From Chloroflexota bacterium (GTDB lineage Bacteria; Chloroflexota; UBA11872): a stretch of DNA of 64,000 nucleotides. The notes beneath the pieces are model-generated. The model worked only from the letters and a program-made list of their open reading frames with translations, did no database searches and had not been told where the DNA came from. The position numbers were made by a program, and so were the translations under genes. Positions 1 through 64,000 of the stretch are shown here, one piece after another. The stretch lies in NCBI GenBank assembly GCA_965263175.1, contig OZ253587.1:2889032-2953031 (forward strand), read 5' to 3'. Positions within the stretch are counted from its first letter, which is position 1; each line of letters begins with the position of its first letter.

Positions 1-1130
1 GATCGTGGAGACCATCGTTCCCGCCGCCGAGAGTCGTGGCCATGCACCGTTCCACCCATTCGCCGGAACTGATCGACGCCTGGCTGCCGCCGCGGGTGGG
101 CCGCAACGCCCGGCTGGAGCGGCTGACGCAGCTCATCGACTGGGCGCCGCTGGAGGCGCTGGTGGCGGACCTGCACGCCGCGCCGGTCGGGCGGCCGAGT
201 TATCCGCCGCTGCTGATGGTCAAGGTGCTGCTGCTCCAGCAGTGGTATCAGGCCTCGGACCCGGCGATGGAAGAGGCGTTGTGGGAGCGGCTGTCGTTCC
301 GGCGCTTCGTGGGGTTGGGGCTGCAGGACGACGCGCCCGATCACTCGACGATCAGCCGCTTCCGCACGCGGCTGACGGCGGCGGGCGTGGCCGAGCCGCT
401 GTTCGCGGCGGTGGAGCAGCAACTGGCCGCGCGCGGGCTGCTGGTCATGCAGGGCACGTTGGTGGACGCGCAGGTGCGCCGCCCGCAAGGGGGCGCCACC
501 GGCGCGGGCAGCCCCCGGGACCCGGACGCGGCCTGGGCCCGGCGGGGCCGGCAGGCGCGCTTTGGCTACAAGCTGCACCTGGGGGTGGACGCCGAGTCGG
601 AACTGGTCCGGCGCGCGGTGCTGACCCCGGCGAACGTGAACGAGACCCAGGTGGCGGACGAGCTGATCGCGGGGGACGAAGGGGCGGTGTACGGGGATGC
701 GGCCTATGGCACGCACGCGCGCAGCGCCCGGCTGCGGGCGCGGGGGATCGCGGATCGGCTGATGCGACGGCCCACCAAACATCAGCCCCGGCTGGGCCCG
801 GCGGCGCGCCGCCGCCACGCCCGGATCGAACAGGTGCGACGGCCGGTGGAGCACGTGTTTGGGACGTTGAAGCGCTCGTACGGCTACCAGCGGGTGCGCT
901 ACCGGGGCCTGGCCCGGAACACGACCGAGATGTGGTTCAAGCTGCTGGCCTACAACCTGCGCCGCGCGGACCGCTTGCTGGCCGGGGCCCCGGCCTCGCC
1001 CTAGGCGCGCTGCGCCCTCAACCAGGCGCGCAGGCCTGCGGGCAGGCCCCGGCGAGCGGCGACCCAGGCTGCCCCACCCCGCGCCACCCTCTCGCGGGTC
1101 GGGCGTCGCCCCTCGGCGCTGCGCAGGGCG
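1..1130 (+). mobile_element. IS5-family insertion sequence; its left end is probably cut by the window edge and its right boundary is approximate
   Basis: Single DDE transposase ORF at 36..1004 with IS5/IS1182-type motifs (HSTISRFR, YRGLARN). Terminal repeats could not be defined by eye. Confidence 0.55.
36..1004 (+). CDS. IS5-family DDE transposase (GTG start)
   Basis: 322-aa ORF. It carries conserved IS5-family blocks (DDAPDHSTISRFR ... YRGLARNTTEMWFKLLAYNL). Confidence 0.85.
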   Translation: MAMHRSTHSPELIDAWLPPRVGRNARLERLTQLIDWAPLEALVADLHAAPVGRPSYPPLLMVKVLLLQQWYQASDPAMEEALWERLSFRRFVGLGLQDDAPDHSTISRFRTRLTAAGVAEPLFAAVEQQLAARGLLVMQGTLVDAQVRRPQGGATGAGSPRDPDAAWARRGRQARFGYKLHLGVDAESELVRRAVLTPANVNETQVADELIAGDEGAVYGDAAYGTHARSARLRARGIADRLMRRPTKHQPRLGPAARRRHARIEQVRRPVEHVFGTLKRSYGYQRVRYRGLARNTTEMWFKLLAYNLRRADRLLAGAPASP

Positions 1131-1990
1131 CATTATTCAAAGGTCTCCCAGGAGAGGGGAAGAAGGACGGGATGACAAGGGCGGGCGCGGGCGGAAGACG
1201 GGCGGGTCTGAGACGCCGCCCCTACGCAAGATTGGACGAAGACGGCAGGACTGCTGGAGTGGCTTGCGTGCTTCGGGATGTGGTTCGACACGGTCAGCCG
1301 AAGACGTCTGTCCGGCTCACCACGAACGGAGTGCACCCCCAGGCCAGCTAATAGAGACCTTTGCGTAATCCGGGGGACTGTTGCCCGGAAGACCCTCACC
1401 CCAACCCTCTCCCACAGGGAGAGGGAGCAAGAGCCGCCGCACCTTCGCGGACGAGGGGCGTTGGGCAAAGGTCTCCGAGGAGAGGGAGCAAGAGCGGCCC
1501 GCACCTTCGCGGACGAGGGGCGTTGTGCAAAGGTCTCCGGGAGGGAGAGGGATAAGACTGGATGACGGGGGGAGAAGGCGAGATCCCTTGGAGGACCTTG
1601 GGATGACAAGGGCGGGCGCGGGCGGAAGACGGGCGGGTCTGAGACGCCGCCCCTACGCAAGACTGGGCGAAGACGGCGGGACTGCTGGAGTGGCTTGCGT
1701 GCTTCGGGATGTGGTTCGACACGGTCAGCCGAAGACGTCTGTCCGGCTCACCACGAACGGAGTGCACCCCCAGGCCAGCTAATAGAGACCTTTGCGTAAT
1801 CCGGGGGACTGTTGCCCGGAAGACCCTCACCCCAACCCTCTCCCACAGGGAGAGGGAGCAAGAGCCGCCGCACCTTCGCGGACGAGGGGCGTTGGGCAAA
1901 GGTCTCCGAGGAAAGGGAGCAAGAGCGGCCCGCACCTTCGCGGACGAAGGGCGTTGGGCAAAGGTCTCTAATAGGGGAGTTGGGTGTGGG
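1130..1990. repeat. Tandem duplication of a ~430-bp composite unit. Each unit is a ~200-bp companion repeat followed by 1.5 copies of a ~120-bp palindromic MITE/REP-like element.
   Basis: 1130-1560 and 1561-1990 are near-identical. The MITE core is agagacctttgcgtaa...ccctctcccacagggagaggg...gcaaaggtctc with 11-bp terminal inverted repeats. Confidence 0.85.
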
Positions 1991-2816
1991 GGTGGTCTTG
2001 GATGTAGTGGGCTTGGGCGACGCCGAAGTTTTCCTGGATTTGGAGGGAGTGGCCGCCGTCGACGACGAGGGTGTGGCCGGTGATGAAGGAGGCGTCCTGC
2101 GAACAGAGAAAGGCGACGGCGGCGGCGATGTCGGCGGGGCGTCCGCAGCGGCCTACGGGGTATTGGGCTTCGAGGAACTTCAGGCCGGAGGGGTTCTGGT
2201 CCCACATGTTGGCCTGGATGCCCTCGGTAACGATGTGGCCGGGGGCGATGGCGTTGACGCGGATACCGTCGCGTCCGTACTCAACGGCCATCTGGCGGGT
2301 GGCGGCAATAAGGGCGGCTTTGCCGGTTTCGTAGACGAGGACGCCAGGAGCAACAAGCAGGCCGTGAATGCTTGAGATGTTGACGATGCTGCCGCCACCA
2401 GCACTGCGCAGGTGGGGCACGCCAAACTTGGCGGACAGGTAGCTGGCCTTGACGAGGACGGCCATGGCTCTGTCGTAGACGTCGGGCGGGACGTCTTCGG
2501 CGCCGCCGGTCATGGCTTCCATGGCGGGGTAGGCGTTGTTGACGATGATGTCGAGGCGGCCCCAACGATCAACGGCGGCCTGGATCATGGCCTGGACCTG
2601 GTCAATCTCGCCGACGTTGGTGGTGCAGGCGGCGGCGATGCCGCCGGCGTCCTGAATCCGGGCCGCGCGCTCCTGGGCGCCCTGGGCGTTTATGTCGGCG
2701 ATGAGGACGGAGGCGCCTTCGGATGCGAGGCGTTCGGCGATGGCGCCGCCGATGCCGGTGGCAGCGCCGGTGACAACCGCGGCCTGATCCTGGAGTCGTC
2801 GACTTTCCGTTGCCAT
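1968..2816 (-). CDS. SDR-family NAD(P)-dependent oxidoreductase
   Basis: N-terminal TGAATGIGGAIA Rossmann motif and the NNA...SxxxxxxY...K architecture. The 3' end reads into the repeat cluster. Confidence 0.85.
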   Translation of the reverse strand: MATESRRLQDQAAVVTGAATGIGGAIAERLASEGASVLIADINAQGAQERAARIQDAGGIAAACTTNVGEIDQVQAMIQAAVDRWGRLDIIVNNAYPAMEAMTGGAEDVPPDVYDRAMAVLVKASYLSAKFGVPHLRSAGGGSIVNISSIHGLLVAPGVLVYETGKAALIAATRQMAVEYGRDGIRVNAIAPGHIVTEGIQANMWDQNPSGLKFLEAQYPVGRCGRPADIAAAVAFLCSQDASFITGHTLVVDGGHSLQIQENFGVAQAHYIQDHPHTQLPY

Positions 2817-2839
2817 CGTTCAGTCCCCCTGGGTGTAGG

Positions 2840-5791
2840 TCACGCGCCCGCCGGGGCTGGACTGCGTGAGGCGCGGCGCGGTGGCTTGCTCTTGGTCTGT
2901 CCGTTGCTGGAGGGGCGCGGGCGGCGGCTGTCGGGGTTGAGGACTCGCTGGAGGTATTGGCCGGTGTAGCTGGCGGGGTGGTCGGCGACGTCCTCGGGGG
3001 TGCCCTCGGCGATGAGTTCGCCGCCGGCGTCGCCGCCTTCGGGTCCCAGGTCGATCAGCCAGTCGGCGGACTTGATGACGTCGAGATTGTGTTCGATGAC
3101 GATGACGGTGTTGCCGGCGTCGGCGAGGCGCTGAAGGACCTGGATGAGCTTGCGGGTGTCGGCGAAGTGCAGGCCGGTGGTGGGTTCGTCGAGGATGTAG
3201 ACGGTCTTGCCGGTGGCGCGCTTGGAGAGTTCGGCGGCGAGCTTGATGCGCTGGGCTTCGCCGCCGGAGAGGGTGGTGGCGGGCTGGCCCAGGCGGATGT
3301 AGCCGAGGCCAACGTCGACCAAGGTGCCGAGCTTGCGCTCGATGGACGGGATGTTCTGGAAGAAGACGTGGGCGTCTTCGACGGTCATTGCCAGCACGTC
3401 GGCGATGGTTTTGCCCTTGTAAGTGATGTCGAGGGCTTCGCGGTTGTAGCGAGCGCCTTCGCAAACCTCGCAGGTGACGTAGACGTCGGGCAGGAATTGC
3501 ATCTCGATACGGTTCAGGCCCTGGCCCTCGCAGGCTTCGCAGCGGCCGCCCTTGACGTTGAAGGAGAAGCGGCCGGGTTTGTAGCCGCGAGCGCGGGACT
3601 CGGGGACGGCGGCAAAGAGGTCGCGGATTGGGGTGAAGGCGCTGGTGTAGGTGGCGGGGTTGGAGCGGGGGGTGCGGCCGATGGGGGACTGGTCGATCTC
3701 GATGGCTTTGTCGATGTGTTCCAGGCCGCGAATGCGGGAGTGCTCGCCCGGCACGTTGCGGCTGCCCCAGATGCGCTGGGCCAGGGCGCGGTAGAGCACG
3801 TCCTCGATGAGGGTGCTCTTGCCGGACCCGGACACGCCGGTGACGCAGATGAAGCAGCCGAGGGGGAACTGGACGTCGAGGGACTTGAGGTTGTTGGCGC
3901 GGACGCCTTCCAGCGTGAGCCGCGCACCGTTGCCGGTGCGGCGGGCGGGCGGCACGGGGATGCGCTCGCGTCCGGCCAGGTAGGCGCCGGTGAGGGAATG
4001 GGGGTGGCGTTCGATGTGATCCGGCGTGCCCTCGGCGACGACGTTGCCGCCGTGCTCGCCGGCACCGGGGCCGATGTCGATCACCCAGTCGGCGGAGCGG
4101 ATGGTTTCTTCATCGTGCTCAACCACCATGACGGTGTTACCCAGGTCACGCAGTCCTTTCAGGGTGCGGACCAGGCGGGCGTTGTCGCGCTGATGCAGCC
4201 CAATGCTGGGTTCGTCGAGGATGTACATAACGCCGACGAGACCGGAACCGATCTGGGTTGCCAGGCGGATGCGCTGGGCCTCGCCGCCGGAGAGGGTGCC
4301 GGCGGAGCGTTCCAAGGTGAGGTACTCGAGACCAACGGCCTCCAGGAAACCGAGGCGGGCGTTGATCTCCTTGAGGACCTGGACGGCGATGGTGGCGTCG
4401 CGCCTGCCGAGCTTGAGTCCGGCGAAAAATCCGGCGACGGCCTGGATGGTCATGGCCGTGGCGTCGTGAATGGAGCTGCCGCCGACGGTGACGGCCAGCG
4501 ATTCCGGGCGCAGCCGAGCGCCCAGACAGGTGGGGCACATGCGGCGGGTCATATAGCGCTCGATCTCGCCGCGGATGTAATCCGACTCAGTGTTCGCGTA
4601 GCGGCGGCGAAGGTTGGGGATCACGCCTTCGAACTCGAACTCGTAGGCGCGGCGGCGTCCGGCGGCGTTGGTGTACTGCACGACCAGCGGCTGGCCGGGC
4701 GCGCCGTAGAGCAGCACGTCCACGATGGCTGGGTCCAGCCGCTCGACCGGGGTGTTGGTGCGGAACCCGTACTTATGGGCCAGGGCCTCGATGACGTGCC
4801 GAGTGAGTGAGGTCTCGCGGGTGTGGGCCTTGACCCAGGGGACGATGGCGCCCTGGCCGATGGCGAGGGAGCGGTTGGGAATGATGAGGGCGGGGTCAAG
4901 CTCAAGCTTGGAGCCCAGGCCGTTGCAGTCCGTGCAGGCGCCGTGGGGCGTGTTGAAGGAGAAGAGGCGGGGTTCAAGGTTGGCCAGGCTGACGTGGCCG
5001 TTCTTGCAGGCCAGCCGCTCGCTGAGCGTCATTTCGTCGCCGTCGACGATCTGAATGGTGACGAAGCCTTCGCCCAGCTTGAGGGCGGTTTCCAACGAGT
5101 CGGCCAGCCGCATGCGCGAGTCGGCCTTGGCGGTGAGGCGGTCGACCACGATGTCGATGTCGTGCCAGAGGTTGCGGTCGAGGGCTGGCGCGTCGTCGAT
5201 GGACACGACCTGGCCGTCCACACGCACACGTACGAACCCGGCGCGCCGGGCGTCGTCGAACACGCCCTTGTGCTCGCCCTTGCGGTGGATGATCACGGGG
5301 GCCAGCACCAGGAAACGGGTGGCGTCGTCCCAATCCAGGATCAGGTCGACCATTTCCTGGATGGTCTGGGCCGAGAGCGGCTCGCCGCAGGTGTGGCAGT
5401 GGGGCTGCCCGATGCGCGCCCAGAGAAGGCGCATGTAGTCGTAGATCTCGGTGACGGTGCCCACGGTGGAGCGCGGATTGTGGGAGGTGGCTTTCTGGTC
5501 GATGGAGATGGCTGGCGACAGGCCCTCGATCTGGTCGACGTCCGGCTTTTCGAGCTGGCCCAGGAACTGCCTGGCGTAGGCCGACAGCGACTCGACGTAG
5601 CGCCGTTGGCCCTCGGCGTAGAGGGTGTCGAAGGCGAGACTGGACTTGCCGGAGCCGGAGATGCCCGAGAACACCACGAGCTTGTTGCGCGGGATCTCAA
5701 GGTCGATGTTCTTGAGATTGTGTTCCCGCGCGCCGCGAATGACGATGAAGGTGTCGACCATAACGTCCCAGCTTAAGCGATTTGCCGCCAT
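2840..5791 (-). CDS. uvrA: Excinuclease ABC subunit A (UvrA); an alternative start near 5761 is possible
   Basis: 983-aa ORF with duplicated ABC ATPase modules, Walker [10 protein letters not shown] and GVSGSGKST, and a zinc-finger CxxC insert. Colinear with UvrA throughout. Confidence 0.95.
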
Positions 5792-6027
5792 ATGTCTTCG
5801 CCCGCTTTTTCGACGGCTGTATCAGCCCGAAACGGAGCTTTCTGTCTCACACCCGTGAGACCCACCTTTGCATCTGTAGCCGCGTTGCGACCTCATCAAG
5901 GAAGGTGTGTACCACACCACTGACCAGTTGAAGCACTAAGGCGTCCCGACGAGAACCTGTGTCTCGTGAGGGCTTAGTGTGCTATTCTCGCCACCTCATT
6001 GAGCCTAGGCTGAGGTTAAAGGGACCG

Positions 6028-6243
6028 ATGGAGCTACTTCTTGGCGTCATTGTCCTCGGTGCTCTGTGCTATGGGGTTCTGCGTATAGCTGCAAAAGCAT
6101 GGACTGTGCATAAGGACAAGAAGATAGATCGGGAAATTGAACAAGAAATCCTTGCCGGAATGGAACCCATACATGGGACCAAAGTATGGGCAATGATCTC
6201 AATTGCAGGCGTCGATCGATTCTTCGGGGAATTATATGCTTGA
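6028..6243 (+). CDS. Small hypothetical membrane protein (lower-GC; possible IS1595 passenger)
   Basis: ORF starting MELLLGVIVLGALCYGVLRIAAKAW with one predicted TM helix. Local GC is clearly lower than the surroundings. Confidence 0.3.
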   Translation: MELLLGVIVLGALCYGVLRIAAKAWTVHKDKKIDREIEQEILAGMEPIHGTKVWAMISIAGVDRFFGELYA

Positions 6244-6281
6244 GTTGACACGGGTCGCCAAATCCGCTACTCTCTAACCAG

Positions 6282-7262
6282 TTGAGAGAGGGGATCGCAA
6301 TGGCAGCACCGGGGCGAGATCACCGAGAAGGCATCAGCCTGATCGAGCTAGCTGAGAAGTTTCCGAACGAAGACGCGGCCCGCGCATGGTTCGAGTCCAT
6401 CCTTTGGCCGGACGGTGTTCGCCGCTGCCCGACCTGCAACGGCGACAACACGCACGAGTGCTCCCACAAGACGATGCCGTACCGCTGCCGTGATTGCCGC
6501 AAGTACTTCTCAGTCAAAACGGGAACGCTTATGGCCGGTTCGCCGCTCCCGCTCCTCAAGTGGGTCTACGCGATCTACTTGGACACCACGTCGCTCAAGG
6601 GTGTATCGAGCATGAAGCTGCACCGCGACCTCAAGATCACGCAGAAGACCGCATGGCACATGCTGCAACGCATTCGGGAATCCTTCGCCGCGCAAGGCCC
6701 GACCGTCCTGTTTGAAGGTCCGGTTGAGGTTGACGAAACCTACGTCGGTGGCCGCCGCCGCAACATGGCGAAGTCCAAGCGAGCGCAGTTGCACGGTCGC
6801 GGCCCTATGGGGAAGACCGCTGTAGTGGGCGCGAAGGACCGCGCGACGGGTCAGGTCGTGGCTGAGGTCGTCCAGCGAACCGACGCGGCCACGCTCCAAA
6901 GCTTTGTCGCGGCGCACACGGCGGACGGCGCTGAGGTGTACACCGATGAGGCCCGCGCCTATCAGGGTCTCCCGAATCATTCGTCGGTTCGGCATTCGGT
7001 CGGTGAGTACGTCAACCAGCACATTCACACCAACAACGTCGAAAGCTTCTGGTCCATGCTCAAGCGGGCCCACAAGGGCACGTTCCACAAGATCAGCCCG
7101 AAGCACTTGGAGCGGTACGTCAACGAATTCGCGGGCCGCCAGAACATCCGCAGCCTCGATACCATCGATCAGATGGTGGCCGTGGCTGCCGGTTTTGCGG
7201 GGAAGCGGCTCAGCTACGCAGACCTGACGGCCCCGAACGGTCTGCCGTCCGGCTCGCGCTAA
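6282..7262 (+). CDS. IS1595-family transposase (zinc-ribbon N-terminus plus ISXO2-like DDE domain), copy 1
   Basis: CPTCNG...YRCRDCRKYFSVKTGT zinc ribbon. The DDE region (VEVDETYVGG ... YTDEARAYQGL ... HTNNVESFWSMLKR) is typical of IS1595. Confidence 0.85.
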   Translation: MREGIAMAAPGRDHREGISLIELAEKFPNEDAARAWFESILWPDGVRRCPTCNGDNTHECSHKTMPYRCRDCRKYFSVKTGTLMAGSPLPLLKWVYAIYLDTTSLKGVSSMKLHRDLKITQKTAWHMLQRIRESFAAQGPTVLFEGPVEVDETYVGGRRRNMAKSKRAQLHGRGPMGKTAVVGAKDRATGQVVAEVVQRTDAATLQSFVAAHTADGAEVYTDEARAYQGLPNHSSVRHSVGEYVNQHIHTNNVESFWSMLKRAHKGTFHKISPKHLERYVNEFAGRQNIRSLDTIDQMVAVAAGFAGKRLSYADLTAPNGLPSGSR

Positions 7263-7268
7263 ACCCCG

Positions 7269-7457
7269 ATGGTTGTCGGCGTCGAAGCCGAGGTCCGCCA
7301 CCAAATTGACCGACGGCTCGAAGCGAAGGGATGGATCCTCGACGCCTCACGCGACGATCGCGATGTCTACTTCGAGCGGGCCGTCACGGCCCGCCTCAGC
7401 ACCGTCCAGCGCCGCAATCTGGCGGATAAAGTCACCCGACTACACATTCTTCGCTGA
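7269..7457 (+). pseudogene. N-terminal HsdR_N segment of the RM fusion, left in a separate frame by a single-base frameshift near 7430
   Basis: Removing one G at 7431 (ataaaGtcaccc) joins ...RRNLADK to SPDYTFFADG, restoring a continuous HsdR_N domain. Confidence 0.5.
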
Positions 7458-9567
7458 CGGCGTGCCTGTCGCCGTCCTGGAAGCCAAGAAGCCGCAGGTG
7501 TCGGTCCAGACGGCCCTCGATCAGGGCCGCGACTATGCCGAGCGTCTCGGCGTGGACTTTGTCTTCGCCTGCAACGGCCCGACGTTCAAGTCGCTCCATG
7601 CCCCGAGCGAGCAACCGCTCTTTCTGAACAACGTCGAAGTCACCGAACCGTTGGCGCCGGTGCGATTGCGAACGTTTTGGACGGGCCGGACCAATGCCGT
7701 CCTCACCGTCCCGCACGACGTGATTGAGTCCCGGGCGCAATTGCTCGATATCTTCGAGCGATTGAATGGCGTGCTGCGGCACGCGGGGATCAGGGCCGGG
7801 CTCGAACGCTTTACCGAATTCGCCAACATCCTGTTTCTCAAGCTGGCGAGCGAAGCCGATCCCACTGACCAGACGTGGAACGAATTGCTCACGCGTCCGG
7901 ACGGCGATCTCCCGAGCTATCTGAATGACTTCGTGATTCCGCGTCTTCGCGACCGCTACGCCAGCGACGTCTTGACCAAAACCCACGTTGGCGGCTCGGC
8001 CCTCAAGGCCATCGTCCACGAACTCAATCCGCTGCACCTGACCGGCGTGGACGAAGACTTGAAGGGCCTCGCCTTTGAGCACTTCCTACGGCGGACCACG
8101 GCGGCCAACAACGATTTGGGCGAGTACTTCACGCCACGCGCCGTCGTGCGGTTCATGGTTCAGTTGCTCAATCCCGCGTTTGGGAAGACCGTGATTGACC
8201 CGTTCTGTGGAACGGGCGGCTTCCTGATCGAAGCGTTCCGGCACCTGGGGCAACAGGCGCCGCGTTCTGAAACCGCATCGCGCGTCCTGCATCACCAGTC
8301 GCTCTTTGGCCGGGAAATCACTACGACGGCCCGCGTCGCCAAGATGAACATGATCCTATTCGGCGATGGGCATTCGGGTGTGGTGCAAGGCGATAGCCTG
8401 CAACGGCTGCCAGACGACGAAGGGTGGTACGACTACGCGCTGTCCAATATCCCGTTTTCGCTTGAGATCGGGGATGACGCGATCCATGCGGTCGATCCCG
8501 ACGCCCGCGGATCGGATCAAGCCTGCCTCCTCCGGTGCTTCAAGAGCCTCAAGGCGGACGGCGCGATGGCCGTGGTGATTCCCGAGGGCTTGGCCGTCAA
8601 TCGGTCGCATCGCGATCTCTGGTTCCGGCTCTTTCGTGACGCGCGGGTTCGCGTGATTGCCACGTTGCCGCGTGGATCGTTCGCGCCGTACACCGAAGCC
8701 GGCACGAAGGTGCTATATCTCACTGACAAGGGCCGCGAACGGACCGACTGGTACTACCACGTCACGCTCAGCGGCGAGAAGGCGAAAGGCCCGTCCATTG
8801 ATATGGACGAATTCCTGTTCTTCTACCAAGCGACGCCCGAGCCGTTGGAGGCGCGGCCGGCCGGCGTTGAAGTGGTGCGCGTGCGCAATGGGAACAACCG
8901 CAACCAATTCTTTGTCGAGCGCCCGTGGAACATCGTTACGCCGAACGTCGTGCAGCTTGGTGAGGTGGCGGACATTGCGAACGGGCAGATGCTCACGGAG
9001 GCGGACGCCACCCCTGGCCGGTATCCGATTATCGGGGGGGGGCGCGAATGGTCGTTCACCCACGATGCGGCGAACACCGAGGGCGGCTGTTTCACCGTCA
9101 GCAAATCAGGGGCCTACGCGGGCTTTGTCTGGTGGCACGAAGCGCCGATATGGGCGTCCGATTGTCTGATCGTTCGCAGCCACGACGAAGACGAGTTCCT
9201 GACGTTTTACCTGTTCCTTTGCCTGAAAGCGAAGCAAGATGAGATTTATCGACGCCAGCAAGGGACCGGCCAGCCGCACATTTACCGCCAACACATTGCC
9301 GACTTCCCCATCCCGCGCGTCTCGCTGGCGGATCAGTGGGCGCAAATCAACGAAGCGAGAGACGTGATGCGCAACCGTATCGAGGCTGAAGAGCAAGAGA
9401 CCGGCGCGCTCACCGAGGCGCTCGACGGCATCGACCGGCTGTATCAGGCCGACGATACCGAGGCGTCGCGCCCGTCACCTCTTCGCGCCGACTACCAGGG
9501 CGCGTTGCCGGAGCAGGTAGCGAAGGCTCTACTCAGACACCGACCGGAAACCGAGCGGCGTGAGTGA
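7269..9567 (+). CDS. Single-chain restriction-modification protein (Type IIG/IIB-like): HsdR_N-type PD-(D/E)xK nuclease domain, gamma-class N6-adenine MTase, HsdS-like TRD. A +1 frameshift near 7430 interrupts the nuclease domain.
   Basis: Frame 7269-7457 encodes EAEVRHQIDRRLEAKGW (HsdR_N start). Frame 7273 continues with PDYTFFADGVPVAVLEAKKP (D...EAK nuclease motif). MTase motif I VIDPFCGTGGFL and motif IV NIPFS follow. The C-terminal HsdS-like TRD includes YPIIGGGREW...CLIVRS. Confidence 0.7.
9034..9042 (+). repeat. G9 homopolymeric tract inside the TRD-coding part of the RM fusion gene (encodes IIGGGRE)
   Basis: The sequence is atcgggggggggcgcg. This is a candidate slipped-strand phase-variation site. 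Confidence 0.6.
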
Positions 9568-9901
9568 GACGCTCACCCGCCGTCAACTCAAGCATATAAT
9601 CCCCCAAATAAAGGACGGAGCCTCGATGTACACACAAGTCACGTGGCAGTTTGGCGAACTCGTTGATGCCCTGTTCCTTCAGAGACTAGTAAGCACAAAT
9701 GACGAAAGACTCACATGGATTTTCGATGTCGATGAAAGCGGCAGGTTATCCACTCGCGGACTGAGAATTGTCCGTAACACTACCATTGTATCGTTGCGAA
9801 CATTCCACGAATATGAGTACATTGCTTCGGCTTTGCGTACCGAAGGAGAGATTGTGATTGAAAAGGACGCTCGTGGAAAGAGCATAGTTAGAGGAAACTA
9901 G
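9560..9901 (+). CDS. Hypothetical protein; overlaps the RM gene stop by 8 nt, suggesting translational coupling
   Basis: 113-aa ORF in low-GC DNA. No recognisable motif. Confidence 0.45.
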   Translation: MSETLTRRQLKHIIPQIKDGASMYTQVTWQFGELVDALFLQRLVSTNDERLTWIFDVDESGRLSTRGLRIVRNTTIVSLRTFHEYEYIASALRTEGEIVIEKDARGKSIVRGN

Positions 9902-10130
9902 ATCCGCCTTTTTATGAATTGCATAGATCTCTTATAGTCATCATATCAGACTCACTAAGCGGCTACGTATTGGGCCGATTCGATGAATGGACATTCAGAC
10001 TCGTCCAATGACCTTCATTAACCGAGCGAATAGCCCGATCCTCCGACCCTCAGGCAGAGTCAATTGCTCGCGGTCGGAGGATGTTATTGGAACTCAACAT
10101 CTGATTCCCTTCAGAATGACTGACTGACCT

Positions 10131-10300
10131 TTGCTGAGCCTACTGCTTGAACGCTTGGACAAGCGGGCGGCAGCCGGACGGCCGGTGTCGGTTGGATTGG
10201 CTAGTGCGGGACGGTTTGGGACAAGCATTGCGGCGCAGATTTCGCAGATCGACGGTCTGCGGCTGGCGGCGGTGGCGGATCCGAACGCGCGAACTAAACC
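10131..10300 (+). pseudogene. 5' fragment of a COG4091-type oxidoreductase gene; truncated paralogous copy of 12002..
   Basis: About 80% nucleotide identity to 12004-12170 (LLERLDKRAAAGRPVSVGLASAGRFGTSIAAQISQIDGLRLAAVADPNAR). The frame then degenerates into AT-rich DNA. Confidence 0.65.
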
Positions 10301-10321
10301 CGATGGCTTCGACGGCAGATA

Positions 10322-10951
10322 TCACCGTGCCCGTCCTCTTTCGACGGCACTCAAACTGACTTCAACAATACAGTATTTCAGATCTTCTTTGATCGTATTC
10401 CATTCTGCGATATAACTGCCTTGGATGCATACTGATTCAAGTTTATTTCCAGTTGGCTTGATAATCTTTCCTGCTATCTTATTATTCGAGCGAAAGTAGG
10501 CGTAAATCCCATCTTTCTTGGTGCCAGAATAGAACAAGTGCTGATCAACCATGACAGCAAAGTATGCTTTCCTAAATCCAGCGCTGACCAGCTGCTCCAA
10601 GAAGGCGATATCTTTACAGAAGCTGTACATCTGTTCAGGATATTGACCATTTCGGGGATACTTTAGTTCAAAGGCGCACGACAATTCACTCTTATCACAG
10701 GAAAAAACGGCTATGTCAATCTCCTTCTTGATGAGATCTGGCTCATTGATGCCAAAGTGTTTTGCATTACGCTCAAATTGCACTTTCTTTTCTGAAAACT
10801 TCTCGCGTAGATAGATTCCCAATTCATGCTGAAAGCTGAACTCGTTATAAACTTCAAAAGCACCATTTCGCACGACATCAAAAAATCCTTCGAGGATAAC
10901 ACCCGCTTCACAGAATCCGTCGACCGATATGAAGCCACCAGATTCACGCAT
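10322..10951 (-). CDS. Hypothetical protein with a PD-(D/E)xK nuclease-like motif
   Basis: EIDIAVFSCDKSELSCAFELKYP matches D-x12-E-L-K. Low-GC gene next to the RM fusion. Confidence 0.5.
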   Translation of the reverse strand: MRESGGFISVDGFCEAGVILEGFFDVVRNGAFEVYNEFSFQHELGIYLREKFSEKKVQFERNAKHFGINEPDLIKKEIDIAVFSCDKSELSCAFELKYPRNGQYPEQMYSFCKDIAFLEQLVSAGFRKAYFAVMVDQHLFYSGTKKDGIYAYFRSNNKIAGKIIKPTGNKLESVCIQGSYIAEWNTIKEDLKYCIVEVSLSAVERGRAR

Positions 10952-11266
10952 AGCTTCTCCTCACATTTCTATACATACGCAGGGTCGGCGACGTGCCCGT
11001 CAAGGCCTTAGGCCGACTTGCCGGTGGCTCGCTTGGAGATTTCGGCGGCTGGCTTGATGCGCTGGGCTTAGACACCGGACAGAGTGTGGCAGGCTAGCCG
11101 ACCCGAATGTAGCCCGCTCCACACCGACCAAGCTGACGAGCTTGCATTCGATTGATGGAGGCGTTGCGGAAGGAGCGGTGAGTAGTGAGTCGTTTTGAGT
11201 TGCGGGGATCCGGGGGGCGGTGGGACATTCCCAGGCTGATATGCTGGTTGCTTACGCGTCAGAGGC

Positions 11267-11710
11267 TTGCCACGATCTCCCCCCCCCCGCTGGCCGCTGG
11301 TTCTCGCCGTCGCCACCCTGTGCATTGCCGCCTGTGGAGATGCCCCACCCAAGCAGCTTACCGTGCAGGCGTATGGCGAATTCTGTGCGGAGTGGCAGGC
11401 TGTCGGTTCCGGTGGGGAGGACAGCGAAGCAACTTGGGGCAACCTCCGCGACACTATCACCGCCAGTATTGAGGCGTACGAGTCCGTGATCCCGCCCGAG
11501 GGTCTAGAGGAGCATCACAAGTTCCGGCTCCGCCTCTACCGTGTCCTGAAGGGCGCTATGGAAACGAAGGACCTCAACGACACGGCCCATGCGGAGGAGC
11601 TGCTCGCTCCGATGATGGTGCTTATGGGTGAGAGCCAGAAGGCCGACGCTTCGCTCTCCGAGGCTGATCGTGCAGTTCTCGTCGCGACGGGCTGCCTGGA
11701 CGACAGCTAG
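11267..11710 (+). CDS. Putative lipoprotein of unknown function
   Basis: Signal peptide with lipobox (LVLAVATLCIAACG). The start region contains a C10 tract. Confidence 0.5.
   Translation: MPRSPPPRWPLVLAVATLCIAACGDAPPKQLTVQAYGEFCAEWQAVGSGGEDSEATWGNLRDTITASIEAYESVIPPEGLEEHHKFRLRLYRVLKGAMETKDLNDTAHAEELLAPMMVLMGESQKADASLSEADRAVLVATGCLDDS
11279..11288 (+). repeat. C10 homopolymeric tract at the 5' end of the lipoprotein gene
   Basis: The sequence is ctcccccccccgctgg. An upstream ATG at 11220 lies in another frame and reads through the tract, so length changes could switch the N-terminus. Confidence 0.6.
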
Positions 11711-12001
11711 CGCCGCCGATCCTTCCTGTGCTTCCCCGTCGCCTGCTGGGCTTGCTTTCGCGGGCCGCGCCGAGGCGGATCAGGCCTGGGCACGGTGATC
11801 GCCGGCGGCCGGACATGTTCGCATGAGGTTCAGTCGCGGTTGACCGGCGGACTCAGCCTACCGCGTGCACCGGTCCTATCGGTGCTACCCGGGCGATAGT
11901 GGGTCACTTTGACATCTGGACGAGGCAAGGCGCCCTGACGCCGGGCCTAAGATGTGCGGTGCAGCCGGACGCGTGCCGGCCCAGCCGCGAGGAAGCTCTG
12001 C

Positions 12002-13342
12002 ATGCTGCGTCTATTGCGAGAACGACTGGAGGCCCGAGTCGCGGCTGGCCGGCCGGTGACGGTTGGGCTGGCTGGGGCGGGGCGGTTTGGCACGAGCATC
12101 ACGGCGCAGATTTCGCAGATCGAGGGGCTGCGGCTGGCGGCGGTGGCCGATCCGAACGCCCGCAACGGGGCGGAGGCGTTGAAAGCGGCCGGCTGGGCGG
12201 CAGAGCAGGTGCGGCGTTGCGAGGGCGCCGCTGAGGTGGGAGCGGCCGTAGCAGCTGGGGCGGCCGTGTTGGCGCCTGACGCCGAGGCGCTGGAGTCGGC
12301 TCCGATTGAAGTGTTCGTGGACGCGACGGGGATCCCGGAGGTGGCGGCGCGGAATGCGTGGGGGGCGCTGCGGCAGGGCCGGCACGTGGTGATGGTGACG
12401 GTTGAAGCGGACGTGAGTTGCGGCTGGGTGCTGGCGCGCGAGGCGCGGCGGCAAGGCGTGGTGTACACGCTGGCGGCCGGTGACCAGCCGGTGGCAATCA
12501 TGGAGCTGTTCGACTGGGCCAAGGCCCTGGGCCTGCAGGTGATCGCGGTCGGACGGGGCACGCGGCGGTACCCGGCGGACCGGCACGGCGACCCGGAGCT
12601 GGCCCTGTCACGGCTGGGCTACGACGTTGAAGCGGCGGAGCGGCTGCGTCTGAACTCGCAGATGTACAACTCGTTCCGGGACGGGACGAAAGCCCAGATC
12701 GAGATGTGCGCGGTGTCGAACATGACGGGGCTACCGCCGGACCGTCGCGGGATGCACGAGCCGTCAGCGGGACTGAACGAGTTGCCCAATCTGTTTGCGC
12801 CCGGTGAAGCCGGCGGTCTGCTGGCACGCGCGGGAGTGGTGGACCTGGCGAATGCCGTTGGGCCGGACGGTGTGACGGCGGTGGCCGAGCACATTGCCGA
12901 CGGGGTGTGGGCGGTTGTGACCTCGGATGACCGGCACGTACGCGAGGACATGCGCATCCACGGAACCCGGGTCTCGCGCGATGACCAGCGCATGGCGCTG
13001 TTTCGCGAATACCACCTGTGCGGGGTCGAGACTCCGCTGAGCATCGCGCAGGCGGCGCTGCTTGGGGCGTCGTCGGGCCTGCCCCTCGAGGCGCCGACTT
13101 CGGAGGTGCTGGCCTACGCCAAGCGCGACCTACAGCCGGGCGACACGCTGGACGGCTCCGGCGGCCGCCTGGTGTACGGGCTGATCGACCGGGCCGAGAC
13201 GTTGCAGGCCGAGGGCGTGCTGCCGCTGGGGCTGGCCTACGGGGCCAGGGTCAGCGAAGCGGTGGCGGCGGATCAGCCGATTCCGGCGGGGTCGGTTGAG
13301 GTTGCGGAAGGGTCGTTTGTGGCGAAGCTGCGAGGCTTGTGA
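12002..13342 (+). CDS. NAD-binding oxidoreductase with C-terminal SAF domain (COG4091, predicted homoserine dehydrogenase-like)
   Basis: N-terminal VGLAGAGRFG Rossmann motif. C-terminal SAF-like region (GDTLDGSGG...VEVAEGSFV). Confidence 0.7.
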   Translation: MLRLLRERLEARVAAGRPVTVGLAGAGRFGTSITAQISQIEGLRLAAVADPNARNGAEALKAAGWAAEQVRRCEGAAEVGAAVAAGAAVLAPDAEALESAPIEVFVDATGIPEVAARNAWGALRQGRHVVMVTVEADVSCGWVLAREARRQGVVYTLAAGDQPVAIMELFDWAKALGLQVIAVGRGTRRYPADRHGDPELALSRLGYDVEAAERLRLNSQMYNSFRDGTKAQIEMCAVSNMTGLPPDRRGMHEPSAGLNELPNLFAPGEAGGLLARAGVVDLANAVGPDGVTAVAEHIADGVWAVVTSDDRHVREDMRIHGTRVSRDDQRMALFREYHLCGVETPLSIAQAALLGASSGLPLEAPTSEVLAYAKRDLQPGDTLDGSGGRLVYGLIDRAETLQAEGVLPLGLAYGARVSEAVAADQPIPAGSVEVAEGSFVAKLRGL

Positions 13343-13463
13343 GCCGCGATTGATGGCCCGTAAGTAGTGAAGATGAAACGTGCGGTCGGGGAAGCCTGAT
13401 CGGACGAACCGAAGTCCGTGACGATTGGGGCCGTCGCAGTGGCTGCCGGAGGTCGTAGCCGGT

Positions 13464-13850
13464 TTAGTCGATGGGTTGGTGAAAGTAGTAGCAGAGGCCG
13501 TCAGGGGCTACGACGAAGAAGACGCGCAGTTGCTTGCCGTTGCGTTCATCCACGCGTGAATCGCCCGGCGAAATGCCGTTGGCTTCGAGTTCGCGTCGCG
13601 CCCGCTCGAGATCGCTGACCAAAATGGCGGCGCCGTCTTGGGTAGCGTCGCCGCCGTTGATGGCGAAGCCGATCTGTACGCCGTCGCGCTGCATGATGAC
13701 CGTTGGAACGGGGCTGTCGCGTCGTTCCACCTCGGTAAGGCCGAGCGCCTGGCCGTACCAACTGGCTGCCTGGTCCAGATCCTCGACTGGTAGCGCCAGG
13801 ACGTTGTCCTGATACGGGAAAGCTGCTTCGAACAGTGGCTGATCGCTCAT
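13464..13850 (-). CDS. VOC-family (glyoxalase/bleomycin-resistance fold) protein
   Basis: 128-aa ORF with the typical two beta-alpha-beta-beta-beta module pattern (GLTEVERRD...VAPDG). Confidence 0.75.
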   Translation of the reverse strand: MSDQPLFEAAFPYQDNVLALPVEDLDQAASWYGQALGLTEVERRDSPVPTVIMQRDGVQIGFAINGGDATQDGAAILVSDLERARRELEANGISPGDSRVDERNGKQLRVFFVVAPDGLCYYFHQPID

Positions 13851-13933
13851 AACGCACTCCGTGCCAGAACTAGCGCCGGGCTTTCCAGATTCTCACGCAA
13901 AAGCCTACAGCCGAGTGGCGTTGCAAGCTGGCG

Positions 13934-14497
13934 TCAGACCTCGTGGTAGCGGAAGCAAGTCACGACATGGTCGTTGACCAGGCCGGCGGCTTGCATGAAG
14001 GCGTAGCAGATGGTGGGGCCGACGAACTTGAAGCCGCGGCGTTTGAGTTCGCGGGTCATGGTGCGGGAGACTTCGGTTTGGGCAGGGAGATCGTCCATCG
14101 ATCGGAAGGCGTTGCGCAGCGGGCGGCTGTCCACGAAGGACCAGACGAGAGCGTCCAGCGAGCCGAGTTCATCGATGGCCCGCAGGGCCGCCCGTGCGTT
14201 GCCGACGGTGGCCTGAATTTTCGCGCGGTTGCGGATGATCCTGGGGTCGGCGCGGCGAGCTTCGACGTCGGCGGGCGTGTAGGCCGCGATTCGCTCCAGG
14301 TCGAATCCGTTGAAGACCTCGCGGTAGCCCTGGCGGCGGTGGAGGACGGTGCGCCAGGACAAGCCGGCTTGGCCGCCTTCCAGGGTCAGTAGTTCGAACA
14401 GGGCGCGGTCGTCGTGGAGAGGCACGCCCCACTCCCGGTCGTGGTAGTCCCGCATGAGCGGGTCGTCGCCGGCCCAGGGGCAGCGTGAGCAGTTCAC
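13934..14497 (-). CDS. tag: DNA-3-methyladenine glycosylase I
   Basis: RCPWAGDDPLMRDYHDREWGVP, TLEGGQAGLSW and FVGPTICYAFMQAAG match the Tag family. Confidence 0.9.
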   Translation of the reverse strand: MNCSRCPWAGDDPLMRDYHDREWGVPLHDDRALFELLTLEGGQAGLSWRTVLHRRQGYREVFNGFDLERIAAYTPADVEARRADPRIIRNRAKIQATVGNARAALRAIDELGSLDALVWSFVDSRPLRNAFRSMDDLPAQTEVSRTMTRELKRRGFKFVGPTICYAFMQAAGLVNDHVVTCFRYHEV

Positions 14498-14671
14498 AAG
14501 GGTTCGCTCAGGTCGCGGGCGTAGCGCACCAGATGGACCAAGCCATGCCAGTCGAAAGTTGCTTCCGTACCGTCGAACGCCGAGTGCGTTCAGCAGTCAC
14601 GCGACTGGCCTTCAAACGTCCGCCGCCCACCGTAGCGGCTGTCTGGGGCACGAGCGTACCTGGGCAGCGGC

Positions 14672-15724
14672 TTACGGTTTCCAGGTTTCGGCGCGGCGCA
14701 GGAAGACTGAGGGGTCGTTGCGCCATTCGGCGTAGCCGATGCGCCGGTCGTCGGTCAGCCAGTTGATTTTGGCGTCGATACAGGCCGCCAGTTCCGCCGC
14801 GTCCGCAGCGAGGGCAAAGCCGCCGTACTCCACCTCGGCGTCCAGCGCCGCGACCTCGAAGGCGCCGACGGAGGCGTGGGCGGCGTCGCGGTTGCCGATT
14901 TCGCCGCGAGCCAGCGCGTCGATGCGACCGTCGCGCAGCGCCTGCAGCAATTCCACTTCCCCGGATTCTTCGCCCAGGTAGACGACCCGCGGCATGTCCG
15001 ATGTCGGAGGGTCCAGGCGCTGGCGACCATCCAGGCTGGGCGACACCCTGGCTGCGGTAATCATGTAGGCGACGCTGCCATCGGCGACGGCTGTACCCGA
15101 CCGTGTGTGTACCCGAGTACCGGCGGCTAACACCCCAGTCGAGTCGATCAGGCCCGTCAATTCCAGCAGGCGAGCTTCGCCCGTGGTGCCGGCGAGCGCA
15201 CCAACTCGTGTCTGGCTGGTCAGGCGGTCGTAGCTGGAGAATCGTTCGGCCTCGCCGGCGCGCGCCAGCAGCGACTGCCGAAACGCGATGTGCCCGGAGG
15301 TGAAACGAACCACCTGCGCGCCGCCGGCGTCACGGGTGCGCGAGTCCAGGATAGTGATGCCGCCACCAACCATATCGATGTCTCCGCCGGCAGGGGTGAG
15401 CCAGATGTCGTCCCAGGGCTGGATGGGGTGACGGGCAAAGGACAGACCGGCACCCTCCATTGCTTCCAGGGCGGTCAGCAGGTCCGCCTCGTACCCGCGA
15501 TGTTCCTGAAACCCGCCGGCGTTCGGGTCGGGGTCGGCGCTGGAGCTGACGGGCGCAAAGAAGGCGTAAAAGCCTACGTTCAGCACCTGCCCGTCGGACG
15601 TACAGACCGCCGACAGCGGTGAATCGGGAGTCGGTTCCCCGCAGGCGGCCAGGCAGCACATTAGCGCGAACGCAACGGTGCCTGCGGTGCGGCGGACGAA
15701 CGCGATCGGGACGGTGTTCAGCAT
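14672..15724 (-). CDS. ABC transporter substrate-binding lipoprotein (family-3 solute-binding protein, amino-acid type)
   Basis: Lipoprotein signal (AFALMCCLAACG) and SBP-3-like periplasmic domains. Start chosen at MLNTVP; the ORF extends to 15874. Confidence 0.7.
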   Translation of the reverse strand: MLNTVPIAFVRRTAGTVAFALMCCLAACGEPTPDSPLSAVCTSDGQVLNVGFYAFFAPVSSSADPDPNAGGFQEHRGYEADLLTALEAMEGAGLSFARHPIQPWDDIWLTPAGGDIDMVGGGITILDSRTRDAGGAQVVRFTSGHIAFRQSLLARAGEAERFSSYDRLTSQTRVGALAGTTGEARLLELTGLIDSTGVLAAGTRVHTRSGTAVADGSVAYMITAARVSPSLDGRQRLDPPTSDMPRVVYLGEESGEVELLQALRDGRIDALARGEIGNRDAAHASVGAFEVAALDAEVEYGGFALAADAAELAACIDAKINWLTDDRRIGYAEWRNDPSVFLRRAETWKP

Positions 15725-16159
15725 GCGGTTCCTTGCGCTCGGTACAGCGTAAACGCCAGAACCCAAAGGGGACGTCCCGATGGTAATACCACTTGCCAGC
15801 CAGTCTGATCTTCGCTTCCTCACGGCGTTCGGAAGGACGGGAGATGGCTGAATGGCTGCGGGCCGGCGGCTCATGGTTGCGCCGGTTCGGGTTCGGGCAC
15901 GTCGTCCAGCCGGCGGGCGTAGCGGACCGCGGGCGCGGACATTGGTTCAGGGTCGTGCAAGTCGAAGTCGCCGTGGCAGTCGAACGTCCAGCCGTTGGCT
16001 GAATGGAACGCGCGCGGCGGGGTTGTCGCGGAAGGTCCAGAGGATCGCCGCTTGGCAGCCCTAGTCTGGCAGTGCCTCAGCCAGCTGCGCCCTGACGGCA
16101 GCAGCCGTGCCGCTGCGAATGTTGCTGACGGGCTGGGGGGTAGTGGGTCACTTTGAGTT

Positions 16160-16610
16160 GTGAGCCGCGAAGACCCCTCACCCCCGGATCGCGTCCGGGG
16201 CAGGCTCTAACCCTCTCCCCCTGGAGAGACCTTTGCGTAACCCGAGGGACTGTTGCCCGGAAGACCCCTCACCCCAACCCTCTCCCACGGGGAGAGGGAG
16301 CAAGAGGCGGCGAAGGGGCGGCGGGTTGCTGCCGATGTGGCGTGGTTGCTGGAGGCAGCAGCCACCCTCATCCCAGCCTTCTCCCTCAAGGGAGAAGGAG
16401 AAAGAGCGGCAGGGTCCATTGGCGTTTGACGTGCCACACAGTTGCTCTCCCCGAGGAGAGACCTTTGCGTAACCCGAGGGACTGTTGCCCGGAAGACCCT
16501 CACCCCAACCCTCTCCCACAGGGAGAGGGGGCAAGAGCGGCCGCACCTTTGCGGACGAGGGGCGTTGGGCAAAGGTCTCAGGAGAGGGGAAGAAGGACGG
16601 GATGACGGGA
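16160..16610. repeat. Cluster of MITE/REP-like palindromic elements, including a long variant with a ~110-bp internal insert
   Basis: Repeated gagacctttgcg...ccctctcccacagggagaggg...gcaaaggtctc units. Confidence 0.85.
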
Positions 16611-16626
16611 AGGGGAATCGGCCGGT

Positions 16627-16833
16627 TCAGGCTTTGACGAGTTCGGTCCAGGCCTGGGGCTGCGGGGTGGGGAGGCCGTCTTGGTGGAGTCCCTCCAGAT
16701 GCAGGGCTATGGCTTCGCGGATCAGCCTGGCGACCTCGGCTTTGGTGGCACCGGTGGCTATGCAGCCAGGCAGGTCCGGCACGTAGGCGGCGTAGTTGTT
16801 GGGTGACTCTTCGAACACGACGGTGTATTGCAC
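16627..16833 (-). CDS. hicB: HicB-family antitoxin (UPF0150); apparently orphaned, lying between MITE clusters
   Basis: YTVVFEESPNNYAAYVPDLPGCIATGATKAEVARLIREAIALHLEG. GTG start with an upstream ggagg. No HicA ORF detected nearby. Confidence 0.75.
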   Translation of the reverse strand: MQYTVVFEESPNNYAAYVPDLPGCIATGATKAEVARLIREAIALHLEGLHQDGLPTPQPQAWTELVKA

Positions 16834-16919
16834 TGCGGGCCTCCTCACCGAAGCTCCGCCTGCTTCAAGATGCTGTGCCACGTGCCGGGGGGAGATCGGG
16901 AAGCGATCGACCGCTCTGC

Positions 16920-17639
16920 CTGCGCTCTCCCCAAGGCGAGGGAAGAAGACGAAGACCCCTCACCCTACCCTCTCTTCCCCAGGGAGAGGGATAAGACGGG
17001 ATGACAGAAAAGGCGAGATCCCTCGGGGGACCTCGGGATGACAAGGGCGGGCGCGGGCGGAAGACGGGCGGGTCTCAGACGCCGCCCCTACGCAAGATTG
17101 GACGAAGACGCGGGGATGGCAGGAAGAAGGAGTGAGCGGAGAGAAGTGAGTAGTGAGAGAGGAGGGAGGGGAGAAGGCGGGATCCCTTGGGGGACCTTGG
17201 GATGACAAGGGCGGGCGCGGGCGGAAGACGGGCGGGTCTCAGACGCCGCCCCTACGCAAGATTGGACGAAGACGGCAGGACTGCTGGAGTGGCTTGCGTG
17301 CTTCGGGATGTGGTTCGACACGGTCAGCCGAAGACGTCTGTCCGGCTCACCACGAACGGAGTGCACCCCCAGGCCAGCTAATAGAGACCTTTGCGGAACC
17401 CGGGGATGGTTGCCCGGAAGACCCTCACCCCAACCCTCTCCCACAGGGAGAGGGAGCAAGAGCGGCCGCACCTTTGCGGACGAAGGGCGTTGGGCAAAGG
17501 TCTCCCAGGAGAGAGACCTTTGCGGAACCCGGGGGCGGTTGCCCGGAAGACCCTCACCCCAACCCTCTCCCACAGGGAGAGGGAGCAAGAGCGGCCGCAC
17601 CTTTGCGGACGAGGGGCGTTGGGCAAAGGTCTCAGGAGA

Positions 17640-17650
<11 letters not shown>
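16920..17650. repeat. MITE/REP-like copies plus two copies of the ~200-bp companion repeat
   Basis: The 200-bp unit (gggatgacaagggcgggcgcgggcggaagacgggcgggtctgagacgccgcccctacgc...ccccaggccagctaatagagacctttgcg) occurs at 17030-17100 (partial) and 17197-17396. Two MITE units occur at 17385-17632. Confidence 0.85.
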
Positions 17651-18848
<1,198 letters not shown>

Positions 18849-19062
18849 TCAAAATGACCCACTACGGGCCGGGGACCTAAGGTTTAGTGCGTTCAACACG
18901 TAATCCACCCATCACGAGGCCGCATGGCAAGATTCATCGAGTTGCCCGATCCAACCGACCATGAGCCGATTCAAGGGCTGGCAGGCTAAGCGAGCGGGCG
19001 CGGAGTCGTATATTCTTTCGGTACTGAACCGTAGATTCGCTCCGCCGGCTTGGAGGCTTGAC

Positions 19063-19875
19063 ATGGCCGTCAGCACGCTCCGCAGGATTACGCAGTCGCA
19101 GGTCGATCACTTCATGCGCAACGGGTTTCTGGTCGTAGAAGATTTGCTGGATTCCGACGAGATCGCGGTCCTGGCGGAACGGGCGGACCTGATCGCGTCG
19201 GGTGAGGCGGATCACATCGTCAAGGGCACGGTGCAACTGGAACAGCCGTTCCGCGAGGGCGAGGCGCCGGTAGACAACCGGGTGATGGCGACGCGGAAGC
19301 TGGCGCACATCGTCCCAGAGGACGAAGTGCTGCGCGCGCACGCCCGCAACCACAAGATCGTGGACGTGATCGCGGACCTGATGGGAACGGACGACATCAC
19401 GCTCTACGGCGATCAGCTGTTCATGAAGCCGCCGCGTCACGGGTCGGCGAAGGAGTGGCACCAGGACTCGGCCTCGTTCAAGAACATCTTCCCGATGGAC
19501 CTGATTTCGGCCTGGGCGGCGATTGACAACGTGACGATCGAGAACGGGTGCCTGTGGATGGTCCCGGGCAGTCACCGCTGGGCAGTCATCCCGCCGACGT
19601 CGCGGCCCACGATCGAAGGTCAGTTCGGCGAGGAGTACCCGACGGTGCCGGTGCCGCTGCGTCCCGGCAGCGTGAGCTTTCACCACAGCCTGACGTACCA
19701 CGCCAGCGGACCGAACGAGACGGACACGCGACGGCGCGGCTACGCCACGCACTACATGCGCTCCAACTCGATCAATGACAAGGAAATCCCAGGCTCGCCG
19801 GCGGTGCAGGGCTACGTGCACGTCCGTGGGAAGCGTATTCCGGGGACAGTGTCGGACGAGGTTTTTGACGTCTAG
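19063..19875 (+). CDS. Phytanoyl-CoA dioxygenase (PhyH)-family Fe(II)/2-oxoglutarate oxygenase
   Basis: WHQD...H facial-triad context (EWHQDSASF ... SFHHSLTYHASGPN). Confidence 0.8.
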   Translation: MAVSTLRRITQSQVDHFMRNGFLVVEDLLDSDEIAVLAERADLIASGEADHIVKGTVQLEQPFREGEAPVDNRVMATRKLAHIVPEDEVLRAHARNHKIVDVIADLMGTDDITLYGDQLFMKPPRHGSAKEWHQDSASFKNIFPMDLISAWAAIDNVTIENGCLWMVPGSHRWAVIPPTSRPTIEGQFGEEYPTVPVPLRPGSVSFHHSLTYHASGPNETDTRRRGYATHYMRSNSINDKEIPGSPAVQGYVHVRGKRIPGTVSDEVFDV

Positions 19876-19924
19876 CCGGAACAGGCTCGCCGCGAAGATG
19901 GTCTGGGCCGCTGCGCAGGTCGTG

Positions 19925-20165
19925 CACGCCCCACATTAGAGACCTTTGCGTAACCCGAGGGCGGTTGCCCGGAAGACCCTCACCCCAACCCTCTCCCACA
20001 GGGAGAGGGAGCAAGAGGCGGCGAAGGGGCGGCGGGTTGCTGCCGATTTGGCGTGGTTGCTGGAGGCAGCAGCCACCCTCATCCCAACCCTATCCCCGAG
20101 GAGAGGGAGCAAGAGCGGCCGCACCTTGGCGGACGAAGGGCGTTGTGCAAAGGTCTCACATTAGG
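19925..20165. repeat. MITE/REP-like element; long variant with internal insert
   Basis: Same ends and the same internal insert as the variant at 16228-16470. Confidence 0.85.
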
Positions 20166-20321
20166 GGACGGTCTTAGCGTGCTCGTTCAAGTGGGGCACG
20201 AGCGTCGTGGCATGGCTTGACGAGAATGGCACCCGGTAGGAGAATGGGCTCAATGAACCGCCCCGTCGGCCTAATGAGGGGTGCCTAATGAACGGGCCCT
20301 CAGCCTAATGTGGGCCCTTCA

Positions 20322-20846
20322 CTATTTATCGGTCCGTTGCCTCTTGACGCTGCCGCGCACGTCATCCAGCGTCATGAATGTATGCGCGGCGTTGACGATG
20401 TCATCCGAAGCGAACGGCCCATAGGAAATCACGGAGACGCGTTTACCGAGATTCCTGAGGTGTTCGAGAACCGGGGCAAAGTCGCCATCGCCTCCGAAAA
20501 AGACGACCTCGTCATACTGGTTGACTTCAGCCAGCATCTTTAGAGTGATTTCAACATCCAGGTTGCACTTGAATCGCCATTCTCCTCGGTCTTTGTCGAA
20601 CTGACGCTTTACCTCTTTGTGGATCACGGTGTATCCGTGGTGCGCGAGTGCGCGTCGGAAGTTTCGCTGCCTTCTCGCGGCACTTACGTTTTCGCCCGAC
20701 GGACTCCCCGTGAAGTAGTAGGCACACCCCTCGTCGCGGCTACTTAGCAGCCAGTCGAGTGTGGCAAAGAAGCTAATGGCCCAACCCTGCCTCTGCTGGG
20801 CGTAGAACATGTTGGCGGCGTCGACGAAAAGGCCAAGGCGGGGCAT
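20322..20846 (-). CDS. NYN-domain (LabA-like, PIN-related) protein
   Basis: GLFVDAANMFY ... VVFFGGDGDFAPVLEHLRNLGKRVSVIS. Lower-GC gene. Confidence 0.8.
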   Translation of the reverse strand: MPRLGLFVDAANMFYAQQRQGWAISFFATLDWLLSSRDEGCAYYFTGSPSGENVSAARRQRNFRRALAHHGYTVIHKEVKRQFDKDRGEWRFKCNLDVEITLKMLAEVNQYDEVVFFGGDGDFAPVLEHLRNLGKRVSVISYGPFASDDIVNAAHTFMTLDDVRGSVKRQRTDK

Positions 20847-20879
20847 GGAGGCCCTCCTGAACCGGGACCGCGGGCCTGA

Positions 20880-22418
20880 TTAGCCCGACGGCGGTTCGTT
20901 GACGGCGATCAGGCGCAGCAGGCGGCCGCTGGCGTCGTCGGTAACGTAGAGCTCGCCGTCGCCGCCCTCGCCGAAGGACGGGATCTGGAAGTCAAAGTCG
21001 GCTCGTTGAATCATCTGCCAGGCGCCCTGATTGTCGAGTTGGAGCGTCCAGACGCGGCCGCTGCAGTAGTCCCCGAAAATGTAGGCGCCGGCCAGGGCGG
21101 GAAACGCTTTGCCGCGGTAGACGTAGCCGCCGGTGATGGAGCAGCCGTTGTCGCGACCGTATTCGCCCAGTGGCAGTTGCAAGCCCTCGGACGAGCAGCT
21201 GGGCACGACGGGCGGGAAACAGGCGCTGCCCTCCATGATGTTCCAGCCGAAGTTGAGGCCCCCGCGCAGCGGGGCCAGGGCAAGGTGGACTTCTTCCAGA
21301 TCGTTCTGACCCACGTCCGCGATCCACAGGTCGCCGGTCAACCGGTCGAACGAGAAGCGCCAGACGTTGCGCAGGCCATAGGCGAAGATCTCGGGGCGCT
21401 TGTCTGGCTGACTGGCGAAGGGGTTGTCGACGGGAATGGCATAGCCGGACTCGCCGTCGACGTCGATTCGGAGGAGCGAGCCGAGCAGCGTGCCGGGGTT
21501 CTGACCATTACCCAGGGGATCGCCGCCGGACCCGCCGTCGCCCATCGAAATGTAGAGGTAGCCGTCCTGGGGGCCGAAGGCCACCATGCCGCCGTTGTGA
21601 TTCTGGAAGGGTTGATCGATTTGCAGGAGCACGCGCTCGGACCGCGGATCGGCCTTGGCCTGGCTGGGATCGGCGGCGAATTCGGACACGACGGTGTTGC
21701 CGCCGTGGTCAGTGTAGTCCACGAAGATGCGCCCGTTGTGCGGATAGCCAGGGTGGAAGGCGACGCTGAACAGACCTTGCTCGTAGGCCTGGGAGCGAAC
21801 GCGGTCAGCAATATCCAGGAAGGGTTCGGAGACGACTTGGCCATCCTGCACGACCAAAATCCTGCCGCGCTTTTCAACGACGAAGAGCCGGCCGCTAGCG
21901 TCGCCGGCGTTGCCAACGAAGATGGGCCGCTCGAACCCGGTGGCTACAACCTGCACTTCGATGCCCAGCCCGCCGGACGAAGCTGCCTGAGGTGTGGCCA
22001 CGACTTCGGGCGTGGGCGCCGGGGTTGGCGTGGGCGTTGGCTCGAGCGTCGCGGTTGGGACCGGTGACGACGTACCCGTAGGGGTAGCCGCAACCGCGGC
22101 GCCGGCCGTGGCCGTGGGCTCCGGGGTGGGGTCCGGTGTCGGAGTCGGCACCGCAAGCGTCGGCGCAGCGGTTACCGGCGGGCTTGTCTGGACGACGGGC
22201 AGCGAAGTCGCGGGCGCTTGCGGGATAGGAGAGGCAGCGGTCGCCGGGGCCGCGGGCGCGGAGGACGTGGCGACTTGAATTGGCGTCGACGCGGCGGCGG
22301 CAGGAGGCTGTGTGGGAGGCGTGAGCGGCGCTTCGGTTGCGGGCGCGGAGGCCGGGTCGCAGGCCGCAGCCAGGACAGCCAGCAAGAGGGCGGTCAAGGT
22401 GCGGCGCATGGCGCTCAC
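20880..22418 (-). CDS. PQQ-dependent sugar dehydrogenase (soluble glucose/sorbosone dehydrogenase family) lipoprotein with a long Pro/Thr/Ala-rich linker
   Basis: Signal plus lipobox (LLAVLAAAC), a ~130-aa PT-rich linker, then a beta-propeller with HNGG and GLRNVWRFSFD motifs. Confidence 0.85.
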   Translation of the reverse strand: MSAMRRTLTALLLAVLAAACDPASAPATEAPLTPPTQPPAAAASTPIQVATSSAPAAPATAASPIPQAPATSLPVVQTSPPVTAAPTLAVPTPTPDPTPEPTATAGAAVAATPTGTSSPVPTATLEPTPTPTPAPTPEVVATPQAASSGGLGIEVQVVATGFERPIFVGNAGDASGRLFVVEKRGRILVVQDGQVVSEPFLDIADRVRSQAYEQGLFSVAFHPGYPHNGRIFVDYTDHGGNTVVSEFAADPSQAKADPRSERVLLQIDQPFQNHNGGMVAFGPQDGYLYISMGDGGSGGDPLGNGQNPGTLLGSLLRIDVDGESGYAIPVDNPFASQPDKRPEIFAYGLRNVWRFSFDRLTGDLWIADVGQNDLEEVHLALAPLRGGLNFGWNIMEGSACFPPVVPSCSSEGLQLPLGEYGRDNGCSITGGYVYRGKAFPALAGAYIFGDYCSGRVWTLQLDNQGAWQMIQRADFDFQIPSFGEGGDGELYVTDDASGRLLRLIAVNEPPSG

Positions 22419-22532
22419 CTTACGGCATGCCTAGTCCGCGGACCTTGGCCAGCGTTGCAGAGCGGACTGAATTGAACGAGGGGGCGGCGCGGCGCACACT
22501 TGCCTATGCGCAACCGTGCCAGGGAGCGGCTA

Positions 22533-23300
22533 ATGGGACGACTTGAGGGCAAACGCGCGCTGATTACCGGCGGCGGACGCGGCATTGGCGCCGGGATCGC
22601 GCGGCGGTTCGCGGCCGAAGGCGCGCACGTGATTCTGACGCAGCGGAATGTCGGCCTGCTGGAAGCCACCGCAGAGGGAATCCGAGCCGATGGCGGCACT
22701 GTCACGGCCTTTGCAGGCGACGTGGGCACGCCAGCCGGCGCCGCCGCCGTCGTGGAGGAAGCACTGAAGCGCGTTGAGCTACTGGACATCCTGATCAACA
22801 ACGCGGCTCGAACCGGCCAGGTCGGTCCTTTCCTGGAGGTCAAGCTGGAGGACTGGCACAGCTACATCGATACGAATCTGACCGGCGCGTTCGTGGTGGC
22901 TCAGGCCGTAGCCCGCCACATGGCGGCCGAGGGTATCGAGGGGCGGATCGTCAACACGGGGTCGGTGGATTCGTTTGCGGCCGAGGCCAACGCCTCGCCT
23001 TACGCCGCCAGCAAGGGCGGGCTGTGGCTGCTGACCCGAGCGATGGCGGTGGACCTGGCGCCGTACGGCATTGCGGTGAACCTGATCGCGCCGGGTCCAA
23101 TTCGGGTGGAACGCTCGGAAGCGCGAGCGCGCGACCCGGAAATTCGAGCGAAACGGTCGAGGGTTATACCGCAAGGCCCCCACGGGACGCCCGAGGACGT
23201 GGCCGCGGCGGCGGTGTACCTGGCCAGTGATGAGTGCCGCTATGTGACCGGCAGCGCGATCACGGTTGATGGCGGGGGACGGGCGTTCCTGCCGTTTTAG
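22533..23300 (+). CDS. SDR-family oxidoreductase (3-oxoacyl-ACP reductase-like)
   Basis: TGGGRGIGAGIA, NNAA, S...YxxSK pattern. Confidence 0.85.
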   Translation: MGRLEGKRALITGGGRGIGAGIARRFAAEGAHVILTQRNVGLLEATAEGIRADGGTVTAFAGDVGTPAGAAAVVEEALKRVELLDILINNAARTGQVGPFLEVKLEDWHSYIDTNLTGAFVVAQAVARHMAAEGIEGRIVNTGSVDSFAAEANASPYAASKGGLWLLTRAMAVDLAPYGIAVNLIAPGPIRVERSEARARDPEIRAKRSRVIPQGPHGTPEDVAAAAVYLASDECRYVTGSAITVDGGGRAFLPF

Positions 23301-23374
23301 GCCAGTGGCGTCGGCTGCCCAAAGGCTGCCACCGTTGACTCGAGTGACAGCATGAGCCTGTCGCGGAGAACTCC

Positions 23375-25027
23375 GTGCAGTTGATCGCGCCGGCGCCGAC
23401 CGACCCGATCTGGCGGAACAACCCAGGGACATGGGGCTGTGAGCCGGCCGACATCCGGGCGATGTTGCGCGCCGCGCTCGAGGGGGACGATGCCCGCGTG
23501 CGAGCCTTGGCAGCGCTCGATCCGAACCTTGTGCGTGCGGAGTACTGGTATACGCAGCCACTGCATTTCGCGGTGCGCGAGGGTCATGCCGATGTCCTCA
23601 GGACCCTGTTGGAAGTGGGCGCTGACCCGACGTACCGACGCTACGGGCACGAGCCGCTGGCGACCGTCGCGCGTGACCGAGGGCACGAGGATGTGGCCGT
23701 GATCATCGAGCGGGCGCGGGCAGCGCGAGGGCTCGGCACCGGACGGCACGAAGTTCACGCGGCAGCAACAGAAGGCGAGATCGGGAGGTTGCGAGCGCTG
23801 GTTGAAGCAGACCGCTCGCTGTTGGTTCTCGGCGACGACGAGGGATTCACACCGCTGCATCGAGCGGTGGAGGCTGGTCAGGCCGCGGGCGTGCGCCTGC
23901 TGCTGGACCTTGGCGCTCCGCCCGATGCTATTCAGGCCGGGGGCGGCGGCAACCGGCCGGATGCCTGGTACCGGCCGGCAGGTCGGCGGCCGATCGACCT
24001 GGCGCTGGCTCGCAACGACATCGACATTGCGCGCGATCTTCATGCCGGAGGGGCCGCGTTGACGATTGACGTGGCCGCGGCGATGGGTGACGCCGATGAA
24101 GTGCGGCGGATCCTAAATGCCGACCCGGACGCCATTAGCGCGCTCGGCGATCAGGCTGGTCGGCCAATGGGTCAGGCCGCGCGCCGCGGCCATATCGACG
24201 TGATACGCGCTCTGCTGGAGCGCGGAGTTGATCCAAACCTGCGCGAGGGGCGTGACGCTCCGCGAGGGAGGGCGCTCTGGCAGGCCGCACAGCGCGGGGA
24301 TGGCGCAATGGCCCGGATGCTGCTGGAGGCGGGCGCGAATCCTAACGCCGGTATCGAGTCCTCGGGTACGGCGACGTGGATGGCGAAGGCGCCTGAACTC
24401 CGAAGGCTCTTTGAAGACCATGGCGGGCAGGTAGACGCGACCGGGCACCTGTTGGACGGCGACGACGAAGCTGTGTTGGCAATGGCTGATGCCGATCCGG
24501 ACGCAGTGAGCATGGGCGGTTGCGGCGGTATCTTCGCGATGGTGGTGATGGTCGAGCGGCGCGACATCTTGCAGCGGCTGCTGGAGCGCGGCGTGCGGGT
24601 TCCCGCCGTGGTGACGGGCTGCCGCACTTATCTGTGGAAAACGCCGGACATGACGCGCGTGCTGCTGGAGCACGGCATGGACCCGAATCTGCCCAACTGG
24701 CAACGGGTGACCCCGCTGCATGACATCTGCAACCGCAGTGGGCGCGGCCAACCGGACCCGAACCGGCAGGAGCTGCTGGATCTGTTCGTTGAGTTTGGCG
24801 CGGATCTGAACGCCATTGATGAGGAGTACCGGTCGACCCCGCTGGGATGGGCGGCCCGAAGCGGGCTTGAGGACATGGTTGAGCTGCTGCTGGCGCGGGG
24901 GGCCGATCCGAACGGCGCCGGTGAACCTTGGGCTACGCCACTGCGCTGGGCGCAGCGGCGGGGGCACTGGAGGGTGGAGGCCGCGCTGCGCCGCGGCCGC
25001 AGAATGACGCCTAGTTGCGGCTGCTGA
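23375..25027 (+). CDS. Ankyrin-repeat protein
   Basis: At least eight tandem ~33-aa repeats with the TPLHxAxxxGHxxxVxxLLxxGAD signature. Its stop overlaps the start region of the next gene. Confidence 0.8.
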   Translation: MQLIAPAPTDPIWRNNPGTWGCEPADIRAMLRAALEGDDARVRALAALDPNLVRAEYWYTQPLHFAVREGHADVLRTLLEVGADPTYRRYGHEPLATVARDRGHEDVAVIIERARAARGLGTGRHEVHAAATEGEIGRLRALVEADRSLLVLGDDEGFTPLHRAVEAGQAAGVRLLLDLGAPPDAIQAGGGGNRPDAWYRPAGRRPIDLALARNDIDIARDLHAGGAALTIDVAAAMGDADEVRRILNADPDAISALGDQAGRPMGQAARRGHIDVIRALLERGVDPNLREGRDAPRGRALWQAAQRGDGAMARMLLEAGANPNAGIESSGTATWMAKAPELRRLFEDHGGQVDATGHLLDGDDEAVLAMADADPDAVSMGGCGGIFAMVVMVERRDILQRLLERGVRVPAVVTGCRTYLWKTPDMTRVLLEHGMDPNLPNWQRVTPLHDICNRSGRGQPDPNRQELLDLFVEFGADLNAIDEEYRSTPLGWAARSGLEDMVELLLARGADPNGAGEPWATPLRWAQRRGHWRVEAALRRGRRMTPSCGC

Positions 25028-25112
25028 TATGACTCCCTTACCGTGCGATGTGCTCTTGGCACTCGCCCGTCACACTCGCCCACCGTTGCCCCGTCCGTCT
25101 GAGGAATCCTTC

Positions 25113-26693
25113 ATGCAGATACTGTCGAAGGCCAAAGGCTCCACCGCAAGGGTGCTGATCGCCCTCCTGGTCGCGGTGGTCGGTGCGGTGGCGCTGGCCA
25201 CGCCGGCGTACGCGCAGTGGCCGAGCACCTGCGTGGACCTCAACGACATCGTCGAGCATCACCTCGGCAACGCCGGGAACGTGGGCATCTACCAGCGGGT
25301 GTTTGGCGGTCAGGCCGAACACCCGTGTCAGAACGATCATCGCGACGACGTACGAACGGTGTTCGCCTGGGCCTTCGGCGGCGAGTCGGCCGCAACCGCC
25401 GCGCCTACGCAGTGGCCGGCCACCTGCGTGGACCTCAACGACATCGTGGAGCGGCACCTCGGGAATACGCAGAACGTCGGCATCTACCAGCGCGCCTTCG
25501 ACGCGGGTCCCGGCGCTGAAGGCGCCTGTCAGAACGACCACCGCGCCGATGTGCGTGACCTGTTCACCTGGGCATTTGGCGGCGGGACACTCGGCGCCAG
25601 CGGCGCCAAGGCGCCACTGACGGTTGCAGAGCTGGTACGGCAAGCGCGGATTGCAGTCCGATACATCCTGGCAGCCGATGCCAGCGGCAGCGGCTTCGTT
25701 GTGACGGCGGACGGCTACGTGGTGACCAACAGCCATGTGCTGGACGGCGCCCGTCAGGCGACCGTTGGAACCCACGACGGCCAAGAGGATGTGGCGGCAG
25801 TGGTAGCGGACAACCCGGATCTCGATCTGGCGCTGCTCAAGCTAGCGGGCGCCAACCACCCATTTGTAAGCTTTGGCCGCTCCGCAGACTTGGCGGTGGG
25901 CGAGGACATCGTGATTCTGGGCTACCCGCTTGGCCTGAAGAGCCTCACCGCCACACGCGGTATCCTGTCCGCTCGTCACGCGGGCTGGCTGCAGACTGAT
26001 GCCACGGCAAACCCAGGCAACAGCGGCGGTCCAGGATTCAATCTGCACGGGGAAGTCATTGGGGTTGCAACCAGCAAGTTAGGCGGCGCACAACGAGTCG
26101 AGAACGTGAATCTCCTGATTGACGGGGATCTGGTTCAGGACACGGTTGACGCCTGGATTGCCAGCCACCGCGCGGGCACTCTCACACTGCCGGCGGTGGC
26201 ACCTGCGCCTTCGCCGCCGCCGGATTCCACGCCAGATCCGCCGGCTGAGAACCGTTGGAGACAAGAGACGCTTCGTGATGAAGTCACCGGAGAGGAACGT
26301 TTCATTGCGGTCGCTTTTGGAAGCGATGATTCTTACGTAGCTGTTCGCTGTTGGGAATCCGAAAATGACCTGGATGTCTATGTGTACTTTGGTCCGTATG
26401 TGTATCTGTCGTCGGATTGGAGATCGAATAGCGTCGACGTTCAGTGGCGCTGGAACGACGATGCGAACGTCAACTCAGGTCAATGGAGCGTATCCACGAG
26501 CAATAAAGCAGTGTTTCTTGCAGACTGGCAAATCAAAGAGTTTGCCTTTGGTCTTGTCCATGCGGGGCGTTTGGCATTTCGCGCCACAGATCGTTCGGGT
26601 GATCGCGAAGATGCGATCTTCGACTTTGTTGGCCAAGGGACACCAAATCACCCTGTAACAAATGTGATGAGTGCCTGCGGGGCGAAAATTTAG
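25113..26693 (+). CDS. Secreted trypsin-like (S1) serine protease with two N-terminal copies of an unrecognised ~55-aa two-Cys domain and a C-terminal beta-rich domain
   Basis: Signal peptide. 2x WPxTCVDLNDIVExHLGNxxNVGIYQRxF...CQNDHRxDVR. Catalytic triad context TNSHVL...DLALLKL...GNSGGP. Confidence 0.75.
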   Translation: MQILSKAKGSTARVLIALLVAVVGAVALATPAYAQWPSTCVDLNDIVEHHLGNAGNVGIYQRVFGGQAEHPCQNDHRDDVRTVFAWAFGGESAATAAPTQWPATCVDLNDIVERHLGNTQNVGIYQRAFDAGPGAEGACQNDHRADVRDLFTWAFGGGTLGASGAKAPLTVAELVRQARIAVRYILAADASGSGFVVTADGYVVTNSHVLDGARQATVGTHDGQEDVAAVVADNPDLDLALLKLAGANHPFVSFGRSADLAVGEDIVILGYPLGLKSLTATRGILSARHAGWLQTDATANPGNSGGPGFNLHGEVIGVATSKLGGAQRVENVNLLIDGDLVQDTVDAWIASHRAGTLTLPAVAPAPSPPPDSTPDPPAENRWRQETLRDEVTGEERFIAVAFGSDDSYVAVRCWESENDLDVYVYFGPYVYLSSDWRSNSVDVQWRWNDDANVNSGQWSVSTSNKAVFLADWQIKEFAFGLVHAGRLAFRATDRSGDREDAIFDFVGQGTPNHPVTNVMSACGAKI

Positions 26694-26745
26694 CCCAGCG
26701 AGACATGGGCACTGCCACAGTCGCTTGGGTCTGGAGATTGACGAC

Positions 26746-28215
26746 TTAGATGGGATCCAGAGGGAAGATGGGGCGGCGGAGGTTGTGGTAGGTGAGGTCG
26801 CGGGGGTCGTGGGACTGGACAGCGGGGAAGGCGACGCGGTGGACCTGGGTGGCGATGGGGCCGTAGGCCGCGCGGAAGTGGTTTGAGGACTTAACGCCGA
26901 TCCAGCGCAGAGCGGTTGGTTCGATGCCGAGCGCGCGCGGGCACTCGAGGCTGAAGAGTTGCAGGCGGTTGGTGGTGACGGCGACTCGAACGCCGCCGAT
27001 GCGGAGAAGGGCAGTGGGTCCGAATTTCTGGGTCATGCCCGTGTACATGGGGCCGCGAATTACGAACTCGAGGTTCAGCAACCGTTCAACGGTCGCGCGG
27101 GCGCGCAGCGGCGGGCCCTGGACGGGGGCGGACTTGCCGCCGATGTCGACTTCGACCTCGGCGTGGTGCCCGGCGGCCTGCGCGAGCTGGACGGTCTCGG
27201 GGTCGCAGATGGTGAGGACCAGCGCATCCTGGAGGTTGTGCTGGACGAATGCCCGCAACATGCCGGTGGAGTCGCCAGGGGCGCCACCGCCGGGATTGTC
27301 CTGCCCATCGGCGATGACGATAGGGCCCGACCCGGCTGATCGAGCTTCAGCCAGCGCGTCGTCGAAGGTAACCAGGTCGACCAGGAACCGCTGACGCTGG
27401 GCGAAGATCCAATCCGCGTAGGCCTTTGCCTCGCGCCTGGCTTGGGCCGGGTCACCGTCGGTCACAACGACGACGGTCGTGCCGGCTTCGGGAATGTCCG
27501 CCCAGGCGAAACCCGGGTTGACGGAGGCAGTGAGGATGCCGGGCTGGGCTTCGAGCTGATGGGCGCGGGCGACGATGCCATCGAAGGGCTCGAAGCCGGT
27601 CACGTTGCCGCCGGCCCAGAGCAGGGGCATGCGCTCGACCGCCATGGTGGGGCGAATCTCGCCGCGCAGCGTGCGCACGATCAGGTCGGCGGCTTCCTGA
27701 CCGCGTTCCCGGAAGTCGACGTGGGGGTAGGTATCGCACGGGATGATGATGTCGGCAAGCTCGGCCATCGTGTCGCTGATGTTGGCGTGAAGGTCGAGGG
27801 TGACGATGACCGGGCGGTCGGGTCCGAGAATCGAGCGAACGCCGCGCAGGAGGTCGCCTTCGCCGTCGTCGATGCCTTCGATGACCATTGCGCCGTGCAG
27901 GTCCAGCAACGCGCCGTGGACCAGCATGGCGGCTTCCAGACGTTCCAGGAACTCGGCCTTCAGGCGCGTCCAGGCTTCGGCGTGGACCGGGCCGGAGGGT
28001 TCGGCGAAGGTCCAGAGCAGCGGGACCAGCTGGTAGCCGTGGGTGGCCGCGCCGTCGATGAAGCCGCCGCACCCGGTGTTGGTGTCGCGCATGGCTTCGA
28101 TGACTTCGGGGCCTCGGTGGAAGCCGCGGGAGGATTCCTGAAACACCTCGTAGGGCGTTTCGATGGGCGTAAAGGTGCTGGACTCGTGCCCGATGTTGCC
28201 GGTGGCTATGCGCAT
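26746..28215 (-). CDS. M81-family metallopeptidase (MlrC/microcystinase-like; DUF1485 plus DUF1446)
   Basis: Starts MRIATGNIGHESSTF. Length and architecture fit the M81 family. Confidence 0.75.
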   Translation of the reverse strand: MRIATGNIGHESSTFTPIETPYEVFQESSRGFHRGPEVIEAMRDTNTGCGGFIDGAATHGYQLVPLLWTFAEPSGPVHAEAWTRLKAEFLERLEAAMLVHGALLDLHGAMVIEGIDDGEGDLLRGVRSILGPDRPVIVTLDLHANISDTMAELADIIIPCDTYPHVDFRERGQEAADLIVRTLRGEIRPTMAVERMPLLWAGGNVTGFEPFDGIVARAHQLEAQPGILTASVNPGFAWADIPEAGTTVVVVTDGDPAQARREAKAYADWIFAQRQRFLVDLVTFDDALAEARSAGSGPIVIADGQDNPGGGAPGDSTGMLRAFVQHNLQDALVLTICDPETVQLAQAAGHHAEVEVDIGGKSAPVQGPPLRARATVERLLNLEFVIRGPMYTGMTQKFGPTALLRIGGVRVAVTTNRLQLFSLECPRALGIEPTALRWIGVKSSNHFRAAYGPIATQVHRVAFPAVQSHDPRDLTYHNLRRPIFPLDPI

Positions 28216-28264
28216 GACGCGGCTCCGGGGCGTGGATTGCGGGGAGTGTAGCGGTGCAGCAACT

Positions 28265-29086
28265 CTAGGCGCCCTGGAAGGCTCTGAGCCGGGCCTCGCG
28301 GACCAGGGCCAGTGCGCGGGCATGCGCTTCGGGCGACACGGCCCCGATGACGCCGCCGCGAATCAACGGATCGGGCGTATTGAACGTGTGCGGGCGGCTT
28401 TGGAAGTCGGTTACCAGGCCACCGGCCGCTCCGAGCATTGCGGCGTGGGGCGCCAGGTCCCACTCGTAGCCGGTTGTGCGGGGCGTCACGTACGCGTGTA
28501 TCCCGGCGGAGAGCATGGTCGTCATGCTCATGAGGCCGTGGTAGGAGACCGTGAAGTTCGCGCCGGCACTTCCGGGCACCCTGGCGATGGCGGCGGCGCT
28601 GCGGCTGTGCATGACGTAGAACGACGAGCCAGCCAACGGCCTCGCCTTCAGTTGGGCGGTCCGCCCGTCGTGCTCCAGAGTCGGCGTGACCCCCACGGCG
28701 CCCAAGCGAAGCTCTCGCATTGCGGGACGGTTCACGGCCCCAACCACAGCCACGCCATCCACCACGAGCGCGAGCATGATCGACCAGTCGCGGTCGCCCC
28801 GCTCGTAGTGCGAGGTTCCGTCGATCGGGTCGACGATCCAGCAGCGTGAGTTGCTCAGGCGGTTTGGATCATCGGGTCCTTCCTCGGAGAGGATGGCGTC
28901 GTGCGGGTAGGCCGCCGCTATTGCGTCCACGATGAGGTCGTTCACGTCCAGGTCGGCCTGAGTGACGATGCTGCCGTCGGGTTTGCCGAAGACCGGCAGG
29001 TCGGGACGCTGAAAGGACGCCAGGGCCGGCACGGCGGCGAGGCGCACAGTTTCGACGGCGAAGGCGAGTTCAGCGGCGTAGTTCAT
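28265..29086 (-). CDS. Inositol monophosphatase-family phosphatase (IMPase/CysQ-like)
   Basis: EEG...DP...WIVDPIDGT motif set. Confidence 0.85.
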   Translation of the reverse strand: MNYAAELAFAVETVRLAAVPALASFQRPDLPVFGKPDGSIVTQADLDVNDLIVDAIAAAYPHDAILSEEGPDDPNRLSNSRCWIVDPIDGTSHYERGDRDWSIMLALVVDGVAVVGAVNRPAMRELRLGAVGVTPTLEHDGRTAQLKARPLAGSSFYVMHSRSAAAIARVPGSAGANFTVSYHGLMSMTTMLSAGIHAYVTPRTTGYEWDLAPHAAMLGAAGGLVTDFQSRPHTFNTPDPLIRGGVIGAVSPEAHARALALVREARLRAFQGA

Positions 29087-29119
29087 AGGGCTGATCTGGG
29101 GGCGTCTGCCTCCAGCATG

Positions 29120-30202
29120 TCAGGTCGGCATCACGTGGACGGCTTCGGGTGGGATGTGGACGCGCCAGTGGCGGCGAGTGGCGACCCCCATGACCTGGTA
29201 GGGGTGGGGGGCGATTTGGATCTCGATGGTGGGCGCGGAGGGCGTAGTTGCATTGGGTACGCGCGCGGTGAGGGTGCGGGAGTGGCCGAAGTCGGCTTCG
29301 TCGACGATTTCAGCGTCCAGCGTGTTAGGGCGGTCGTCCGGCTGGCGGTCGGGGCGGACGAGGATGATCTGGTCGGCGCGCAGAGCGATTTTCATCGAGC
29401 CTTCGGTGATGTCGGTCTGGGCAGATTGCAGGGGGCCGATGGGGGTATGGACCGTCAATTCGCCATCGGAGGTAATGGCCTCGGCATCGAGGACGTTCGC
29501 GATTCCGAGCAAGTGGGCCACGCGAGCGCTGCGCGGACGCTGGAGTACGTACGAACGGTCGCCGACTTGCAGGACCTGGCCGGCGTCCATGACGGCGATT
29601 TGGTCGCCGATGTGGCTGGCCTCGGTGAGGTCGTGGGTGACCATGAGCACGGGGAGGTTCAAGTCCCGGACCAAGCGGCGGAGTTCGCGGCGGAGCGTGA
29701 GGGCCACGCCTTCGTCAAGCGCGGCGAACGGTTCGTCCAGAAGGAGCGCCCGGGGCCGGCGGACCAGGGCGCGGGCGAGGGCGGTGCGCTGGGCCTGGCC
29801 GCCGGAGATCTGGGACGGGCGGCGATCGGCCAGGTCCTGAATGCCCAGGGTGCGGAGCAGGTCGTCGACCCGCCGGTCGCGTTCGGGGCGGGGCAAATCG
29901 AAGACACCGTAGGCGACGTTCTGGGCCACGGTGAGGTGGGGGAATAGCGCGTAGCTCTGTACGACGTAGCCGAGGCGGCGGTCGTAGGGCGGGACGTTGA
30001 GGCCGGCTGCCGCGTCGAACACCGGGCGGTCGTGGATGGTTATGCGACCGCGATCGGGAGTGAGGAGTCCGGCGATGGCTTCGAGGGTGAGGGTCTTGCC
30101 GGCTCCGGACTGCCCGAAGAGGACGGTGATTCCCGGTCCGACCTGGAGCTTGGGGGCAAGCCGGAAGCTGCCGAGCGTGAGGGTGGCGTCGATCTGGATC
30201 AC
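29120..30202 (-). CDS. modC: Molybdate/sulfate-type ABC transporter ATP-binding protein with C-terminal TOBE domain
   Basis: Walker A GQSGAGKT, signature LSGGQAQR, Walker B LLLDEPF, then a TOBE-like C-terminus. Confidence 0.85.
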   Translation of the reverse strand: MIQIDATLTLGSFRLAPKLQVGPGITVLFGQSGAGKTLTLEAIAGLLTPDRGRITIHDRPVFDAAAGLNVPPYDRRLGYVVQSYALFPHLTVAQNVAYGVFDLPRPERDRRVDDLLRTLGIQDLADRRPSQISGGQAQRTALARALVRRPRALLLDEPFAALDEGVALTLRRELRRLVRDLNLPVLMVTHDLTEASHIGDQIAVMDAGQVLQVGDRSYVLQRPRSARVAHLLGIANVLDAEAITSDGELTVHTPIGPLQSAQTDITEGSMKIALRADQIILVRPDRQPDDRPNTLDAEIVDEADFGHSRTLTARVPNATTPSAPTIEIQIAPHPYQVMGVATRRHWRVHIPPEAVHVMPT

Positions 30203-31092
30203 AGGGCGCGGCTTCCGGCGCGGGCCAGTCCGCGGAAGGCGATCAGGACGGCGAGCGCAATGGCGGCCAGGACGACGGCTATGGCGATGGCCGCGTTGGC
30301 GTCAGCTTCCATGGCTTCCAGGATCGCGAGGGGCATGGTCTGGGTTCGGCCGGCGACGTTTCCCGCGAACATGATGGTGGCGCCGAACTCGCCCAAGGCG
30401 CGCGCCCAAGCCATGACGGCGCCGCCGGCCAGCGAGGGGAGGGCCAGAGGCACGGTGATGCGGCGAAACGTGCGCCAGGGGCGGGCGCCGAGGGTTGCAG
30501 AGACGGCTTCGAGGCGCTGGTCGACGCTCTCGAACCCGGCACGAGCGGCGCGGATGTAGAAGGGGGCGGCGACGAACATTTGCGCCAGCACGACGGCGGC
30601 GGTGGTGAAGGCGACGTCGATGCCGGCGCGGGCCAGCGGGCCGCCGACCGGTCCCTGCCGTCCCAACAGCAGCAGCAAGGCCAGGCCGCCGACGACGGGG
30701 GGCAGGACGATTGGGAGGTCGATGACGGCGTCGACCAGGGCGCGGCCGGGAAAGCGTCGACGGGCCAGGAGGTAGGCGGTGGGCGTGCCCAGGGCCACGA
30801 TGGCCGCTACCGCGATGACGGAAGTGATGAGCGAGAGTTGGACGGCGGCACGTACGAAGGGGCTGGTGAGGGCCGCGCCGATGTCGGCCTGGGTGACGCC
30901 ACGGGCAATCAGTGCGCCCACCGGGGCCAGCACGAGGGCGAGGGCCAGGGCCGCCAGGAGCCACACGAGGAGCTGACCCCAGGAGAGTGGGGTGCGCAGG
31001 GTTGAGCGGGTCGTCGGGGTCAGGTCAGGGTCCTCTGGGACGGCGGGGCGGAGACGGCGCGCGGCGATTGCGCGGGCGGCGGGGCGAATCAT
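30199..31092 (-). CDS. modB: Molybdate ABC transporter permease
   Basis: ModB/CysTW-type permease with EAA loop (ARALGEFGATIMFAGN) and six TM segments. Confidence 0.8.
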   Translation of the reverse strand: MIRPAARAIAARRLRPAVPEDPDLTPTTRSTLRTPLSWGQLLVWLLAALALALVLAPVGALIARGVTQADIGAALTSPFVRAAVQLSLITSVIAVAAIVALGTPTAYLLARRRFPGRALVDAVIDLPIVLPPVVGGLALLLLLGRQGPVGGPLARAGIDVAFTTAAVVLAQMFVAAPFYIRAARAGFESVDQRLEAVSATLGARPWRTFRRITVPLALPSLAGGAVMAWARALGEFGATIMFAGNVAGRTQTMPLAILEAMEADANAAIAIAVVLAAIALAVLIAFRGLARAGSRAL

Positions 31093-31104
31093 CGCACCGG
31101 CGGG

Positions 31105-31908
31105 TCATGCGGCGGGGCCGAAGCCGTGGCGAGCGAGGATGGCCTGGGCTTCGGGGGAGCGGAGGAAGGTCAGGAAGCGCTCGGCAAGCACCGGATTCGG
31201 GGCGTCGCGGAGGACGGCGGCGGGGTAGTTGGCGGTGACCTGGAATTGGGGCGGGGTTTCGATGACTTGCAGGCGGCCGCCGGAGGCGAGCACGTCGGTG
31301 CGGTAGACGAAGCCGGCGTCGGCTTCGCCGAGTTCGAGCTTGGCGGCTACCTGGCGAACGTTGGTCTCGAAGGAGATCACGCGCTGGAGGACAGCGTCGA
31401 TGAGTTCGGGGCGGCCGGTGGCGGCGGCGTGGCGGGCGAGCATCCGGCGGGCGTAGGCGCCGGCGGGAACGGACTCGGCGGCCATGACGACGCGGCGGCC
31501 GGGTTGCGTGAGGTCTTGGATGCCGGTGACGCCGGCAGGGTTGCCAACAGGGACGGCGAGGACCAGTTCGTTGGTGGCGACGACGGTCGGGTCTGCTTGG
31601 AGGAGCCCGGCGCGCTGCAGGGCGTCGAGGTGGTCGGGACTGGCTGAGACGAAGAGGTCGGCGCGGGCGCCGGATTCGATCTGGAGGCGGAGGACCTGGG
31701 AGCCGGCGAAGTTGCCGACGACCCGGACGTCGGGATTAGCGCGCTGGAAGGCGTTGGCGGTGTCGGCGATGGCCTCGCGGAGGGAGGCGGCGGCGAATAC
31801 GTGAAGTTCCTGGGTGGGTTCGGGGTCGCAGGCGGTGAGGAGGGCGGTGAGGAGAAGGAGTGCGAGGAGTGCCTGAAGCGGCGGGGTCGCGTGCGTAAGA
31901 GTTTTTTC
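31105..31908 (-). CDS. modA: Molybdate-binding periplasmic protein ModA. The mature protein and signal peptide are intact, but there is no in-frame start codon; the 5' end abuts the inverted repeat of the inserted IS1595 element.
   Basis: Continuous frame ...LTHATPPLQALLALLLLTALLTACDPEPTQELHVFAAASLREAIADTANAF...ESVPAGAY.... The nearest upstream in-frame stop (TAA, 31909-31911) lies inside the element IR. No ATG/GTG/TTG occurs upstream of the signal peptide. Confidence 0.65.
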   Translation of the reverse strand, partial: EKTLTHATPPLQALLALLLLTALLTACDPEPTQELHVFAAASLREAIADTANAFQRANPDVRVVGNFAGSQVLRLQIESGARADLFVSASPDHLDALQRAGLLQADPTVVATNELVLAVPVGNPAGVTGIQDLTQPGRRVVMAAESVPAGAYARRMLARHAAATGRPELIDAVLQRVISFETNVRQVAAKLELGEADAGFVYRTDVLASGGRLQVIETPPQFQVTANYPAAVLRDAPNPVLAERFLTFLRSPEAQAILARHGFGPAA

Positions 31909-31954
31909 TAAAGGAGCTTACATACGTGAGTGCCCACGGCACGTGCCACCGTCG

Positions 31955-32401
31955 CTAGCTGAGCACGTAAGGCACAAGAGCTTCCTTAAGCTTCTGCGGC
32001 ACACTCATATTAGAGTAGCGGCCTTCGCCCGTCCAGATTGAGTTCTTCGGGGCGATATTGGCCTGGCGGGTGGCCTCAACGAGCCAGTCATGCGGCACAA
32101 AGTACCAGCGCTCCCGACGTTCATTGGCAGGGAACACCATGTAGAGATCGCGCTTTTTGTATTTCGAGTCAATAGTAAAGCGCGATTTGAGTTGTACCTG
32201 AAGGGCACGCTGCCGCAGAACGTGGTACGCAATAAAGTCAGCGGCATGCGCATCGTTGACCACGGGCAAGCATATATAGCCAAATCGAGCCAACAGTCCG
32301 GCAACGTGCTGGTAGTTGATCTGCTCCTTCTGAAAACTCGTCAGATCGCTGTACTCAACGGGCTGTAGTTCGAGCACAAGCCCGTTACTGATTACATTCA
32401 T
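31955..32401 (-). CDS. Hypothetical protein, possibly a degenerate PD-(D/E)xK fold (cargo of IS1595 copy 2)
   Basis: 148-aa ORF containing VVNDAHAADFIAYH...LQVQLKS. Low GC. Confidence 0.45.
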   Translation of the reverse strand: MNVISNGLVLELQPVEYSDLTSFQKEQINYQHVAGLLARFGYICLPVVNDAHAADFIAYHVLRQRALQVQLKSRFTIDSKYKKRDLYMVFPANERRERWYFVPHDWLVEATRQANIAPKNSIWTGEGRYSNMSVPQKLKEALVPYVLS

Positions 32402-32621
32402 TGTCGGTCCTTTGCTTTTCGCGCGGCCCTTGCGCGCCGCTCACCTCAGACCCTTTCAAATACTCCCACTCGTCACCATCCTTCGGCGGCGAAAACAATA
32501 ACGCCCTTGCGATATTCTCCGGTGTATCCGATATCTTCTCCGGCATCGGCTTTGCCGGTCGTCCGCGCTTACGTTTAGGCATTGAGAACATCTCCTTCAA
32601 GCATACGGGTCTCAATCCCAA
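32385..32621 (-). CDS. Small basic AT-hook-like DNA-binding protein
   Basis: MPKRKRGRPAKPMPEK N-terminus (RGRP AT-hook core). Confidence 0.45.
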   Translation of the reverse strand: MGLRPVCLKEMFSMPKRKRGRPAKPMPEKISDTPENIARALLFSPPKDGDEWEYLKGSEVSGAQGPREKQRTDNECNQ

Positions 32622-32889
32622 ATCGTAATTGAGCCTTGCGGCTATCTTGACGACTCAGTAAATTACGCAATGCCTTAACAACAGTTTCTTCGCGTATCGT
32701 ACTGCGTTCTTCACTGAGGTCATTGAATACAGTATTGCAAAATGGGCAACAACTAGGTAGTTCACGAGGATTGCACTCATCAGTGGATCGCATAGGAAAA
32801 ACAGCTTCACCACAACAAGATTTACAGTACAAATAAATGGTAGATAAATCTTCAAGGCCAATTATAATACGTTTCTGTACCGCAGCCAC
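32575..32889 (-). CDS. Small Cys-rich zinc-finger protein
   Basis: CKSCCGE ... CCPFCNT paired Cys clusters. Confidence 0.45.
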   Translation of the reverse strand: MAAVQKRIIIGLEDLSTIYLYCKSCCGEAVFPMRSTDECNPRELPSCCPFCNTVFNDLSEERSTIREETVVKALRNLLSRQDSRKAQLRFGIETRMLEGDVLNA

Positions 32890-33845
32890 TATGCCGCTCC
32901 CTTCAATTCTGTGTACGTGAGTTTCTTCCCCAGCATCCCGCGCACCATTGCCGTCATTTGGTCAATCGTATCAAGCTCGCGGTCATTGAACCGGCCCGCG
33001 AATTCTCCGACGTAGCGGTTCAAATGCTTGCCACTCATCTTGTGATACGAACCGTGAAAGCCGCGCTTCATCAGCGACCAAAACGATTCCAGTCCGTTTG
33101 TGTGCGCTTGTCCGTTGACCCACTGGCCGATACCGTGCCTGACGACTTCGCGGTTCGGCAGGCCATGATAGCCCCACCATTCGTCACTGTACACCTTCAC
33201 GCCCGGAATCGCGCTTAGCTCAACAATCCTGTGCAACGTCTTCTTCGTAATGTCTGGAACCACTGTGGCGTACACCTTGCCAGTCGTACGGTCACGAACG
33301 CCTGCGACTGGAATCTTGCCAACCTTGCCGCGTCCAGCCCGTAGTTTCTTGTTCGCATGCTTGTTGATTTCCTTGCCGCCGACGAACGTCTCATCGACTT
33401 CAATCGGTCCAACAAACGCCGGTTGCGCGTCTGTCCACGTCTCGCGAATCCGATGCGCCAAGTGCCATGCAGATTTCTGCGTAATCCCCAGGTCGCGATG
33501 GAGCTTCATGCTTGACGTGCCCTTGATACCCGTCGTCATCAAGTAGACCGACATCGCCCACACCTGATAGCCGAGCTTCGAGTCTTGCATCACGGTCCCC
33601 GTCCGCACGCTGAACCGCTTACGGCAGCCCTTCTCACGGCAACGGTACGGCATCGTCTTATGCTTCGCGCCGGATAGGGCGTTGACGCTCCCACAGTACG
33701 GGCAGGCTGGCTTATTCGGCCAGCGTGTCTCAGCAAACCACTTCTCAGCGGTCTTGTTGTCGGGGAACATCCGCATCACGTCAAGCAACGTGATCCCCTT
33801 GCGGTGCGCTTTCCCCGGTCCTTTTGCCATTTGCAAGTCTCCCAT
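32889..33845 (-). CDS. IS1595-family transposase, copy 2
   Basis: CPYCGS...YRCREKGCRKRFSVRTGT zinc ribbon, then IEVDETFVGG ... YSDEWWGYHGL ... HTNGLESFWSLMKR. Confidence 0.85.
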   Translation of the reverse strand: MGDLQMAKGPGKAHRKGITLLDVMRMFPDNKTAEKWFAETRWPNKPACPYCGSVNALSGAKHKTMPYRCREKGCRKRFSVRTGTVMQDSKLGYQVWAMSVYLMTTGIKGTSSMKLHRDLGITQKSAWHLAHRIRETWTDAQPAFVGPIEVDETFVGGKEINKHANKKLRAGRGKVGKIPVAGVRDRTTGKVYATVVPDITKKTLHRIVELSAIPGVKVYSDEWWGYHGLPNREVVRHGIGQWVNGQAHTNGLESFWSLMKRGFHGSYHKMSGKHLNRYVGEFAGRFNDRELDTIDQMTAMVRGMLGKKLTYTELKGAA

Positions 33846-33950
33846 TGCCTAATAAAGGAAGTATAGTGCCTATGGCGACGTTTGTCAAGGGGATCGAGCG
33901 CGGCAAGCCGTCCGGCCAGCGGCTTGCCGCATTTGGTACGCTCCAACATC

Positions 33951-34067
33951 GGCAGCGTGGCGAAACTGGTATACGCACGGTCTTGCCCTGCGGACTGACA
34001 CTTGTGAGTCTGCGGGGCAAGGCCGTGGCCTTCGGGTCTTGTGGGTTCGAGTCCCACCGCTGCTACC
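33951..34067 (+). ncRNA. tRNA-like element (~115 nt). The 3' half is canonical (UUCG-capped variable hairpin, T-arm GTGGGTTCGAGTCCCAC, 7-bp acceptor, discriminator A). The 5' half is aberrant or contains an insertion.
   Basis: 5' ggcagcg pairs with 3' cgctgct. The D-arm has a GG loop. The anticodon region does not fold into a 5-bp/7-nt arm. No CCA is encoded. Confidence 0.35.
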
Positions 34068-34124
34068 GGTTGACTGCGAGACATTGACCTTGCCATTGGT
34101 TAATGCCAGCCGGAATAGGGAGAT

Positions 34125-34490
34125 TTGATGGATTTGGCCGTAGGTGTATTCATATTTGCGGGTATGTTCCTAATCGCTGTTACTACCATAGTTGTAGCAA
34201 TAAGAGTTGATTTTGTTGAATTGCTTAAGTTTCGTCGTAAAAGACGTATTGAACGCGCACAACGAACATGTCCACATATTGATATGCGAATCGATGATAC
34301 GACAAACAACGTTGGTTATCAAAGCCTATTCATATCGCCCCCAGGAACGGTGTCATGGATATGCACACGATGCAACCTTGCCGTTCTATCGGAATTGGTT
34401 GTAAATCAAAATCAAGCATATTGGTTAGAGAATTGGCCAGAATGGCCTAAGCAAATGAAGAAATTTTCGAAACTTGTTGATAAGCTGTAG
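34125..34490 (+). CDS. Small membrane protein with a zinc-ribbon-like Cys pair (CPH...CTRC)
   Basis: N-terminal TM helix (LAVGVFIFAGMFLIAVTTIVVAI). Low GC. Confidence 0.4.
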   Translation: MMDLAVGVFIFAGMFLIAVTTIVVAIRVDFVELLKFRRKRRIERAQRTCPHIDMRIDDTTNNVGYQSLFISPPGTVSWICTRCNLAVLSELVVNQNQAYWLENWPEWPKQMKKFSKLVDKL

Positions 34491-34689
34491 TTGTCGCGAT
34501 TGTTCGCAATCGTCTAGTAGAATTTTGAATTGTTGAATTTCATCGAGTGTCATGTTCATGCGTCCTGTTGGCATTACCTGCCGCTGTGACCGGGCATCAT
34601 GGGCACTCACGTATGTAAGCTCCTTTCTAAAAAACTCTTTGGCTGCGGCGGGGTGTCGAAGCGCGGCTGTTGCCGGTCCGGGTATTTGG

Positions 34690-34965
34690 CCGGGGCTGGG
34701 TTGCTGAGGGCGCGATCCACCCTCACCCCAACCCTCTCCCTGGCAGAGACCTTTGCGTAACCCGAGGGACTGTTGCCCGGAAGACCCCTCACCCCAACCC
34801 TCTCCCTGGCAGAGACCTTTGCGTAACCCGGGGGACTGTTGCCCGGAAGACCCTCACCCCAACCCTCTCCCACAGGGAGAGGGAGCAAGAGCGGGCCGCA
34901 CCTTCGCGGACGAAGGGCGTTGTGCAAAGGTCCCTGGCAGGGAGAGGGAGCAAGAGGCGTGCCCG
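34690..34965. repeat. Cluster of three MITE/REP-like units
   Basis: Repeated ...ccctcaccccaaccctctccctggcagagacctttgcgtaaccc... units. Confidence 0.85.
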
Positions 34966-35336
34966 AGCACAGTCAATGACAACGGCTGAAGCTGGAGGGG
35001 CGACCTGTGGTGCGGACCGGGGCAGGTCCGTGCGAATAGGAGTATCTCCCTTAGGACCGCCAGGCCGCGGCGAGGGGGAGGCGGGACGTGCCCGCGGCAA
35101 GCTCAGGATGAAGCGGAAAGCAGCGGACAGGGACATTCCGAGTTCAGGTTGCGGAGACATGGGGTCTATTGTACACTGGATGTGCACGAACGGCAATCTG
35201 TCGGGCAGTGGCCAGTGGTCAGTGTCTAGTGGTCAGTGAAGGGGGAGCGTCGGCGCATGGTGGTCTGGTGGGTTGAGTCAGCGCGACGGGGAGCGTGGGG
35301 TGTGTAACGACCGACCGCAGCCGCGAGGCGGGTCGG

Positions 35337-35624
35337 TCAGGCGGCGTCGTTGCGACGGTCGCGGCCGGCGAAGAGGCCTTCGATGACGCCTTCGACGCGG
35401 GACATGCGCTCGGTTAGCGCCTGCACGTCCTTGCGCAGGTCCGCCAGGTCGGCGCGGACTTCCGACCGAAGGTCTTGGATGTCCCCGCGGACTTCGGCTC
35501 GCAAGGCCTGGCTATCGGCGCGCGCGTCGCGCCTAAAGGTGAGCATCAGGCCAATCATCGTCGCGCCCACGGCGAGGATTCCGATGAGTTCCGGCGTCAC
35601 GGTCGGCTCCCAGGTAGTGGTCAA
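35337..35624 (-). CDS. Small membrane-anchored coiled-coil protein, tandem paralog 1 of 4 (TTG start)
   Basis: N-terminal TM helix (LIGILAVGATMIGLMLTF), then 11-residue repeats LRAEVRxDxxD and a C-terminal MSRVEGxIxGLFAG. Confidence 0.6.
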   Translation of the reverse strand: MTTTWEPTVTPELIGILAVGATMIGLMLTFRRDARADSQALRAEVRGDIQDLRSEVRADLADLRKDVQALTERMSRVEGVIEGLFAGRDRRNDAA

Positions 35625-35740
35625 TGTCGTCGCCGCCCGTGTGGTCTAAACCCTAGCACGGGCAGCGGAACCGAACACTCCGCCTGCACGGCTGGGGTCG
35701 TCGGACTCAGCAGCGTCGCTCGCCGGCGGTGTTCGGTCAG

Positions 35741-36037
35741 TCAGGCGGCGTCGTTGCGACGGTCGCGTCCGGCGAAGAGGCCTTTGATGGCGCCTTCGAC
35801 GCGGGACATGCGTTCGGTCAGCGCCTGCACGTCCTTGCGCAGGTCCGCCAGGTCGGCGCGGACTTCCGCACGCAGGTTCTGGTTGTCGGCGCGAACTTCC
35901 GATCGGAATGAGTCCATGTCGGCACGCAACTCGGCTCGCAGGACGTTGCTATCGGCGCGCGCGTCGCGCCTGAAGGTGAGCATCAGGCCAATCATCGTCG
36001 CGCCCACGGCGAGGATTCCGATGAGTTCCGGCGTCAC
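35741..36037 (-). CDS. Small membrane-anchored coiled-coil protein, tandem paralog 2 of 4
   Basis: Same architecture as paralog 1. Preceded by the same ~115-nt structured leader. Confidence 0.6.
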   Translation of the reverse strand: MTPELIGILAVGATMIGLMLTFRRDARADSNVLRAELRADMDSFRSEVRADNQNLRAEVRADLADLRKDVQALTERMSRVEGAIKGLFAGRDRRNDAA

Positions 36038-36043
36038 GGTCGA

Positions 36044-36373
36044 TCAGGCAGCGTCGTCGTGGCGGTTGCCGGGGCTACGTCCTGCGAAGAGGCCTTTGAT
36101 GGCGCCTTCGACGCGGGACATGCGTTCGGTCAGCGCTTGGACGTCCTTGCGAAGAGCCGCCACGTCGCCGCGGACTTCCGCACGCAGGTTCTGGTTGTCG
36201 GCGCGAACTTCCGCTCGGAATGAATCCATGTCGGCGCGGAACTCGGCTCGCAGGACGTTGCTGTCGGCGCGGGCGTCGCGCCTGAACGTGAGCATCAGGC
36301 CAATCACGGTGGCGCCCACGGCGAGGATTCCGATGAGTTCCGGGGTCACGGTCGGCTCCCAGGTAGTGGTCAA
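36044..36373 (-). CDS. Small membrane-anchored coiled-coil protein, tandem paralog 3 of 4
   Basis: Same architecture. Separated from paralog 2 by only 6 bp. Confidence 0.6.
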   Translation of the reverse strand: MTTTWEPTVTPELIGILAVGATVIGLMLTFRRDARADSNVLRAEFRADMDSFRAEVRADNQNLRAEVRGDVAALRKDVQALTERMSRVEGAIKGLFAGRSPGNRHDDAA

Positions 36374-36489
36374 TGTCGTCGCCGCCCGTGTGGTCTAAAC
36401 CCTAGCAGGGGCAGCGGAACCGAACACTCCGCCGGCACGGCTGGGGTCGTCGGACTCAGCAGCGTCGCTCGCCGGCGGTGTTCGGTCGG

Positions 36490-36828
36490 TCAGGCGGCGT
36501 CGTTGCGGCGGTCGCGGCCGGCGAAGAGGCCTTCGATGGCGCCTTCGACGCGGGACATGCGTTCGGTCAGCGCCTGCACGTCCTTGCGCAGGTCCGCCAG
36601 GTCGGCGCGGACTTCCGCCAGATCAGCGCGGACTTCCTCCCGAAAGCTCTGCCGGTCAGCGTGGGCTTCCTCCCGGAAGCTCTGCCGGTCGGCTCGGACT
36701 TCCTCTCGCAGCGCTTGCGTGTCGGCGCGTGCGTCGCGCCACAGCGCCAGCAGCAGCCCAATTAGTGTGGCACCGACGCCAATCAATGTAGCGCCCACGG
36801 CGAGGATGGCGATGAGTTCCGGGGTCAC
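36490..36828 (-). CDS. Small membrane-anchored coiled-coil protein, tandem paralog 4 of 4
   Basis: Same architecture, with an extra repeat unit. Confidence 0.6.
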   Translation of the reverse strand: MTPELIAILAVGATLIGVGATLIGLLLALWRDARADTQALREEVRADRQSFREEAHADRQSFREEVRADLAEVRADLADLRKDVQALTERMSRVEGAIEGLFAGRDRRNDAA

Positions 36829-36984
36829 GGGGCAGCTCCGAGGTGTAGGTTTGCAGCGTCACGGCCCGCCCGTGGCAAATCCTAGCATGGGTGGCGGGCA
36901 TGAATGCGTCGCTTGTCCGAGGGCGCTGCTAGACTCCCCGCCGGCGCCTCTTGGGCGGAGTGGGCCTTGCGAAATCGTGGATTG

Positions 36985-38673
36985 ATGCGTTGCGTCCGTA
37001 TCGTTCTGTCGGTGCTCGTTGCGGCTGTTGCAACGTTTGGGCTGGCGACGCCGGTGCTGGCGCAGTGGCCGACGACCTGCGTTGATCTCAATGACATCGT
37101 TGAGGCGCATCTTGGCAATGATGGCAACGTAGGCATCTATCAGCGCGTCTTTGGCGACCAGGCTGAGCAGGCCTGTCAGAACGATCACCGGGACGACGTG
37201 CGCGGGGTGTTTGGCTGGGCCTTCGACCAAGTAGCGCAAACAACGGATTCGGAAACGCAGGATCTGGCCTGGCCGACCGATTGCGTGGAACTCAACGATA
37301 TTGTTGAGAATCACCTGGGCAACCACGGCAACGTGGGTATCTATCAGCGTACGTTTGGCGCGCAAGCCGAGACCGCCTGCCGGAACGATCATCGGGAGGA
37401 CGTGCGCGGGGTGTCCGGCTGGGCGTTTGGCGGCGCGACGACCAGCGCCGTCGGGCCGCAGCTGGCAATCAATGAGTTGGTCAAGCGATCACGGGCGGCC
37501 GTGCGGTACATCCGTACGTCAGACGAGCGATGTGGCAGCGCGTTCATCGTGACGGCGGACGGCTACGTGGTAACCAACAGCCACGTGCTGGATGGCGCGC
37601 CTCAGGTAGTGGTTGGAACGCACGACGGTCAGGAACAGCACGCGACGGTAGTAGCCGACGATCCCGAGGCCGACCTGGCGCTGCTCAAGCTGCCCGGCGG
37701 CGGACATCCCTTTCTACCGTTTGGAAGTTCAGCCAGACTGGAATTGGGCGAGGATTTGGTAATTCTTGGCTATCCGCTCTGCCTGGAAACCTTGACCGTG
37801 ACTCGCGGCGTGTTGTCCGCCCGCCATCCCGGCTGGCTCCAGACGGACGCCACGGCCAACCCGGGCAATAGCGGTGGACCGGCATTCAACGCACAGGGCG
37901 GCGTGATCGGCGTCGTAACAGTGAAGCTGGGCGGCGGCGCCGTAGATAGGGTGGAAAGCGCGAATTTTCTGCTTGATGGTGACGAAGCGCGGAGCACAGT
38001 TGATGACTGGATCATCCGCCATCGAACTAGAACCCTCCCTCAGCCCGCATCCCCGGCGCCTAGCCCGCCTACCCCAAGCGGTCCGCCTCCGTCGGAGGAT
38101 CCGGACTACATTCGTATCCTTGAGGTGGCTATTGCCCGAGGCGCACCGCAGACCCAAGCGGACGAAATAGCCGCCGACGTCATCTCGCGCGGCACTGTCA
38201 ACGCGTTCCTACATGGCGTTGATGACGGTGTGCAGTACGGGCGTTACGATTGCCGATGGCAAAGTAACCAATGCCCGCTGGCGCCGCCAAAGCCCCCAGA
38301 GCCGTCCGAGCTAATCAAGTCGGTCGGCATAGCCAGGGATTCGGACTGCACCACCGGAAGCGACGCGGGCGTAACGTGGCTAGGGGAACTTCCGGGTTAC
38401 CCTTTACCACAGATATTCTGTGTCGTATACGTCGTAGATAGATGGCCAGGCGGATGGACAGTCCACACCCGATGGGTTTTTCCAGGCAGAGATGAGCAGT
38501 CTACCGAGCCGTGGGTCTGGTGCGACTTCGACGGAGATTGGTGTCGCGGAGGATATATGAAGATTAGATGGCAAAATCCAAATCGATACTCGACGCCAGA
38601 AGCCGGCACGTTAGCCGTTACGCTTTACGTAAACGGCGCATACGTTCGGACTGACTCTTTCTGGATCACCTAG
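36985..38673 (+). CDS. Secreted trypsin-like (S1) serine protease, paralog of 25113..26693. It has two N-terminal copies of the same ~55-aa two-Cys domain and a C-terminal Cys/Trp-rich domain.
   Basis: Signal peptide (MRCVRIVLSVLVAAVATFGLATPVLAQ). 2x WPTxCVxLNDIVExHLGNxGNVGIYQRxFG...CxNDHRxDVRGV. TNSHVL...DLALLKL...GNSGGP. Confidence 0.75.
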   Translation: MRCVRIVLSVLVAAVATFGLATPVLAQWPTTCVDLNDIVEAHLGNDGNVGIYQRVFGDQAEQACQNDHRDDVRGVFGWAFDQVAQTTDSETQDLAWPTDCVELNDIVENHLGNHGNVGIYQRTFGAQAETACRNDHREDVRGVSGWAFGGATTSAVGPQLAINELVKRSRAAVRYIRTSDERCGSAFIVTADGYVVTNSHVLDGAPQVVVGTHDGQEQHATVVADDPEADLALLKLPGGGHPFLPFGSSARLELGEDLVILGYPLCLETLTVTRGVLSARHPGWLQTDATANPGNSGGPAFNAQGGVIGVVTVKLGGGAVDRVESANFLLDGDEARSTVDDWIIRHRTRTLPQPASPAPSPPTPSGPPPSEDPDYIRILEVAIARGAPQTQADEIAADVISRGTVNAFLHGVDDGVQYGRYDCRWQSNQCPLAPPKPPEPSELIKSVGIARDSDCTTGSDAGVTWLGELPGYPLPQIFCVVYVVDRWPGGWTVHTRWVFPGRDEQSTEPWVWCDFDGDWCRGGYMKIRWQNPNRYSTPEAGTLAVTLYVNGAYVRTDSFWIT

Positions 38674-39067
38674 GATTGAGCAAATTGACTGTGCACACGG
38701 TTGGACATATGGACCACTATAGCTGAAGTTAAGTGGATTCTTCATATAGCAATATTCCGTTAGATTGATTACCTTCATTTGGATGAAACTGCACTTTGTA
38801 AACTTCAATATGACCAGACCTTATATCCATTGCTGTGGACCCACAATATGCGGAGAATCGGCTGCCCACGTAGTGATAGTCGAAAGCGGGAGAGCTGCGG
38901 TCGAGCGAGGCGACGTGGTGCCAAACAGTTGCTGAATCACTGATGGACAATGCGAGGTAAGAAGGCAAGGGGCCAAACGCACAGGTCCACTAGCCGTGAG
39001 CATTGGGCACATCAGCGTACCGTAACAGATGGCTCAGGGCGTAGTCAGACAGTGGATAGAGTAGATT

Positions 39068-39367
39068 TCACAAATCAGACTGTTGGACGCAAAAGACCTC
39101 AGAATGATTCTTTATAACCTGCGATATCTTCGGCCATAAAGCCATTACGCCTTCGCCTCCAAGCTCAACAACAGGCGAAAGCGCAGGCCTCATAGACAAA
39201 CCCTGATTTATGAGTATTAACTTTGCAACATATTTTGGCTCTATATCCCATGGATGAGCATCTTTAACGGCCTCAAATCTAACCTGCGAAAATTTACGGT
39301 TCAGTAAAGCGAGAATTGCTGATTTATCACTATCAGTGTATCCTCCGAATTCAATTTCAATACACAA
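39068..39367 (-). CDS. Hypothetical protein in an AT-rich islet
   Basis: 99-aa ORF in a ~45% GC segment (38690-39470). Confidence 0.3.
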   Translation of the reverse strand: MCIEIEFGGYTDSDKSAILALLNRKFSQVRFEAVKDAHPWDIEPKYVAKLILINQGLSMRPALSPVVELGGEGVMALWPKISQVIKNHSEVFCVQQSDL

Positions 39368-39471
39368 GTCCTGAGCCGAAATTGCAGCATCCTTCCGCGT
39401 ACAGCACGGCCAGCCACAGTCACACTACTCTTCTATTGAGCAATGCACCATGTCAGGCCCTCGGGCAGGTT

Positions 39472-40080
39472 TCAGGCTGACCCTACCATTAGCTGGCGAT
39501 AGCGATGGATGGTGTAGGGCCAGTGGTTGTGGCGTTGGGTGTTGCGGAAGTGGGTTTCGTGGCGCCAGAGGACTTGGCGCCAGTCGGGGCGGCGGGGTTG
39601 GACGCCGTGTTCGTGGATGAGATGCCAGACGATCTGTTCGAGGGTGATGCGGCGGGTTGGGAGGTGGAGGCGTGGGAATGGTCTCTCGCCGGTGTAATGC
39701 CGCGGGGTGGCGTGCACATGCAGGTGGCAGCGTGGATACCCGGACCGACTGTTCTGGTCAAAGTGATAGGCGAACACCGGGCACGGGTCGTCGTTATCGA
39801 CGCCAGCTTGGTACGTGAACGTGGCGGCCGTCGTTTCAAGGCGTTTCGAACTCCGGTTCACTTGCAGCGCAATTTCCAGGTTCAAATACATGCCATTGCT
39901 AAGCCGAACTGGCTGCCCGCGGTAGGAAGGCCAGGCAATACGGTGGCCGACGATCAACCTATCGGCACCGAACCATTCAGCTCCGAGGCTTACGTCCGCG
40001 ACCAACTTGGAGACCTCGCGAATGCGCTCCAGGAAGTCCCGGGCAGCCCGCCGGCTGCTAGGCCTCGCTCGGCTCGGCAA
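39472..40080 (-). CDS. Hypothetical ~200-aa basic, His-rich protein: component B, copy 1, of a tandemly duplicated two-gene module
   Basis: Conserved blocks DRLIVGHR, NGMYLN, GYPRxHLHVHATPRHYTGERPFPRLHLPTRRITLEQIVWHLIxEH. About 70% identical to 40305..40904. Confidence 0.6.
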   Translation of the reverse strand: MPSRARPSSRRAARDFLERIREVSKLVADVSLGAEWFGADRLIVGHRIAWPSYRGQPVRLSNGMYLNLEIALQVNRSSKRLETTAATFTYQAGVDNDDPCPVFAYHFDQNSRSGYPRCHLHVHATPRHYTGERPFPRLHLPTRRITLEQIVWHLIHEHGVQPRRPDWRQVLWRHETHFRNTQRHNHWPYTIHRYRQLMVGSA

Positions 40081-40291
40081 GGAGGAAGGCGAGATAGGTC
40101 AGGGAGCGAAATACTGCGTCGCCGTGGTATTGCTCCGGAGGATCACGGTAGATCGCGAGAAACTCATCGGCCGTCAGGCCGAAGTGCCGCTGCGCATCGC
40201 GGTCTAGCGCCTGCCGGACCTCTTCGCGCGTAACCATGACGTGTTCGTATTCGTCGGGCAACCAGTCGGGCCGCGTCTCGGTAGTTGGTAC
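40058..40291 (-). CDS. Hypothetical ~77-aa acidic protein: component A, copy 1. Probably a GTG start; it overlaps the downstream B gene.
   Basis: VVPTTETRPDWLPDEYEHVMVTREEVRQALDRDAQRHFGLTADEFLAIYRDPPEQYHGDAVFRSLTYLAFLLAEPSEA. Confidence 0.55.
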   Translation of the reverse strand, partial: VPTTETRPDWLPDEYEHVMVTREEVRQALDRDAQRHFGLTADEFLAIYRDPPEQYHGDAVFRSLTYLAFLLAEPSEA

Positions 40292-40304
40292 CACTCGCTG
40301 AGCC

Positions 40305-40904
40305 TTAGCTATTGGCCGGCGGGTCAAACGGCCGGTCATAAGGCCAAGGCCTGTTCTTTTGGATGTCGCGGAACCATCCCTCGTGGCGCCACAAGACCTG
40401 GCGCCAGTCGGGGCGGCGGGGTTGGACGCTGTGTTCCTGGATGAGATGCCAGACGATCTGTTCGAGGGTGATGCGGCGGGTTGGGAGGTGGAGGCGTGGA
40501 AATGGTCTCTCGCCGGTGTAATGCCGCGGGGTGGCGTGCACATGCAGATGGGAGCGTGGATACCCAGACTGAGAGTCCCGTTCATAGTGGTAGTCGAACA
40601 CCGGGCGCGGGTCGTCGAGGTCGGGGGCAGCCTGGTAGCTGAACGTGGCAGTCGTCGTTTTCAGGCGTACCGGGTTGTGGATCACCTGCAGCCCGATCTG
40701 AACGTTCAGGTACATCCCGTTGGTGAGCGGCGCCGGCTGGCTACGATACGAAGGCGGGGCCATGCGATGGCCCACGATCAACCGGTCAGGGCGCGTCCAC
40801 ACGTCGCCAAGTTCGGAAGGCACTACGACCTTATAGACCTCGCGAACGCGGTCCAGAAAGGCTTGAGCAGCCCGCTGGCTACTGCGTCTCGCTCGGCTCG
40901 GCAA
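40305..40904 (-). CDS. Hypothetical ~200-aa basic, His-rich protein: component B, copy 2
   Basis: Paralog of 39472..40080. Its start overlaps the end of the upstream small gene by 26 nt. Confidence 0.6.
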   Translation of the reverse strand: MPSRARRSSQRAAQAFLDRVREVYKVVVPSELGDVWTRPDRLIVGHRMAPPSYRSQPAPLTNGMYLNVQIGLQVIHNPVRLKTTTATFSYQAAPDLDDPRPVFDYHYERDSQSGYPRSHLHVHATPRHYTGERPFPRLHLPTRRITLEQIVWHLIQEHSVQPRRPDWRQVLWRHEGWFRDIQKNRPWPYDRPFDPPANS

Positions 40905-41118
40905 TGAGGAATGCGAGATAGGTCAGGGAGCGGAACACCGGGTCGCCATGGTACCGCTCCGGGGGATCGCGGTAGATCGCGAGAAACTCGTCGGCCGACA
41001 GGTCGAAGAGACGCCGAGATTCCTGGTCCAGCGCCTGCCAGACCTCTTCCCGCGTCAGTTCTACGTGTTCGTATTCATCGGGCAGCCACTCGGGCCGCGT
41101 CTCGACGGTTGTTGCCAT
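40879..41118 (-). CDS. Hypothetical 79-aa acidic protein: component A, copy 2
   Basis: MATTVETRPEWLPDEYEHVELTREEVWQALDQESRRLFDLSADEFLAIYRDPPERYHGDPVFRSLTYLAFLIAEPSETQ. Confidence 0.6.
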   Translation of the reverse strand: MATTVETRPEWLPDEYEHVELTREEVWQALDQESRRLFDLSADEFLAIYRDPPERYHGDPVFRSLTYLAFLIAEPSETQ

Positions 41119-41398
41119 TGGGTGTGCCTCGCTGTGCGTGGGTCAGGATAGCGTGGATGGGGGTGGTGCTGGGTTCCTCGCAAGGAGGAGGGCGGAAGGC
41201 GGGATTCCTCGGGGGACCTCGGAATGAAACAAGGGGCGTTTGAGAGGACTCGGGCGTCCTGGGAGCGGGCACCCACAAGGGGCGCCCCTACAGGAGCGTG
41301 TGCGCGGGCTGAGGGGCTGGACGGCGGGGACTAGAATTGGGGAGTGATGAGGTGGGCCGGTGGATGGTCTGGCCGGCGACTGATGGAGCTATGCCGCC

Positions 41399-43699
41399 AT
41401 GCCGAAGATTGAATCGACGCCGGAGCTGATTGAGGCCGCGTATGCCGCGATGCGGGAGCGGCTGGCGGTGGTGCGAGGGCGGCTGGGTCGGCCGCTGACG
41501 TTGACGGAGAAGGTGCTGTACGGGCATCTGGACGATCCGGCGGGTCAGGACCTGGTGGCGGGCGAGAGTTACCTGCAGTTGCGGCCGGACCGGGTGGCGA
41601 TGCAGGACGCGACGGCGCAGATGGCGCTGTTGCAGTTCATGCTGGCCGACCGAGCCAGCGCGGCGGCGCCGACGACGGTGCACTGCGATCACCTGATCCG
41701 CGCGTACAGCGGGGCGGACCCGGACTTGCAACAGGCGCTGCTGGAGAACAACGAGGTGTACGCCTTCCTGAAGAGCGTGTCGGCCAAACACGGGATCGGG
41801 TTCTGGGCGCCGGGATCGGGAATCATCCACCAGGTGGTGCTGGAGAACTACGCGTTTCCGGGCGGGCTGATGATCGGCACGGACTCGCACACGCCGAACG
41901 CCGGCGGGCTGGGGATGCTGGCCTGCGGCGTGGGCGGGGCGGACGCGGTGGACGTGATGGTGGACTTCCCGTGGGAGGTGCTGCACCCCAAGGGCATCGG
42001 CGTGCGCCTGACCGGGAAACTCTCGGGATGGACGGCGCCGAAGGACGTGATTCTGAAGGTGGCGGGCCTGCTGACCACCAGCGGCGGGACGAACCGGATC
42101 GTGGAGTACTTCGGTCCGGGCGCGGCTTCGCTGGCCTGCACGGGCAAGGCGACGATTACGAATATGGGCGCGGAACTGGGCGCCACGACCTCGGTGTTCG
42201 GATACGACGAGCGCATGGCGGCGTATCTACGGGCAACGGAGCGCGAGGATCTGGCGAGCCTGGCGGACGCGAACACGGACCTGCTAACGGCGGATCCGGA
42301 GGTGCTGGCCAAGCCGGAACAGTATTTCGAGCACGTGATCGAGATCGACCTGTCGGAGCTGGAACCGCACGTGGTGGGTCCGCACCGGCCGGACCTGGCG
42401 CGGCCGATTTCCGAGCTGGCCGGGGCGGCGGCGGCGGAGGGGTATCCGGACCAGATTTCGGCGGCGCTGGTGGGCAGCTGCACGAACTCGTCGTACGAAG
42501 ACATTTCGCGGGCGGCCGACCTGGCGCGGCAGGCGGCGGCGCGCGGGGTGAAGGCTCGGGTTCCCTTCCTTGTCACTCCGGGCTCGGAGATGGTGCGGGC
42601 GACGATCGAGCGCGACGGGCAGCTGAAGGACCTGGAATCCATCGGGGCGGTGGTGCTGGCCAACGCCTGCGGTCCGTGCATCGGGCAGTGGCGGCGGGAC
42701 GACATCACGCCGGCGCGCGAAGGCGACCCGCCGAAGCGCAACTCCATCGTCTCGTCCTTTAACCGCAACTTCCCGCGACGGAATGATGGCAGTCCAAACA
42801 CGTTTTCGTTCTTGACGAGTCCCGAAGTGGCGGTGGCGTTTGCGCTGGGCGGGCGGCTGTCGTCCGACCCGACGGCCGCGCCGGTGGGCGGGGACAACGG
42901 GGAGGCGTTCGTGCTGGCGCCGCCGAGGCCGGCGTTGGACATTCCGCCGGGCGGATTCATCGGTCAGCGGTTCGGTTACACGCCGCCGGCGGACAACCCG
43001 GACGCCGTGTCCGTGGCGATCGCCCCAGACAGCGATCGGCTGGAGGCGCTGGCGCCGTTCCCCGAGCGAACGGCGGAGCAGTTCCGCGACATGCCGGTGC
43101 TGCTGAAGGCGGAGGGGCAGTGCACGACCGACGCCATATCGCCGGCGGGTCGCTGGCTGACGTATCGGGGCCACCTGACGAATATCAGCGACAACATGTT
43201 CATTGGGGCCAACAACGCGTTCGCCGACGACGCGGGCGCGGGCTACAACGTGGAGACAGGCGAGGACGACGAGCCGCTGGCGGACATTGCCACCTATTAC
43301 CAGCAGCAGGGCATCACCTGGGTTGCGGTGGGCGACCAGAACTACGGCGAGGGCAGTAGCCGGGAGCACGCGGCGATGTCGCCGCGGCATACAGGCGGCG
43401 GCGCGATTATCGTGCGCAGCTTCGCCCGGATCCACGAGGCCAACCTGAAGAAGCAGGGGATGCTGCCGCTGACGTTTGACGATCCGGCCGACTTCGACCG
43501 CGTGGAGATAGACGACCGGATCACGCTTAGTGACGTTGGCGAACTGGAACCGGGCCGACCGGTGACGGCGACGCTGGAGCATTCGGACGGGTCGACGGCC
43601 ACGATTCGGCTCAACCACACGTTAAACGGGGACCAGATTCGCTGGTTCTGGGCCGGGTCGGCGCTTAATCTGATCCGCGCGGCGGGCGGTAGTGGGTAG
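41399..43699 (+). CDS. acn: Aconitate hydratase (mitochondrial-type/AcnA-like, ~766 aa)
   Basis: Aconitase family signatures: VAMQDATAQMALLQF, GTDSHTPNAGGLG, CGPCIGQW (Fe-S ligand), and the SRxxxxNxxK swivel domain. Confidence 0.9.
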   Translation: MPKIESTPELIEAAYAAMRERLAVVRGRLGRPLTLTEKVLYGHLDDPAGQDLVAGESYLQLRPDRVAMQDATAQMALLQFMLADRASAAAPTTVHCDHLIRAYSGADPDLQQALLENNEVYAFLKSVSAKHGIGFWAPGSGIIHQVVLENYAFPGGLMIGTDSHTPNAGGLGMLACGVGGADAVDVMVDFPWEVLHPKGIGVRLTGKLSGWTAPKDVILKVAGLLTTSGGTNRIVEYFGPGAASLACTGKATITNMGAELGATTSVFGYDERMAAYLRATEREDLASLADANTDLLTADPEVLAKPEQYFEHVIEIDLSELEPHVVGPHRPDLARPISELAGAAAAEGYPDQISAALVGSCTNSSYEDISRAADLARQAAARGVKARVPFLVTPGSEMVRATIERDGQLKDLESIGAVVLANACGPCIGQWRRDDITPAREGDPPKRNSIVSSFNRNFPRRNDGSPNTFSFLTSPEVAVAFALGGRLSSDPTAAPVGGDNGEAFVLAPPRPALDIPPGGFIGQRFGYTPPADNPDAVSVAIAPDSDRLEALAPFPERTAEQFRDMPVLLKAEGQCTTDAISPAGRWLTYRGHLTNISDNMFIGANNAFADDAGAGYNVETGEDDEPLADIATYYQQQGITWVAVGDQNYGEGSSREHAAMSPRHTGGGAIIVRSFARIHEANLKKQGMLPLTFDDPADFDRVEIDDRITLSDVGELEPGRPVTATLEHSDGSTATIRLNHTLNGDQIRWFWAGSALNLIRAAGGSG

Positions 43700-43794
43700 C
43701 TATGTTCTATGAGCGGCCAAGACCCTCGCGCCGACTCTCGTGTAGTCCGCAGTCTTTGGATGGTGCAGGGTGATAGGTCGCGGCCGGGCTTGGG

Positions 43795-43990
43795 TGCTGA
43801 GGGGTAGAGCCACCCTCACCCCAGCCCTCTCCCTCAAGGGAGAGGGAGAAAGAGACGTGCTTCGGAGCGGGTGGCCGCTGGGGCAGCGTCGACGCGGAGA
43901 GCGTCTAGAGCGGAAGACCGTCACCCCCGGATCGAGTCCGAAGCAGGCTCCAACCCTGTCCCACGGGGAGAGGGAGAAAGACGTACCACG
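43795..43990. repeat. Divergent MITE/REP-like copies; the palindrome is retained through compensatory changes
   Basis: ccaccctcaccccagccctctccctcaagggagagggagaaagag and ccaaccctgtcccacggggagagggagaaagacg. Confidence 0.75.
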
Positions 43991-43996
43991 GGTGAC

Positions 43997-45391
43997 ATGA
44001 GAGAGCCCCAGCACTACGACCTGGTGATCATTGGGACCGGTCCGGCCGGACGGCGGGCGGCGATTCAGGCCGCCAAGGCGGGCAAGCGGGTTGTAGCCAT
44101 TGACCGCCAGCGGTACATCGGCGGACAGGCCGTGCATCGGGGCACGATTCCGTCCAAGACCCTGCGTGAGGCCGTGATTCACGTGACCGGGGTGGAGCAG
44201 CGTGCGTTTTACGGCGCCGCCTACCGGGCGATGACCGACGTGACGATGGACGACTTGCTGCGCCGGACGGCGCAGGTGGTCCAGTCCGAGGTGGACGTGG
44301 TGCGGGACGGCTTCCTGCGAAACGACGTGGAGATGCTCAACGGCATCGCGCACTTCGAGGACCCGCACACCATTGCGGTGCATACCGAGAGTTCCATTCT
44401 GGAGCTAAGTGCTGACAAGGTCATCCTGGCCACGGGCTCGAGTCCGGCGCGGCCGCCGCACATCCCGTTCGACAAGAGGCGGGTGGTGGACAGCGACGGG
44501 ATCCTGGACCTGCACACGATTCCGAAGTCGATGACGATCGTGGGCGCCGGGGTGATCGGGACGGAGTACGCGAGCATTTTCGCCACGCTGGGCGTGGCCG
44601 TGACGCTGATTGACGGTCGCAAAAACCTGCTGGAGATGGTGGACGAGGAGATCGGCGAAGCGCTGAAGTACCGGATGCGGGAGGACGGCATCACGCTGCG
44701 CCTGGGCCACAACGTGTCCAAGGTGGAGTTCGACCCTCGGGGGCGACCGGTCACGGTGCTGGAAACCGGGGCCAAAGTGGTCAGCGACGTGGTGATGTAT
44801 TCGATTGGGCGTCGGGGCGCCACGGGCCTGCTGAACCTGGACGAGGTCGGTCTAAAGGCCGACGCGCGGGGGCGGCTGAAGGTGAACAAGTTCTTCCAAA
44901 CGGAGGTGGACCACATCTACGCGGCGGGAGACGTGATCGGACAGCCGGCGCTGGCCTCCACGTCGGCGGAGCAGGGGCGCCTGGCGGCGCGTCACGCCCT
45001 GGGCATGGACTGCCCGAACATCGACGACGAACTGCCCATCGGGATTTTCACGATTCCCGAGATCGCGTTGATCGGAAAGACCGAAGAGCAGCTGACCAGC
45101 GCCGGGGCGGCCTACGAGAGCGGTGTGGCCCGCTACAAGGAGATTGCGCGCGGGGCGATCATTGGCGACGACTTCGGGATCCTGAAGCTGCTGTTCGATC
45201 CCGACACGCGCAAGATTCTGGGCGTGCACATCTTCGGCAGCCAGGCGAGCGAACTGCTGCACATCGGGCAGGCCGTGATGCAGTTGAATGGGACGATCGA
45301 CTACTTCGTGGAGACGATCTTCAACTACCCGACGTTCGCCGAGGCGTACAAGGTGGCGGGGTTGAACGGGGTGAACAAGCTGCTGCGGTAG
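43997..45391 (+). CDS. FAD-dependent pyridine nucleotide-disulfide oxidoreductase; soluble transhydrogenase (SthA)-like or dihydrolipoamide dehydrogenase family
   Basis: FAD motif DLVIIGTGPAG, NAD motif IVGAGVIGTEYA, C-terminal dimerisation domain. No redox-active CxxxxC pair, which fits SthA-like. Confidence 0.75.
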   Translation: MREPQHYDLVIIGTGPAGRRAAIQAAKAGKRVVAIDRQRYIGGQAVHRGTIPSKTLREAVIHVTGVEQRAFYGAAYRAMTDVTMDDLLRRTAQVVQSEVDVVRDGFLRNDVEMLNGIAHFEDPHTIAVHTESSILELSADKVILATGSSPARPPHIPFDKRRVVDSDGILDLHTIPKSMTIVGAGVIGTEYASIFATLGVAVTLIDGRKNLLEMVDEEIGEALKYRMREDGITLRLGHNVSKVEFDPRGRPVTVLETGAKVVSDVVMYSIGRRGATGLLNLDEVGLKADARGRLKVNKFFQTEVDHIYAAGDVIGQPALASTSAEQGRLAARHALGMDCPNIDDELPIGIFTIPEIALIGKTEEQLTSAGAAYESGVARYKEIARGAIIGDDFGILKLLFDPDTRKILGVHIFGSQASELLHIGQAVMQLNGTIDYFVETIFNYPTFAEAYKVAGLNGVNKLLR

Positions 45392-45466
45392 CCGGAAAAC
45401 GCCTGGTTCCAGCGGCGTCCGGTGGCACTATGGGCGGGTTAAGGTTTTCGTCGAGGTCACACCGTC

Positions 45467-46528
45467 ATGCCGGAGACGGTCGACGCGCCCGATGATGAAC
45501 GCCGCCGCATCCTGACCGGGCTACGGCCCTCAGGCCCCTCGCACGTGGGGCACTACGCCGGCGCGTTCTCGCAGTGGCTGGAGTTGCAGGACGAGTACGA
45601 GTCGTTTTTCCTGCTGGCCGACTACCAGGTCTCCGACTACGCGGACAATCTGCCCTGGATCCGCTGGGGTCTCTGGGAAGTGACGCTGGACTGGCTGGGC
45701 GTGGGGCTGGACCCGAACATCTCGCACTTCGTGATCGAGAGCGGGGTGCCCGAGTTTGCCGAGTTGACGCTGCACCTGAGCTGGTTCCTGGGGCTGGGTC
45801 ACTTGCAGCGCAATCCGACGCTGAAGGCCGAACTGGCGAGCCTGGAATCGACCAACAAGACGGTGCCGGTGGCTTTTTTCAACTATCCGGTGATGCAGAT
45901 CTCCAACATCCTGCTGCCGCTGGCGCACCTGGTTCCGGTGGGTGAGGATCAGCTACCGCACATCGAGATGACGCGGGACGTAGCGATTCGCTTCAACCGG
46001 CGGTTTGGGGAGACGTTTGTGGTTCCCGAGGGTCGGGTTGGCGAGGTGCCGCGGCTGGTGGGGATCGACGGCAAAGGAAAGATGGGGACATCAGCGGGGA
46101 ATGCGATTTTCCTGAAAGACTCCGAGGAGACGCTGCGGGCCAAGGTGCGGAGCATGTTCACGGATCCCAAGCGCCTGCGCGCTACCGACCCGGGCACCGT
46201 GGAAGGCAACCCGGTGTTCATGTACCACGACGCCTTCAACCCGAACACGGACGAAGTGGACGACCTGAAAGCGCGCTATCGGGTGGGCAGAGTCGGCGAC
46301 GTGGAGGTAAAGGACCGGCTGTTCAGAGCGATGAACGCTTTCCTTACGCCGATCCGGGAGCGGCGGGCCGACTGGGAAGCGCGGCCGGATGACGTGCGGG
46401 ACGTGCTGGCAGCCGGAACGGCCGAGACGAAGCGTCGGGCCGAGCCGCTGCTGGAGCAGGTACGAGGGGCGCTGGGCCTGGACTATCTGAATGACGGTCC
46501 GGCGCCGGCGCCGGAGGGCGCGCCGTAG
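45467..46528 (+). CDS. trpS: Tryptophan--tRNA ligase
   Basis: Class I aaRS: GLRPSGPSHVGHYAG (HIGH region), KMGTSAGNAIFL (KMSKS), length ~350 aa. Confidence 0.85.
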   Translation: MPETVDAPDDERRRILTGLRPSGPSHVGHYAGAFSQWLELQDEYESFFLLADYQVSDYADNLPWIRWGLWEVTLDWLGVGLDPNISHFVIESGVPEFAELTLHLSWFLGLGHLQRNPTLKAELASLESTNKTVPVAFFNYPVMQISNILLPLAHLVPVGEDQLPHIEMTRDVAIRFNRRFGETFVVPEGRVGEVPRLVGIDGKGKMGTSAGNAIFLKDSEETLRAKVRSMFTDPKRLRATDPGTVEGNPVFMYHDAFNPNTDEVDDLKARYRVGRVGDVEVKDRLFRAMNAFLTPIRERRADWEARPDDVRDVLAAGTAETKRRAEPLLEQVRGALGLDYLNDGPAPAPEGAP

Positions 46529-46613
46529 GGCTGATGCAGGCCGGCTCCAGCTTTCGCGGAGGATCAAGCTGACCGCTAATACGCGGCCCGACTGGGCCAG
46601 GCGGGGCGGTCCG

Positions 46614-47102
46614 GTGACTCGGGCCGCCAAGCAGTTGCCGGACGGTGCGCTGCCGTCGTGGGCGTGGATTCGGCCGCTGGCACTGGCGGCGGTTCGCCAT
46701 GGGTCGCGCGTGCTGGTGCAGGACTATGCGGCAACCGGCGGCGGGCCCGGATACCGGCCGTTGGGCGGCGCCGTGGACCGTGGCGAGCGCGCCGAGGACG
46801 CGGTGGTGCGTGAGATCCAGGAAGAGTTGGGCGCGGAGATTCAGAACGTGCGGCTGCTTGGAGTACTGGAGAACATTTTTAGGAAGAACAACGCTGAGTG
46901 GCACGAGATCGTGTTCATGTTCGAGGCGAAGTTCGTGGATGCGTCGCTGGAAGCGGCAGAGCGGCTGGTGGGCATGGAGACGGACGGTGATCGGATCGAG
47001 GCCATCTGGCTCGACGTTTCGAAGCCGCCGGACTTGCCGCTGTATCCGGACGGGCTGCTGGAGCTGCTGCGGGCGCGGCTGGCTGAGGAGGCTAGTCGGT
47101 GA
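46614..47102 (+). CDS. NUDIX hydrolase; start uncertain (GTG 46614 or TTG 46635)
   Basis: Nudix box GGAVDRGERAEDAVVREIQEELGAEI. The listed ORF start 46491 overlaps trpS and is unlikely. Confidence 0.7.
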   Translation: MTRAAKQLPDGALPSWAWIRPLALAAVRHGSRVLVQDYAATGGGPGYRPLGGAVDRGERAEDAVVREIQEELGAEIQNVRLLGVLENIFRKNNAEWHEIVFMFEAKFVDASLEAAERLVGMETDGDRIEAIWLDVSKPPDLPLYPDGLLELLRARLAEEASR

Positions 47103-47108
47103 CCCGAA

Positions 47109-47576
47109 GTGGATGATCTGGTGGAGTCTGAAGAGCTGCCGTCATACGCCGGGATCCGGCCGCTGGCGCTGGCGGTGTTCCGGGACGGCTCGCGCATCCT
47201 GGTGGAAGACAGTGCGGCGTGGGACCGGCGCGACTGGTTCTACCGTCCGCCAGGCGGCGGGGTTGAATTTGGCGAACGTGCCATCGACGCCGTGCGGCGT
47301 GAGATGCGCGAGGAGTTCAACGCCGAAATCAGGGACGTCCGGCTGCTGGGCACGCTCGAGAACATTTTTGAGTATCACGGTCAACAAGGCCACGAGGTCG
47401 TGTTCGTCTTCGACGTGCGGTTTGCAGACGCTTCCAACTACGCAGCCGAACGGATGGTGGGTACGGAGGGCGGCGACATTCGGATCGAGGCCATTTGGAT
47501 CGATGTGTCGAAGCCGCTGGATCGGCCGTTGTATCCGGATGGGTTGGTGGAGTTGCTGAGGCGATCCGATGGCTAA
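47109..47576 (+). CDS. NUDIX hydrolase; tandem paralog of the preceding gene
   Basis: Nudix box GGGVEFGERAIDAVRREMREEFNAEI. About 50% identical to its neighbour. Confidence 0.8.
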   Translation: MDDLVESEELPSYAGIRPLALAVFRDGSRILVEDSAAWDRRDWFYRPPGGGVEFGERAIDAVRREMREEFNAEIRDVRLLGTLENIFEYHGQQGHEVVFVFDVRFADASNYAAERMVGTEGGDIRIEAIWIDVSKPLDRPLYPDGLVELLRRSDG

Positions 47577-50525
47577 GTGGGACGCGCGACTGCTGTCTGC
47601 TGGCAAACTTACCGAACATCTGCCGTACACTACGTGACCGTGCCAAGCCGATCGTCCACGTCTTCCGCGGGCCGCACGCATGAGAGCGTGATCAACGCAG
47701 CCTTGGCGGATCTATTCCAAGAGCGCGCCGGTCTGCGAGCCGAGGCGGAAGTCACACAGGCGGGCGGCGCGCGGCCCGACGTCGTGGTCCTCGTCGACAA
47801 CGGGCCGGTGATCGTGGAGACGGAGTACGCGCCCGCGCGCAGCGTGCACGCCGACGCGTTGGCCCGACTCGGAATGCGGATCGACGGCGAGACCGTGAGC
47901 GTCGCGTTCGCCGCATCCGTCCCTGTCAACCTGCGCGCAGCGCCCCAGGCCCATCTCGCCGACCGGCTGGCGCTGGCAACCCTGGAGTGGCGCGAGTGGC
48001 GGGCCGACGGAACCTCCGGCCCGCAGGTTCGCGGGACGATGGACGAGTTGGCACAGGCGGTGCGCAGCGCCGAAGCGCCCGTCGACGACCTGGACCAAGC
48101 GGTGGAGCTGTTGGAGCAGGGCGCGCAGCGAGCAGGCGCGCGGCTCTTTCGCGCGCCTGCAACGCTACAGCACGTAGCTGATGTTTTTCGGACTGCGCCT
48201 GGCGACGAGGTTGCCAACATGGGCGCCCTGGTCATCATCAACGCCATGATGTTCCACGAGCGTCTGACCGAGTCCATGCCGGGCATCCTTCCGGTCGGAA
48301 GCCTTCGTTACGGTCGTCGCCTCGTGAAGACGCGCCTGCTCGAGGAGTGGGACAAGATTCTGGCGATTGACTATTACCCCATTTTCCGCATGGCGCGAGA
48401 TGTGGCTGACCAGCTTCCACTTGGCGTGGCGCCGGATGTTCTGGACCGCTGCTTCTGGACCGCCGAGCGTCTGCTGGGGATGGCCGCCACGCGTCGCCAC
48501 GACCTGGCCGGCCGCATATTCAACCGGCTGATCGCCGACCGGAAGTTCCTGGCCGCCTTCTATACGAAAATCCCGACCGCCACGCTGGTGGCAGGGCTGG
48601 CGCTGGAGCCCTCGCGGTGGCCGGACGTGGATTGGAGCAATCCGGATTCCGTGCGGCGTCTTACCGTGATAGATCCCGCGTGCGGTACCGGAACGCTGCT
48701 GATGGCCTGCTATCAGCAACTGGCGGACAACGCGCGACGGGCGGGGATGGCCGACGGCGAAACCAGCGCCCGGACAGAAGCGCAGCTTCACCGCCTCCTG
48801 ATCGAAGACGTGATACAGGGCACGGACGTCGTCCAGGCAGCTATCCACCTGACGGCGGCCACGCTTGCCGCCGCTTCGCCGTCAATAGCGTTCCGACGCA
48901 TGAACCTGCATACGCTGCCGCTAGGCGCCGACAGGGTAAACGGAGCGCGGTTGGGGTCACTTGACTGGTTGACACACGAGCGACTGGGCTCCCTGTTCTC
49001 GGGGGCAGCAGAGCAGGTGAGCGGACAAAGCGAGGACACGGACAACGAGGCGCCTATTGCGCAGCGGCCGTGCGCCGACCTGGTGATCATGAACCCGCCC
49101 TATACGCGTCACGAAGGCCCTGGCGACGGCTCCGACACGTTTTCGACAGTGTTCGGCCTTTTCCGCGATCAGGACGTCGAGCGGCAGATGTCCCGAGCGC
49201 TCGTGCGCGCCCTAAGGGGGACACCCGCCAACCAGCGAGTTGGCTTGGCGTCCGCCTTTGTGGTGCTGGCGGATCGGCTGGTGCGTGAAGGCGGGCGCAT
49301 CGCCTTTGTACTGCCGGTCTCGGCGGTCGCCGGGGCCGCCTGGGCGGGGGTGCGTGAACTGTGGGCCGAACGCTACGACGTTGAGCACGTCCTTACGGTG
49401 CACGATCCAGAGCATCGCTCCCTGTCCGAGGACACGGGAATTGCCGAGGTGCTGCTGGTCGCGCGGCGGCTGAGGACCGACGAGTCCCCGACAGGCCGGG
49501 TGACGTGCGTCAATATGCAGCAGGCCCCGGCTCAGGTGACCGACGCACTTGCCGTGTTGAACGCGGTGCGGGCCGTACCCGCCGTGCAGCGCGTGGACGG
49601 ACCGCCGATCGGCGGCAGCCCGCTGATGGTCGGGGGCGAGCAATGGGGCGAAATGGTGGACTCGCCCATCGGCGCCTCGCCGCTGCCCGGCGCACGTTGG
49701 CGCTCGGCCGAAGTCGGCCAGCGCGCACTGGCGCTTGTAGACGGAGTGATTTGGTCGGCGGATGGCACGCGCGCTATCGCTTCGATCCCAATTGCGCCGG
49801 TCGAGAGCATCGCGACCGTCAGCCCGCATCACGGACAGATTCGCAAGGACTCGATTGGCGTCTTCGACGCCTACCATGGCTATGACGGATTGTCGCAGTA
49901 TCCAGCCCTCTGGCGGCATCGCCAGGCGATGCACCGATCCTCCCTGACCGATCCGAACGCGAGGCTCGTTCCCAAGCTTGGGCGCGACCACGCCCGGATC
50001 TGGGCAGCAGCCGGCCATCTGCATCTCAGCCCAGATGTCCGATACGACTCGCAACGGATAGCCGCGTCACGCACGCACGTGCGAACGCTGGGCGTACGCG
50101 CCTGGCACACGCTCAGGCTCAACGACAGCGAGCACGAGCAGCGCGAGGCCATGGAGTCCGCACTGGCGCTCTGGTGCAACTCGACCTTTGGGCTGCTCTG
50201 CCACTCGAGCCGAGCCAACCCGTCGCAGTTGGGACGCGGACAAGGCAGTCGAACCCTGTTACGGGAACTTCCGACCCTGAACGTACTGGAACTCGCCTCT
50301 TGGCAGCTGGCCGCCGTAGAGAGCGCCTGGCGCACGATGGCGCACGTTGAGTTCCAGTCGTTTCATCGCTGCGCTGTTGATCCGGCGCGCATCGAACTGG
50401 ACCGCGTGCTCGTACAGGACATCCTCGGCCTAGGCAGCGAAGGCGAAGAAACGGCCGCGCGACTTCGCCGCATCCTGGCCGCGGAGCCGTCCATTCACGG
50501 ATCGAAAGCGCCAGCGCTCGGCTGA
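47577..50525 (+). CDS. MmeI-family (Type IIG/IIL-like) N6-adenine DNA methyltransferase fusion protein. The N-terminal HsdR_N-like domain has a degenerate nuclease motif. True start uncertain (possibly GTG near 47682).
   Basis: Motif I VIDPACGTGTLL and motif IV MNPPYT. The N-terminal RPDVVVLVDNGPVIVETEY resembles D...ExK but has ETE. The long C-terminal region (~450 aa) is a presumed target-recognition domain. Confidence 0.7.
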   Translation: MGRATAVCWQTYRTSAVHYVTVPSRSSTSSAGRTHESVINAALADLFQERAGLRAEAEVTQAGGARPDVVVLVDNGPVIVETEYAPARSVHADALARLGMRIDGETVSVAFAASVPVNLRAAPQAHLADRLALATLEWREWRADGTSGPQVRGTMDELAQAVRSAEAPVDDLDQAVELLEQGAQRAGARLFRAPATLQHVADVFRTAPGDEVANMGALVIINAMMFHERLTESMPGILPVGSLRYGRRLVKTRLLEEWDKILAIDYYPIFRMARDVADQLPLGVAPDVLDRCFWTAERLLGMAATRRHDLAGRIFNRLIADRKFLAAFYTKIPTATLVAGLALEPSRWPDVDWSNPDSVRRLTVIDPACGTGTLLMACYQQLADNARRAGMADGETSARTEAQLHRLLIEDVIQGTDVVQAAIHLTAATLAAASPSIAFRRMNLHTLPLGADRVNGARLGSLDWLTHERLGSLFSGAAEQVSGQSEDTDNEAPIAQRPCADLVIMNPPYTRHEGPGDGSDTFSTVFGLFRDQDVERQMSRALVRALRGTPANQRVGLASAFVVLADRLVREGGRIAFVLPVSAVAGAAWAGVRELWAERYDVEHVLTVHDPEHRSLSEDTGIAEVLLVARRLRTDESPTGRVTCVNMQQAPAQVTDALAVLNAVRAVPAVQRVDGPPIGGSPLMVGGEQWGEMVDSPIGASPLPGARWRSAEVGQRALALVDGVIWSADGTRAIASIPIAPVESIATVSPHHGQIRKDSIGVFDAYHGYDGLSQYPALWRHRQAMHRSSLTDPNARLVPKLGRDHARIWAAAGHLHLSPDVRYDSQRIAASRTHVRTLGVRAWHTLRLNDSEHEQREAMESALALWCNSTFGLLCHSSRANPSQLGRGQGSRTLLRELPTLNVLELASWQLAAVESAWRTMAHVEFQSFHRCAVDPARIELDRVLVQDILGLGSEGEETAARLRRILAAEPSIHGSKAPALG

Positions 50526-50540
50526 CTACGGCAGACCAGG

Positions 50541-50921
50541 CTAGGCCGAATCTCGGGCGATCAGCAGGGTATCGATGGTGGTGTCGAGGGCGGTGGCGAC
50601 TTTGGCGAGGGTGGCGGCGGCGCCGGGTTTGCGGCGGCGTTCGATTTCGGAGAGGTAGCTGGGGGAGATTCCGGTTCGCCGGGAAAGCTCGCGCAGGGTG
50701 AGGCCGCGGTGGGTGCGGTAGGCGATAAGCGGCGACTCGCCGCGCATGATGGCTAGCGCGACGGGGTGTGGAATGCGGCTGCCATCGTCTGCCTCGAGAG
50801 CCGCCACCCGGTCCTCCAGATCCTCGATATGAGCGAGCAATCCGTGATAGGCCGTCTGCGTCAGTTGGACGGTTGCCTCACCAGCCATATGCCTCTCTCC
50901 GATGGCGAACGGGCAGGACAA
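50541..50921 (-). CDS. XRE-family helix-turn-helix transcriptional regulator; candidate controller or antitoxin-like protein
   Basis: C-terminal HTH (LTLRELSRRTGISPSYLSEIERRRKPGAAATLAKVATAL). Confidence 0.75.
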   Translation of the reverse strand: MSCPFAIGERHMAGEATVQLTQTAYHGLLAHIEDLEDRVAALEADDGSRIPHPVALAIMRGESPLIAYRTHRGLTLRELSRRTGISPSYLSEIERRRKPGAAATLAKVATALDTTIDTLLIARDSA

Positions 50922-51480
50922 TCATATTGTGGTCTCTTCATGGTCGATTCGGAGAGTCGACCCATCGTCCCTCGCTCCCGGCGTACTGGCGGCATGGTGG
51001 ACGTCAAATGAGCACTGGCGCACCGTCTAGTCTTCTAAATTTGGCACCCTAGCACGGCGTGGTAAACTCACTATGCACAACGCCTGTCAGACTCAACCAG
51101 CAGCCGTTCAAAGGCCTCGCCTGGGCGCACCGACCGTTTCCGGCTCCGTGCAGCCAAGCGAATCCTCGCAACTCCACCACCTCAGAAACCCTGAAAGGGC
51201 TCGGTGAGAGACCCGAACCGCGGATCTGGTGTATCTTCGGTCAAAGCGCCCATGCGCGGGAAGGTGCCGAAATGAATCGAAAATCACGCTTCGAGGCTAT
51301 GCCCAGGAGACAAGTCTCAGTTGAGATCGTCCCATTTGGGACGTCGGCAATCGTGACTGAGGTCCAATTGCCCTCACCAAAGACCGCTGAACGAGCCATT
51401 GCTCCTCCCACGCCGCGCTTTGTCGACGGTGGCACGGTTCTCACTCACTTCGTATCGTCGCCAGCACCGTCAGTCAAGCT

Positions 51481-52710
51481 CTAGCCCGCCCAGTTCGTGA
51501 TCTCTCGCCACGCGGCCCGCTGCATTCGGCCAGAGAATCCGACGATCTGAGTCTGACGCTCGAGTTCTATCTGCACAGCACGTTCCGCCTGCATCTGAGC
51601 CTGTTGGACGACCTCTTGAAGCACCGCCTGCATGTCCGGTGGTATTTCATCCTGCTTAAACTCAGCCGGCAGCTGCAGTTGAATATTCATATTGAGGTTT
51701 AGTTGTGGCAGCGGGCTTCTTTGATTGCGTCCCTTAAACTCCGCAGTGTAGTGATGGGCGAGGGCTAGCGATTCTATACAGGCCAGAGTTAATGACTCTA
51801 GGTGTTCTTCTTGACCTGCTGGCACAAATGTAGGTGGATCGAGTGGCTCCATCAGGCGGAATATAGTTTCGTATTCCTCGAATAGATTCCATATAAGATC
51901 TTCCGTCTTCTTCTCCGGACTGATTACATTCAACCCTATTCCCCGTGCCTCTCGCCTCCCAATCGCGTGCCCATGCTCAAACGTCTTTTCTGCAAGCGTG
52001 TCGACAATGACATCAATCGATGGACCGTCGATTTCAAACTTAACGCTGTGCGCTTCAAGGAGCTTCCTTGCAACCGAACGAATGTGGGAATGCGCCCGAT
52101 AAATCTTACCTAGAACTTGCGGTGATAGCTTCTCCGTAAGTGCAGTCGCTTGTGTTCCCAAGGCATTCTGATCGGACAACCCTACTTCATCCTTTAGAAA
52201 TCGCACATAGGCCATTATGTCCTCGACCGAAATCTCTTGTTGGCTCGATTCACCATCGGGCCCCGTCTGAATCTGCATGAGCTGCGGGTCAATTGGCCCG
52301 AGTTCGCCTTTCGGGCACATGACAATTTCGTCGGCTCCTAGGGCAATCATAGTGGCCGCACTCATAGCACGGTACGGAACTAGCACTGCGAATTCCTCGG
52401 CATACTCGCGTACTAGCGAGACAATTCTCCAAGGCGTGTCGGTAGATCCGCCTTGCGAATAAATAAGAAGATCTACCTTTTCGACTTTACCAATAGACCT
52501 AAAGTGGTCGTACAGTGGCCTGACGGCATCGTCACCAATCTGCCCACTAGCGTTGCCTCGGTCGCTTGTCGTGTACGCGACTACTTTGCTACCCCGAGCC
52601 TCTTCCAACTCTCGGATCAGCCTGCGTCGCCGCTCTTTGTCTCCACCTGCACATTCGTCGTTCACCAGACATCCCGTCTTTGCTGTTGAAGGTCCAGTCC
52701 GCCTGTACAC
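51481..52710 (-). CDS. ClpP/S49-fold serine peptidase of the SDH (serine dehydrogenase proteinase) type, with a C-terminal extension; low-GC gene
   Basis: DLLIYSQGGSTDTPWRIV ... YRAMSAATMIALGADEIVMCPKGELGPIDPQ, with the catalytic Ser in AMSAAT. About 50% GC. Confidence 0.65.
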   Translation of the reverse strand: MYRRTGPSTAKTGCLVNDECAGGDKERRRRLIRELEEARGSKVVAYTTSDRGNASGQIGDDAVRPLYDHFRSIGKVEKVDLLIYSQGGSTDTPWRIVSLVREYAEEFAVLVPYRAMSAATMIALGADEIVMCPKGELGPIDPQLMQIQTGPDGESSQQEISVEDIMAYVRFLKDEVGLSDQNALGTQATALTEKLSPQVLGKIYRAHSHIRSVARKLLEAHSVKFEIDGPSIDVIVDTLAEKTFEHGHAIGRREARGIGLNVISPEKKTEDLIWNLFEEYETIFRLMEPLDPPTFVPAGQEEHLESLTLACIESLALAHHYTAEFKGRNQRSPLPQLNLNMNIQLQLPAEFKQDEIPPDMQAVLQEVVQQAQMQAERAVQIELERQTQIVGFSGRMQRAAWREITNWAG

Positions 52711-53226
52711 GCACGCAAGGAACTCTCGCCATGCGAGCGCGGAAGCTACATTGTAAGAGATCCGACCGAGGCTTGCTACAACATGTTGTGGTGCGCGCGG
52801 CTCGTGCTACAGGATGTAGTGGTAGTTGCCAAACGCGGCGATGTGCCGCCTTTCCTACGCTGGTCTCACTCCTGATAGGCGATCCGTCTGTCCAGTCAGG
52901 CGAAGGCGACCGGGTGCCTAGGCAGACTGGCCGTATCACTTCAGTCGAGGCTCTTCTCGACTGAGCGAGATACTGTTGCCTTTCGCGCGACCCTACGCCT
53001 GCGACGTCAGCTACAGCCAGCAATTGGACGCTCTGGCTGATTGGACACTTCTCCAGATTCGCGCTGATTCGGTAGGCTTACCGGGCGGCCGGACGGCGTT
53101 GGGGATAGACGCGCGCCGGCCTCTAAGCGGAACACGGAGCGGCGGCCGCATGGGTGCGGCGCGAGGGACGGCACGAGGGCCGTCAGGGAAGCCGCCACCC
53201 CAGGCCAGACGAGGAGCAACCCAGGG

Positions 53227-55785
53227 ATGACAAGCCAAAACGGTAGCGCCGTGGCAACGCTGCGCCGCGCCGCGGCCCAGCAGGTAGCCACCGAGCACAG
53301 CGTCACGATTCCCGACTACGACCGGGAGCGGCTGGAAGACGTTGGGTTCATCACCGCCATGACCCTGGTGCTGCTGGGCAACTACGCCCAGACGGGGCAC
53401 TTTGGCGGGCCGCTGGCCTACACGCCGTACAACGTGGCGCTGCACCTGGGCGGCCCGGAAAACGGGGGCCTGCGATACGACTACCGGCGGCCCAAGCACC
53501 CGTTCTGCGACCGCTTCATGCTGGCGGGCGGCCACAACATTCCGACGGCGTACGCGCTGTGGATGATCATGGGCGAAGCCATGGCCCGGAAGCACGCGGC
53601 AACCGGCGACGAGCAGTACGCCGTGGATCCGAGCATCGGCATGTTGGCCATCGACGCCCTGGGGTTCCGACGCGGGCGCGAGGCGCTGGCGACGCTGTTG
53701 GAGGACAACGGGTTGGCCGACCACCCGCTGTTCGCGCAGTCGAAGATTCGCGGCATCCGCGCGCTGGCGGGCCACGCGGAAACGACGGACCTGACGAACG
53801 ACGTGAACGGCGGCCCGTCGGGTATCGGGGTTGCCACGGCGGCCGGCAAGGCGGCGTTCTGGGACTTTGTGGGCGCGGACGACTCGCTGAAGGTGATCGC
53901 GCTGGAAGGCGAGTTCGCGATGACCGAGGGTCACGCGCAGGAACTGAAGACCCAGGCGCTGGCGCAGAAGGTGGGCAAGCGGCTGCGCATCCTGCTGTCG
54001 TACAACAACGCCGGGATCGACGACTCGCTGGTGGGCGGCGTGATCGGGGAGGACGTGGCCGAGGGCTACGTGATAGAGGACCAGTGGACCTCCTATGGAT
54101 GGAACGTGCTCTCGCTGGACGACGGCAACGACTACGACCAGGTGATGGCCGCGCTGAAGATGATGGAGGATTGGGACCCGAACGACCGACGGCCGCTGAT
54201 CGTGGTTGGCAACACGACCAAGGGCTGGTGGCCGAGCGCCAAGGACGGCCAGATCGCCGGGTTCGGCGAGCAGCTGGTGGGGTATCACAGTCATCCCTAC
54301 GAGATGAAGATGAACGAGCCGTACTTCGTGGCGCTGGCGGAGAGCTTCGAACAGCGTTTCGGGGTGGAGTTCGACGGCATCCGCGAGGGTCCGGTAGCCG
54401 ACGAGCGCGAACGCCTGATCCAGTTCAAGACCAACATCGACGTGGCGATGTCGGTGTTGAACCAGAATGGCCTGGGCGACTGGCTGGCGAACCGGCTGGT
54501 GGAGATCGGCGATTCGCTGAATGACGAGTTGCCGCTGCGGATCGACACGAGGTCCAATCCGTTCCAGGACGAGCGATTGCGCCCACAGAACATTCCGCTG
54601 GAGCCGATGTCCGTTGACGTTACAAACGAGGCCAGTGGCGAAACCAAGTCGGTGGACATTGCGCTGGCGAAGAAGCCGGGCGAAGTGGCCGGGACGCGGC
54701 GCGCGATTTCCGAGTTGATCAAGTGGGTCAACTACGTCACCGATAACCGCTTCATCACGCTGGCGGCCGATCTATCCAGTTCGATCAACGTGGAGAGCGG
54801 CGCGCTGTGGGGTCACTACGACCCGGCGAGCAATCCGTTGGGCACGCGCATCAAGGCGCCGATCGAGGAAGCCGGAAACGCCTCGTCGGCCATCGGCTTC
54901 GTGAGCCAGTCAGCCTCGATGGACCCCGACACGCACGCTGGCGTCTGGGCGCTGAGCGGCACGTACGGCGCGTTCACACCGCTGATGTACCTGCCGGCGC
55001 GCGTCTGGAGTCAGCAGAACCAGGACAGCCCGTTCCGAGTGGGCGTGCTGCACATTCTGGCTGGACACTCGGGGCCGGAGACGGCAGCGGACGCGCGGAC
55101 GCACTTCGGCATCTTCGCGCCGCAGGTATGGAAGTTGTTCCCGCGCGGTCAGGCGATCAACCTGAGTTTCTGGGATTACAACGACGTGGCGCCGGGCTAC
55201 TTCGCGGCGGCGGAAATCGCGGCGCGCGACCCGAAGGTGGGCGTGATCACGATCGAGGTTGCGCGGCCGGACTTCCCGGTGGCCGACCGGAACACGTTTG
55301 CCGACTCGGACCCGCTGGCCGCGCGCAAGGGTTTGTACCTGATCCGCGACTGGGATCCGGGCCAGCCGGCGCAGGGCACGGTGTTCGTGCAGGGGTCCAA
55401 CTCGACGGTGAACCTGGTGAACGTGCTGCCGCGGCTGGAAGCGGCCGGGGTGAATGTGCGGGTGGTGGCCGTGGTGAGCGAGGATCTGTTCGCGCGCCAG
55501 CCGGCGGCCTACCACGAGCACATCGTGCCGGCTTCCGCGCGCTACGACGCAATGGTGGTCTCCACGGGCACGCGGCGTTTCCCGCCGGTGAGCGGCCTTG
55601 GTCCGCTGACCGACGAGTACTCGCTGTGGTCGGACTGGGACGATCAGTGGCTGACCGGCGGAACGGAGCCGGACGTAATCGCGGAGGCGCACCTGGACGC
55701 GGAGTCTATTTTTGCCGGCATCAAGCGGTTTGCCGAGGCGCATGACTCGCGGATGGCGCGGCAGCGGGAGGCGGTTGGGCTGTAG
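53227..55785 (+). CDS. Transketolase-family thiamine-diphosphate enzyme (fused N- and C-terminal TK-like domains, 852 aa)
   Basis: TPP-binding signature (TGHFGGPLAY ... GEFAMTEGHAQE). Domain order matches transketolase-like proteins. Exact substrate unknown. Confidence 0.65.
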   Translation: MTSQNGSAVATLRRAAAQQVATEHSVTIPDYDRERLEDVGFITAMTLVLLGNYAQTGHFGGPLAYTPYNVALHLGGPENGGLRYDYRRPKHPFCDRFMLAGGHNIPTAYALWMIMGEAMARKHAATGDEQYAVDPSIGMLAIDALGFRRGREALATLLEDNGLADHPLFAQSKIRGIRALAGHAETTDLTNDVNGGPSGIGVATAAGKAAFWDFVGADDSLKVIALEGEFAMTEGHAQELKTQALAQKVGKRLRILLSYNNAGIDDSLVGGVIGEDVAEGYVIEDQWTSYGWNVLSLDDGNDYDQVMAALKMMEDWDPNDRRPLIVVGNTTKGWWPSAKDGQIAGFGEQLVGYHSHPYEMKMNEPYFVALAESFEQRFGVEFDGIREGPVADERERLIQFKTNIDVAMSVLNQNGLGDWLANRLVEIGDSLNDELPLRIDTRSNPFQDERLRPQNIPLEPMSVDVTNEASGETKSVDIALAKKPGEVAGTRRAISELIKWVNYVTDNRFITLAADLSSSINVESGALWGHYDPASNPLGTRIKAPIEEAGNASSAIGFVSQSASMDPDTHAGVWALSGTYGAFTPLMYLPARVWSQQNQDSPFRVGVLHILAGHSGPETAADARTHFGIFAPQVWKLFPRGQAINLSFWDYNDVAPGYFAAAEIAARDPKVGVITIEVARPDFPVADRNTFADSDPLAARKGLYLIRDWDPGQPAQGTVFVQGSNSTVNLVNVLPRLEAAGVNVRVVAVVSEDLFARQPAAYHEHIVPASARYDAMVVSTGTRRFPPVSGLGPLTDEYSLWSDWDDQWLTGGTEPDVIAEAHLDAESIFAGIKRFAEAHDSRMARQREAVGL

Positions 55786-55799
55786 TCCAGTCTGAGTTG

Positions 55800-56160
55800 A
55801 GGGCGGCGATTACCGCTCGCTCCAACCCTCTCTCCTAGTGGAGGGGAACGATGCGGCGTTGCTGGCGCGTGAGACCTCGACCGGAAGACCCCTCACCCCA
55901 ACCCTCTCCCACAGGGAGAGGGAGAAAGAGGGGCGTCGCCCTGAGGCGTTGCACACCGCCCGCGGTTGCCCTCCCCTGAGACCTTTGCGTAATCCGAGGG
56001 ACTGTTGCCCGGAAGACCCCTCACCCCAACCCTCTCCCCGAGGAGAGGGAGCAAGAGCCGCCGCACCTTCGCGGACGAAGGGCGTTGTGCAAAGGTCTCC
56101 TAGTGGAGGGGAACGATGCGGCGTTGCTGGCGCGTTAAACCTCGACCGGAAGACCCCTTG
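55800..56160. repeat. Cluster of three MITE/REP-like units, flanked by a ~62-bp direct repeat (55830-55890 and 56098-56160)
   Basis: ctcctagtggaggggaacgatgcggcgttgctggcgcgt.a.acctcgaccggaagacccct occurs on both sides of the MITE units. Confidence 0.8.
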
Positions 56161-56367
56161 TATGTGCTGATGCTTGGGGAATTGCATACTTGACGCAACG
56201 ACTCGGAGGGCATAGCGTGGGCGGATGGAGAGCGAGACGCCGCTGTTTCTGCGAGCCACACAGGTGAGTCGGCCCACGTGGTGGTTCGGAGCGGGTGCGG
56301 TCGCTGGGCTTTTGTTGGAGTCGGTCATTGGGATCGACAATCGTGGAATGCTCGTTGCGGTTCTGGT

Positions 56368-56670
56368 CTAGCTCACCCGTTGCCGTAGTTGTGGCATTTC
56401 GACCGATGGGCGGGTCGAGGCCAACTCCTCAAGACGTGCGTCGATGTTGTCAAAGCGCACCTTGAGGAAGGTGATCAAATCCGTCATTTGCTGATCCTGC
56501 GCTCTCAGGTGCGCGTTGACATCGGTCGACAGTTCGACGAACTGCTGATCGACATCGGCAAACCGCCGGTCAATGCCCTCAAACCGACGGTCAACGTCAG
56601 CTCGGAAGTCACGAATCGCCTCAAGCACATCAGCGGTTGTCGGTTGCTCGTCCGTCATGGCTGCGCCCAC
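56368..56670 (-). CDS. Hypothetical coiled-coil protein (cargo of IS1595 copy 3)
   Basis: 100-aa ORF. Repeated xxRFxxxDxxF heptad-like pattern. No TM segment. Confidence 0.4.
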   Translation of the reverse strand: MGAAMTDEQPTTADVLEAIRDFRADVDRRFEGIDRRFADVDQQFVELSTDVNAHLRAQDQQMTDLITFLKVRFDNIDARLEELASTRPSVEMPQLRQRVS

Positions 56671-57086
56671 CGCGCCTCGCCGCCCTTGCGTCCAGCGGCG
56701 GCGTGGGGGGATTCCTCGACAGGCTCCGCGCCTTCCTCGCCGGTCATGTGGCGGACGAGGGACCGGGCCAGTTGGCTGAAGTCCTTCTGCCCAGCGTCAG
56801 TCATGGCGTACTCCCCCTTGCGGCGTATCACAGCGGTGTCTGTGTCACGGGCATAGTGCCACACCCTCGGACCCGTACTCAGAGTACTTCGACTGCCGCA
56901 GCGCAGTCCTGGCGCGGTGAGCGCTGCGTCGTAACACGCAACCCGGTAGGCTGCGGGCACCACACGGATCAGCACTGACCTCGCGGCCTCGGATAGGTCG
57001 CTGGGGGCGATCCGTGTGGTAACAGGTCAGTGATCCAGCGGCTTCATTCGGGGCCGCGTTCATGCTGGCCGGGAGAGTCACCATCC

Positions 57087-57953
57087 ATGCCCGCCATCCG
57101 CCGCGCCCTCGTCCTCGTGGTCGCCCTGCTCCTGCTCACGGTTGCCGTCGCGCAGGCCCAAGAGTCCACCCCGTGTATCGACGCCAACGACGCCTTTGAG
57201 CGCACCGCGGGGCGCGCCCGGAACGTCGGCATCTACCAGCGGGTGTACGGCGATATCCGCGTCGCTGAAGCCGTGTGCCAGCAGGAGCACCGGGGCCAGC
57301 GCCGCTTCACCTGGAAGAACGACGCCCCGCCTCCGCCGACTGCAGCATCCCAACCGCCGCTGTCCCCGCCATCGGCGCCCGCGCCAGCCAAACCACGGAT
57401 TGACGCTGGGTTGGTTGAAGCGTGGAACATGCTCGTCGCCCTAGACATTGCGAGCGTTCTTGGAGCGGCCCGGTTGACGCAGTGGGATTGGGATGTGATC
57501 AATCGCACCCGTATTACGTGGGGCGATCTTGATGGGGCCTACGGGGTCTATATCCGTGATTCGAACCGCATCATCATTGACCACGGGCAGTTTCAGTCCT
57601 CACCGCCGTGGATGTTGGCAGCACTGCTGGCGCACGAACTGTCGCACGCCTCAATCCCACGGTGGCAACTCAGCGGCAGCTACAACGACTGCCTGTGGAA
57701 CGAAGTGCTGGCGTTCGGGACCGAACTTGCCATCGGAGGCAAACTCGCGGAAACGTATGGGAAGCCTCCCGTCCCCATCGAAGGCTATTTCCGAGACCTC
57801 CTGACCATGACCCTGGTGTGGATGGCTCAAGCTCAGTACGCGATTCGCCATGACCTACGCAGCGATCTGTGGGACAAAGACCTCTCAGACCTGCCCGTGC
57901 TCATCTCCTATCTAGAGAACGAGCGCCGCTACGCTGAGCCCTGCTCGCGCTAA
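57087..57953 (+). CDS. Secreted protein with one copy of the ~55-aa two-Cys domain, a Pro-rich linker and a putative HExxH zinc-metallopeptidase-like domain (cargo of IS1595 copy 3)
   Basis: Signal peptide. TPCIDANDAFERTAGRARNVGIYQRVYG...CQQEHR. LAALLAHELSHASIP contains HELSH. Confidence 0.55.
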   Translation: MPAIRRALVLVVALLLLTVAVAQAQESTPCIDANDAFERTAGRARNVGIYQRVYGDIRVAEAVCQQEHRGQRRFTWKNDAPPPPTAASQPPLSPPSAPAPAKPRIDAGLVEAWNMLVALDIASVLGAARLTQWDWDVINRTRITWGDLDGAYGVYIRDSNRIIIDHGQFQSSPPWMLAALLAHELSHASIPRWQLSGSYNDCLWNEVLAFGTELAIGGKLAETYGKPPVPIEGYFRDLLTMTLVWMAQAQYAIRHDLRSDLWDKDLSDLPVLISYLENERRYAEPCSR

Positions 57954-58846
57954 GCGGCCTTGCCAATCAGCTGCTGGTAGGTCATGGGTTCAGTGCGCAC
58001 GATGCGCCGCAGCGTGTCCATGAACAGGTACTGGTTCTTGCGGTTCGAGAATCGCCATTCCAGTTCTTCGAGGTAGCGGTCCAGGTGCTTCGCTGAGACG
58101 TGGTGGAACGCGCCCATGATGCTGCGCTTGAACGAGGCCCAAATGCTCTCGATGCTGTTGGTGTGCACGTCGCCGAACGCCCACTGGAACTCGGAGTGGT
58201 TGACGGTCGCGTGGCGCGTGTCGGCGTCGGCGATGCCCAGGTAGGACGCCAGCTCGTCCGTGTAAATGGCCTCGGCCTCGTCCTTCACTGTGCGAGCGAT
58301 GAAGTCGTGGAGGGTGGCGCGGCGGGTGTCGGGGATGCGCTCCAGGCGTACGTCACCGTCACGCTGCACCGCGCCAGCGACCCAGATTTTGTTGCCGCGA
58401 TAGCCGCGGCCCTTGCCGCGTCGCTTGCCGCCGATCAGCGTCTCGTCCACTTCGACCACGCCAAGCAGCGTCGGGCCGGCCATCGGCTCATTGCCCATGG
58501 CCGCGCGGATACGGTGGCCGAGGTACCAGGCGGTCTTGCGGGCGATGCCGAGCGTCCGGTGCAACTGAAGCGCCGAGATGCCCTTCTTGGACTCGCACAT
58601 GAGGTAGATCGCCGCGAACCACTTGCGCAGCGGCAGGTGGGAGTCGTGCATGATGGTTCCCGACGTGACGCTGAACTGGTGGCGGCACGTCTGGCAGTCG
58701 TAGACGTGGCGGCGGCGAACTTCGCTAATGCCCGTCCCCCCGCAGCGCAGGCAGGTCACGCCGTCCGGCCAGCGCAGGCGTTCCAGTAGCTCGCGACACT
58801 CGGAATCGCTAGAGTACTTGTCCAGCAGGGTGAGGAGGTTCAGCAT
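57950..58846 (-). CDS. IS1595-family transposase, copy 3
   Basis: CLRCGG...YDCQTCRHQFSVTSGT zinc ribbon, then VEVDETLIGG ... YTDELASYLGI ... HTNSIESIWASFKR. Confidence 0.85.
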   Translation of the reverse strand: MLNLLTLLDKYSSDSECRELLERLRWPDGVTCLRCGGTGISEVRRRHVYDCQTCRHQFSVTSGTIMHDSHLPLRKWFAAIYLMCESKKGISALQLHRTLGIARKTAWYLGHRIRAAMGNEPMAGPTLLGVVEVDETLIGGKRRGKGRGYRGNKIWVAGAVQRDGDVRLERIPDTRRATLHDFIARTVKDEAEAIYTDELASYLGIADADTRHATVNHSEFQWAFGDVHTNSIESIWASFKRSIMGAFHHVSAKHLDRYLEELEWRFSNRKNQYLFMDTLRRIVRTEPMTYQQLIGKAA

Positions 58847-58853
58847 GGCTCAG

Positions 58854-58997
58854 GCTCCAAAGAAGCGACGATTGCCGAAAGACATGACGGACCGAACGGA
58901 TGCCGAAGTCGCCGAACGACTGTTTGGGAAGCCCGTCAAACAGGAACTGGATCGGGTCGCGTTAGCTGCACGTCGAAAGTCCATAGCCGGAGTGTAG
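58854..58997 (+). CDS. Small basic protein (MAQAPKKRRLPKDM...), divergent from the transposase
   Basis: 47-aa ORF with a nuclear-localisation-like/AT-hook-like basic N-terminus. Analogous to the small basic cargo protein of copy 2. Confidence 0.3.
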   Translation, partial: APKKRRLPKDMTDRTDAEVAERLFGKPVKQELDRVALAARRKSIAGV

Positions 58998-59036
58998 GCC
59001 GCCGCTCACCTTGCGTCAAGTATGCAATTCTTGATG

Positions 59037-59114
59037 CTTGTATGTTCCGAGGGTCTTGGATCGGCCCGTCAACTCTAACCCTGGACTTTCCAAGGCTCTG
59101 GGAACATACAAGGG
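59037..59114. repeat. 76-bp palindromic mini-element derived from the IS110 terminus: ~55 bp of the IS110 end plus an inverted copy of its outer 26 bp
   Basis: 59060-59112 aligns to 18760-18812 (ggcccRtcaRctct..ccYtggac...ccaagg..c.gggaacatacaaggg). 59037-59062 is the inverted outer segment (cttgtatgttccgagggtcttgg). Confidence 0.7.
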
Positions 59115-59645
59115 TCAGGGTGGGGGCCCGTCGCTTACCCCGCCTGCCTCGCGCTCAGCCCCTGGGCTGCATCAGCGTCCACATATAGCCCGGGCACCAG
59201 GCGCCCCGCGGCCGCGGGGCAAGTCTCGCCGTGGCTGCAACTGGTTTGCGAGACTCGTCGGTCCGTATCATCATCTCTCCCTGGCCGGAGCGGGCGTCAT
59301 GCGAGCGAAGAACCGTTCCCTGCACATAGACCCCAGGGGCTCACGAGCCTCGGTACCGGGTCGTGCCGATCACCGCTCCCCCGCATGTGCCAAGGCCCTG
59401 CGTCATTCCGGGCTCGACCCGAAATCCAGACGGACTCCTGGCCGCGAGGTTGAGGGAACTATCGGATTGGACCCCGGCCCCGTATCAAAGCACGGCGGCC
59501 GGCTTTCCGCGGGCGTGCTGGAAGGCCAGGCCTTTCGTCTGCTTGCCGGGGGCCGCGCGCCGGGGCGCCGGAATGCCCAGCAAGTGGGTCGTCGTCCTGG
59601 CGTGCAGCGGTCAAGGCGCCTCACGCTCCAGGCCCCAGGACACGC

Positions 59646-61245
59646 ATGAACGAGTTGCTCGTCGCATTCGCGCTCGTGGCGGTGGTGCTCACGGTATCGG
59701 CGCTCGCCTCGCCCTTCGTGGAGCGCGGGCCGATCTCGTTTCCGATCATCTTTCTCGGGCTAGGGTTCGCGCTGGGCGCCCGCGGTCTGAATCTGATCGA
59801 CATCGATGCGCATAGCCCGAACCTGGAAATGGTGGCCACGCTCACGTTGGCGCTGGTGCTTTTTCTCGACGCCGTCCAAATCCAGATCGACCAGCTCGGA
59901 CGGCATTGGCTCGCTCCGGCGTTGATTCTGGGTCCGGGAACACTGCTGATCGTGGCGCTGACCGCCGGCGCCTCCATGGGCATCTTGGGCTTAGCGCTGG
60001 TGCCCGCCTTGATCGTAGGCGCCGCGCTGGCCTCCACCGACCCGGTCGTGCTGCGGGACGTCGTGCGGAATGAGCGGCTTCCGGGTGCGATCCGGCAGGT
60101 GCTGAAGCTCGAGGCCGGGCTCAATGACCTGGTGGTCTTGCCGATCATCCTAATCCTCATCGCGGTAGCAACGGCACAGGCCAGCAGCGCCGGCGACTGG
60201 CTGGCGCTGGTCGCTCGTTTGTTGCTGCTGGGGCCTGCCATCGGCTTTGCCGTGGGCGGGATCGGCTCCTGGCTGGTGAGCCGCGTGGACGGCGCCCTGG
60301 GGATACGCCGCGAGTTCCAGGCGCTCTATGGCGTGGGGCTGGTGCTGGCCGCCTACGTCGCCGCTACCGCCGCCGGCGGCGACGGGTTTCTCGCCGCTTT
60401 TGCCGCCGGGCTCGCCGTCCCCCTGCTCAATCACCAGCTCTGCGATTGCTTTCTCGAGTACGGCGAGGTGACGGCAGAGATGGCGATGCTCCTGGCCTTC
60501 ACTCTCTTTGGCGCCGCGCTGTCAACGGTTCTCGATCAGGCGGAAATCTGGCCGTCCGTCCTTCTGGCAGTGCTCGCCATCGCGGTGATCCGTCCGGCGG
60601 TGCTCGGCGTGGTGCTGGCGCGTGTGCGCCTGAGCGGCTTTGCGCGCGCGTTCGTGGGATGGTGCGGACCGCGTGGGCTGAACTCGCTGCTGTTGGTGCT
60701 GCTGGTCGTCCAGGCCGGCGTCGCCGGGGCCGAGTCGCTGCTGGCCATCGTTGGCGTGGTCGTCCTGCTCTCGGCGGTGGTGCATGGGGCGAGCGCCACA
60801 CCCCTTTCCGCCTGGTACGGGCGTCGGGTGGCCCGAGAAACTCCGGTGGAAGAACGCGCCCCAACGGCCGCCGGGTTGTTCGAGGCGAACCGCGACGCCG
60901 CGCCGCGCATCAGCGTTGCCGAGCTGCGCCAACGTCTGCGCGGCGCCGATCCGCCGGTCGTGCTTGACGTCCGCACCCGCGCGACCCGCATGCTCGGCCG
61001 AGACGCGATTGCAGGCAGTGTCCGCGTGCCCCCGGACCGCCTTGACGCATGGTCGCACGACCACGCGTTGGATCGCCTGATCGTGGCGTATTGCTACTGA
61101 CCTGACGAGGCAACCAGCGCCCGTGCGGCGCACGAACTCCGACAGCGCGGCTTCGACGCCGTTGCCTTGAAAGGCGGGCTCGCCGCCTGGCGCGCAGCAG
61201 CGTCCGACGACTCATTCATACCGACGAAGGGTGGGCGCGCGTGAC
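59646..61245 (+). CDS. NhaP-type (CPA1) cation:proton antiporter fused to a C-terminal rhodanese-like domain. The rhodanese domain is interrupted by an in-frame TGA at 61098-61100.
   Basis: Antiporter TM core (GLNDLVVLPIILIL...). C-terminal VLDVRTRATRMLGRDAIAGSVRVPPDRL...IVAYCY-TGA-PDEATSARAAHELRQRGFDAVALKGGLAAWRAA aligns with GlpE-like rhodanese across the stop. Confidence 0.7.
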
Positions 61246-61619
61246 CAACTGTAGCCTGGCGGAGCAGGCTGGGGTGCAGAGCCGCGCTCTCTCCGCCGCG
61301 AGGCGTTTGCATAGCCAGGCGAGGCCAAGGATGTCCCGGGAGAACCCTGCGCGGCTCCAGGTGTACTGATCACAGAGATGTGAGACACGGCTGACGGGTG
61401 CCGGCCACCGAGCGTGCGGTGCGGTCGGCGCCGGCCATACCTCCGGAGCCAGCCGGGCAGTGCCTACGTGCAATGGGCGCCGGAGGGGTGGGCGAACGGG
61501 TACGCCCAGCCGCGCAGCAAGCGTTGGATGCAGCGTTCGGCCTTGCGGTTGGCGTCGGCGTGTGACCAGGGCGTGCAGGTGGTGGCTGGCGGCCGGTGGG
61601 CGCGGCCGCCGCGGTGGCT

Positions 61620-61890
61620 GGACCTCGGCCGCGAAACGGGCGAGCCCCCGCGCGACATCCAGGCCGAGATATCGTATGTCGGGCATTTCGGCACCCTCCG
61701 GTTGACGCTGGCTTCCCGCCCTGCCTTGTAAATCCGGGCTCGCGCCTCGGCCCTGGCAACGCTCTGAGCCAGCGTGGGGCGCCGGGGCGCTCACGCTACG
61801 CAACGGTCTTCTTGGACCCAGGGGCGGTCGGGCTATTCCGGCCCTGCATGTTCCCTGGGTCGGCCCGAGGGTTCTGCAACATACAAGTGG
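61620..61890 (-). mobile_element. Truncated IS110-family remnant: terminal motif plus the first ~20 codons of the transposase
   Basis: End motif gcaacatacaag at 61876-61887. 185 nt inward, MPDIRYLGLDVARGLARFAAEV resembles the N-terminus [14 protein letters not shown] of the intact copy, at the same spacing. Homology is then lost. Confidence 0.55.
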
Positions 61891-61975
61891 CGGTTTGCTC
61901 CAGCGGGAGGCAAGTTGATGAACCTGACTCGCGACTGGCGGTTGGGCTGTAGACGGCGTTGGCTGAAGGCGCTTG

Positions 61976-62854
61976 TCAGGCGGTGACGGGGATTTCGAGG
62001 AAGTCCTCGCCGAGCACGATGTCGCCGTCGAATTGAGCGCGTGCTTCGGCCAGCATGGCGTCGCGGCGCTTGGGGTCGTCGGTTGTGTCGCCGAGGTGCA
62101 CCATGACCAGGCGCTTGACGCTGGCCTGGGCTGCGATTTGGGCAGCGCCGGCGGCGCCGGTGCAGCTGGTTGCGATCTCGGGCCAGAGGTCGATATCGGC
62201 TTGCAGGTCCATCGCCATGTGCACCAGCACGTCGGCGCCGCGGGCGAATTCGACCAGCTCCGGGAGGGGCCGCGTGTCGCCTGAGATCACGACCGACGCG
62301 TCGGCGGTCTGCAGGCGATAGGAGCGGGAGGCGAGGTAGGGCTGGACGTGGCGGGCCGGTCCGGCGGTGACCGTCCAGTGGTCGCTGGCGACGGCGTCGC
62401 CTTCTTCCAGTTCGCGCACTTCCAGGCGAGGACGAGTGCGGGGCATCGGTCCGCCGCGCAGCTGGTGAATGCGCTGGCTCAGCGGGTGGCGGGTGCGTGC
62501 CCGCAGGTCGGGGCCGTAGACGCCTTCCTGCCCGAAGAGCAGATCGACAATGCGGCGCAGCGGGGGCGGTCCGTAAACGGAGAGCGCATCGCCAGCGCCC
62601 GCGCCCTGGTCCCAACGGGCGAGCACGAAGTGCCCGAAGTCGGCCATGTGGTCGAAGTGGTGGTGGGTAAAAAAGAGTTGGTCTATTGCCAGGGGATCAA
62701 CTTGAGAGGCGAAGAGGTTCATCGCCGAGCCGGGTCCGAGGTCGAACACCGCGCCAGCGCCGTTGGTCAGGACGGCGATGGACTGGCCGGCTCGCTGGGC
62801 ACGCGGGGTTGGGTTGCCGGTGCCGAGCAGGACGAGGCGCAGGTTGGCGCTCAT
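61976..62854 (-). CDS. MBL-fold metallo-hydrolase (RNase Z/ElaC-like)
   Basis: HxHxDH motif FFTHHHFDHMADFGHFV and downstream metal-ligand His/Asp pattern. Confidence 0.8.
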   Translation of the reverse strand: MSANLRLVLLGTGNPTPRAQRAGQSIAVLTNGAGAVFDLGPGSAMNLFASQVDPLAIDQLFFTHHHFDHMADFGHFVLARWDQGAGAGDALSVYGPPPLRRIVDLLFGQEGVYGPDLRARTRHPLSQRIHQLRGGPMPRTRPRLEVRELEEGDAVASDHWTVTAGPARHVQPYLASRSYRLQTADASVVISGDTRPLPELVEFARGADVLVHMAMDLQADIDLWPEIATSCTGAAGAAQIAAQASVKRLVMVHLGDTTDDPKRRDAMLAEARAQFDGDIVLGEDFLEIPVTA

Positions 62855-63450
62855 GAGGTCTCCTCAGGGGCGAAGCGCAGGCCATGCTGGCTGCCGGCGT
62901 CTTCAAGCCAAGCGGCTACATAGGGAGCGAAGCTGCGACGGACGATGACGTCGACGGTGGGCGCGGCGTCAACGGCCAGCAGCAGAACCTGGGCGCGGGC
63001 CAGCAGGGTCTGGGCGCAGGCGCCGGGCGCGAAGACGGCTGGATCGAGATCAAGCGCGCAGCCGCGAGCGAGCACGTCACGTGTGGAAGGGCCGCGCAGG
63101 CGGATGACGGTCTGGCCGGTGCTTATGTCAACAACGGAAGCAAGGTGGCCAGTTAGCTCGGCTTGCAGCTCCGCGACGAGAGGGCCGGACTCCTGGCGGT
63201 CGGCAAGCAGCAGCCATTCGTCCGGTCCCAGCCAAATGGCCAGCATCGCGCCGGCGGCCGTTGTATTGGGCGTGAGCGGGAGGTGGAGGTGGAGCGTGCG
63301 GTGGACGGCGGCCAGGGCTTTGGTGTCGGCGGCGTCCAATCGCAGGTTGACGTGGGTGAGGAAGGGGCGTTCGAAGAGACCGTCGTCGTTGGGAGTCGGG
63401 TCCGGCGACCGGATGGCGCCGAGCGGCGAGCGGCGGGCTCGCAAGCTAGA
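62851..63450 (-). CDS. Sarcosine oxidase gamma-subunit-like protein (SoxG family); start uncertain
   Basis: ~200-aa GcvT-like C-terminal fold. Sits immediately downstream of a SoxA-like alpha-subunit C-terminus with a 4-nt overlap. Confidence 0.5.
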   Translation of the reverse strand, partial: SSLRARRSPLGAIRSPDPTPNDDGLFERPFLTHVNLRLDAADTKALAAVHRTLHLHLPLTPNTTAAGAMLAIWLGPDEWLLLADRQESGPLVAELQAELTGHLASVVDISTGQTVIRLRGPSTRDVLARGCALDLDPAVFAPGACAQTLLARAQVLLLAVDAAPTVDVIVRRSFAPYVAAWLEDAGSQHGLRFAPEETS

Positions 63451-64000
63451 CATGCTGGCGAGCGTTCCGCGGGTCGTAGAAGACGGGGTTGCAGCTGCGA
63501 GCCGGGAGCCAGCGGTCGTCGAGGTTGGCCACGTAGAGGCGCTCGCCGAGCGCCGCGCGGCCGCCGGAGACCAGGGCCAGGGCAATCGAGCGCCCGAGCA
63601 CGGGGCTGAAATAGCTGGAGGTGACGTGGCCGCGCATCGGCAGGGGCCGCCGCGGTCCCGGGGTGTCGACTACCGCTCCGCCTTCGGGCAGGACAAGGGT
63701 CGGGTCGTCGCTGAGCAATCCAACGAGTTGCTTGCGGTCCGGTCGCAGCGAGTCGGGGCGGCGGAGCGAGCGCTTGCCGAGGAAGTCCTTGCGCCGCGAC
63801 AGCATGCGGCCCAGCCCCGCGTCGTTTGGCGTGACCGAACCGTCCGTTTCCTGACCGACGATGATGAAGCCCTTTTCGGCTCGCAGCACGTGCATGGTCT
63901 CAGTGCCGTAGGGCGTGATGCCGAACGGCTGGCCGTGGGCGAGGAGGGCTTCCCAGACGTGCCGGGCCCGGTCGGCTGGCACGTTGATTTCGTAGGAGAG
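63446..64000 (-). CDS. Sarcosine oxidase alpha subunit (SoxA) C-terminal aminomethyltransferase-like domain; partial, N-terminus beyond the window
   Basis: GcvT-type folate-binding domain (GLGRMLSRRKDFLGKRSL ... VTSSYFSPVLGRSIALALV). Confidence 0.65.
   Translation of the reverse strand, partial: LSYEINVPADRARHVWEALLAHGQPFGITPYGTETMHVLRAEKGFIIVGQETDGSVTPNDAGLGRMLSRRKDFLGKRSLRRPDSLRPDRKQLVGLLSDDPTLVLPEGGAVVDTPGPRRPLPMRGHVTSSYFSPVLGRSIALALVSGGRAALGERLYVANLDDRWLPARSCNPVFYDPRNARQHV

Follow-up and report, generated by a model that had tools for sequence, protein, structure and literature searches.

A multicopy family of small membrane-anchored coiled-coil proteins in Chloroflexota, carried with a promoter-like box and a leader predicted to mask the ribosome-binding site

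Four tandem genes in the window, the 64,000-nucleotide stretch of Chloroflexota DNA analysed here, encode members of an unannotated family of small proteins in which an N-terminal transmembrane (TM) helix is followed by a coiled-coil stalk of 7- and 11-residue repeats. The sequence between the genes is best read as a gene-attached cassette, made up of a terminator-like hairpin past the preceding stop codon, an extended -10 promoter (TGCTAnnnT), and a 5'UTR of 45-55 nt. Taken as a whole, the explanation that we tentatively prefer, while holding it to be short of probable, is that of a cassette-borne membrane protein family with a leader that masks the ribosome-binding site (RBS) and a holin-like effector as its product.

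All four minus-strand open reading frames (ORFs) described in the first-pass annotation were found where it had placed them, and two of the starts are revised here. Copy 4 (36490-36828) encodes 112 aa and copy 2 (35741-36037) 98 aa, each from a GTG codon. Copy 3 (36044-36349) encodes 101 aa from the GTG at 36349 and copy 1 (35337-35600) 87 aa from the GTG at 35600, the longest ORFs extending to TTG codons at 36373 and 35624, respectively, where the genes had formerly been taken to begin. Translation most likely begins at the GTG from which all four copies read MTPELIG, since nearly all 240 homologues begin with this sequence, the public gene calls of the source genome list proteins of 87 aa (P0025, copy 1) and 101 aa (P0266, copy 3), and GGAG lies 7-11 nt 5' of this start. 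In an alignment of the four proteins, per-column identity is 76%. Their description as a paralogous array of small TM and coiled-coil proteins is upheld. The spacing of 6 nt reported between copies 2 and 3 is also correct. The GTG of copy 2 follows the stop codon of copy 3 by only 6 nt, with neither promoter nor leader of its own in front of it, and translation of copy 2 is therefore probably coupled to that of copy 3. At the DNA level, tandem units of 33 bp and 21 bp occur within copy 4, and a 312-bp period spans copies 2-3.

The three-part build of TM helix, repeats in varying number, and conserved C-terminus is seen in all four proteins and recurs in the 240 homologues. An acidic N-tail of 4 residues precedes the TM helix, along which small residues form a stripe at positions 7, 10, 14, 17, and 21; the helix of copy 4 contains a 7-residue duplication, VGATLIG. 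In the stalk, repeats are spaced at 4, 7, and 11 residues and are of the hendecad (11/3) type, with a hydrophobic periodicity of 3.65 that confirms the 11-residue repeats noticed at first reading. Over the last 30 residues the periodicity is 3.5, as in a heptad-type segment, and this conserved segment closes with EGxIxGLFAG. Conservation is strong at both the N- and the C-terminus. AlphaFold2 models one single helix over residues 3-97 (pLDDT 85.7), without a head domain. Family members measure 76-253 aa, most of them 76-168 aa.

The charge distribution around the TM helix is uniform. In all 134 proteins compared, the N side contains no Lys or Arg, while the 15 residues past the TM helix contain 3.8 on average and at least 2. 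The charged fraction of the tail that follows is 0.30-0.49, with a mean of 0.40. By the positive-inside rule, the predicted topology is N-out/C-in, which would place the coiled-coil stalk in the cytoplasm. The proteins probably form parallel oligomers.

Related Chloroflexota metagenome-assembled genomes (MAGs) as a rule carry the genes in tandem, 2-6 copies to an array, and such arrays are present in complete long-read chromosomes as well. For this reason an assembly artefact, which the absence of tandem copies elsewhere would have indicated, is ruled out. Each genome holds 8-15 copies, and spacers between 53 adjacent gene pairs in related loci are mostly 119-152 nt, a few being -4 to 8 nt. 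The arrays lie at chromosomal sites that are conserved between species, upstream of housekeeping operons, and one of these sites directly precedes NfeD and an SPFH/Band 7 gene. All-against-all clustering of the ORFs of 78 loci resolved syntenic blocks at three chromosomal sites; no universal neighbour or conserved partner gene was found among these loci. Arrays also sit in variable islands beside restriction-modification (RM), SIR2-HerA, and transposase genes. A Type IIG RM enzyme adjoins family genes in two phyla, SIR2-HerA and MazE adjoin the array at one locus (L001), a transposase and an RM gene lie next to a family gene at another (L085), and the window array adjoins IS1595 and low-GC DNA. 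Pseudogenised copies were recovered in a motif scan of 908 kb.

Several phyla contain relatives that share the N-terminus, which is almost identical across them. A profile of the family produced 2,304 matches at E<=1e-3 among 1.84 billion cluster representatives, and a distant member used as query retrieved 855 unnamed proteins. No relatives were returned from a scan of IMG/VR or, by tblastn, from 50,697 phage genomes, and a phage origin was set aside on these grounds. The neighbours of family genes at annotated loci are chromosomal genes, and no endolysin or antitoxin was found near the arrays. Profiles of PADLOC-DB 2.0 match the Type IIG RM, SIR2, and HerA genes that lie next to family genes but not the window protein.

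The two intergenic units that separate copies 1 and 2 and copies 3 and 4 are indeed near-identical, differing at 3 of 146 positions, and both of the inverted repeats attributed to them are present in the sequence. The longer-range repeat, ACCGAACAC / GTGTTCGGT, lies at 35670-35678 / 35729-35737 and again at 36419-36427 / 36478-36486, and the second is an 11-nt pair at 35631-35641 / 35657-35667. Together with a 6-bp hairpin, the long-range repeat had been taken to suggest a conserved leader RNA structure. Instead, it forms a terminator-like hairpin of the upstream gene, and its sequence is not kept family-wide. On the minus strand, one such hairpin follows the stop codon of copy 4 (36419-36486; dG -38.8 kcal/mol, z -3.2; no U-tract) and another, ACCGAACACCGCC ... 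GGCGGaGTGTTCGGT, that of copy 2 (35670-35737; dG -32.5 kcal/mol, z -0.8); a further terminator-like hairpin follows the stop codon of copy 1 (35309-35338; dG -24 kcal/mol, z -2.0).

The conserved part of the leader is the extended -10 promoter-like box together with a short 5'UTR helix adjoining the Shine-Dalgarno sequence (SD). Upstream of copy 1, box 1 (CGCTGCCCGTG, 35657-35667) overlaps the extended -10 box TGCTAGGGT (35650-35658), so that the two occupy 35650-35667, and the 5'UTR (35601-35638) contains box 2, GGGCGG, at 35633-35638, the SD GGGAG at 35607-35611, and box 3, CCGACC, at 35601-35606. The same arrangement precedes copy 3. Box 1 (GCTGCCCCTG) and the extended -10 box TGCTAGGGT, which again overlap, span 36399-36416 in the copy 3-copy 2 unit, and the 5'UTR (36350-36387) contains GGGCGG at 36382-36387, GGGAG at 36356-36360, and CCGACC at 36350-36355. 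The degenerate unit recognised 5' of copy 4 is a diverged version with the same boxes. Its extended -10-like box is TGCTAGGAT (36879-36887), and its 5'UTR (36830-36871) carries GGGCGG at 36866-36871, the SD GGAG at 36836-36839, and CTGCCC at 36830-36835. All of these elements are on the minus strand.

Conservation of the upstream unit extends to about 100 paralogues and orthologues. The boxes were found in 102 of 110 distinct upstream regions, and the leader motif has 99 matches in 908 kb (the window and related loci), every one of them upstream of a family gene or pseudogene. In 94 of 111 genes, TGnTAnnnT occurs on the sense strand 51-70 nt 5' of the start codon, and this conserved box is the whole basis of the promoter proposal. 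A scan for consensus sigma-70 promoters and terminators gave no match at the arrays. Rfam 15 covariance models had no match at E<=1 in 34000-38000 and none at gathering score window-wide.

A helix between box 2 and box 3, the latter lying between the SD and the start codon, is predicted at the RNA level. Minimum free energy (MFE) folds pair box 2 (GGGCGG) with box 3 (consensus CCGCCC) in 102 of 102 leaders, and this is the only consensus helix returned by RNAalifold. Box 3 reads CCGCCC in 65 of the 102 leaders, remains compatible through G.U pairs in 25, and is mismatched in 12. In the window, the leaders of copies 1 and 3 reach -16.1 kcal/mol (z -2.5 relative to shuffles), and that of copy 4 folds no better than shuffles (z +0.4). 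When the full intergenic region is folded, box 2 pairs with box 1 instead of box 3. The leader RNA structure suggested by the first-pass annotation accordingly stands as a prediction: the RNAalifold covariation term is 0, with no compensatory pairs, and pairing at the positions on either side of the helix does not exceed that of permuted controls. Because the paired bases are nearly invariant, covariation speaks neither for nor against an RNA structure.

The box 1/box 2 inverted repeat around the -10 box could equally be an element that acts as DNA. Under this alternative, which we regard as possible though on the doubtful side, the repeat (C)CCGTG ... CACGGG(CGG) brackets the -10 box as the operator of a dedicated repressor, the start-adjacent CCGCCC is kept for some other reason, and the RNA hairpin is incidental to GC-rich sequence. 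Such an operator would concern regulation only and is compatible with any function of the protein. It accords with the fixed distance at which boxes 1 and 2 flank the -10 box, the start of box 2 being 10-11 nt past it in 81 leaders and 6-7 nt past it in 15 (96 leaders in all), as well as with the complementarity of boxes 1 and 2 (6.8 of 9 positions, compared with 3.9 in controls) and with paired bases that are invariant and lack compensatory changes. However, the arrays show no consistent linkage to a regulator gene, and several of the matches between boxes 1 and 2 and between boxes 2 and 3 need G.U pairs, which are workable only in sense-strand RNA. In addition, MFE folds of the unrelated leaders of alphaproteobacterial relatives likewise show the SD paired to a 5' CUUCC/UCCGCG, although with z-scores that are not significant.

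Under the preferred RNA-based reading, the family would spread as self-contained cassettes of promoter, 5'UTR, and gene, and the window array would comprise three transcription units, namely copy 4, copy 3 with the coupled copy 2, and copy 1. Each unit would start at the extended -10 box TGCTAnnnT and end at a GC-rich hairpin. Transcripts from the proximal promoter would begin a few bases before GGGCGG, whose pairing with the CCGCCC that separates the SD from the start codon would then damp translation. In transcripts reading through from an upstream copy, box 1 would pair with GGGCGG instead, freeing the RBS.

The first-pass annotation could not place the proteins in a known family, and this is upheld. 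Curated scans (Pfam, NCBIfam, PHROGs, PADLOC) covered the window proteins, 36 family members, and distant relatives, and no Pfam, NCBIfam, PHROG, PADLOC, or Rfam model scored above threshold. Apolipoprotein, CCDC90-like, DUF6779, DUF1664, PspB, Rz-like spanin, and phrog_9415 gave sub-threshold matches driven by the repeats and were rejected. The closest known architecture is that of the LysF1b/DUF2746 phage holin-like proteins, although membership by sequence fails. LysF1b proteins have one N-terminal TM domain (TMD) with N-out/C-in topology, a length of 92-150 aa, basic residues past the TMD, and 30-50% charged residues, and they are toxic and required for lysis (PMC13056207). Examples of LysF1b/DUF2746 (PF10874) in actinobacteriophages include Girr gp35, NBJ gp33, and Waterfoul gp32 (PMC13056207, PMC9339283). 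The window family shares with this group the single N-terminal TMD, the predicted N-out/C-in topology, the basic residues directly past the TMD, the 30-50% charged tail, and a size of about 90-150 aa, and one homologue (P0016, MYD92286.1) carries the NCBI label DUF2746. In contrast, PF10874 gave no HMMER match to the four window proteins at E up to 10 and is absent among the families listed for the 36 members. The window family further differs in having no phage relatives, in lying outside a lysis cassette, in its regular hendecad repeats and conserved C-terminal EGxIxGLFAG, and in being chromosomal, with 8-15 copies per genome in tandem arrays and a promoter for each copy (copy 2 having none of its own).

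On this architectural analogy with the LysF1b/DUF2746 proteins of mycobacteriophages, we take as a low-confidence working model that the proteins are holin-like membrane effectors whose translation is repressed. The protein would perturb the membrane, belong to the variable, defence-rich part of the genome, and stay silent until some trigger. Against the model stand the missing PF10874 match, the lack of relatives in the phage genomes and IMG/VR, and the lack of an endolysin, an antitoxin, or a conserved antisense promoter.

The copy number, the conserved sites, and the conserved termini fit a stable cellular function at least as well as they fit a toxin. A non-toxic scaffold or envelope-stress protein is an alternative that we judge possible, if somewhat unlikely. 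Here, a membrane-anchored cytoplasmic coiled-coil stalk like that of PspB, YhcB/ZapG, ATP synthase b, or DUF1640/MCUR1 would recruit or space partners at the inner membrane face, and the lengths of the paralogues would tune the spacing or mix oligomers. The stalk repeat is of the same type as in DUF1640/CCDC90-like proteins (MCUR1 family, PF07798), with an 11-residue h-x-x-L-R-x-E-h-x-x-D unit. PF07798 weakly matches 23 of the 36 members (best E 4.6e-5), with scores of 15-21 bits (14.7-18.2 for the window proteins) that fall below the gathering threshold of 33.5 bits, and the best match among solved structures is a hendecad repeat protein, PDB 6h9l, aligned over the repeat region (E 0.0023). 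However, DUF1640/CCDC90-like proteins have a head domain (head-neck-stalk), and the DUF1640-like matches in a representative search are anchored C-terminally, whereas the window family is anchored N-terminally and has no head domain. PspB (PF06667), a protein of about 75 aa, shares the N-terminal TM helix, the N-out/C-in topology, and a cytoplasmic leucine-zipper-like helix, and its profile weakly matches 6 of the 36 members (best E 1.2e-4; TIGR02976, E 0.15), below the cut-off. Unlike the window family, PspB has no repeat stalk and is not multi-copy, and no PspA- or PspC-type domains occur among the annotated neighbours. ATP synthase b and ZapG profiles match weakly, near E 0.1.

A scaffold role also agrees with the sites shared between species, including the one upstream of NfeD and SPFH/Band 7, with the strong conservation of both termini, and with a high copy number, which is more easily tolerated if the protein is harmless. 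Against it, every profile match is below its curated cut-off and driven by repeat composition, no conserved partner gene was found across loci, and a housekeeping scaffold would not usually show such a patchy spread across phyla, pseudogenes, or defence and mobile genes nearby.

It is very improbable that the array is a type I toxin-antitoxin system, in which mRNAs for small membrane toxins would be inactivated by 5' structure and antisense RNA. The long direct repeats ldr/rdl of E. coli are tandem type I toxin modules, and like them the window array combines tandem genes for small TM proteins with a structured leader predicted to mask the region adjoining the SD, in many copies per genome. 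However, known type I toxins are usually under 60 aa, whereas the members of this family are much longer, at 76-253 aa, and have a conserved soluble domain. Extended -10 motifs (TGnTAnnnT) in antisense orientation number only 4 in 111 gene regions, compared with 94 in sense, and no conserved antisense promoter of this motif was found there, other promoter types being outside the scan. There is no Rfam match.

Least likely, and in our view close to dismissed, is the earlier reading of the proteins as spanin-like or as surface or periplasmic coiled coils, with an exported C-terminus and the divergent S1 protease as partner or processing enzyme. The protease itself (36985-38673, plus strand) is as described, a trypsin-like enzyme with an HtrA-type core, an N-terminal signal-like segment, and a Trypsin_2 domain (E 3.7e-33). 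It is divergently adjacent to the array in the window and at two further loci (L007, L049), which amounts to 3 of 8 loci at this chromosomal site; it is missing from the other 5 and from all other sites, and so a processing link is unsupported and the protease is rejected as a partner. Varying repeat number is common in surface proteins, and Rz-type spanin models match weakly in PHROG (E 7e-5 or weaker) and Pfam; Rz-type i-spanins and the phage Mu releasin gp25 (DUF2730) likewise have an N-terminal TM helix and then a coiled coil. However, i-spanins are N-in/C-out, work with an o-spanin, and lie in a lysis cassette, features that the window family lacks, no o-spanin or lysis genes being found among the annotated neighbours. 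The N-in/C-out arrangement is disfavoured by the topology predicted from the positive-inside rule (K+R of 0 on the N side against about 3.8 past the TM helix in all 134 proteins), which would keep the coiled coil in the cytoplasm, away from the secreted protease. A positively charged n-region and a lipobox are both lacking, and in diderm relatives an exported coiled coil would be periplasmic and not on the surface.

A more specific form of the effector model, which is improbable in its full extent, holds that these are stand-alone, horizontally shared, partner-less chromosomal proteins of holin-like or abortive-infection type in host-associated (apparently sponge-symbiont) bacteria, with output set by the 5' end of the transcript and with stalk lengths that would diversify as 21/33-bp repeats are added or lost.

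Members of the family number in the hundreds to thousands and, as no curated model covers them, are always annotated as hypothetical. Few small genes in these Chloroflexota genomes are duplicated as often as those of the family, and a promoter-like box and a leader of their own travel along with them. As membrane-active effectors, the proteins would extend the defence or toxin repertoire of symbiont genomes by a type without a partner gene; as scaffolds, they would be an abundant constituent of the cytoplasmic face of the membrane that has been overlooked. Under either role, the cassette offers a clean, testable case of RBS masking that depends on the 5' end of the transcript.

The four minus-strand ORFs described in the first-pass annotation were found where it had placed them, and their products share a mean column identity of 76% in alignment. 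Two of the start codons, judged from the sequence, need correcting. The longest ORF of copies 1 and 3 opens with TTG, and a GTG located 24 nt downstream encodes MTPELIG, as in copies 2 and 4. This GTG, not the upstream TTG, is the probable start, since GGAG lies 7–11 nt upstream of it in both copies, MTPELIG forms the N-terminal start of nearly all 240 database homologues, and public gene calls for the same genome (87 aa, P0025; 101 aa, P0266) agree with GTG starts. The genes, all on the minus strand, therefore occupy 35337-35600 (copy 1, GTG start), 35741-36037 (copy 2), 36044-36349 (copy 3, GTG start), and 36490-36828 (copy 4). Copies 3 and 2 are separated by 6 nt, as had been noted, and both inverted repeats named in the earlier reading are present. 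The intergenic units are indeed near-identical, differing at 3 of 146 aligned positions, but are 140 nt long rather than ~115 nt.

Every family member begins with an acidic four-residue N-tail, MTPE, followed by a hydrophobic helix, LI(G/A)ILAVGAT(V/L)IGLLL, a basic patch (RRDAR) common to all members, x-x-L-R-x-E-V-R-A-D-x repeats whose number varies, and a conserved C-terminal end, DLRKDVQALTERxSR(V/L)EG(V/A)IEGLFAGRDRxNDAA. The proteins are 76 to ~250 aa long, with lengths that differ by steps of 4, 7, and 11 residues, and the DNA of copy 4 contains tandem repeats of 33 bp and 21 bp; length thus varies as repeats are gained and lost. The repeat region has a hydrophobic periodicity of 3.65 residues, fitting a hendecad (11/3), and the last 30 residues have one of 3.5, fitting a heptad. 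AlphaFold2 models a single continuous helix over residues 3-97 (mean pLDDT 85.7). The transmembrane helix of copy 4 carries a 7-residue duplication (VGATLIG, residues 11-24) that lengthens its hydrophobic stretch to ~27 residues, a variant also seen in homologues P0042, P0054, P0068, P0072, P0097, and P0104.

[quoted passage not shown] Among the same residues, Glu4 (36817-36819 in copy 4) is encoded by GAA in 115 genes vs. GAG in 12, in a lineage of ~67% GC, and GGA is frequent at Gly7; this codon choice may be due to a constraint on the nucleotide sequence close to the start. No Lys or Arg precedes the helix in any of the 134 proteins, and a mean of 3.8 occur within 15 residues after it. By the positive-inside rule, the N-tail is predicted to lie outside and the coiled coil in the cytoplasm.

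The family could be placed in no known one, as the earlier reading had also concluded: matches in Pfam, NCBIfam, PHROGs, and PADLOC are all below threshold and driven by the repeats. The best match to a solved structure, 6h9l (E 0.0023, repeat region only), is an uncharacterised protein made of ALRKATKEDIE hendecads, which presumably stems from work on the DUF1640/MCUR1 family. One homologue bears the NCBI label "DUF2746 domain-containing"; DUF2746 is the family to which the holin-like LysF1b proteins of mycobacteriophages belong (PMC13056207; PMC9339283). LysF1b proteins are 92–150 aa long, with one N-terminal TMD in a predicted N-out/C-in orientation, basic residues after the TMD, and a tail of 30–50% charged residues, and they are toxic and needed for efficient lysis (PMC13056207; PMC9339283). 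All of these architectural features are shared by the present family, whose charged fraction is 0.30–0.49. However, membership in DUF2746 was rejected, as HMMER gave no match to PF10874, phage genomes and viral contigs held no relatives, and the genes, unlike those of LysF1b, occur without lysis-cassette context. By analogy, the family might nonetheless work like LysF1b.

Tandem arrays are common among relatives. A scan of one genome per species yielded 73 loci with a TPELI[GA]ILA N-terminus (L006-L078), every one in a MAG. Isolate labels (RHO, COS, SB0662, Langseth, jk18, and Sanger UUIDs) suggest that the MAGs derive from marine sponge microbiomes and span at least four phyla, the habitat being read from these labels only; a paper citing SB0662 bins concerns sponge Poribacteria. 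Chloroflexota arrays hold 2–6 same-strand copies at several dispersed sites, with 8–15 copies in each complete chromosome, and their spacers are mostly 119–152 nt, occasionally −4 to 8 nt as at the junction of copies 3 and 2. Absence of tandem copies from relatives had been named as the sign of an assembly artefact; because arrays and spacings recur in related genomes, complete chromosomes included, that explanation was rejected. Some copies retain an intact leader and have either ATC where the start codon should be (L018, about 5562-5640; L025, about 106-190) or a frameshift just after it (L010, about 2334-2420). From their sequence, these look like pseudogenes and a sign of turnover.

Clustering of neighbouring ORFs identified at least three chromosomal sites that are conserved across species, each of which also carries variable cargo. 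The first, that of the window, has an aconitase gene on one side and an ABC-transporter operon on the other and carries IS1595 and low-GC DNA; the second, upstream of the genes for NfeD and an SPFH/Band 7 protein, carries a Type IIG restriction-modification enzyme and a pentapeptide-repeat protein; the third, upstream of an Lhr helicase, carries SIR2-HerA, MazE, and transposases. In locus L001 (5099-9066), a two-gene array has the SIR2-HerA pair of defence genes and a MazE-like antitoxin directly upstream. The low-GC patch of the window (32000-35000; 50–57% vs. ~67%) contains an IS1595-family transposase (32889-33845) and an orphan 121-aa ORF, and sits between the array and the ABC-transporter operon; in L043, L046, and L049, that operon comes right after the array. 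A 66-bp tandem unit at 34719-34950 belongs to a dispersed REP/MITE-like repeat of ~130–150 bp, with at least 10 copies in the window (also near 1353, 1784, 16209, 16445, 17383, 17501, 19938, 43812, 55881, and 55978). This repeat is present in most related Chloroflexota loci and is sometimes inserted between family genes (L035, L045, L010, L015).

The divergent neighbour, an S1 protease at 36985-38673 on the plus strand, does contain a Trypsin_2 domain, but a partnership with the array was not borne out: it adjoins the array only in the window, L007, and L049, and is a local neighbour at the window site, not a family-wide partner. An exported coiled coil processed by this protease is unlikely, given the predicted topology and the protease distribution. 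The protease, which has a paralogue ~10 kb away in the window (25029-26693), carries two N-terminal repeats of ~55 aa (WPTxCVxLNDIVExHLGNxGNVGIYQRxFG...) ahead of the Trypsin_2 domain.

Elsewhere, a near-identical N-terminus, (M/V/L)TPELIAILAVGVALAGL, is found in MAGs assigned to Alphaproteobacteria, Gammaproteobacteria, Acidobacteriota, and Dehalococcoidia, combined with different repeats and related C-termini. The wider family is large, all its members are unnamed, and its genomic contexts vary. A Type IIG enzyme adjoins family genes in four alphaproteobacterial and four Chloroflexota loci (among them L011, 2266-5817; L017, 1693-5130; L045, 1413-4838; L063, 8674-12039; L067, 7595-10924; L077, 8201-11560). 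Since this enzyme is 65–72% identical between the two phyla over ~1,100 residues, the comparison indicates that the neighbourhood was probably exchanged horizontally and recently across phyla. About 50 nt upstream of position 6001, the alphaproteobacterial homologues at L063, L067, L068, L071, L073, and L077 share a conserved sequence of their own (CGCTTGA ... GCAGAGTC). This leader is unrelated in sequence to that of Chloroflexota; in the MFE structure, its SD is paired with a 5′ CUUCC/UCCGCG, with z-scores that are not significant.

In Chloroflexota, 102 of 110 distinct upstream regions contain the same ordered elements. Box 1, (C)CCGTG, overlaps an extended −10-like box, TGCTAnnnT; box 2, GGGCGG, starts 10–11 nt, less often 6–7 nt, after the −10-like box and is invariant in 101 of the 102 leaders; a variable stretch of 25–38 nt, GGAG, and box 3, directly before the start codon, follow. 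Box 3 is CCGCCC in 65 leaders; another 25 have a G·U-compatible variant and 12 a mismatched one. In 94 of 111 genes, the sense strand has the −10 box 51–70 nt ahead of the start; the antisense strand of the same gene regions has almost none. As all 99 matches to the combined −10/box 2 motif in 908 kb precede a family gene or pseudogene, the leader is part of the gene cassette, not a regulon motif common to other genes.

Were transcription to start the usual few bases past the −10 box, the mRNA would carry GGGCGG at its very 5′ end. Box 2 pairs with box 3 in the MFE structure of all 102 leaders, forming the only RNAalifold consensus helix. The leaders of copies 1 and 3 fold at −16.1 kcal/mol (z −2.5), and the fold of copy 4 is not more stable than that of shuffled sequence. 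In the fold of the whole intergenic RNA, which a read-through transcript would include, box 2 is taken up by box 1 and the ribosome-binding site stays open. The predicted leader structure is conserved and thermodynamically plausible but gains no support from covariation: the paired bases hardly vary, the RNAalifold covariation term is 0, and the flanking positions show no more pairing than permuted controls do. Boxes 1 and 2 are explained just as well by a DNA operator that flanks the −10 box. The long-range inverted repeat, previously assigned to this leader, folds immediately downstream of the preceding gene's stop codon (z −3.2 and −0.8 in its two copies), and sequences at its position differ in other family members; it looks like a U-less terminator or stabiliser.

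The array would comprise three transcription units, namely copy 4, copy 3 coupled with copy 2, and copy 1, each bounded by a promoter box and a hairpin. A tentative reading of their cellular role is a holin-like or toxin-like membrane effector that is kept translationally quiet. This is based on the LysF1b-type architecture, the predicted masking next to the SD, the rapid turnover seen in pseudogenes and in copy-number and repeat-number variation, the horizontal spread, and the residence of the cassettes in islands rich in defence and mobile genes. Masking of this kind is typical for mRNAs of toxic small membrane proteins. The main rival, a harmless scaffold or stress protein of the cytoplasmic face (of the PspB, YhcB, or DUF1640-stalk kind), is nearly as likely; in its favour are the large number of copies, the stability of the chromosomal sites, and the strong conservation of the termini. 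The four-gene array represents a real, conserved, previously unannotated gene cassette for a family of predicted small single-pass membrane coiled-coil proteins.

Follow-up and report, generated by a model that had tools for sequence, protein, structure and literature searches.

TumE (PF20126/DUF6516, NF045777) is a validated translation-inhibiting toxin (Durairaj et al. 2023, PMC10584680). That the toxin is harmful when expressed, that its partner neutralises it and that translation is inhibited has been shown by experiment for six gammaproteobacterial pairs only; evidence on how the toxin acts extends to reduced methionine incorporation, and TumE is reported to be encoded mostly 3′ of its small partner (PMC10584680). 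Its fold is alpha+beta, with two helices on a seven-stranded antiparallel sheet, and has no confident PDB match (PMC10584680). Here we report two adjacent gene pairs, A1-B1 and A2-B2, from a 64,000-nucleotide stretch of a Chloroflexota genome (contig OZ253587.1; hereafter the window), and we think that the two pairs are probably type II toxin-antitoxin modules, arrayed in tandem, of a divergent, unannotated branch of TumE-TumA. As in TumE-TumA, the gene of the toxin (putative in the case of B) lies directly 3′ of the gene of a small partner. The validated TumE pairs are gammaproteobacterial, whereas the A-B modules have a Chloroflexota host; unlike TumE-TumA, they also form variable tandem arrays.

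The locus likewise has much in common with RelBE, ParDE and VapBC. In these systems, as in A-B, a small acidic protein is encoded first and a larger basic one second, the genes overlap or abut, the translation signals of the toxin are weak and several copies occur per genome; the systems reside in variable, horizontally acquired regions where toxins decay and orphan antitoxins persist. The likeness is one of organisation, however, and no similarity of sequence or fold between A-B and these families was found.

Both pairs lie on the minus strand, and all four open reading frames are present at the positions given in Table 1, as expected from the first-pass annotation, which had described two consecutive copies of one gene pair. 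Its description of a small acidic A protein and a larger, basic, His-rich B protein also held (pI 4.3-4.5 for the A proteins against 10.4-10.8 for the B proteins, with 11-15 His in B), as did its overlap of about 25 nt between the 3′ end of A and the start of B, which reads as 26 nt for A1/B1 and 23 nt for A2/B2. B1 starts at a TTG 26 nt within A1, without a Shine-Dalgarno sequence, and B2 at a TTG 23 nt within A2. The 175-aa version of A2 returned by the ORF finder is not the gene; the most likely start, which we prefer, is the GTG at 40294, 10 nt past the B1 stop, giving a protein of 78 aa. Because no sigma-70 consensus was found in the region upstream of A1 by a promoter and terminator scan that was itself uninformative, the promoter of the A1-B1-A2-B2 operon is presumed rather than demonstrated.

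Table 1. Features of the A-B array and its surroundings (positions are those of the window).
Feature	Position	Strand	Description
A1	40879-41118	minus	79 aa, pI 4.3, acidic; putative antitoxin; ATG start
B1	40305-40904	minus	199 aa, pI 10.4, basic, His-rich; putative TumE-like toxin
A2	40058-40294	minus	78 aa, pI 4.5, acidic; second putative antitoxin; GTG start
B2	39472-40080	minus	202 aa, pI 10.8, basic; second putative toxin
A1 upstream intergenic region	41119-41398	minus	presumed promoter of the A1-B1-A2-B2 operon (inferred)
Aconitase gene	41399-43699	plus	divergent from A1
Shine-Dalgarno GAGG	41127-41130		8 nt ahead of the A1 ATG; sequence reading
B1 segment equivalent to the part of related proteins covered by the TumE (PF20126) profile	40440-40733	minus	about aa 58-155
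Gene-conversion tract, B1	40381-40565	minus	partner is 39557-39741
Gene-conversion tract, B2	39557-39741	minus	partner is 40381-40565
AT-rich segment	38674-39471	no strand	between B2 and a convergent trypsin-like protease gene; 46.6% GC

The module has a GC content of 62.7%, compared with 68% in the upstream flank and 46.6% downstream (38674-39471), which agrees with the lower-GC islet ending in AT-rich DNA that had been noted at first reading. The AT-rich segment occupies the variable-cargo position of the locus and contains only short ORFs, for which no homologues were detectable. At its junction with the module, the last 12 residues of B2 diverge from the WPYDPPF tail that is conserved in the family.

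The pair recurs elsewhere. A lies directly 5′ of B in 35 of 35 genome loci, and in most of the distant metagenome loci with enough upstream DNA a small ORF lies directly 5′ of the B-like gene. By hhalign, A and these small upstream partners of distant B-like genes are homologues (94.8%, E 5.4e-8), which argues for A-B being an old, co-inherited module. Comparison of the A and B distance matrices gave a Mantel r of 0.64 (0/2000 permutations), and this correlated divergence, together with the opposite charge of the two proteins, lends indirect support to a putative complex of A with B.

The start codons of B bear on whether A and B are separate genes at all. B starts with TTG in 32 of 33 Chloroflexota copies and never with ATG or GTG within that clade, the L006 copy has no start codon of any kind, and conservation is high where A and B overlap (codon identity 0.80), all of which could be taken to mean that A and B form one gene with a product of ∼275 aa, joined by a programmed +1 frameshift or divided by a sequencing error. 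We consider this almost certainly wrong. In most of the distant metagenome loci the partner gene stops 6-22 nt ahead of the B-like start, and the two must therefore be separate ORFs; B-like starts in distant loci are TTG in 19, GTG in 11 and ATG in 7 cases. Because 33 independent copies in Chloroflexota are arranged alike, a sequencing error is excluded. A programmed shift would have to be +1, and the two A stops have no conserved slippery or stop-codon context. The conserved TTG of B is explained by the conserved I/L-A codons of A.

Neither protein family was recognised at first reading, and indeed neither A nor B has a direct match to any library HMM. B1 and B2 have no Pfam or NCBIfam match, TumE models included, even at E≤1, and searches with A1, A2, B1, B2 and a 99-aa downstream ORF against Pfam, NCBIfam, PHROGs and PADLOC returned only one chance-level PHROG hit. 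The link between B and TumE runs through intermediates. A profile of the B family retrieved 1,300 representative clusters at a cut-off of E≤1e-3, of which 191 reach E≤1e-10; their members are ∼200-aa proteins with the same motifs. Among 96 B relatives, TumE (PF20126) is the only recurrent Pfam family, with 11 members at E≤0.1 and a best value of 2e-5, other Pfam families being matched by one or two relatives each; the NCBIfam TumE model is likewise the only recurrent NCBIfam model, with weak matches in 4 of the 96. One relative, P0225, scores 23.7 bits against the Pfam TumE model, for which the gathering threshold is 23.4, and between the P0225 subgroup and the B family of Chloroflexota hhalign gives a full-length alignment (99.3%, E 2.5e-20, 177 columns). 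A second relative, P0121, was found by the B-family profile at E 3e-15 and scores 22.8 bits on TumE. B1 and B2 themselves thus fall below the curated threshold for TumE membership and are homologous to proteins above it, and the TumE match of each intermediate is weak, at most 23.7 bits.

The TumE profile covers the conserved, His-containing core of the B family, in which Y90, P116, H119 (codon at 40548-40550), H121, H139, P141 and E148 are conserved. Mapped through P0121 (aa 75-141 equivalent to profile positions 2-60), P0225 (aa 81-159 equivalent to positions 19-79) and the alignments, the TumE-equivalent part of B1 comprises beta-strands 3-6, the HLHVH motif and an invariant F-x-RLHLPTRR loop, followed by a helix. 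The model of B has a helix at residues 7-24, six long strands with short bridges at 32-122, a helix at 147-157 and two extra helices, with the invariant RLHLPTRR loop predicted at low confidence (pLDDT <50, residues 132-139). Judged from the published description of TumE and the model of B, both would be alpha+beta proteins with helices on an antiparallel sheet, and neither has a solved relative. They differ in size, the validated TumE toxins being roughly 110-135 aa (an estimate from synthetic genes of 398-461 bp) and B ∼200 aa, and B has an extra C-terminal helical extension of ∼45 aa that ends in WPYDPPF. Structure searches with the models of A and B found no match among solved PDB structures. 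Profiles of B, of its superfamily and of A, run against PDB sequences, yielded nothing significant; a weak match of B to 3kk4 (E 0.55) was dropped.

In A1 a disordered, conserved N-tail (RPEWLPDEYEH) precedes a domain of three helices (23-38, 42-50 and 60-72). Unlike the antitoxins of RelBE, ParDE and VapBC, A has no recognisable DNA-binding domain of the ribbon-helix-helix, helix-turn-helix or Phd/YefM type, and because it also has no match among solved structures, autoregulation by A is unsupported. HEPN proteins are helical bundles, of about 110 aa at the least, that carry a conserved Rx4-6H motif. The earlier speculation that RDPPERYH in A might be a HEPN-like Rx6H motif was abandoned: A has 79 aa and three helices, the motif lies in the loop that joins helices 2 and 3, its R50 is Q or K in many homologues, and the motif is missing from the homologous partners of distant relatives.

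The two copies of each protein are 71% identical over 189 aa for B1 and B2 (E 2e-99) and 79% identical over 75 aa for A1 and A2 (E 5e-44), close to the ∼70% first estimated, and the two modules align at 80.6% over 728 nt. The near-identity reported for their 3′ halves is genuine (95.7% at the nucleotide level) but extends over a tract of 185 nt within B, at 40381-40565 and 39557-39741; the preceding 295 nt, in the 5′ part of B, are 68.5% identical. Between B1 and B2, dS is 0.13 at aa 115-175 and 0.94 at aa 10-114. Conservation of synonymous sites across the family is not raised in the 185-nt tract, which is therefore a product of local gene conversion and not an embedded DNA or RNA element. 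The modules are indeed tandem paralogues, as first described, but they did not arise by recent duplication, because over residues 10-114 B1 and B2 are closer to proteins of other genomes (76% and 83% identity) than to each other. They are better regarded as old paralogues that came to lie in tandem and that gene conversion has made partly uniform. Both the A and the B genes are under purifying selection, with a median dN/dS of 0.15-0.24 for B and a value of 0.28 for A1 versus A2.

We suggest that A-B is most likely a type II toxin-antitoxin pair. The coupled, toxin-antitoxin-like module of the first-pass annotation is strengthened by the TumE-linked B family and the conserved A-B order, and it is retained here without the HEPN idea and without recent duplication. 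As the toxin, B would have a predicted alpha+beta core, in which an N-terminal helix packs against an antiparallel sheet of six to seven strands. It carries a conserved His/Glu cluster of candidate catalytic residues (H119, H121, H139 and E148), as well as a second helix and, at the C-terminus, a helical extension specific to its clade. If it acts like the validated TumE toxins, it would halt growth through inhibition of translation, possibly as an RNase. A, as a small acidic three-helix protein, would be the cognate antitoxin and would neutralise B through direct binding. Expression would keep A in excess, as A starts at ATG or GTG behind a Shine-Dalgarno sequence and B lacks both such a sequence and a strong start. 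Since its TTG also lies inside the end of A, translation of B probably needs ribosomes that are finishing A. The four genes are 10 nt apart or overlapping and are probably carried on a single transcript. The array of old paralogues would grow, shrink and decay through unequal recombination and gene conversion, toxin copies being prone to loss and antitoxin copies retained.

Related loci differ widely in the make-up of the array, a behaviour that is typical of toxin-antitoxin loci. Syntenic loci read A-B-A-(B fragment)-A-B(frameshifted), A-B-A-B(pseudogene)-A fragment and A-B-A-A-A-B, frameshifted and truncated B copies occur in L043-L045, and related strains have A-B-A-A-B and similar arrays with decayed B copies at the same locus; A-A-B and A-B-A arrays occur at further loci. 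The locus is hypervariable among close relatives, and what occupies the downstream position varies in L043-L045 and L002, which are syntenic. Of 25 loci, 16 have low-GC DNA downstream of the module and 1 has it upstream. Genes for a Dam-like methyltransferase and NotI lie directly downstream of the module in L002, and Type ISP enzymes do so in L001 and two other loci, while a McrB-like AAA_5 protein and DUF433/PIN pairs are found near related loci.

Such neighbours, in a hypervariable locus with low-GC DNA on one side, would also be in keeping with a mainly anti-phage, abortive-infection-type defence, in which the array and its low-GC DNA constitute a defence island and B is an effector freed when infection depletes or displaces A. 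We regard this explanation, which overlaps with the toxin-antitoxin one, as unlikely. The nearby restriction-modification and toxin-antitoxin genes are circumstantial evidence of a defence role, and the downstream genes are heterogeneous, with ordinary sugar-metabolism genes among them. In PADLOC-DB v2, A1, A2, B1 and B2 had no match at E≤1, and no family recurs among the 96 B-like relatives. The family turned up neither in phage genomes nor in IMG/VR contigs, and tblastn of TumE-positive relatives against plasmids gave no hits, so there is no sign of interplay with phages.

The consistent position of low-GC DNA on the 3′ side of the module could alternatively reflect a non-toxic two-component function tied to the gain or upkeep of the foreign DNA downstream, with B as a nucleic-acid-processing or regulatory enzyme and A as its chaperone or inhibitor. 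Fragments of the 3′ end of B that occur alone or around inserted genes (L005, L038 and L039) would suit such a function, as would the His-rich HLHVH, which superficially resembles HUH-type motifs. This possibility appears highly unlikely to us, as the one database link that recurs is to a toxin family, the module comes without terminal repeats or an integrase, and decay of array members is the simpler explanation for the 3′ fragments, given the frameshifted and truncated B copies in L043-L045. In HUH enzymes the HUH motif lies on the central strand of an RRM-like fold and a catalytic Tyr on a helix. An HUH endonuclease or Rep-relaxase reading of HLHVH found no structural support and no conserved Tyr, and the B model is unlike HUH nucleases, recombinases or any solved enzyme.

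The A-B modules are most likely distant, unannotated relatives of TumE-TumA and not a new kind of biology. This assignment gives a testable function to a family that is blank in current annotation, with no matching model in Pfam, NCBIfam, PHROG or PADLOC. If it is confirmed, the TumE-TumA superfamily would gain toxins of a longer build, extended by helices at the C-terminus, a family of conserved antitoxins with three helices would be defined, and the His/Glu cluster would supply candidate catalytic residues for the toxin class. The locus would then also offer a natural system for studying how the ratio of toxin to antitoxin is set by weak start codons and overlapping genes, and how toxin-antitoxin arrays grow, are homogenised and decay, in a fast-changing array beside foreign DNA. 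A more far-reaching reading, which we think doubtful, is that A-B represents a large uncharted two-gene lineage (about 1,300 clusters, defined at 50% identity) whose His-His-His-Glu site attacks RNA or the ribosome by a new catalytic mechanism, whose surplus orphan antitoxins provide immunity to incoming related toxins, and whose module marks or stabilises sites of foreign DNA in a polar manner. Were this true, the His-His-His-Glu site would sit on a fold without a solved representative, and the Chloroflexota arrays would be fast-evolving sites at which the accumulating DNA includes restriction-modification and other toxin-antitoxin genes.

The DUF433 / PIN_10-DUF5615 pairs share hotspots with A-B, lying beside or inside arrays in L002, L005 and L044; they encode unrelated proteins and are neighbours only, with none in the window's own array. 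The polar association of the module with low-GC DNA is an unexplained lead on island formation in these genomes.

Four closely packed ORFs lie on the minus strand of the window (A1, B1, A2 and B2, identified by ORF finding and from the sequence), and they are best explained as two TumE-like type II toxin-antitoxin modules arranged in tandem, each pairing a small putative antitoxin (A) with a larger putative toxin (B). Both A products are acidic (pI 4.3-4.5) and both B products basic (pI 10.4-10.8, with 11-15 His each); A1 and A2 are 79% identical at the protein level, B1 and B2 71%, and the modules themselves 80.6% across a 728-nt alignment. GC content is 62.7% in the module, 68% in the flank on the aconitase side and 46.6% in the 800 bp separating B2 from a convergent trypsin-like serine protease gene (36904-38673, plus strand, 589 aa; Trypsin_2, E 3.7e-33), a segment holding short ORFs only, for which scans of Pfam, NCBIfam, PHROGs and PADLOC found no homologues. 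The four ORFs, their overlaps, the paralogue identities and the GC values confirm the layout described in the first-pass annotation, namely two minus-strand pairs with a low-GC edge.

Features of the A-B array in the window, and array composition at three syntenic loci (L043-L045)
Feature	Position	Strand	Description
A1	40879-41118	minus	79 aa; ATG start, GAGG 8 nt upstream
B1	40305-40904	minus	199 aa; TTG start 26 nt inside A1
A2	40058-40294	minus	78 aa; GTG start 10 nt past B1 stop
B2	39472-40080	minus	202 aa; TTG start 23 nt inside A2
Near-identical tract	40381-40565 (B1) vs 39557-39741 (B2)	minus	185 nt; 95.7% identical, 68.5% just upstream
L043 array			A-B-A-(B fragment)-A-B(frameshifted)
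L044 array			A-B-A-B(pseudogene)-A fragment, then PIN_10/DUF433 pair
L045 array			A-B-A-A-A-B

Neither B1 nor B2 matched any HMM library scanned (Pfam, NCBIfam, PHROGs, PADLOC). Searching a profile of the Chloroflexota B family against 1.84 billion representative proteins gave 1,300 matches at E<=1e-3 (191 at E<=1e-10), all proteins of ~190-220 aa laid out as in B, with near-invariant Y90, P116, H119, H139, P141, E148 and L171 and the common motifs FRYxYxR...P..HLHV and LHFPTxRVSLExVIRxLI. TumE (PF20126, formerly DUF6516) was the sole recurrent Pfam family among 96 B-like relatives, its model matching 11 of them at E<=0.1 (best E 2e-5) against a chance expectation, by our own calculation, of ~0.0004 such matches for any one named family; every other Pfam family had one or two. 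The independent TumE model of NCBIfam was the sole recurrent one there too, with weak matches to 4/96 members. P0225, a distant B-like protein, scored 23.7 bits against the Pfam TumE gathering score of 23.4 (residues 81-159 to profile positions 19-79 of 81), and its subgroup aligned with the Chloroflexota B family over 177 columns at 99.3% probability (E 2.5e-20). TumE-TumA, a toxin-antitoxin superfamily that targets translation, was reported in 2023: six gammaproteobacterial TumE toxins halted the growth of E. coli, an effect that the upstream partner of each neutralised; one toxin lowered 35S-methionine incorporation, and RNase activity is a proposal only (PMC10584680).

Predicted with confidence (pLDDT 82, pTM 0.80), the modelled B1 structure runs from helix 7-24 through antiparallel strands within 32-122 and a low-confidence loop, which holds the invariant RLHLPTRR motif, to helix 147-157 and two more helices. 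Compared with validated TumE toxins, whose length of ~110-135 aa is estimated from synthetic genes, B has an extra C-terminal extension of about 45 aa. The A1 model (pLDDT 80) has helices at 23-38, 42-50 and 60-72 and an acidic N-tail, RPEWLPDEYEH, that is conserved yet disordered; structure and sequence searches with A gave no match. An earlier suggestion that RDPPERYH in A is an Rx6H HEPN-like motif is rejected, as it lies in a loop of the model, R50 is often Q or K, and the motif is missing from distant partners.

Those partners came from small genes directly upstream of distant B-like genes, seen in three individual look-ups and in most of 55 metagenome loci having enough upstream DNA, where they usually stop 6-22 nt ahead of the B-like start. 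Aligned together, 28 of them matched the A family over A residues 17-74 (94.8% probability, E 5.4e-8), and by this homology the A-B pair is an old unit inherited together. Close relatives are confined to 73 clusters for B, each at least 55% identical and none with a Pfam domain, the few with a source name being Chloroflexota, and likewise 73 for A. Scanning species-representative genomes yielded 35 loci, each from a Chloroflexota metagenome-assembled genome; a genome often has two or three scattered copies, and A sits immediately upstream of B throughout. The divergence of A tracks that of B (Mantel r 0.64, 0/2000 permutations). The family was not found in the phage, plasmid or IMG/VR collections searched. 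Purifying selection acts on both genes, with a median dN/dS of 0.15-0.24 for B and a value of 0.28 for A1 vs A2.

The two modules are indeed paralogous, as first proposed; they do not stem from a recent duplication: over residues 10-114 the closest relatives of B1 (L005, 76%) and B2 (L011, L012 and L028, 80-83%) belong to other genomes, and B1 and B2 resemble each other less than either does its foreign relative. Their dS is 0.94 over these residues and only 0.13 at residues 115-175, which correspond to the 185-nt tract. An embedded element is ruled out, because synonymous sites of the tract show no unusual conservation across the family; combined with the low dS, this indicates that two old paralogues have undergone gene conversion locally.

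Of 33 distinct Chloroflexota copies of B, 32 have TTG as their only available start and the remaining one has none, and no Shine-Dalgarno sequence could be read ahead of B; the first available starts in distant loci are TTG (19), GTG (11) and ATG (7). A weak start that adjoins or overlaps the 3' end of the antitoxin gene fits toxin translation that is low and dependent on A. Distant relatives have A and B as two separate ORFs, which makes an A-B fusion by programmed frameshifting unlikely. At L006 the B copy (about 9986-10591) has none of the codons ATG, GTG and TTG where the start is conserved, and carries Ser where other copies have Leu (TTG); since its remaining ORF is intact, this copy is either a freshly silenced putative toxin or a user of a non-canonical start.

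A-B shares superfamily and operon logic with TumE-TumA but differs in its longer toxin, defined three-helix antitoxin family (fold predicted), near-universal weak toxin start codon, variable arrays and gene conversion. The TumE-like branch that holds it is large and unannotated by current models. Toxicity of B, neutralisation by A, the cellular target and a role in defence are properties we infer for A-B.

Where a contig encodes an A protein identical to A1, its array is flanked as in the window, by aconitase at one end and the protease at the other, but differs in composition; other loci carry A-A-B, A-B-A or A-B-A-A-B-A arrays and solitary B 3' fragments. Putative toxin copies tend to decay while putative antitoxin copies are retained, a pattern common in toxin-antitoxin loci. 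L002, L043 and L044 likewise have a Trypsin_2 protease gene at the border of their variable region; the N-terminal part of the window's protease has two tandem ~57-aa Cys-containing repeats (WPTxCVxLNDIVExHLGNxGNVGIYQRxFGxQAExACxNDHRxDVRGVxGWAF). Within the 46.6% GC segment, a 99-aa ORF downstream of B2 (39068-39367, minus) matched nothing in Pfam, NCBIfam, PHROGs or PADLOC; a portion of the segment, reaching to about 39157, can be aligned at 73% to the DNA that follows the third L043 module.

The drop in GC is one-sided and falls downstream of the module: among 25 loci of L001-L039 with at least 3 kb either side, a 1-kb window below 58% GC occurred within 3 kb downstream in 16 and upstream in one (Wilcoxon p 5.8e-5). 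Downstream gene content is mixed, including a Dam-like methyltransferase with NotI, Type ISP restriction enzymes, a McrB-like ATPase, DUF433/PIN pairs and ordinary sugar-metabolism genes. This mixture is compatible with a variable island or hotspot, and is circumstantial evidence favouring a defence role. No PADLOC model matched A1, A2, B1 or B2, and no PADLOC family recurred among the 96 B-like relatives. In L002 a D12-class (Dam-like) methyltransferase and a NotI-family endonuclease (8673-10504) follow the module immediately on the same strand, and in L001 a 1162-aa Type ISP enzyme (10119-13607, minus) lies ~1.5 kb downstream, past an unannotated 312-aa gene. DUF433-family genes recur beside or inside A-B arrays (L044 3758-4952, with a PIN_10/DUF5615 partner; L005 10688-11777; L002 10993-11760), the L005 ORF pair, DUF433-like and PIN-like by eye, being flanked by an intact B on one side and a 3' remnant of B (aa 143-199) on the other. 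In L043 a ParE toxin gene overlaps an HTH_3 gene (2853-3471) ~7 kb upstream of the array; near the matching position, window ORFs 47142-47681 and 47630-48286 (minus) had no Pfam match. An IS1595-family transposase (32889-33845, minus; DDE_Tnp_IS1595, E 1.5e-33, with its zinc ribbon) occupies a second low-GC islet of the window (about 32000-34700, 45-59% GC), ~5 kb past the protease gene.
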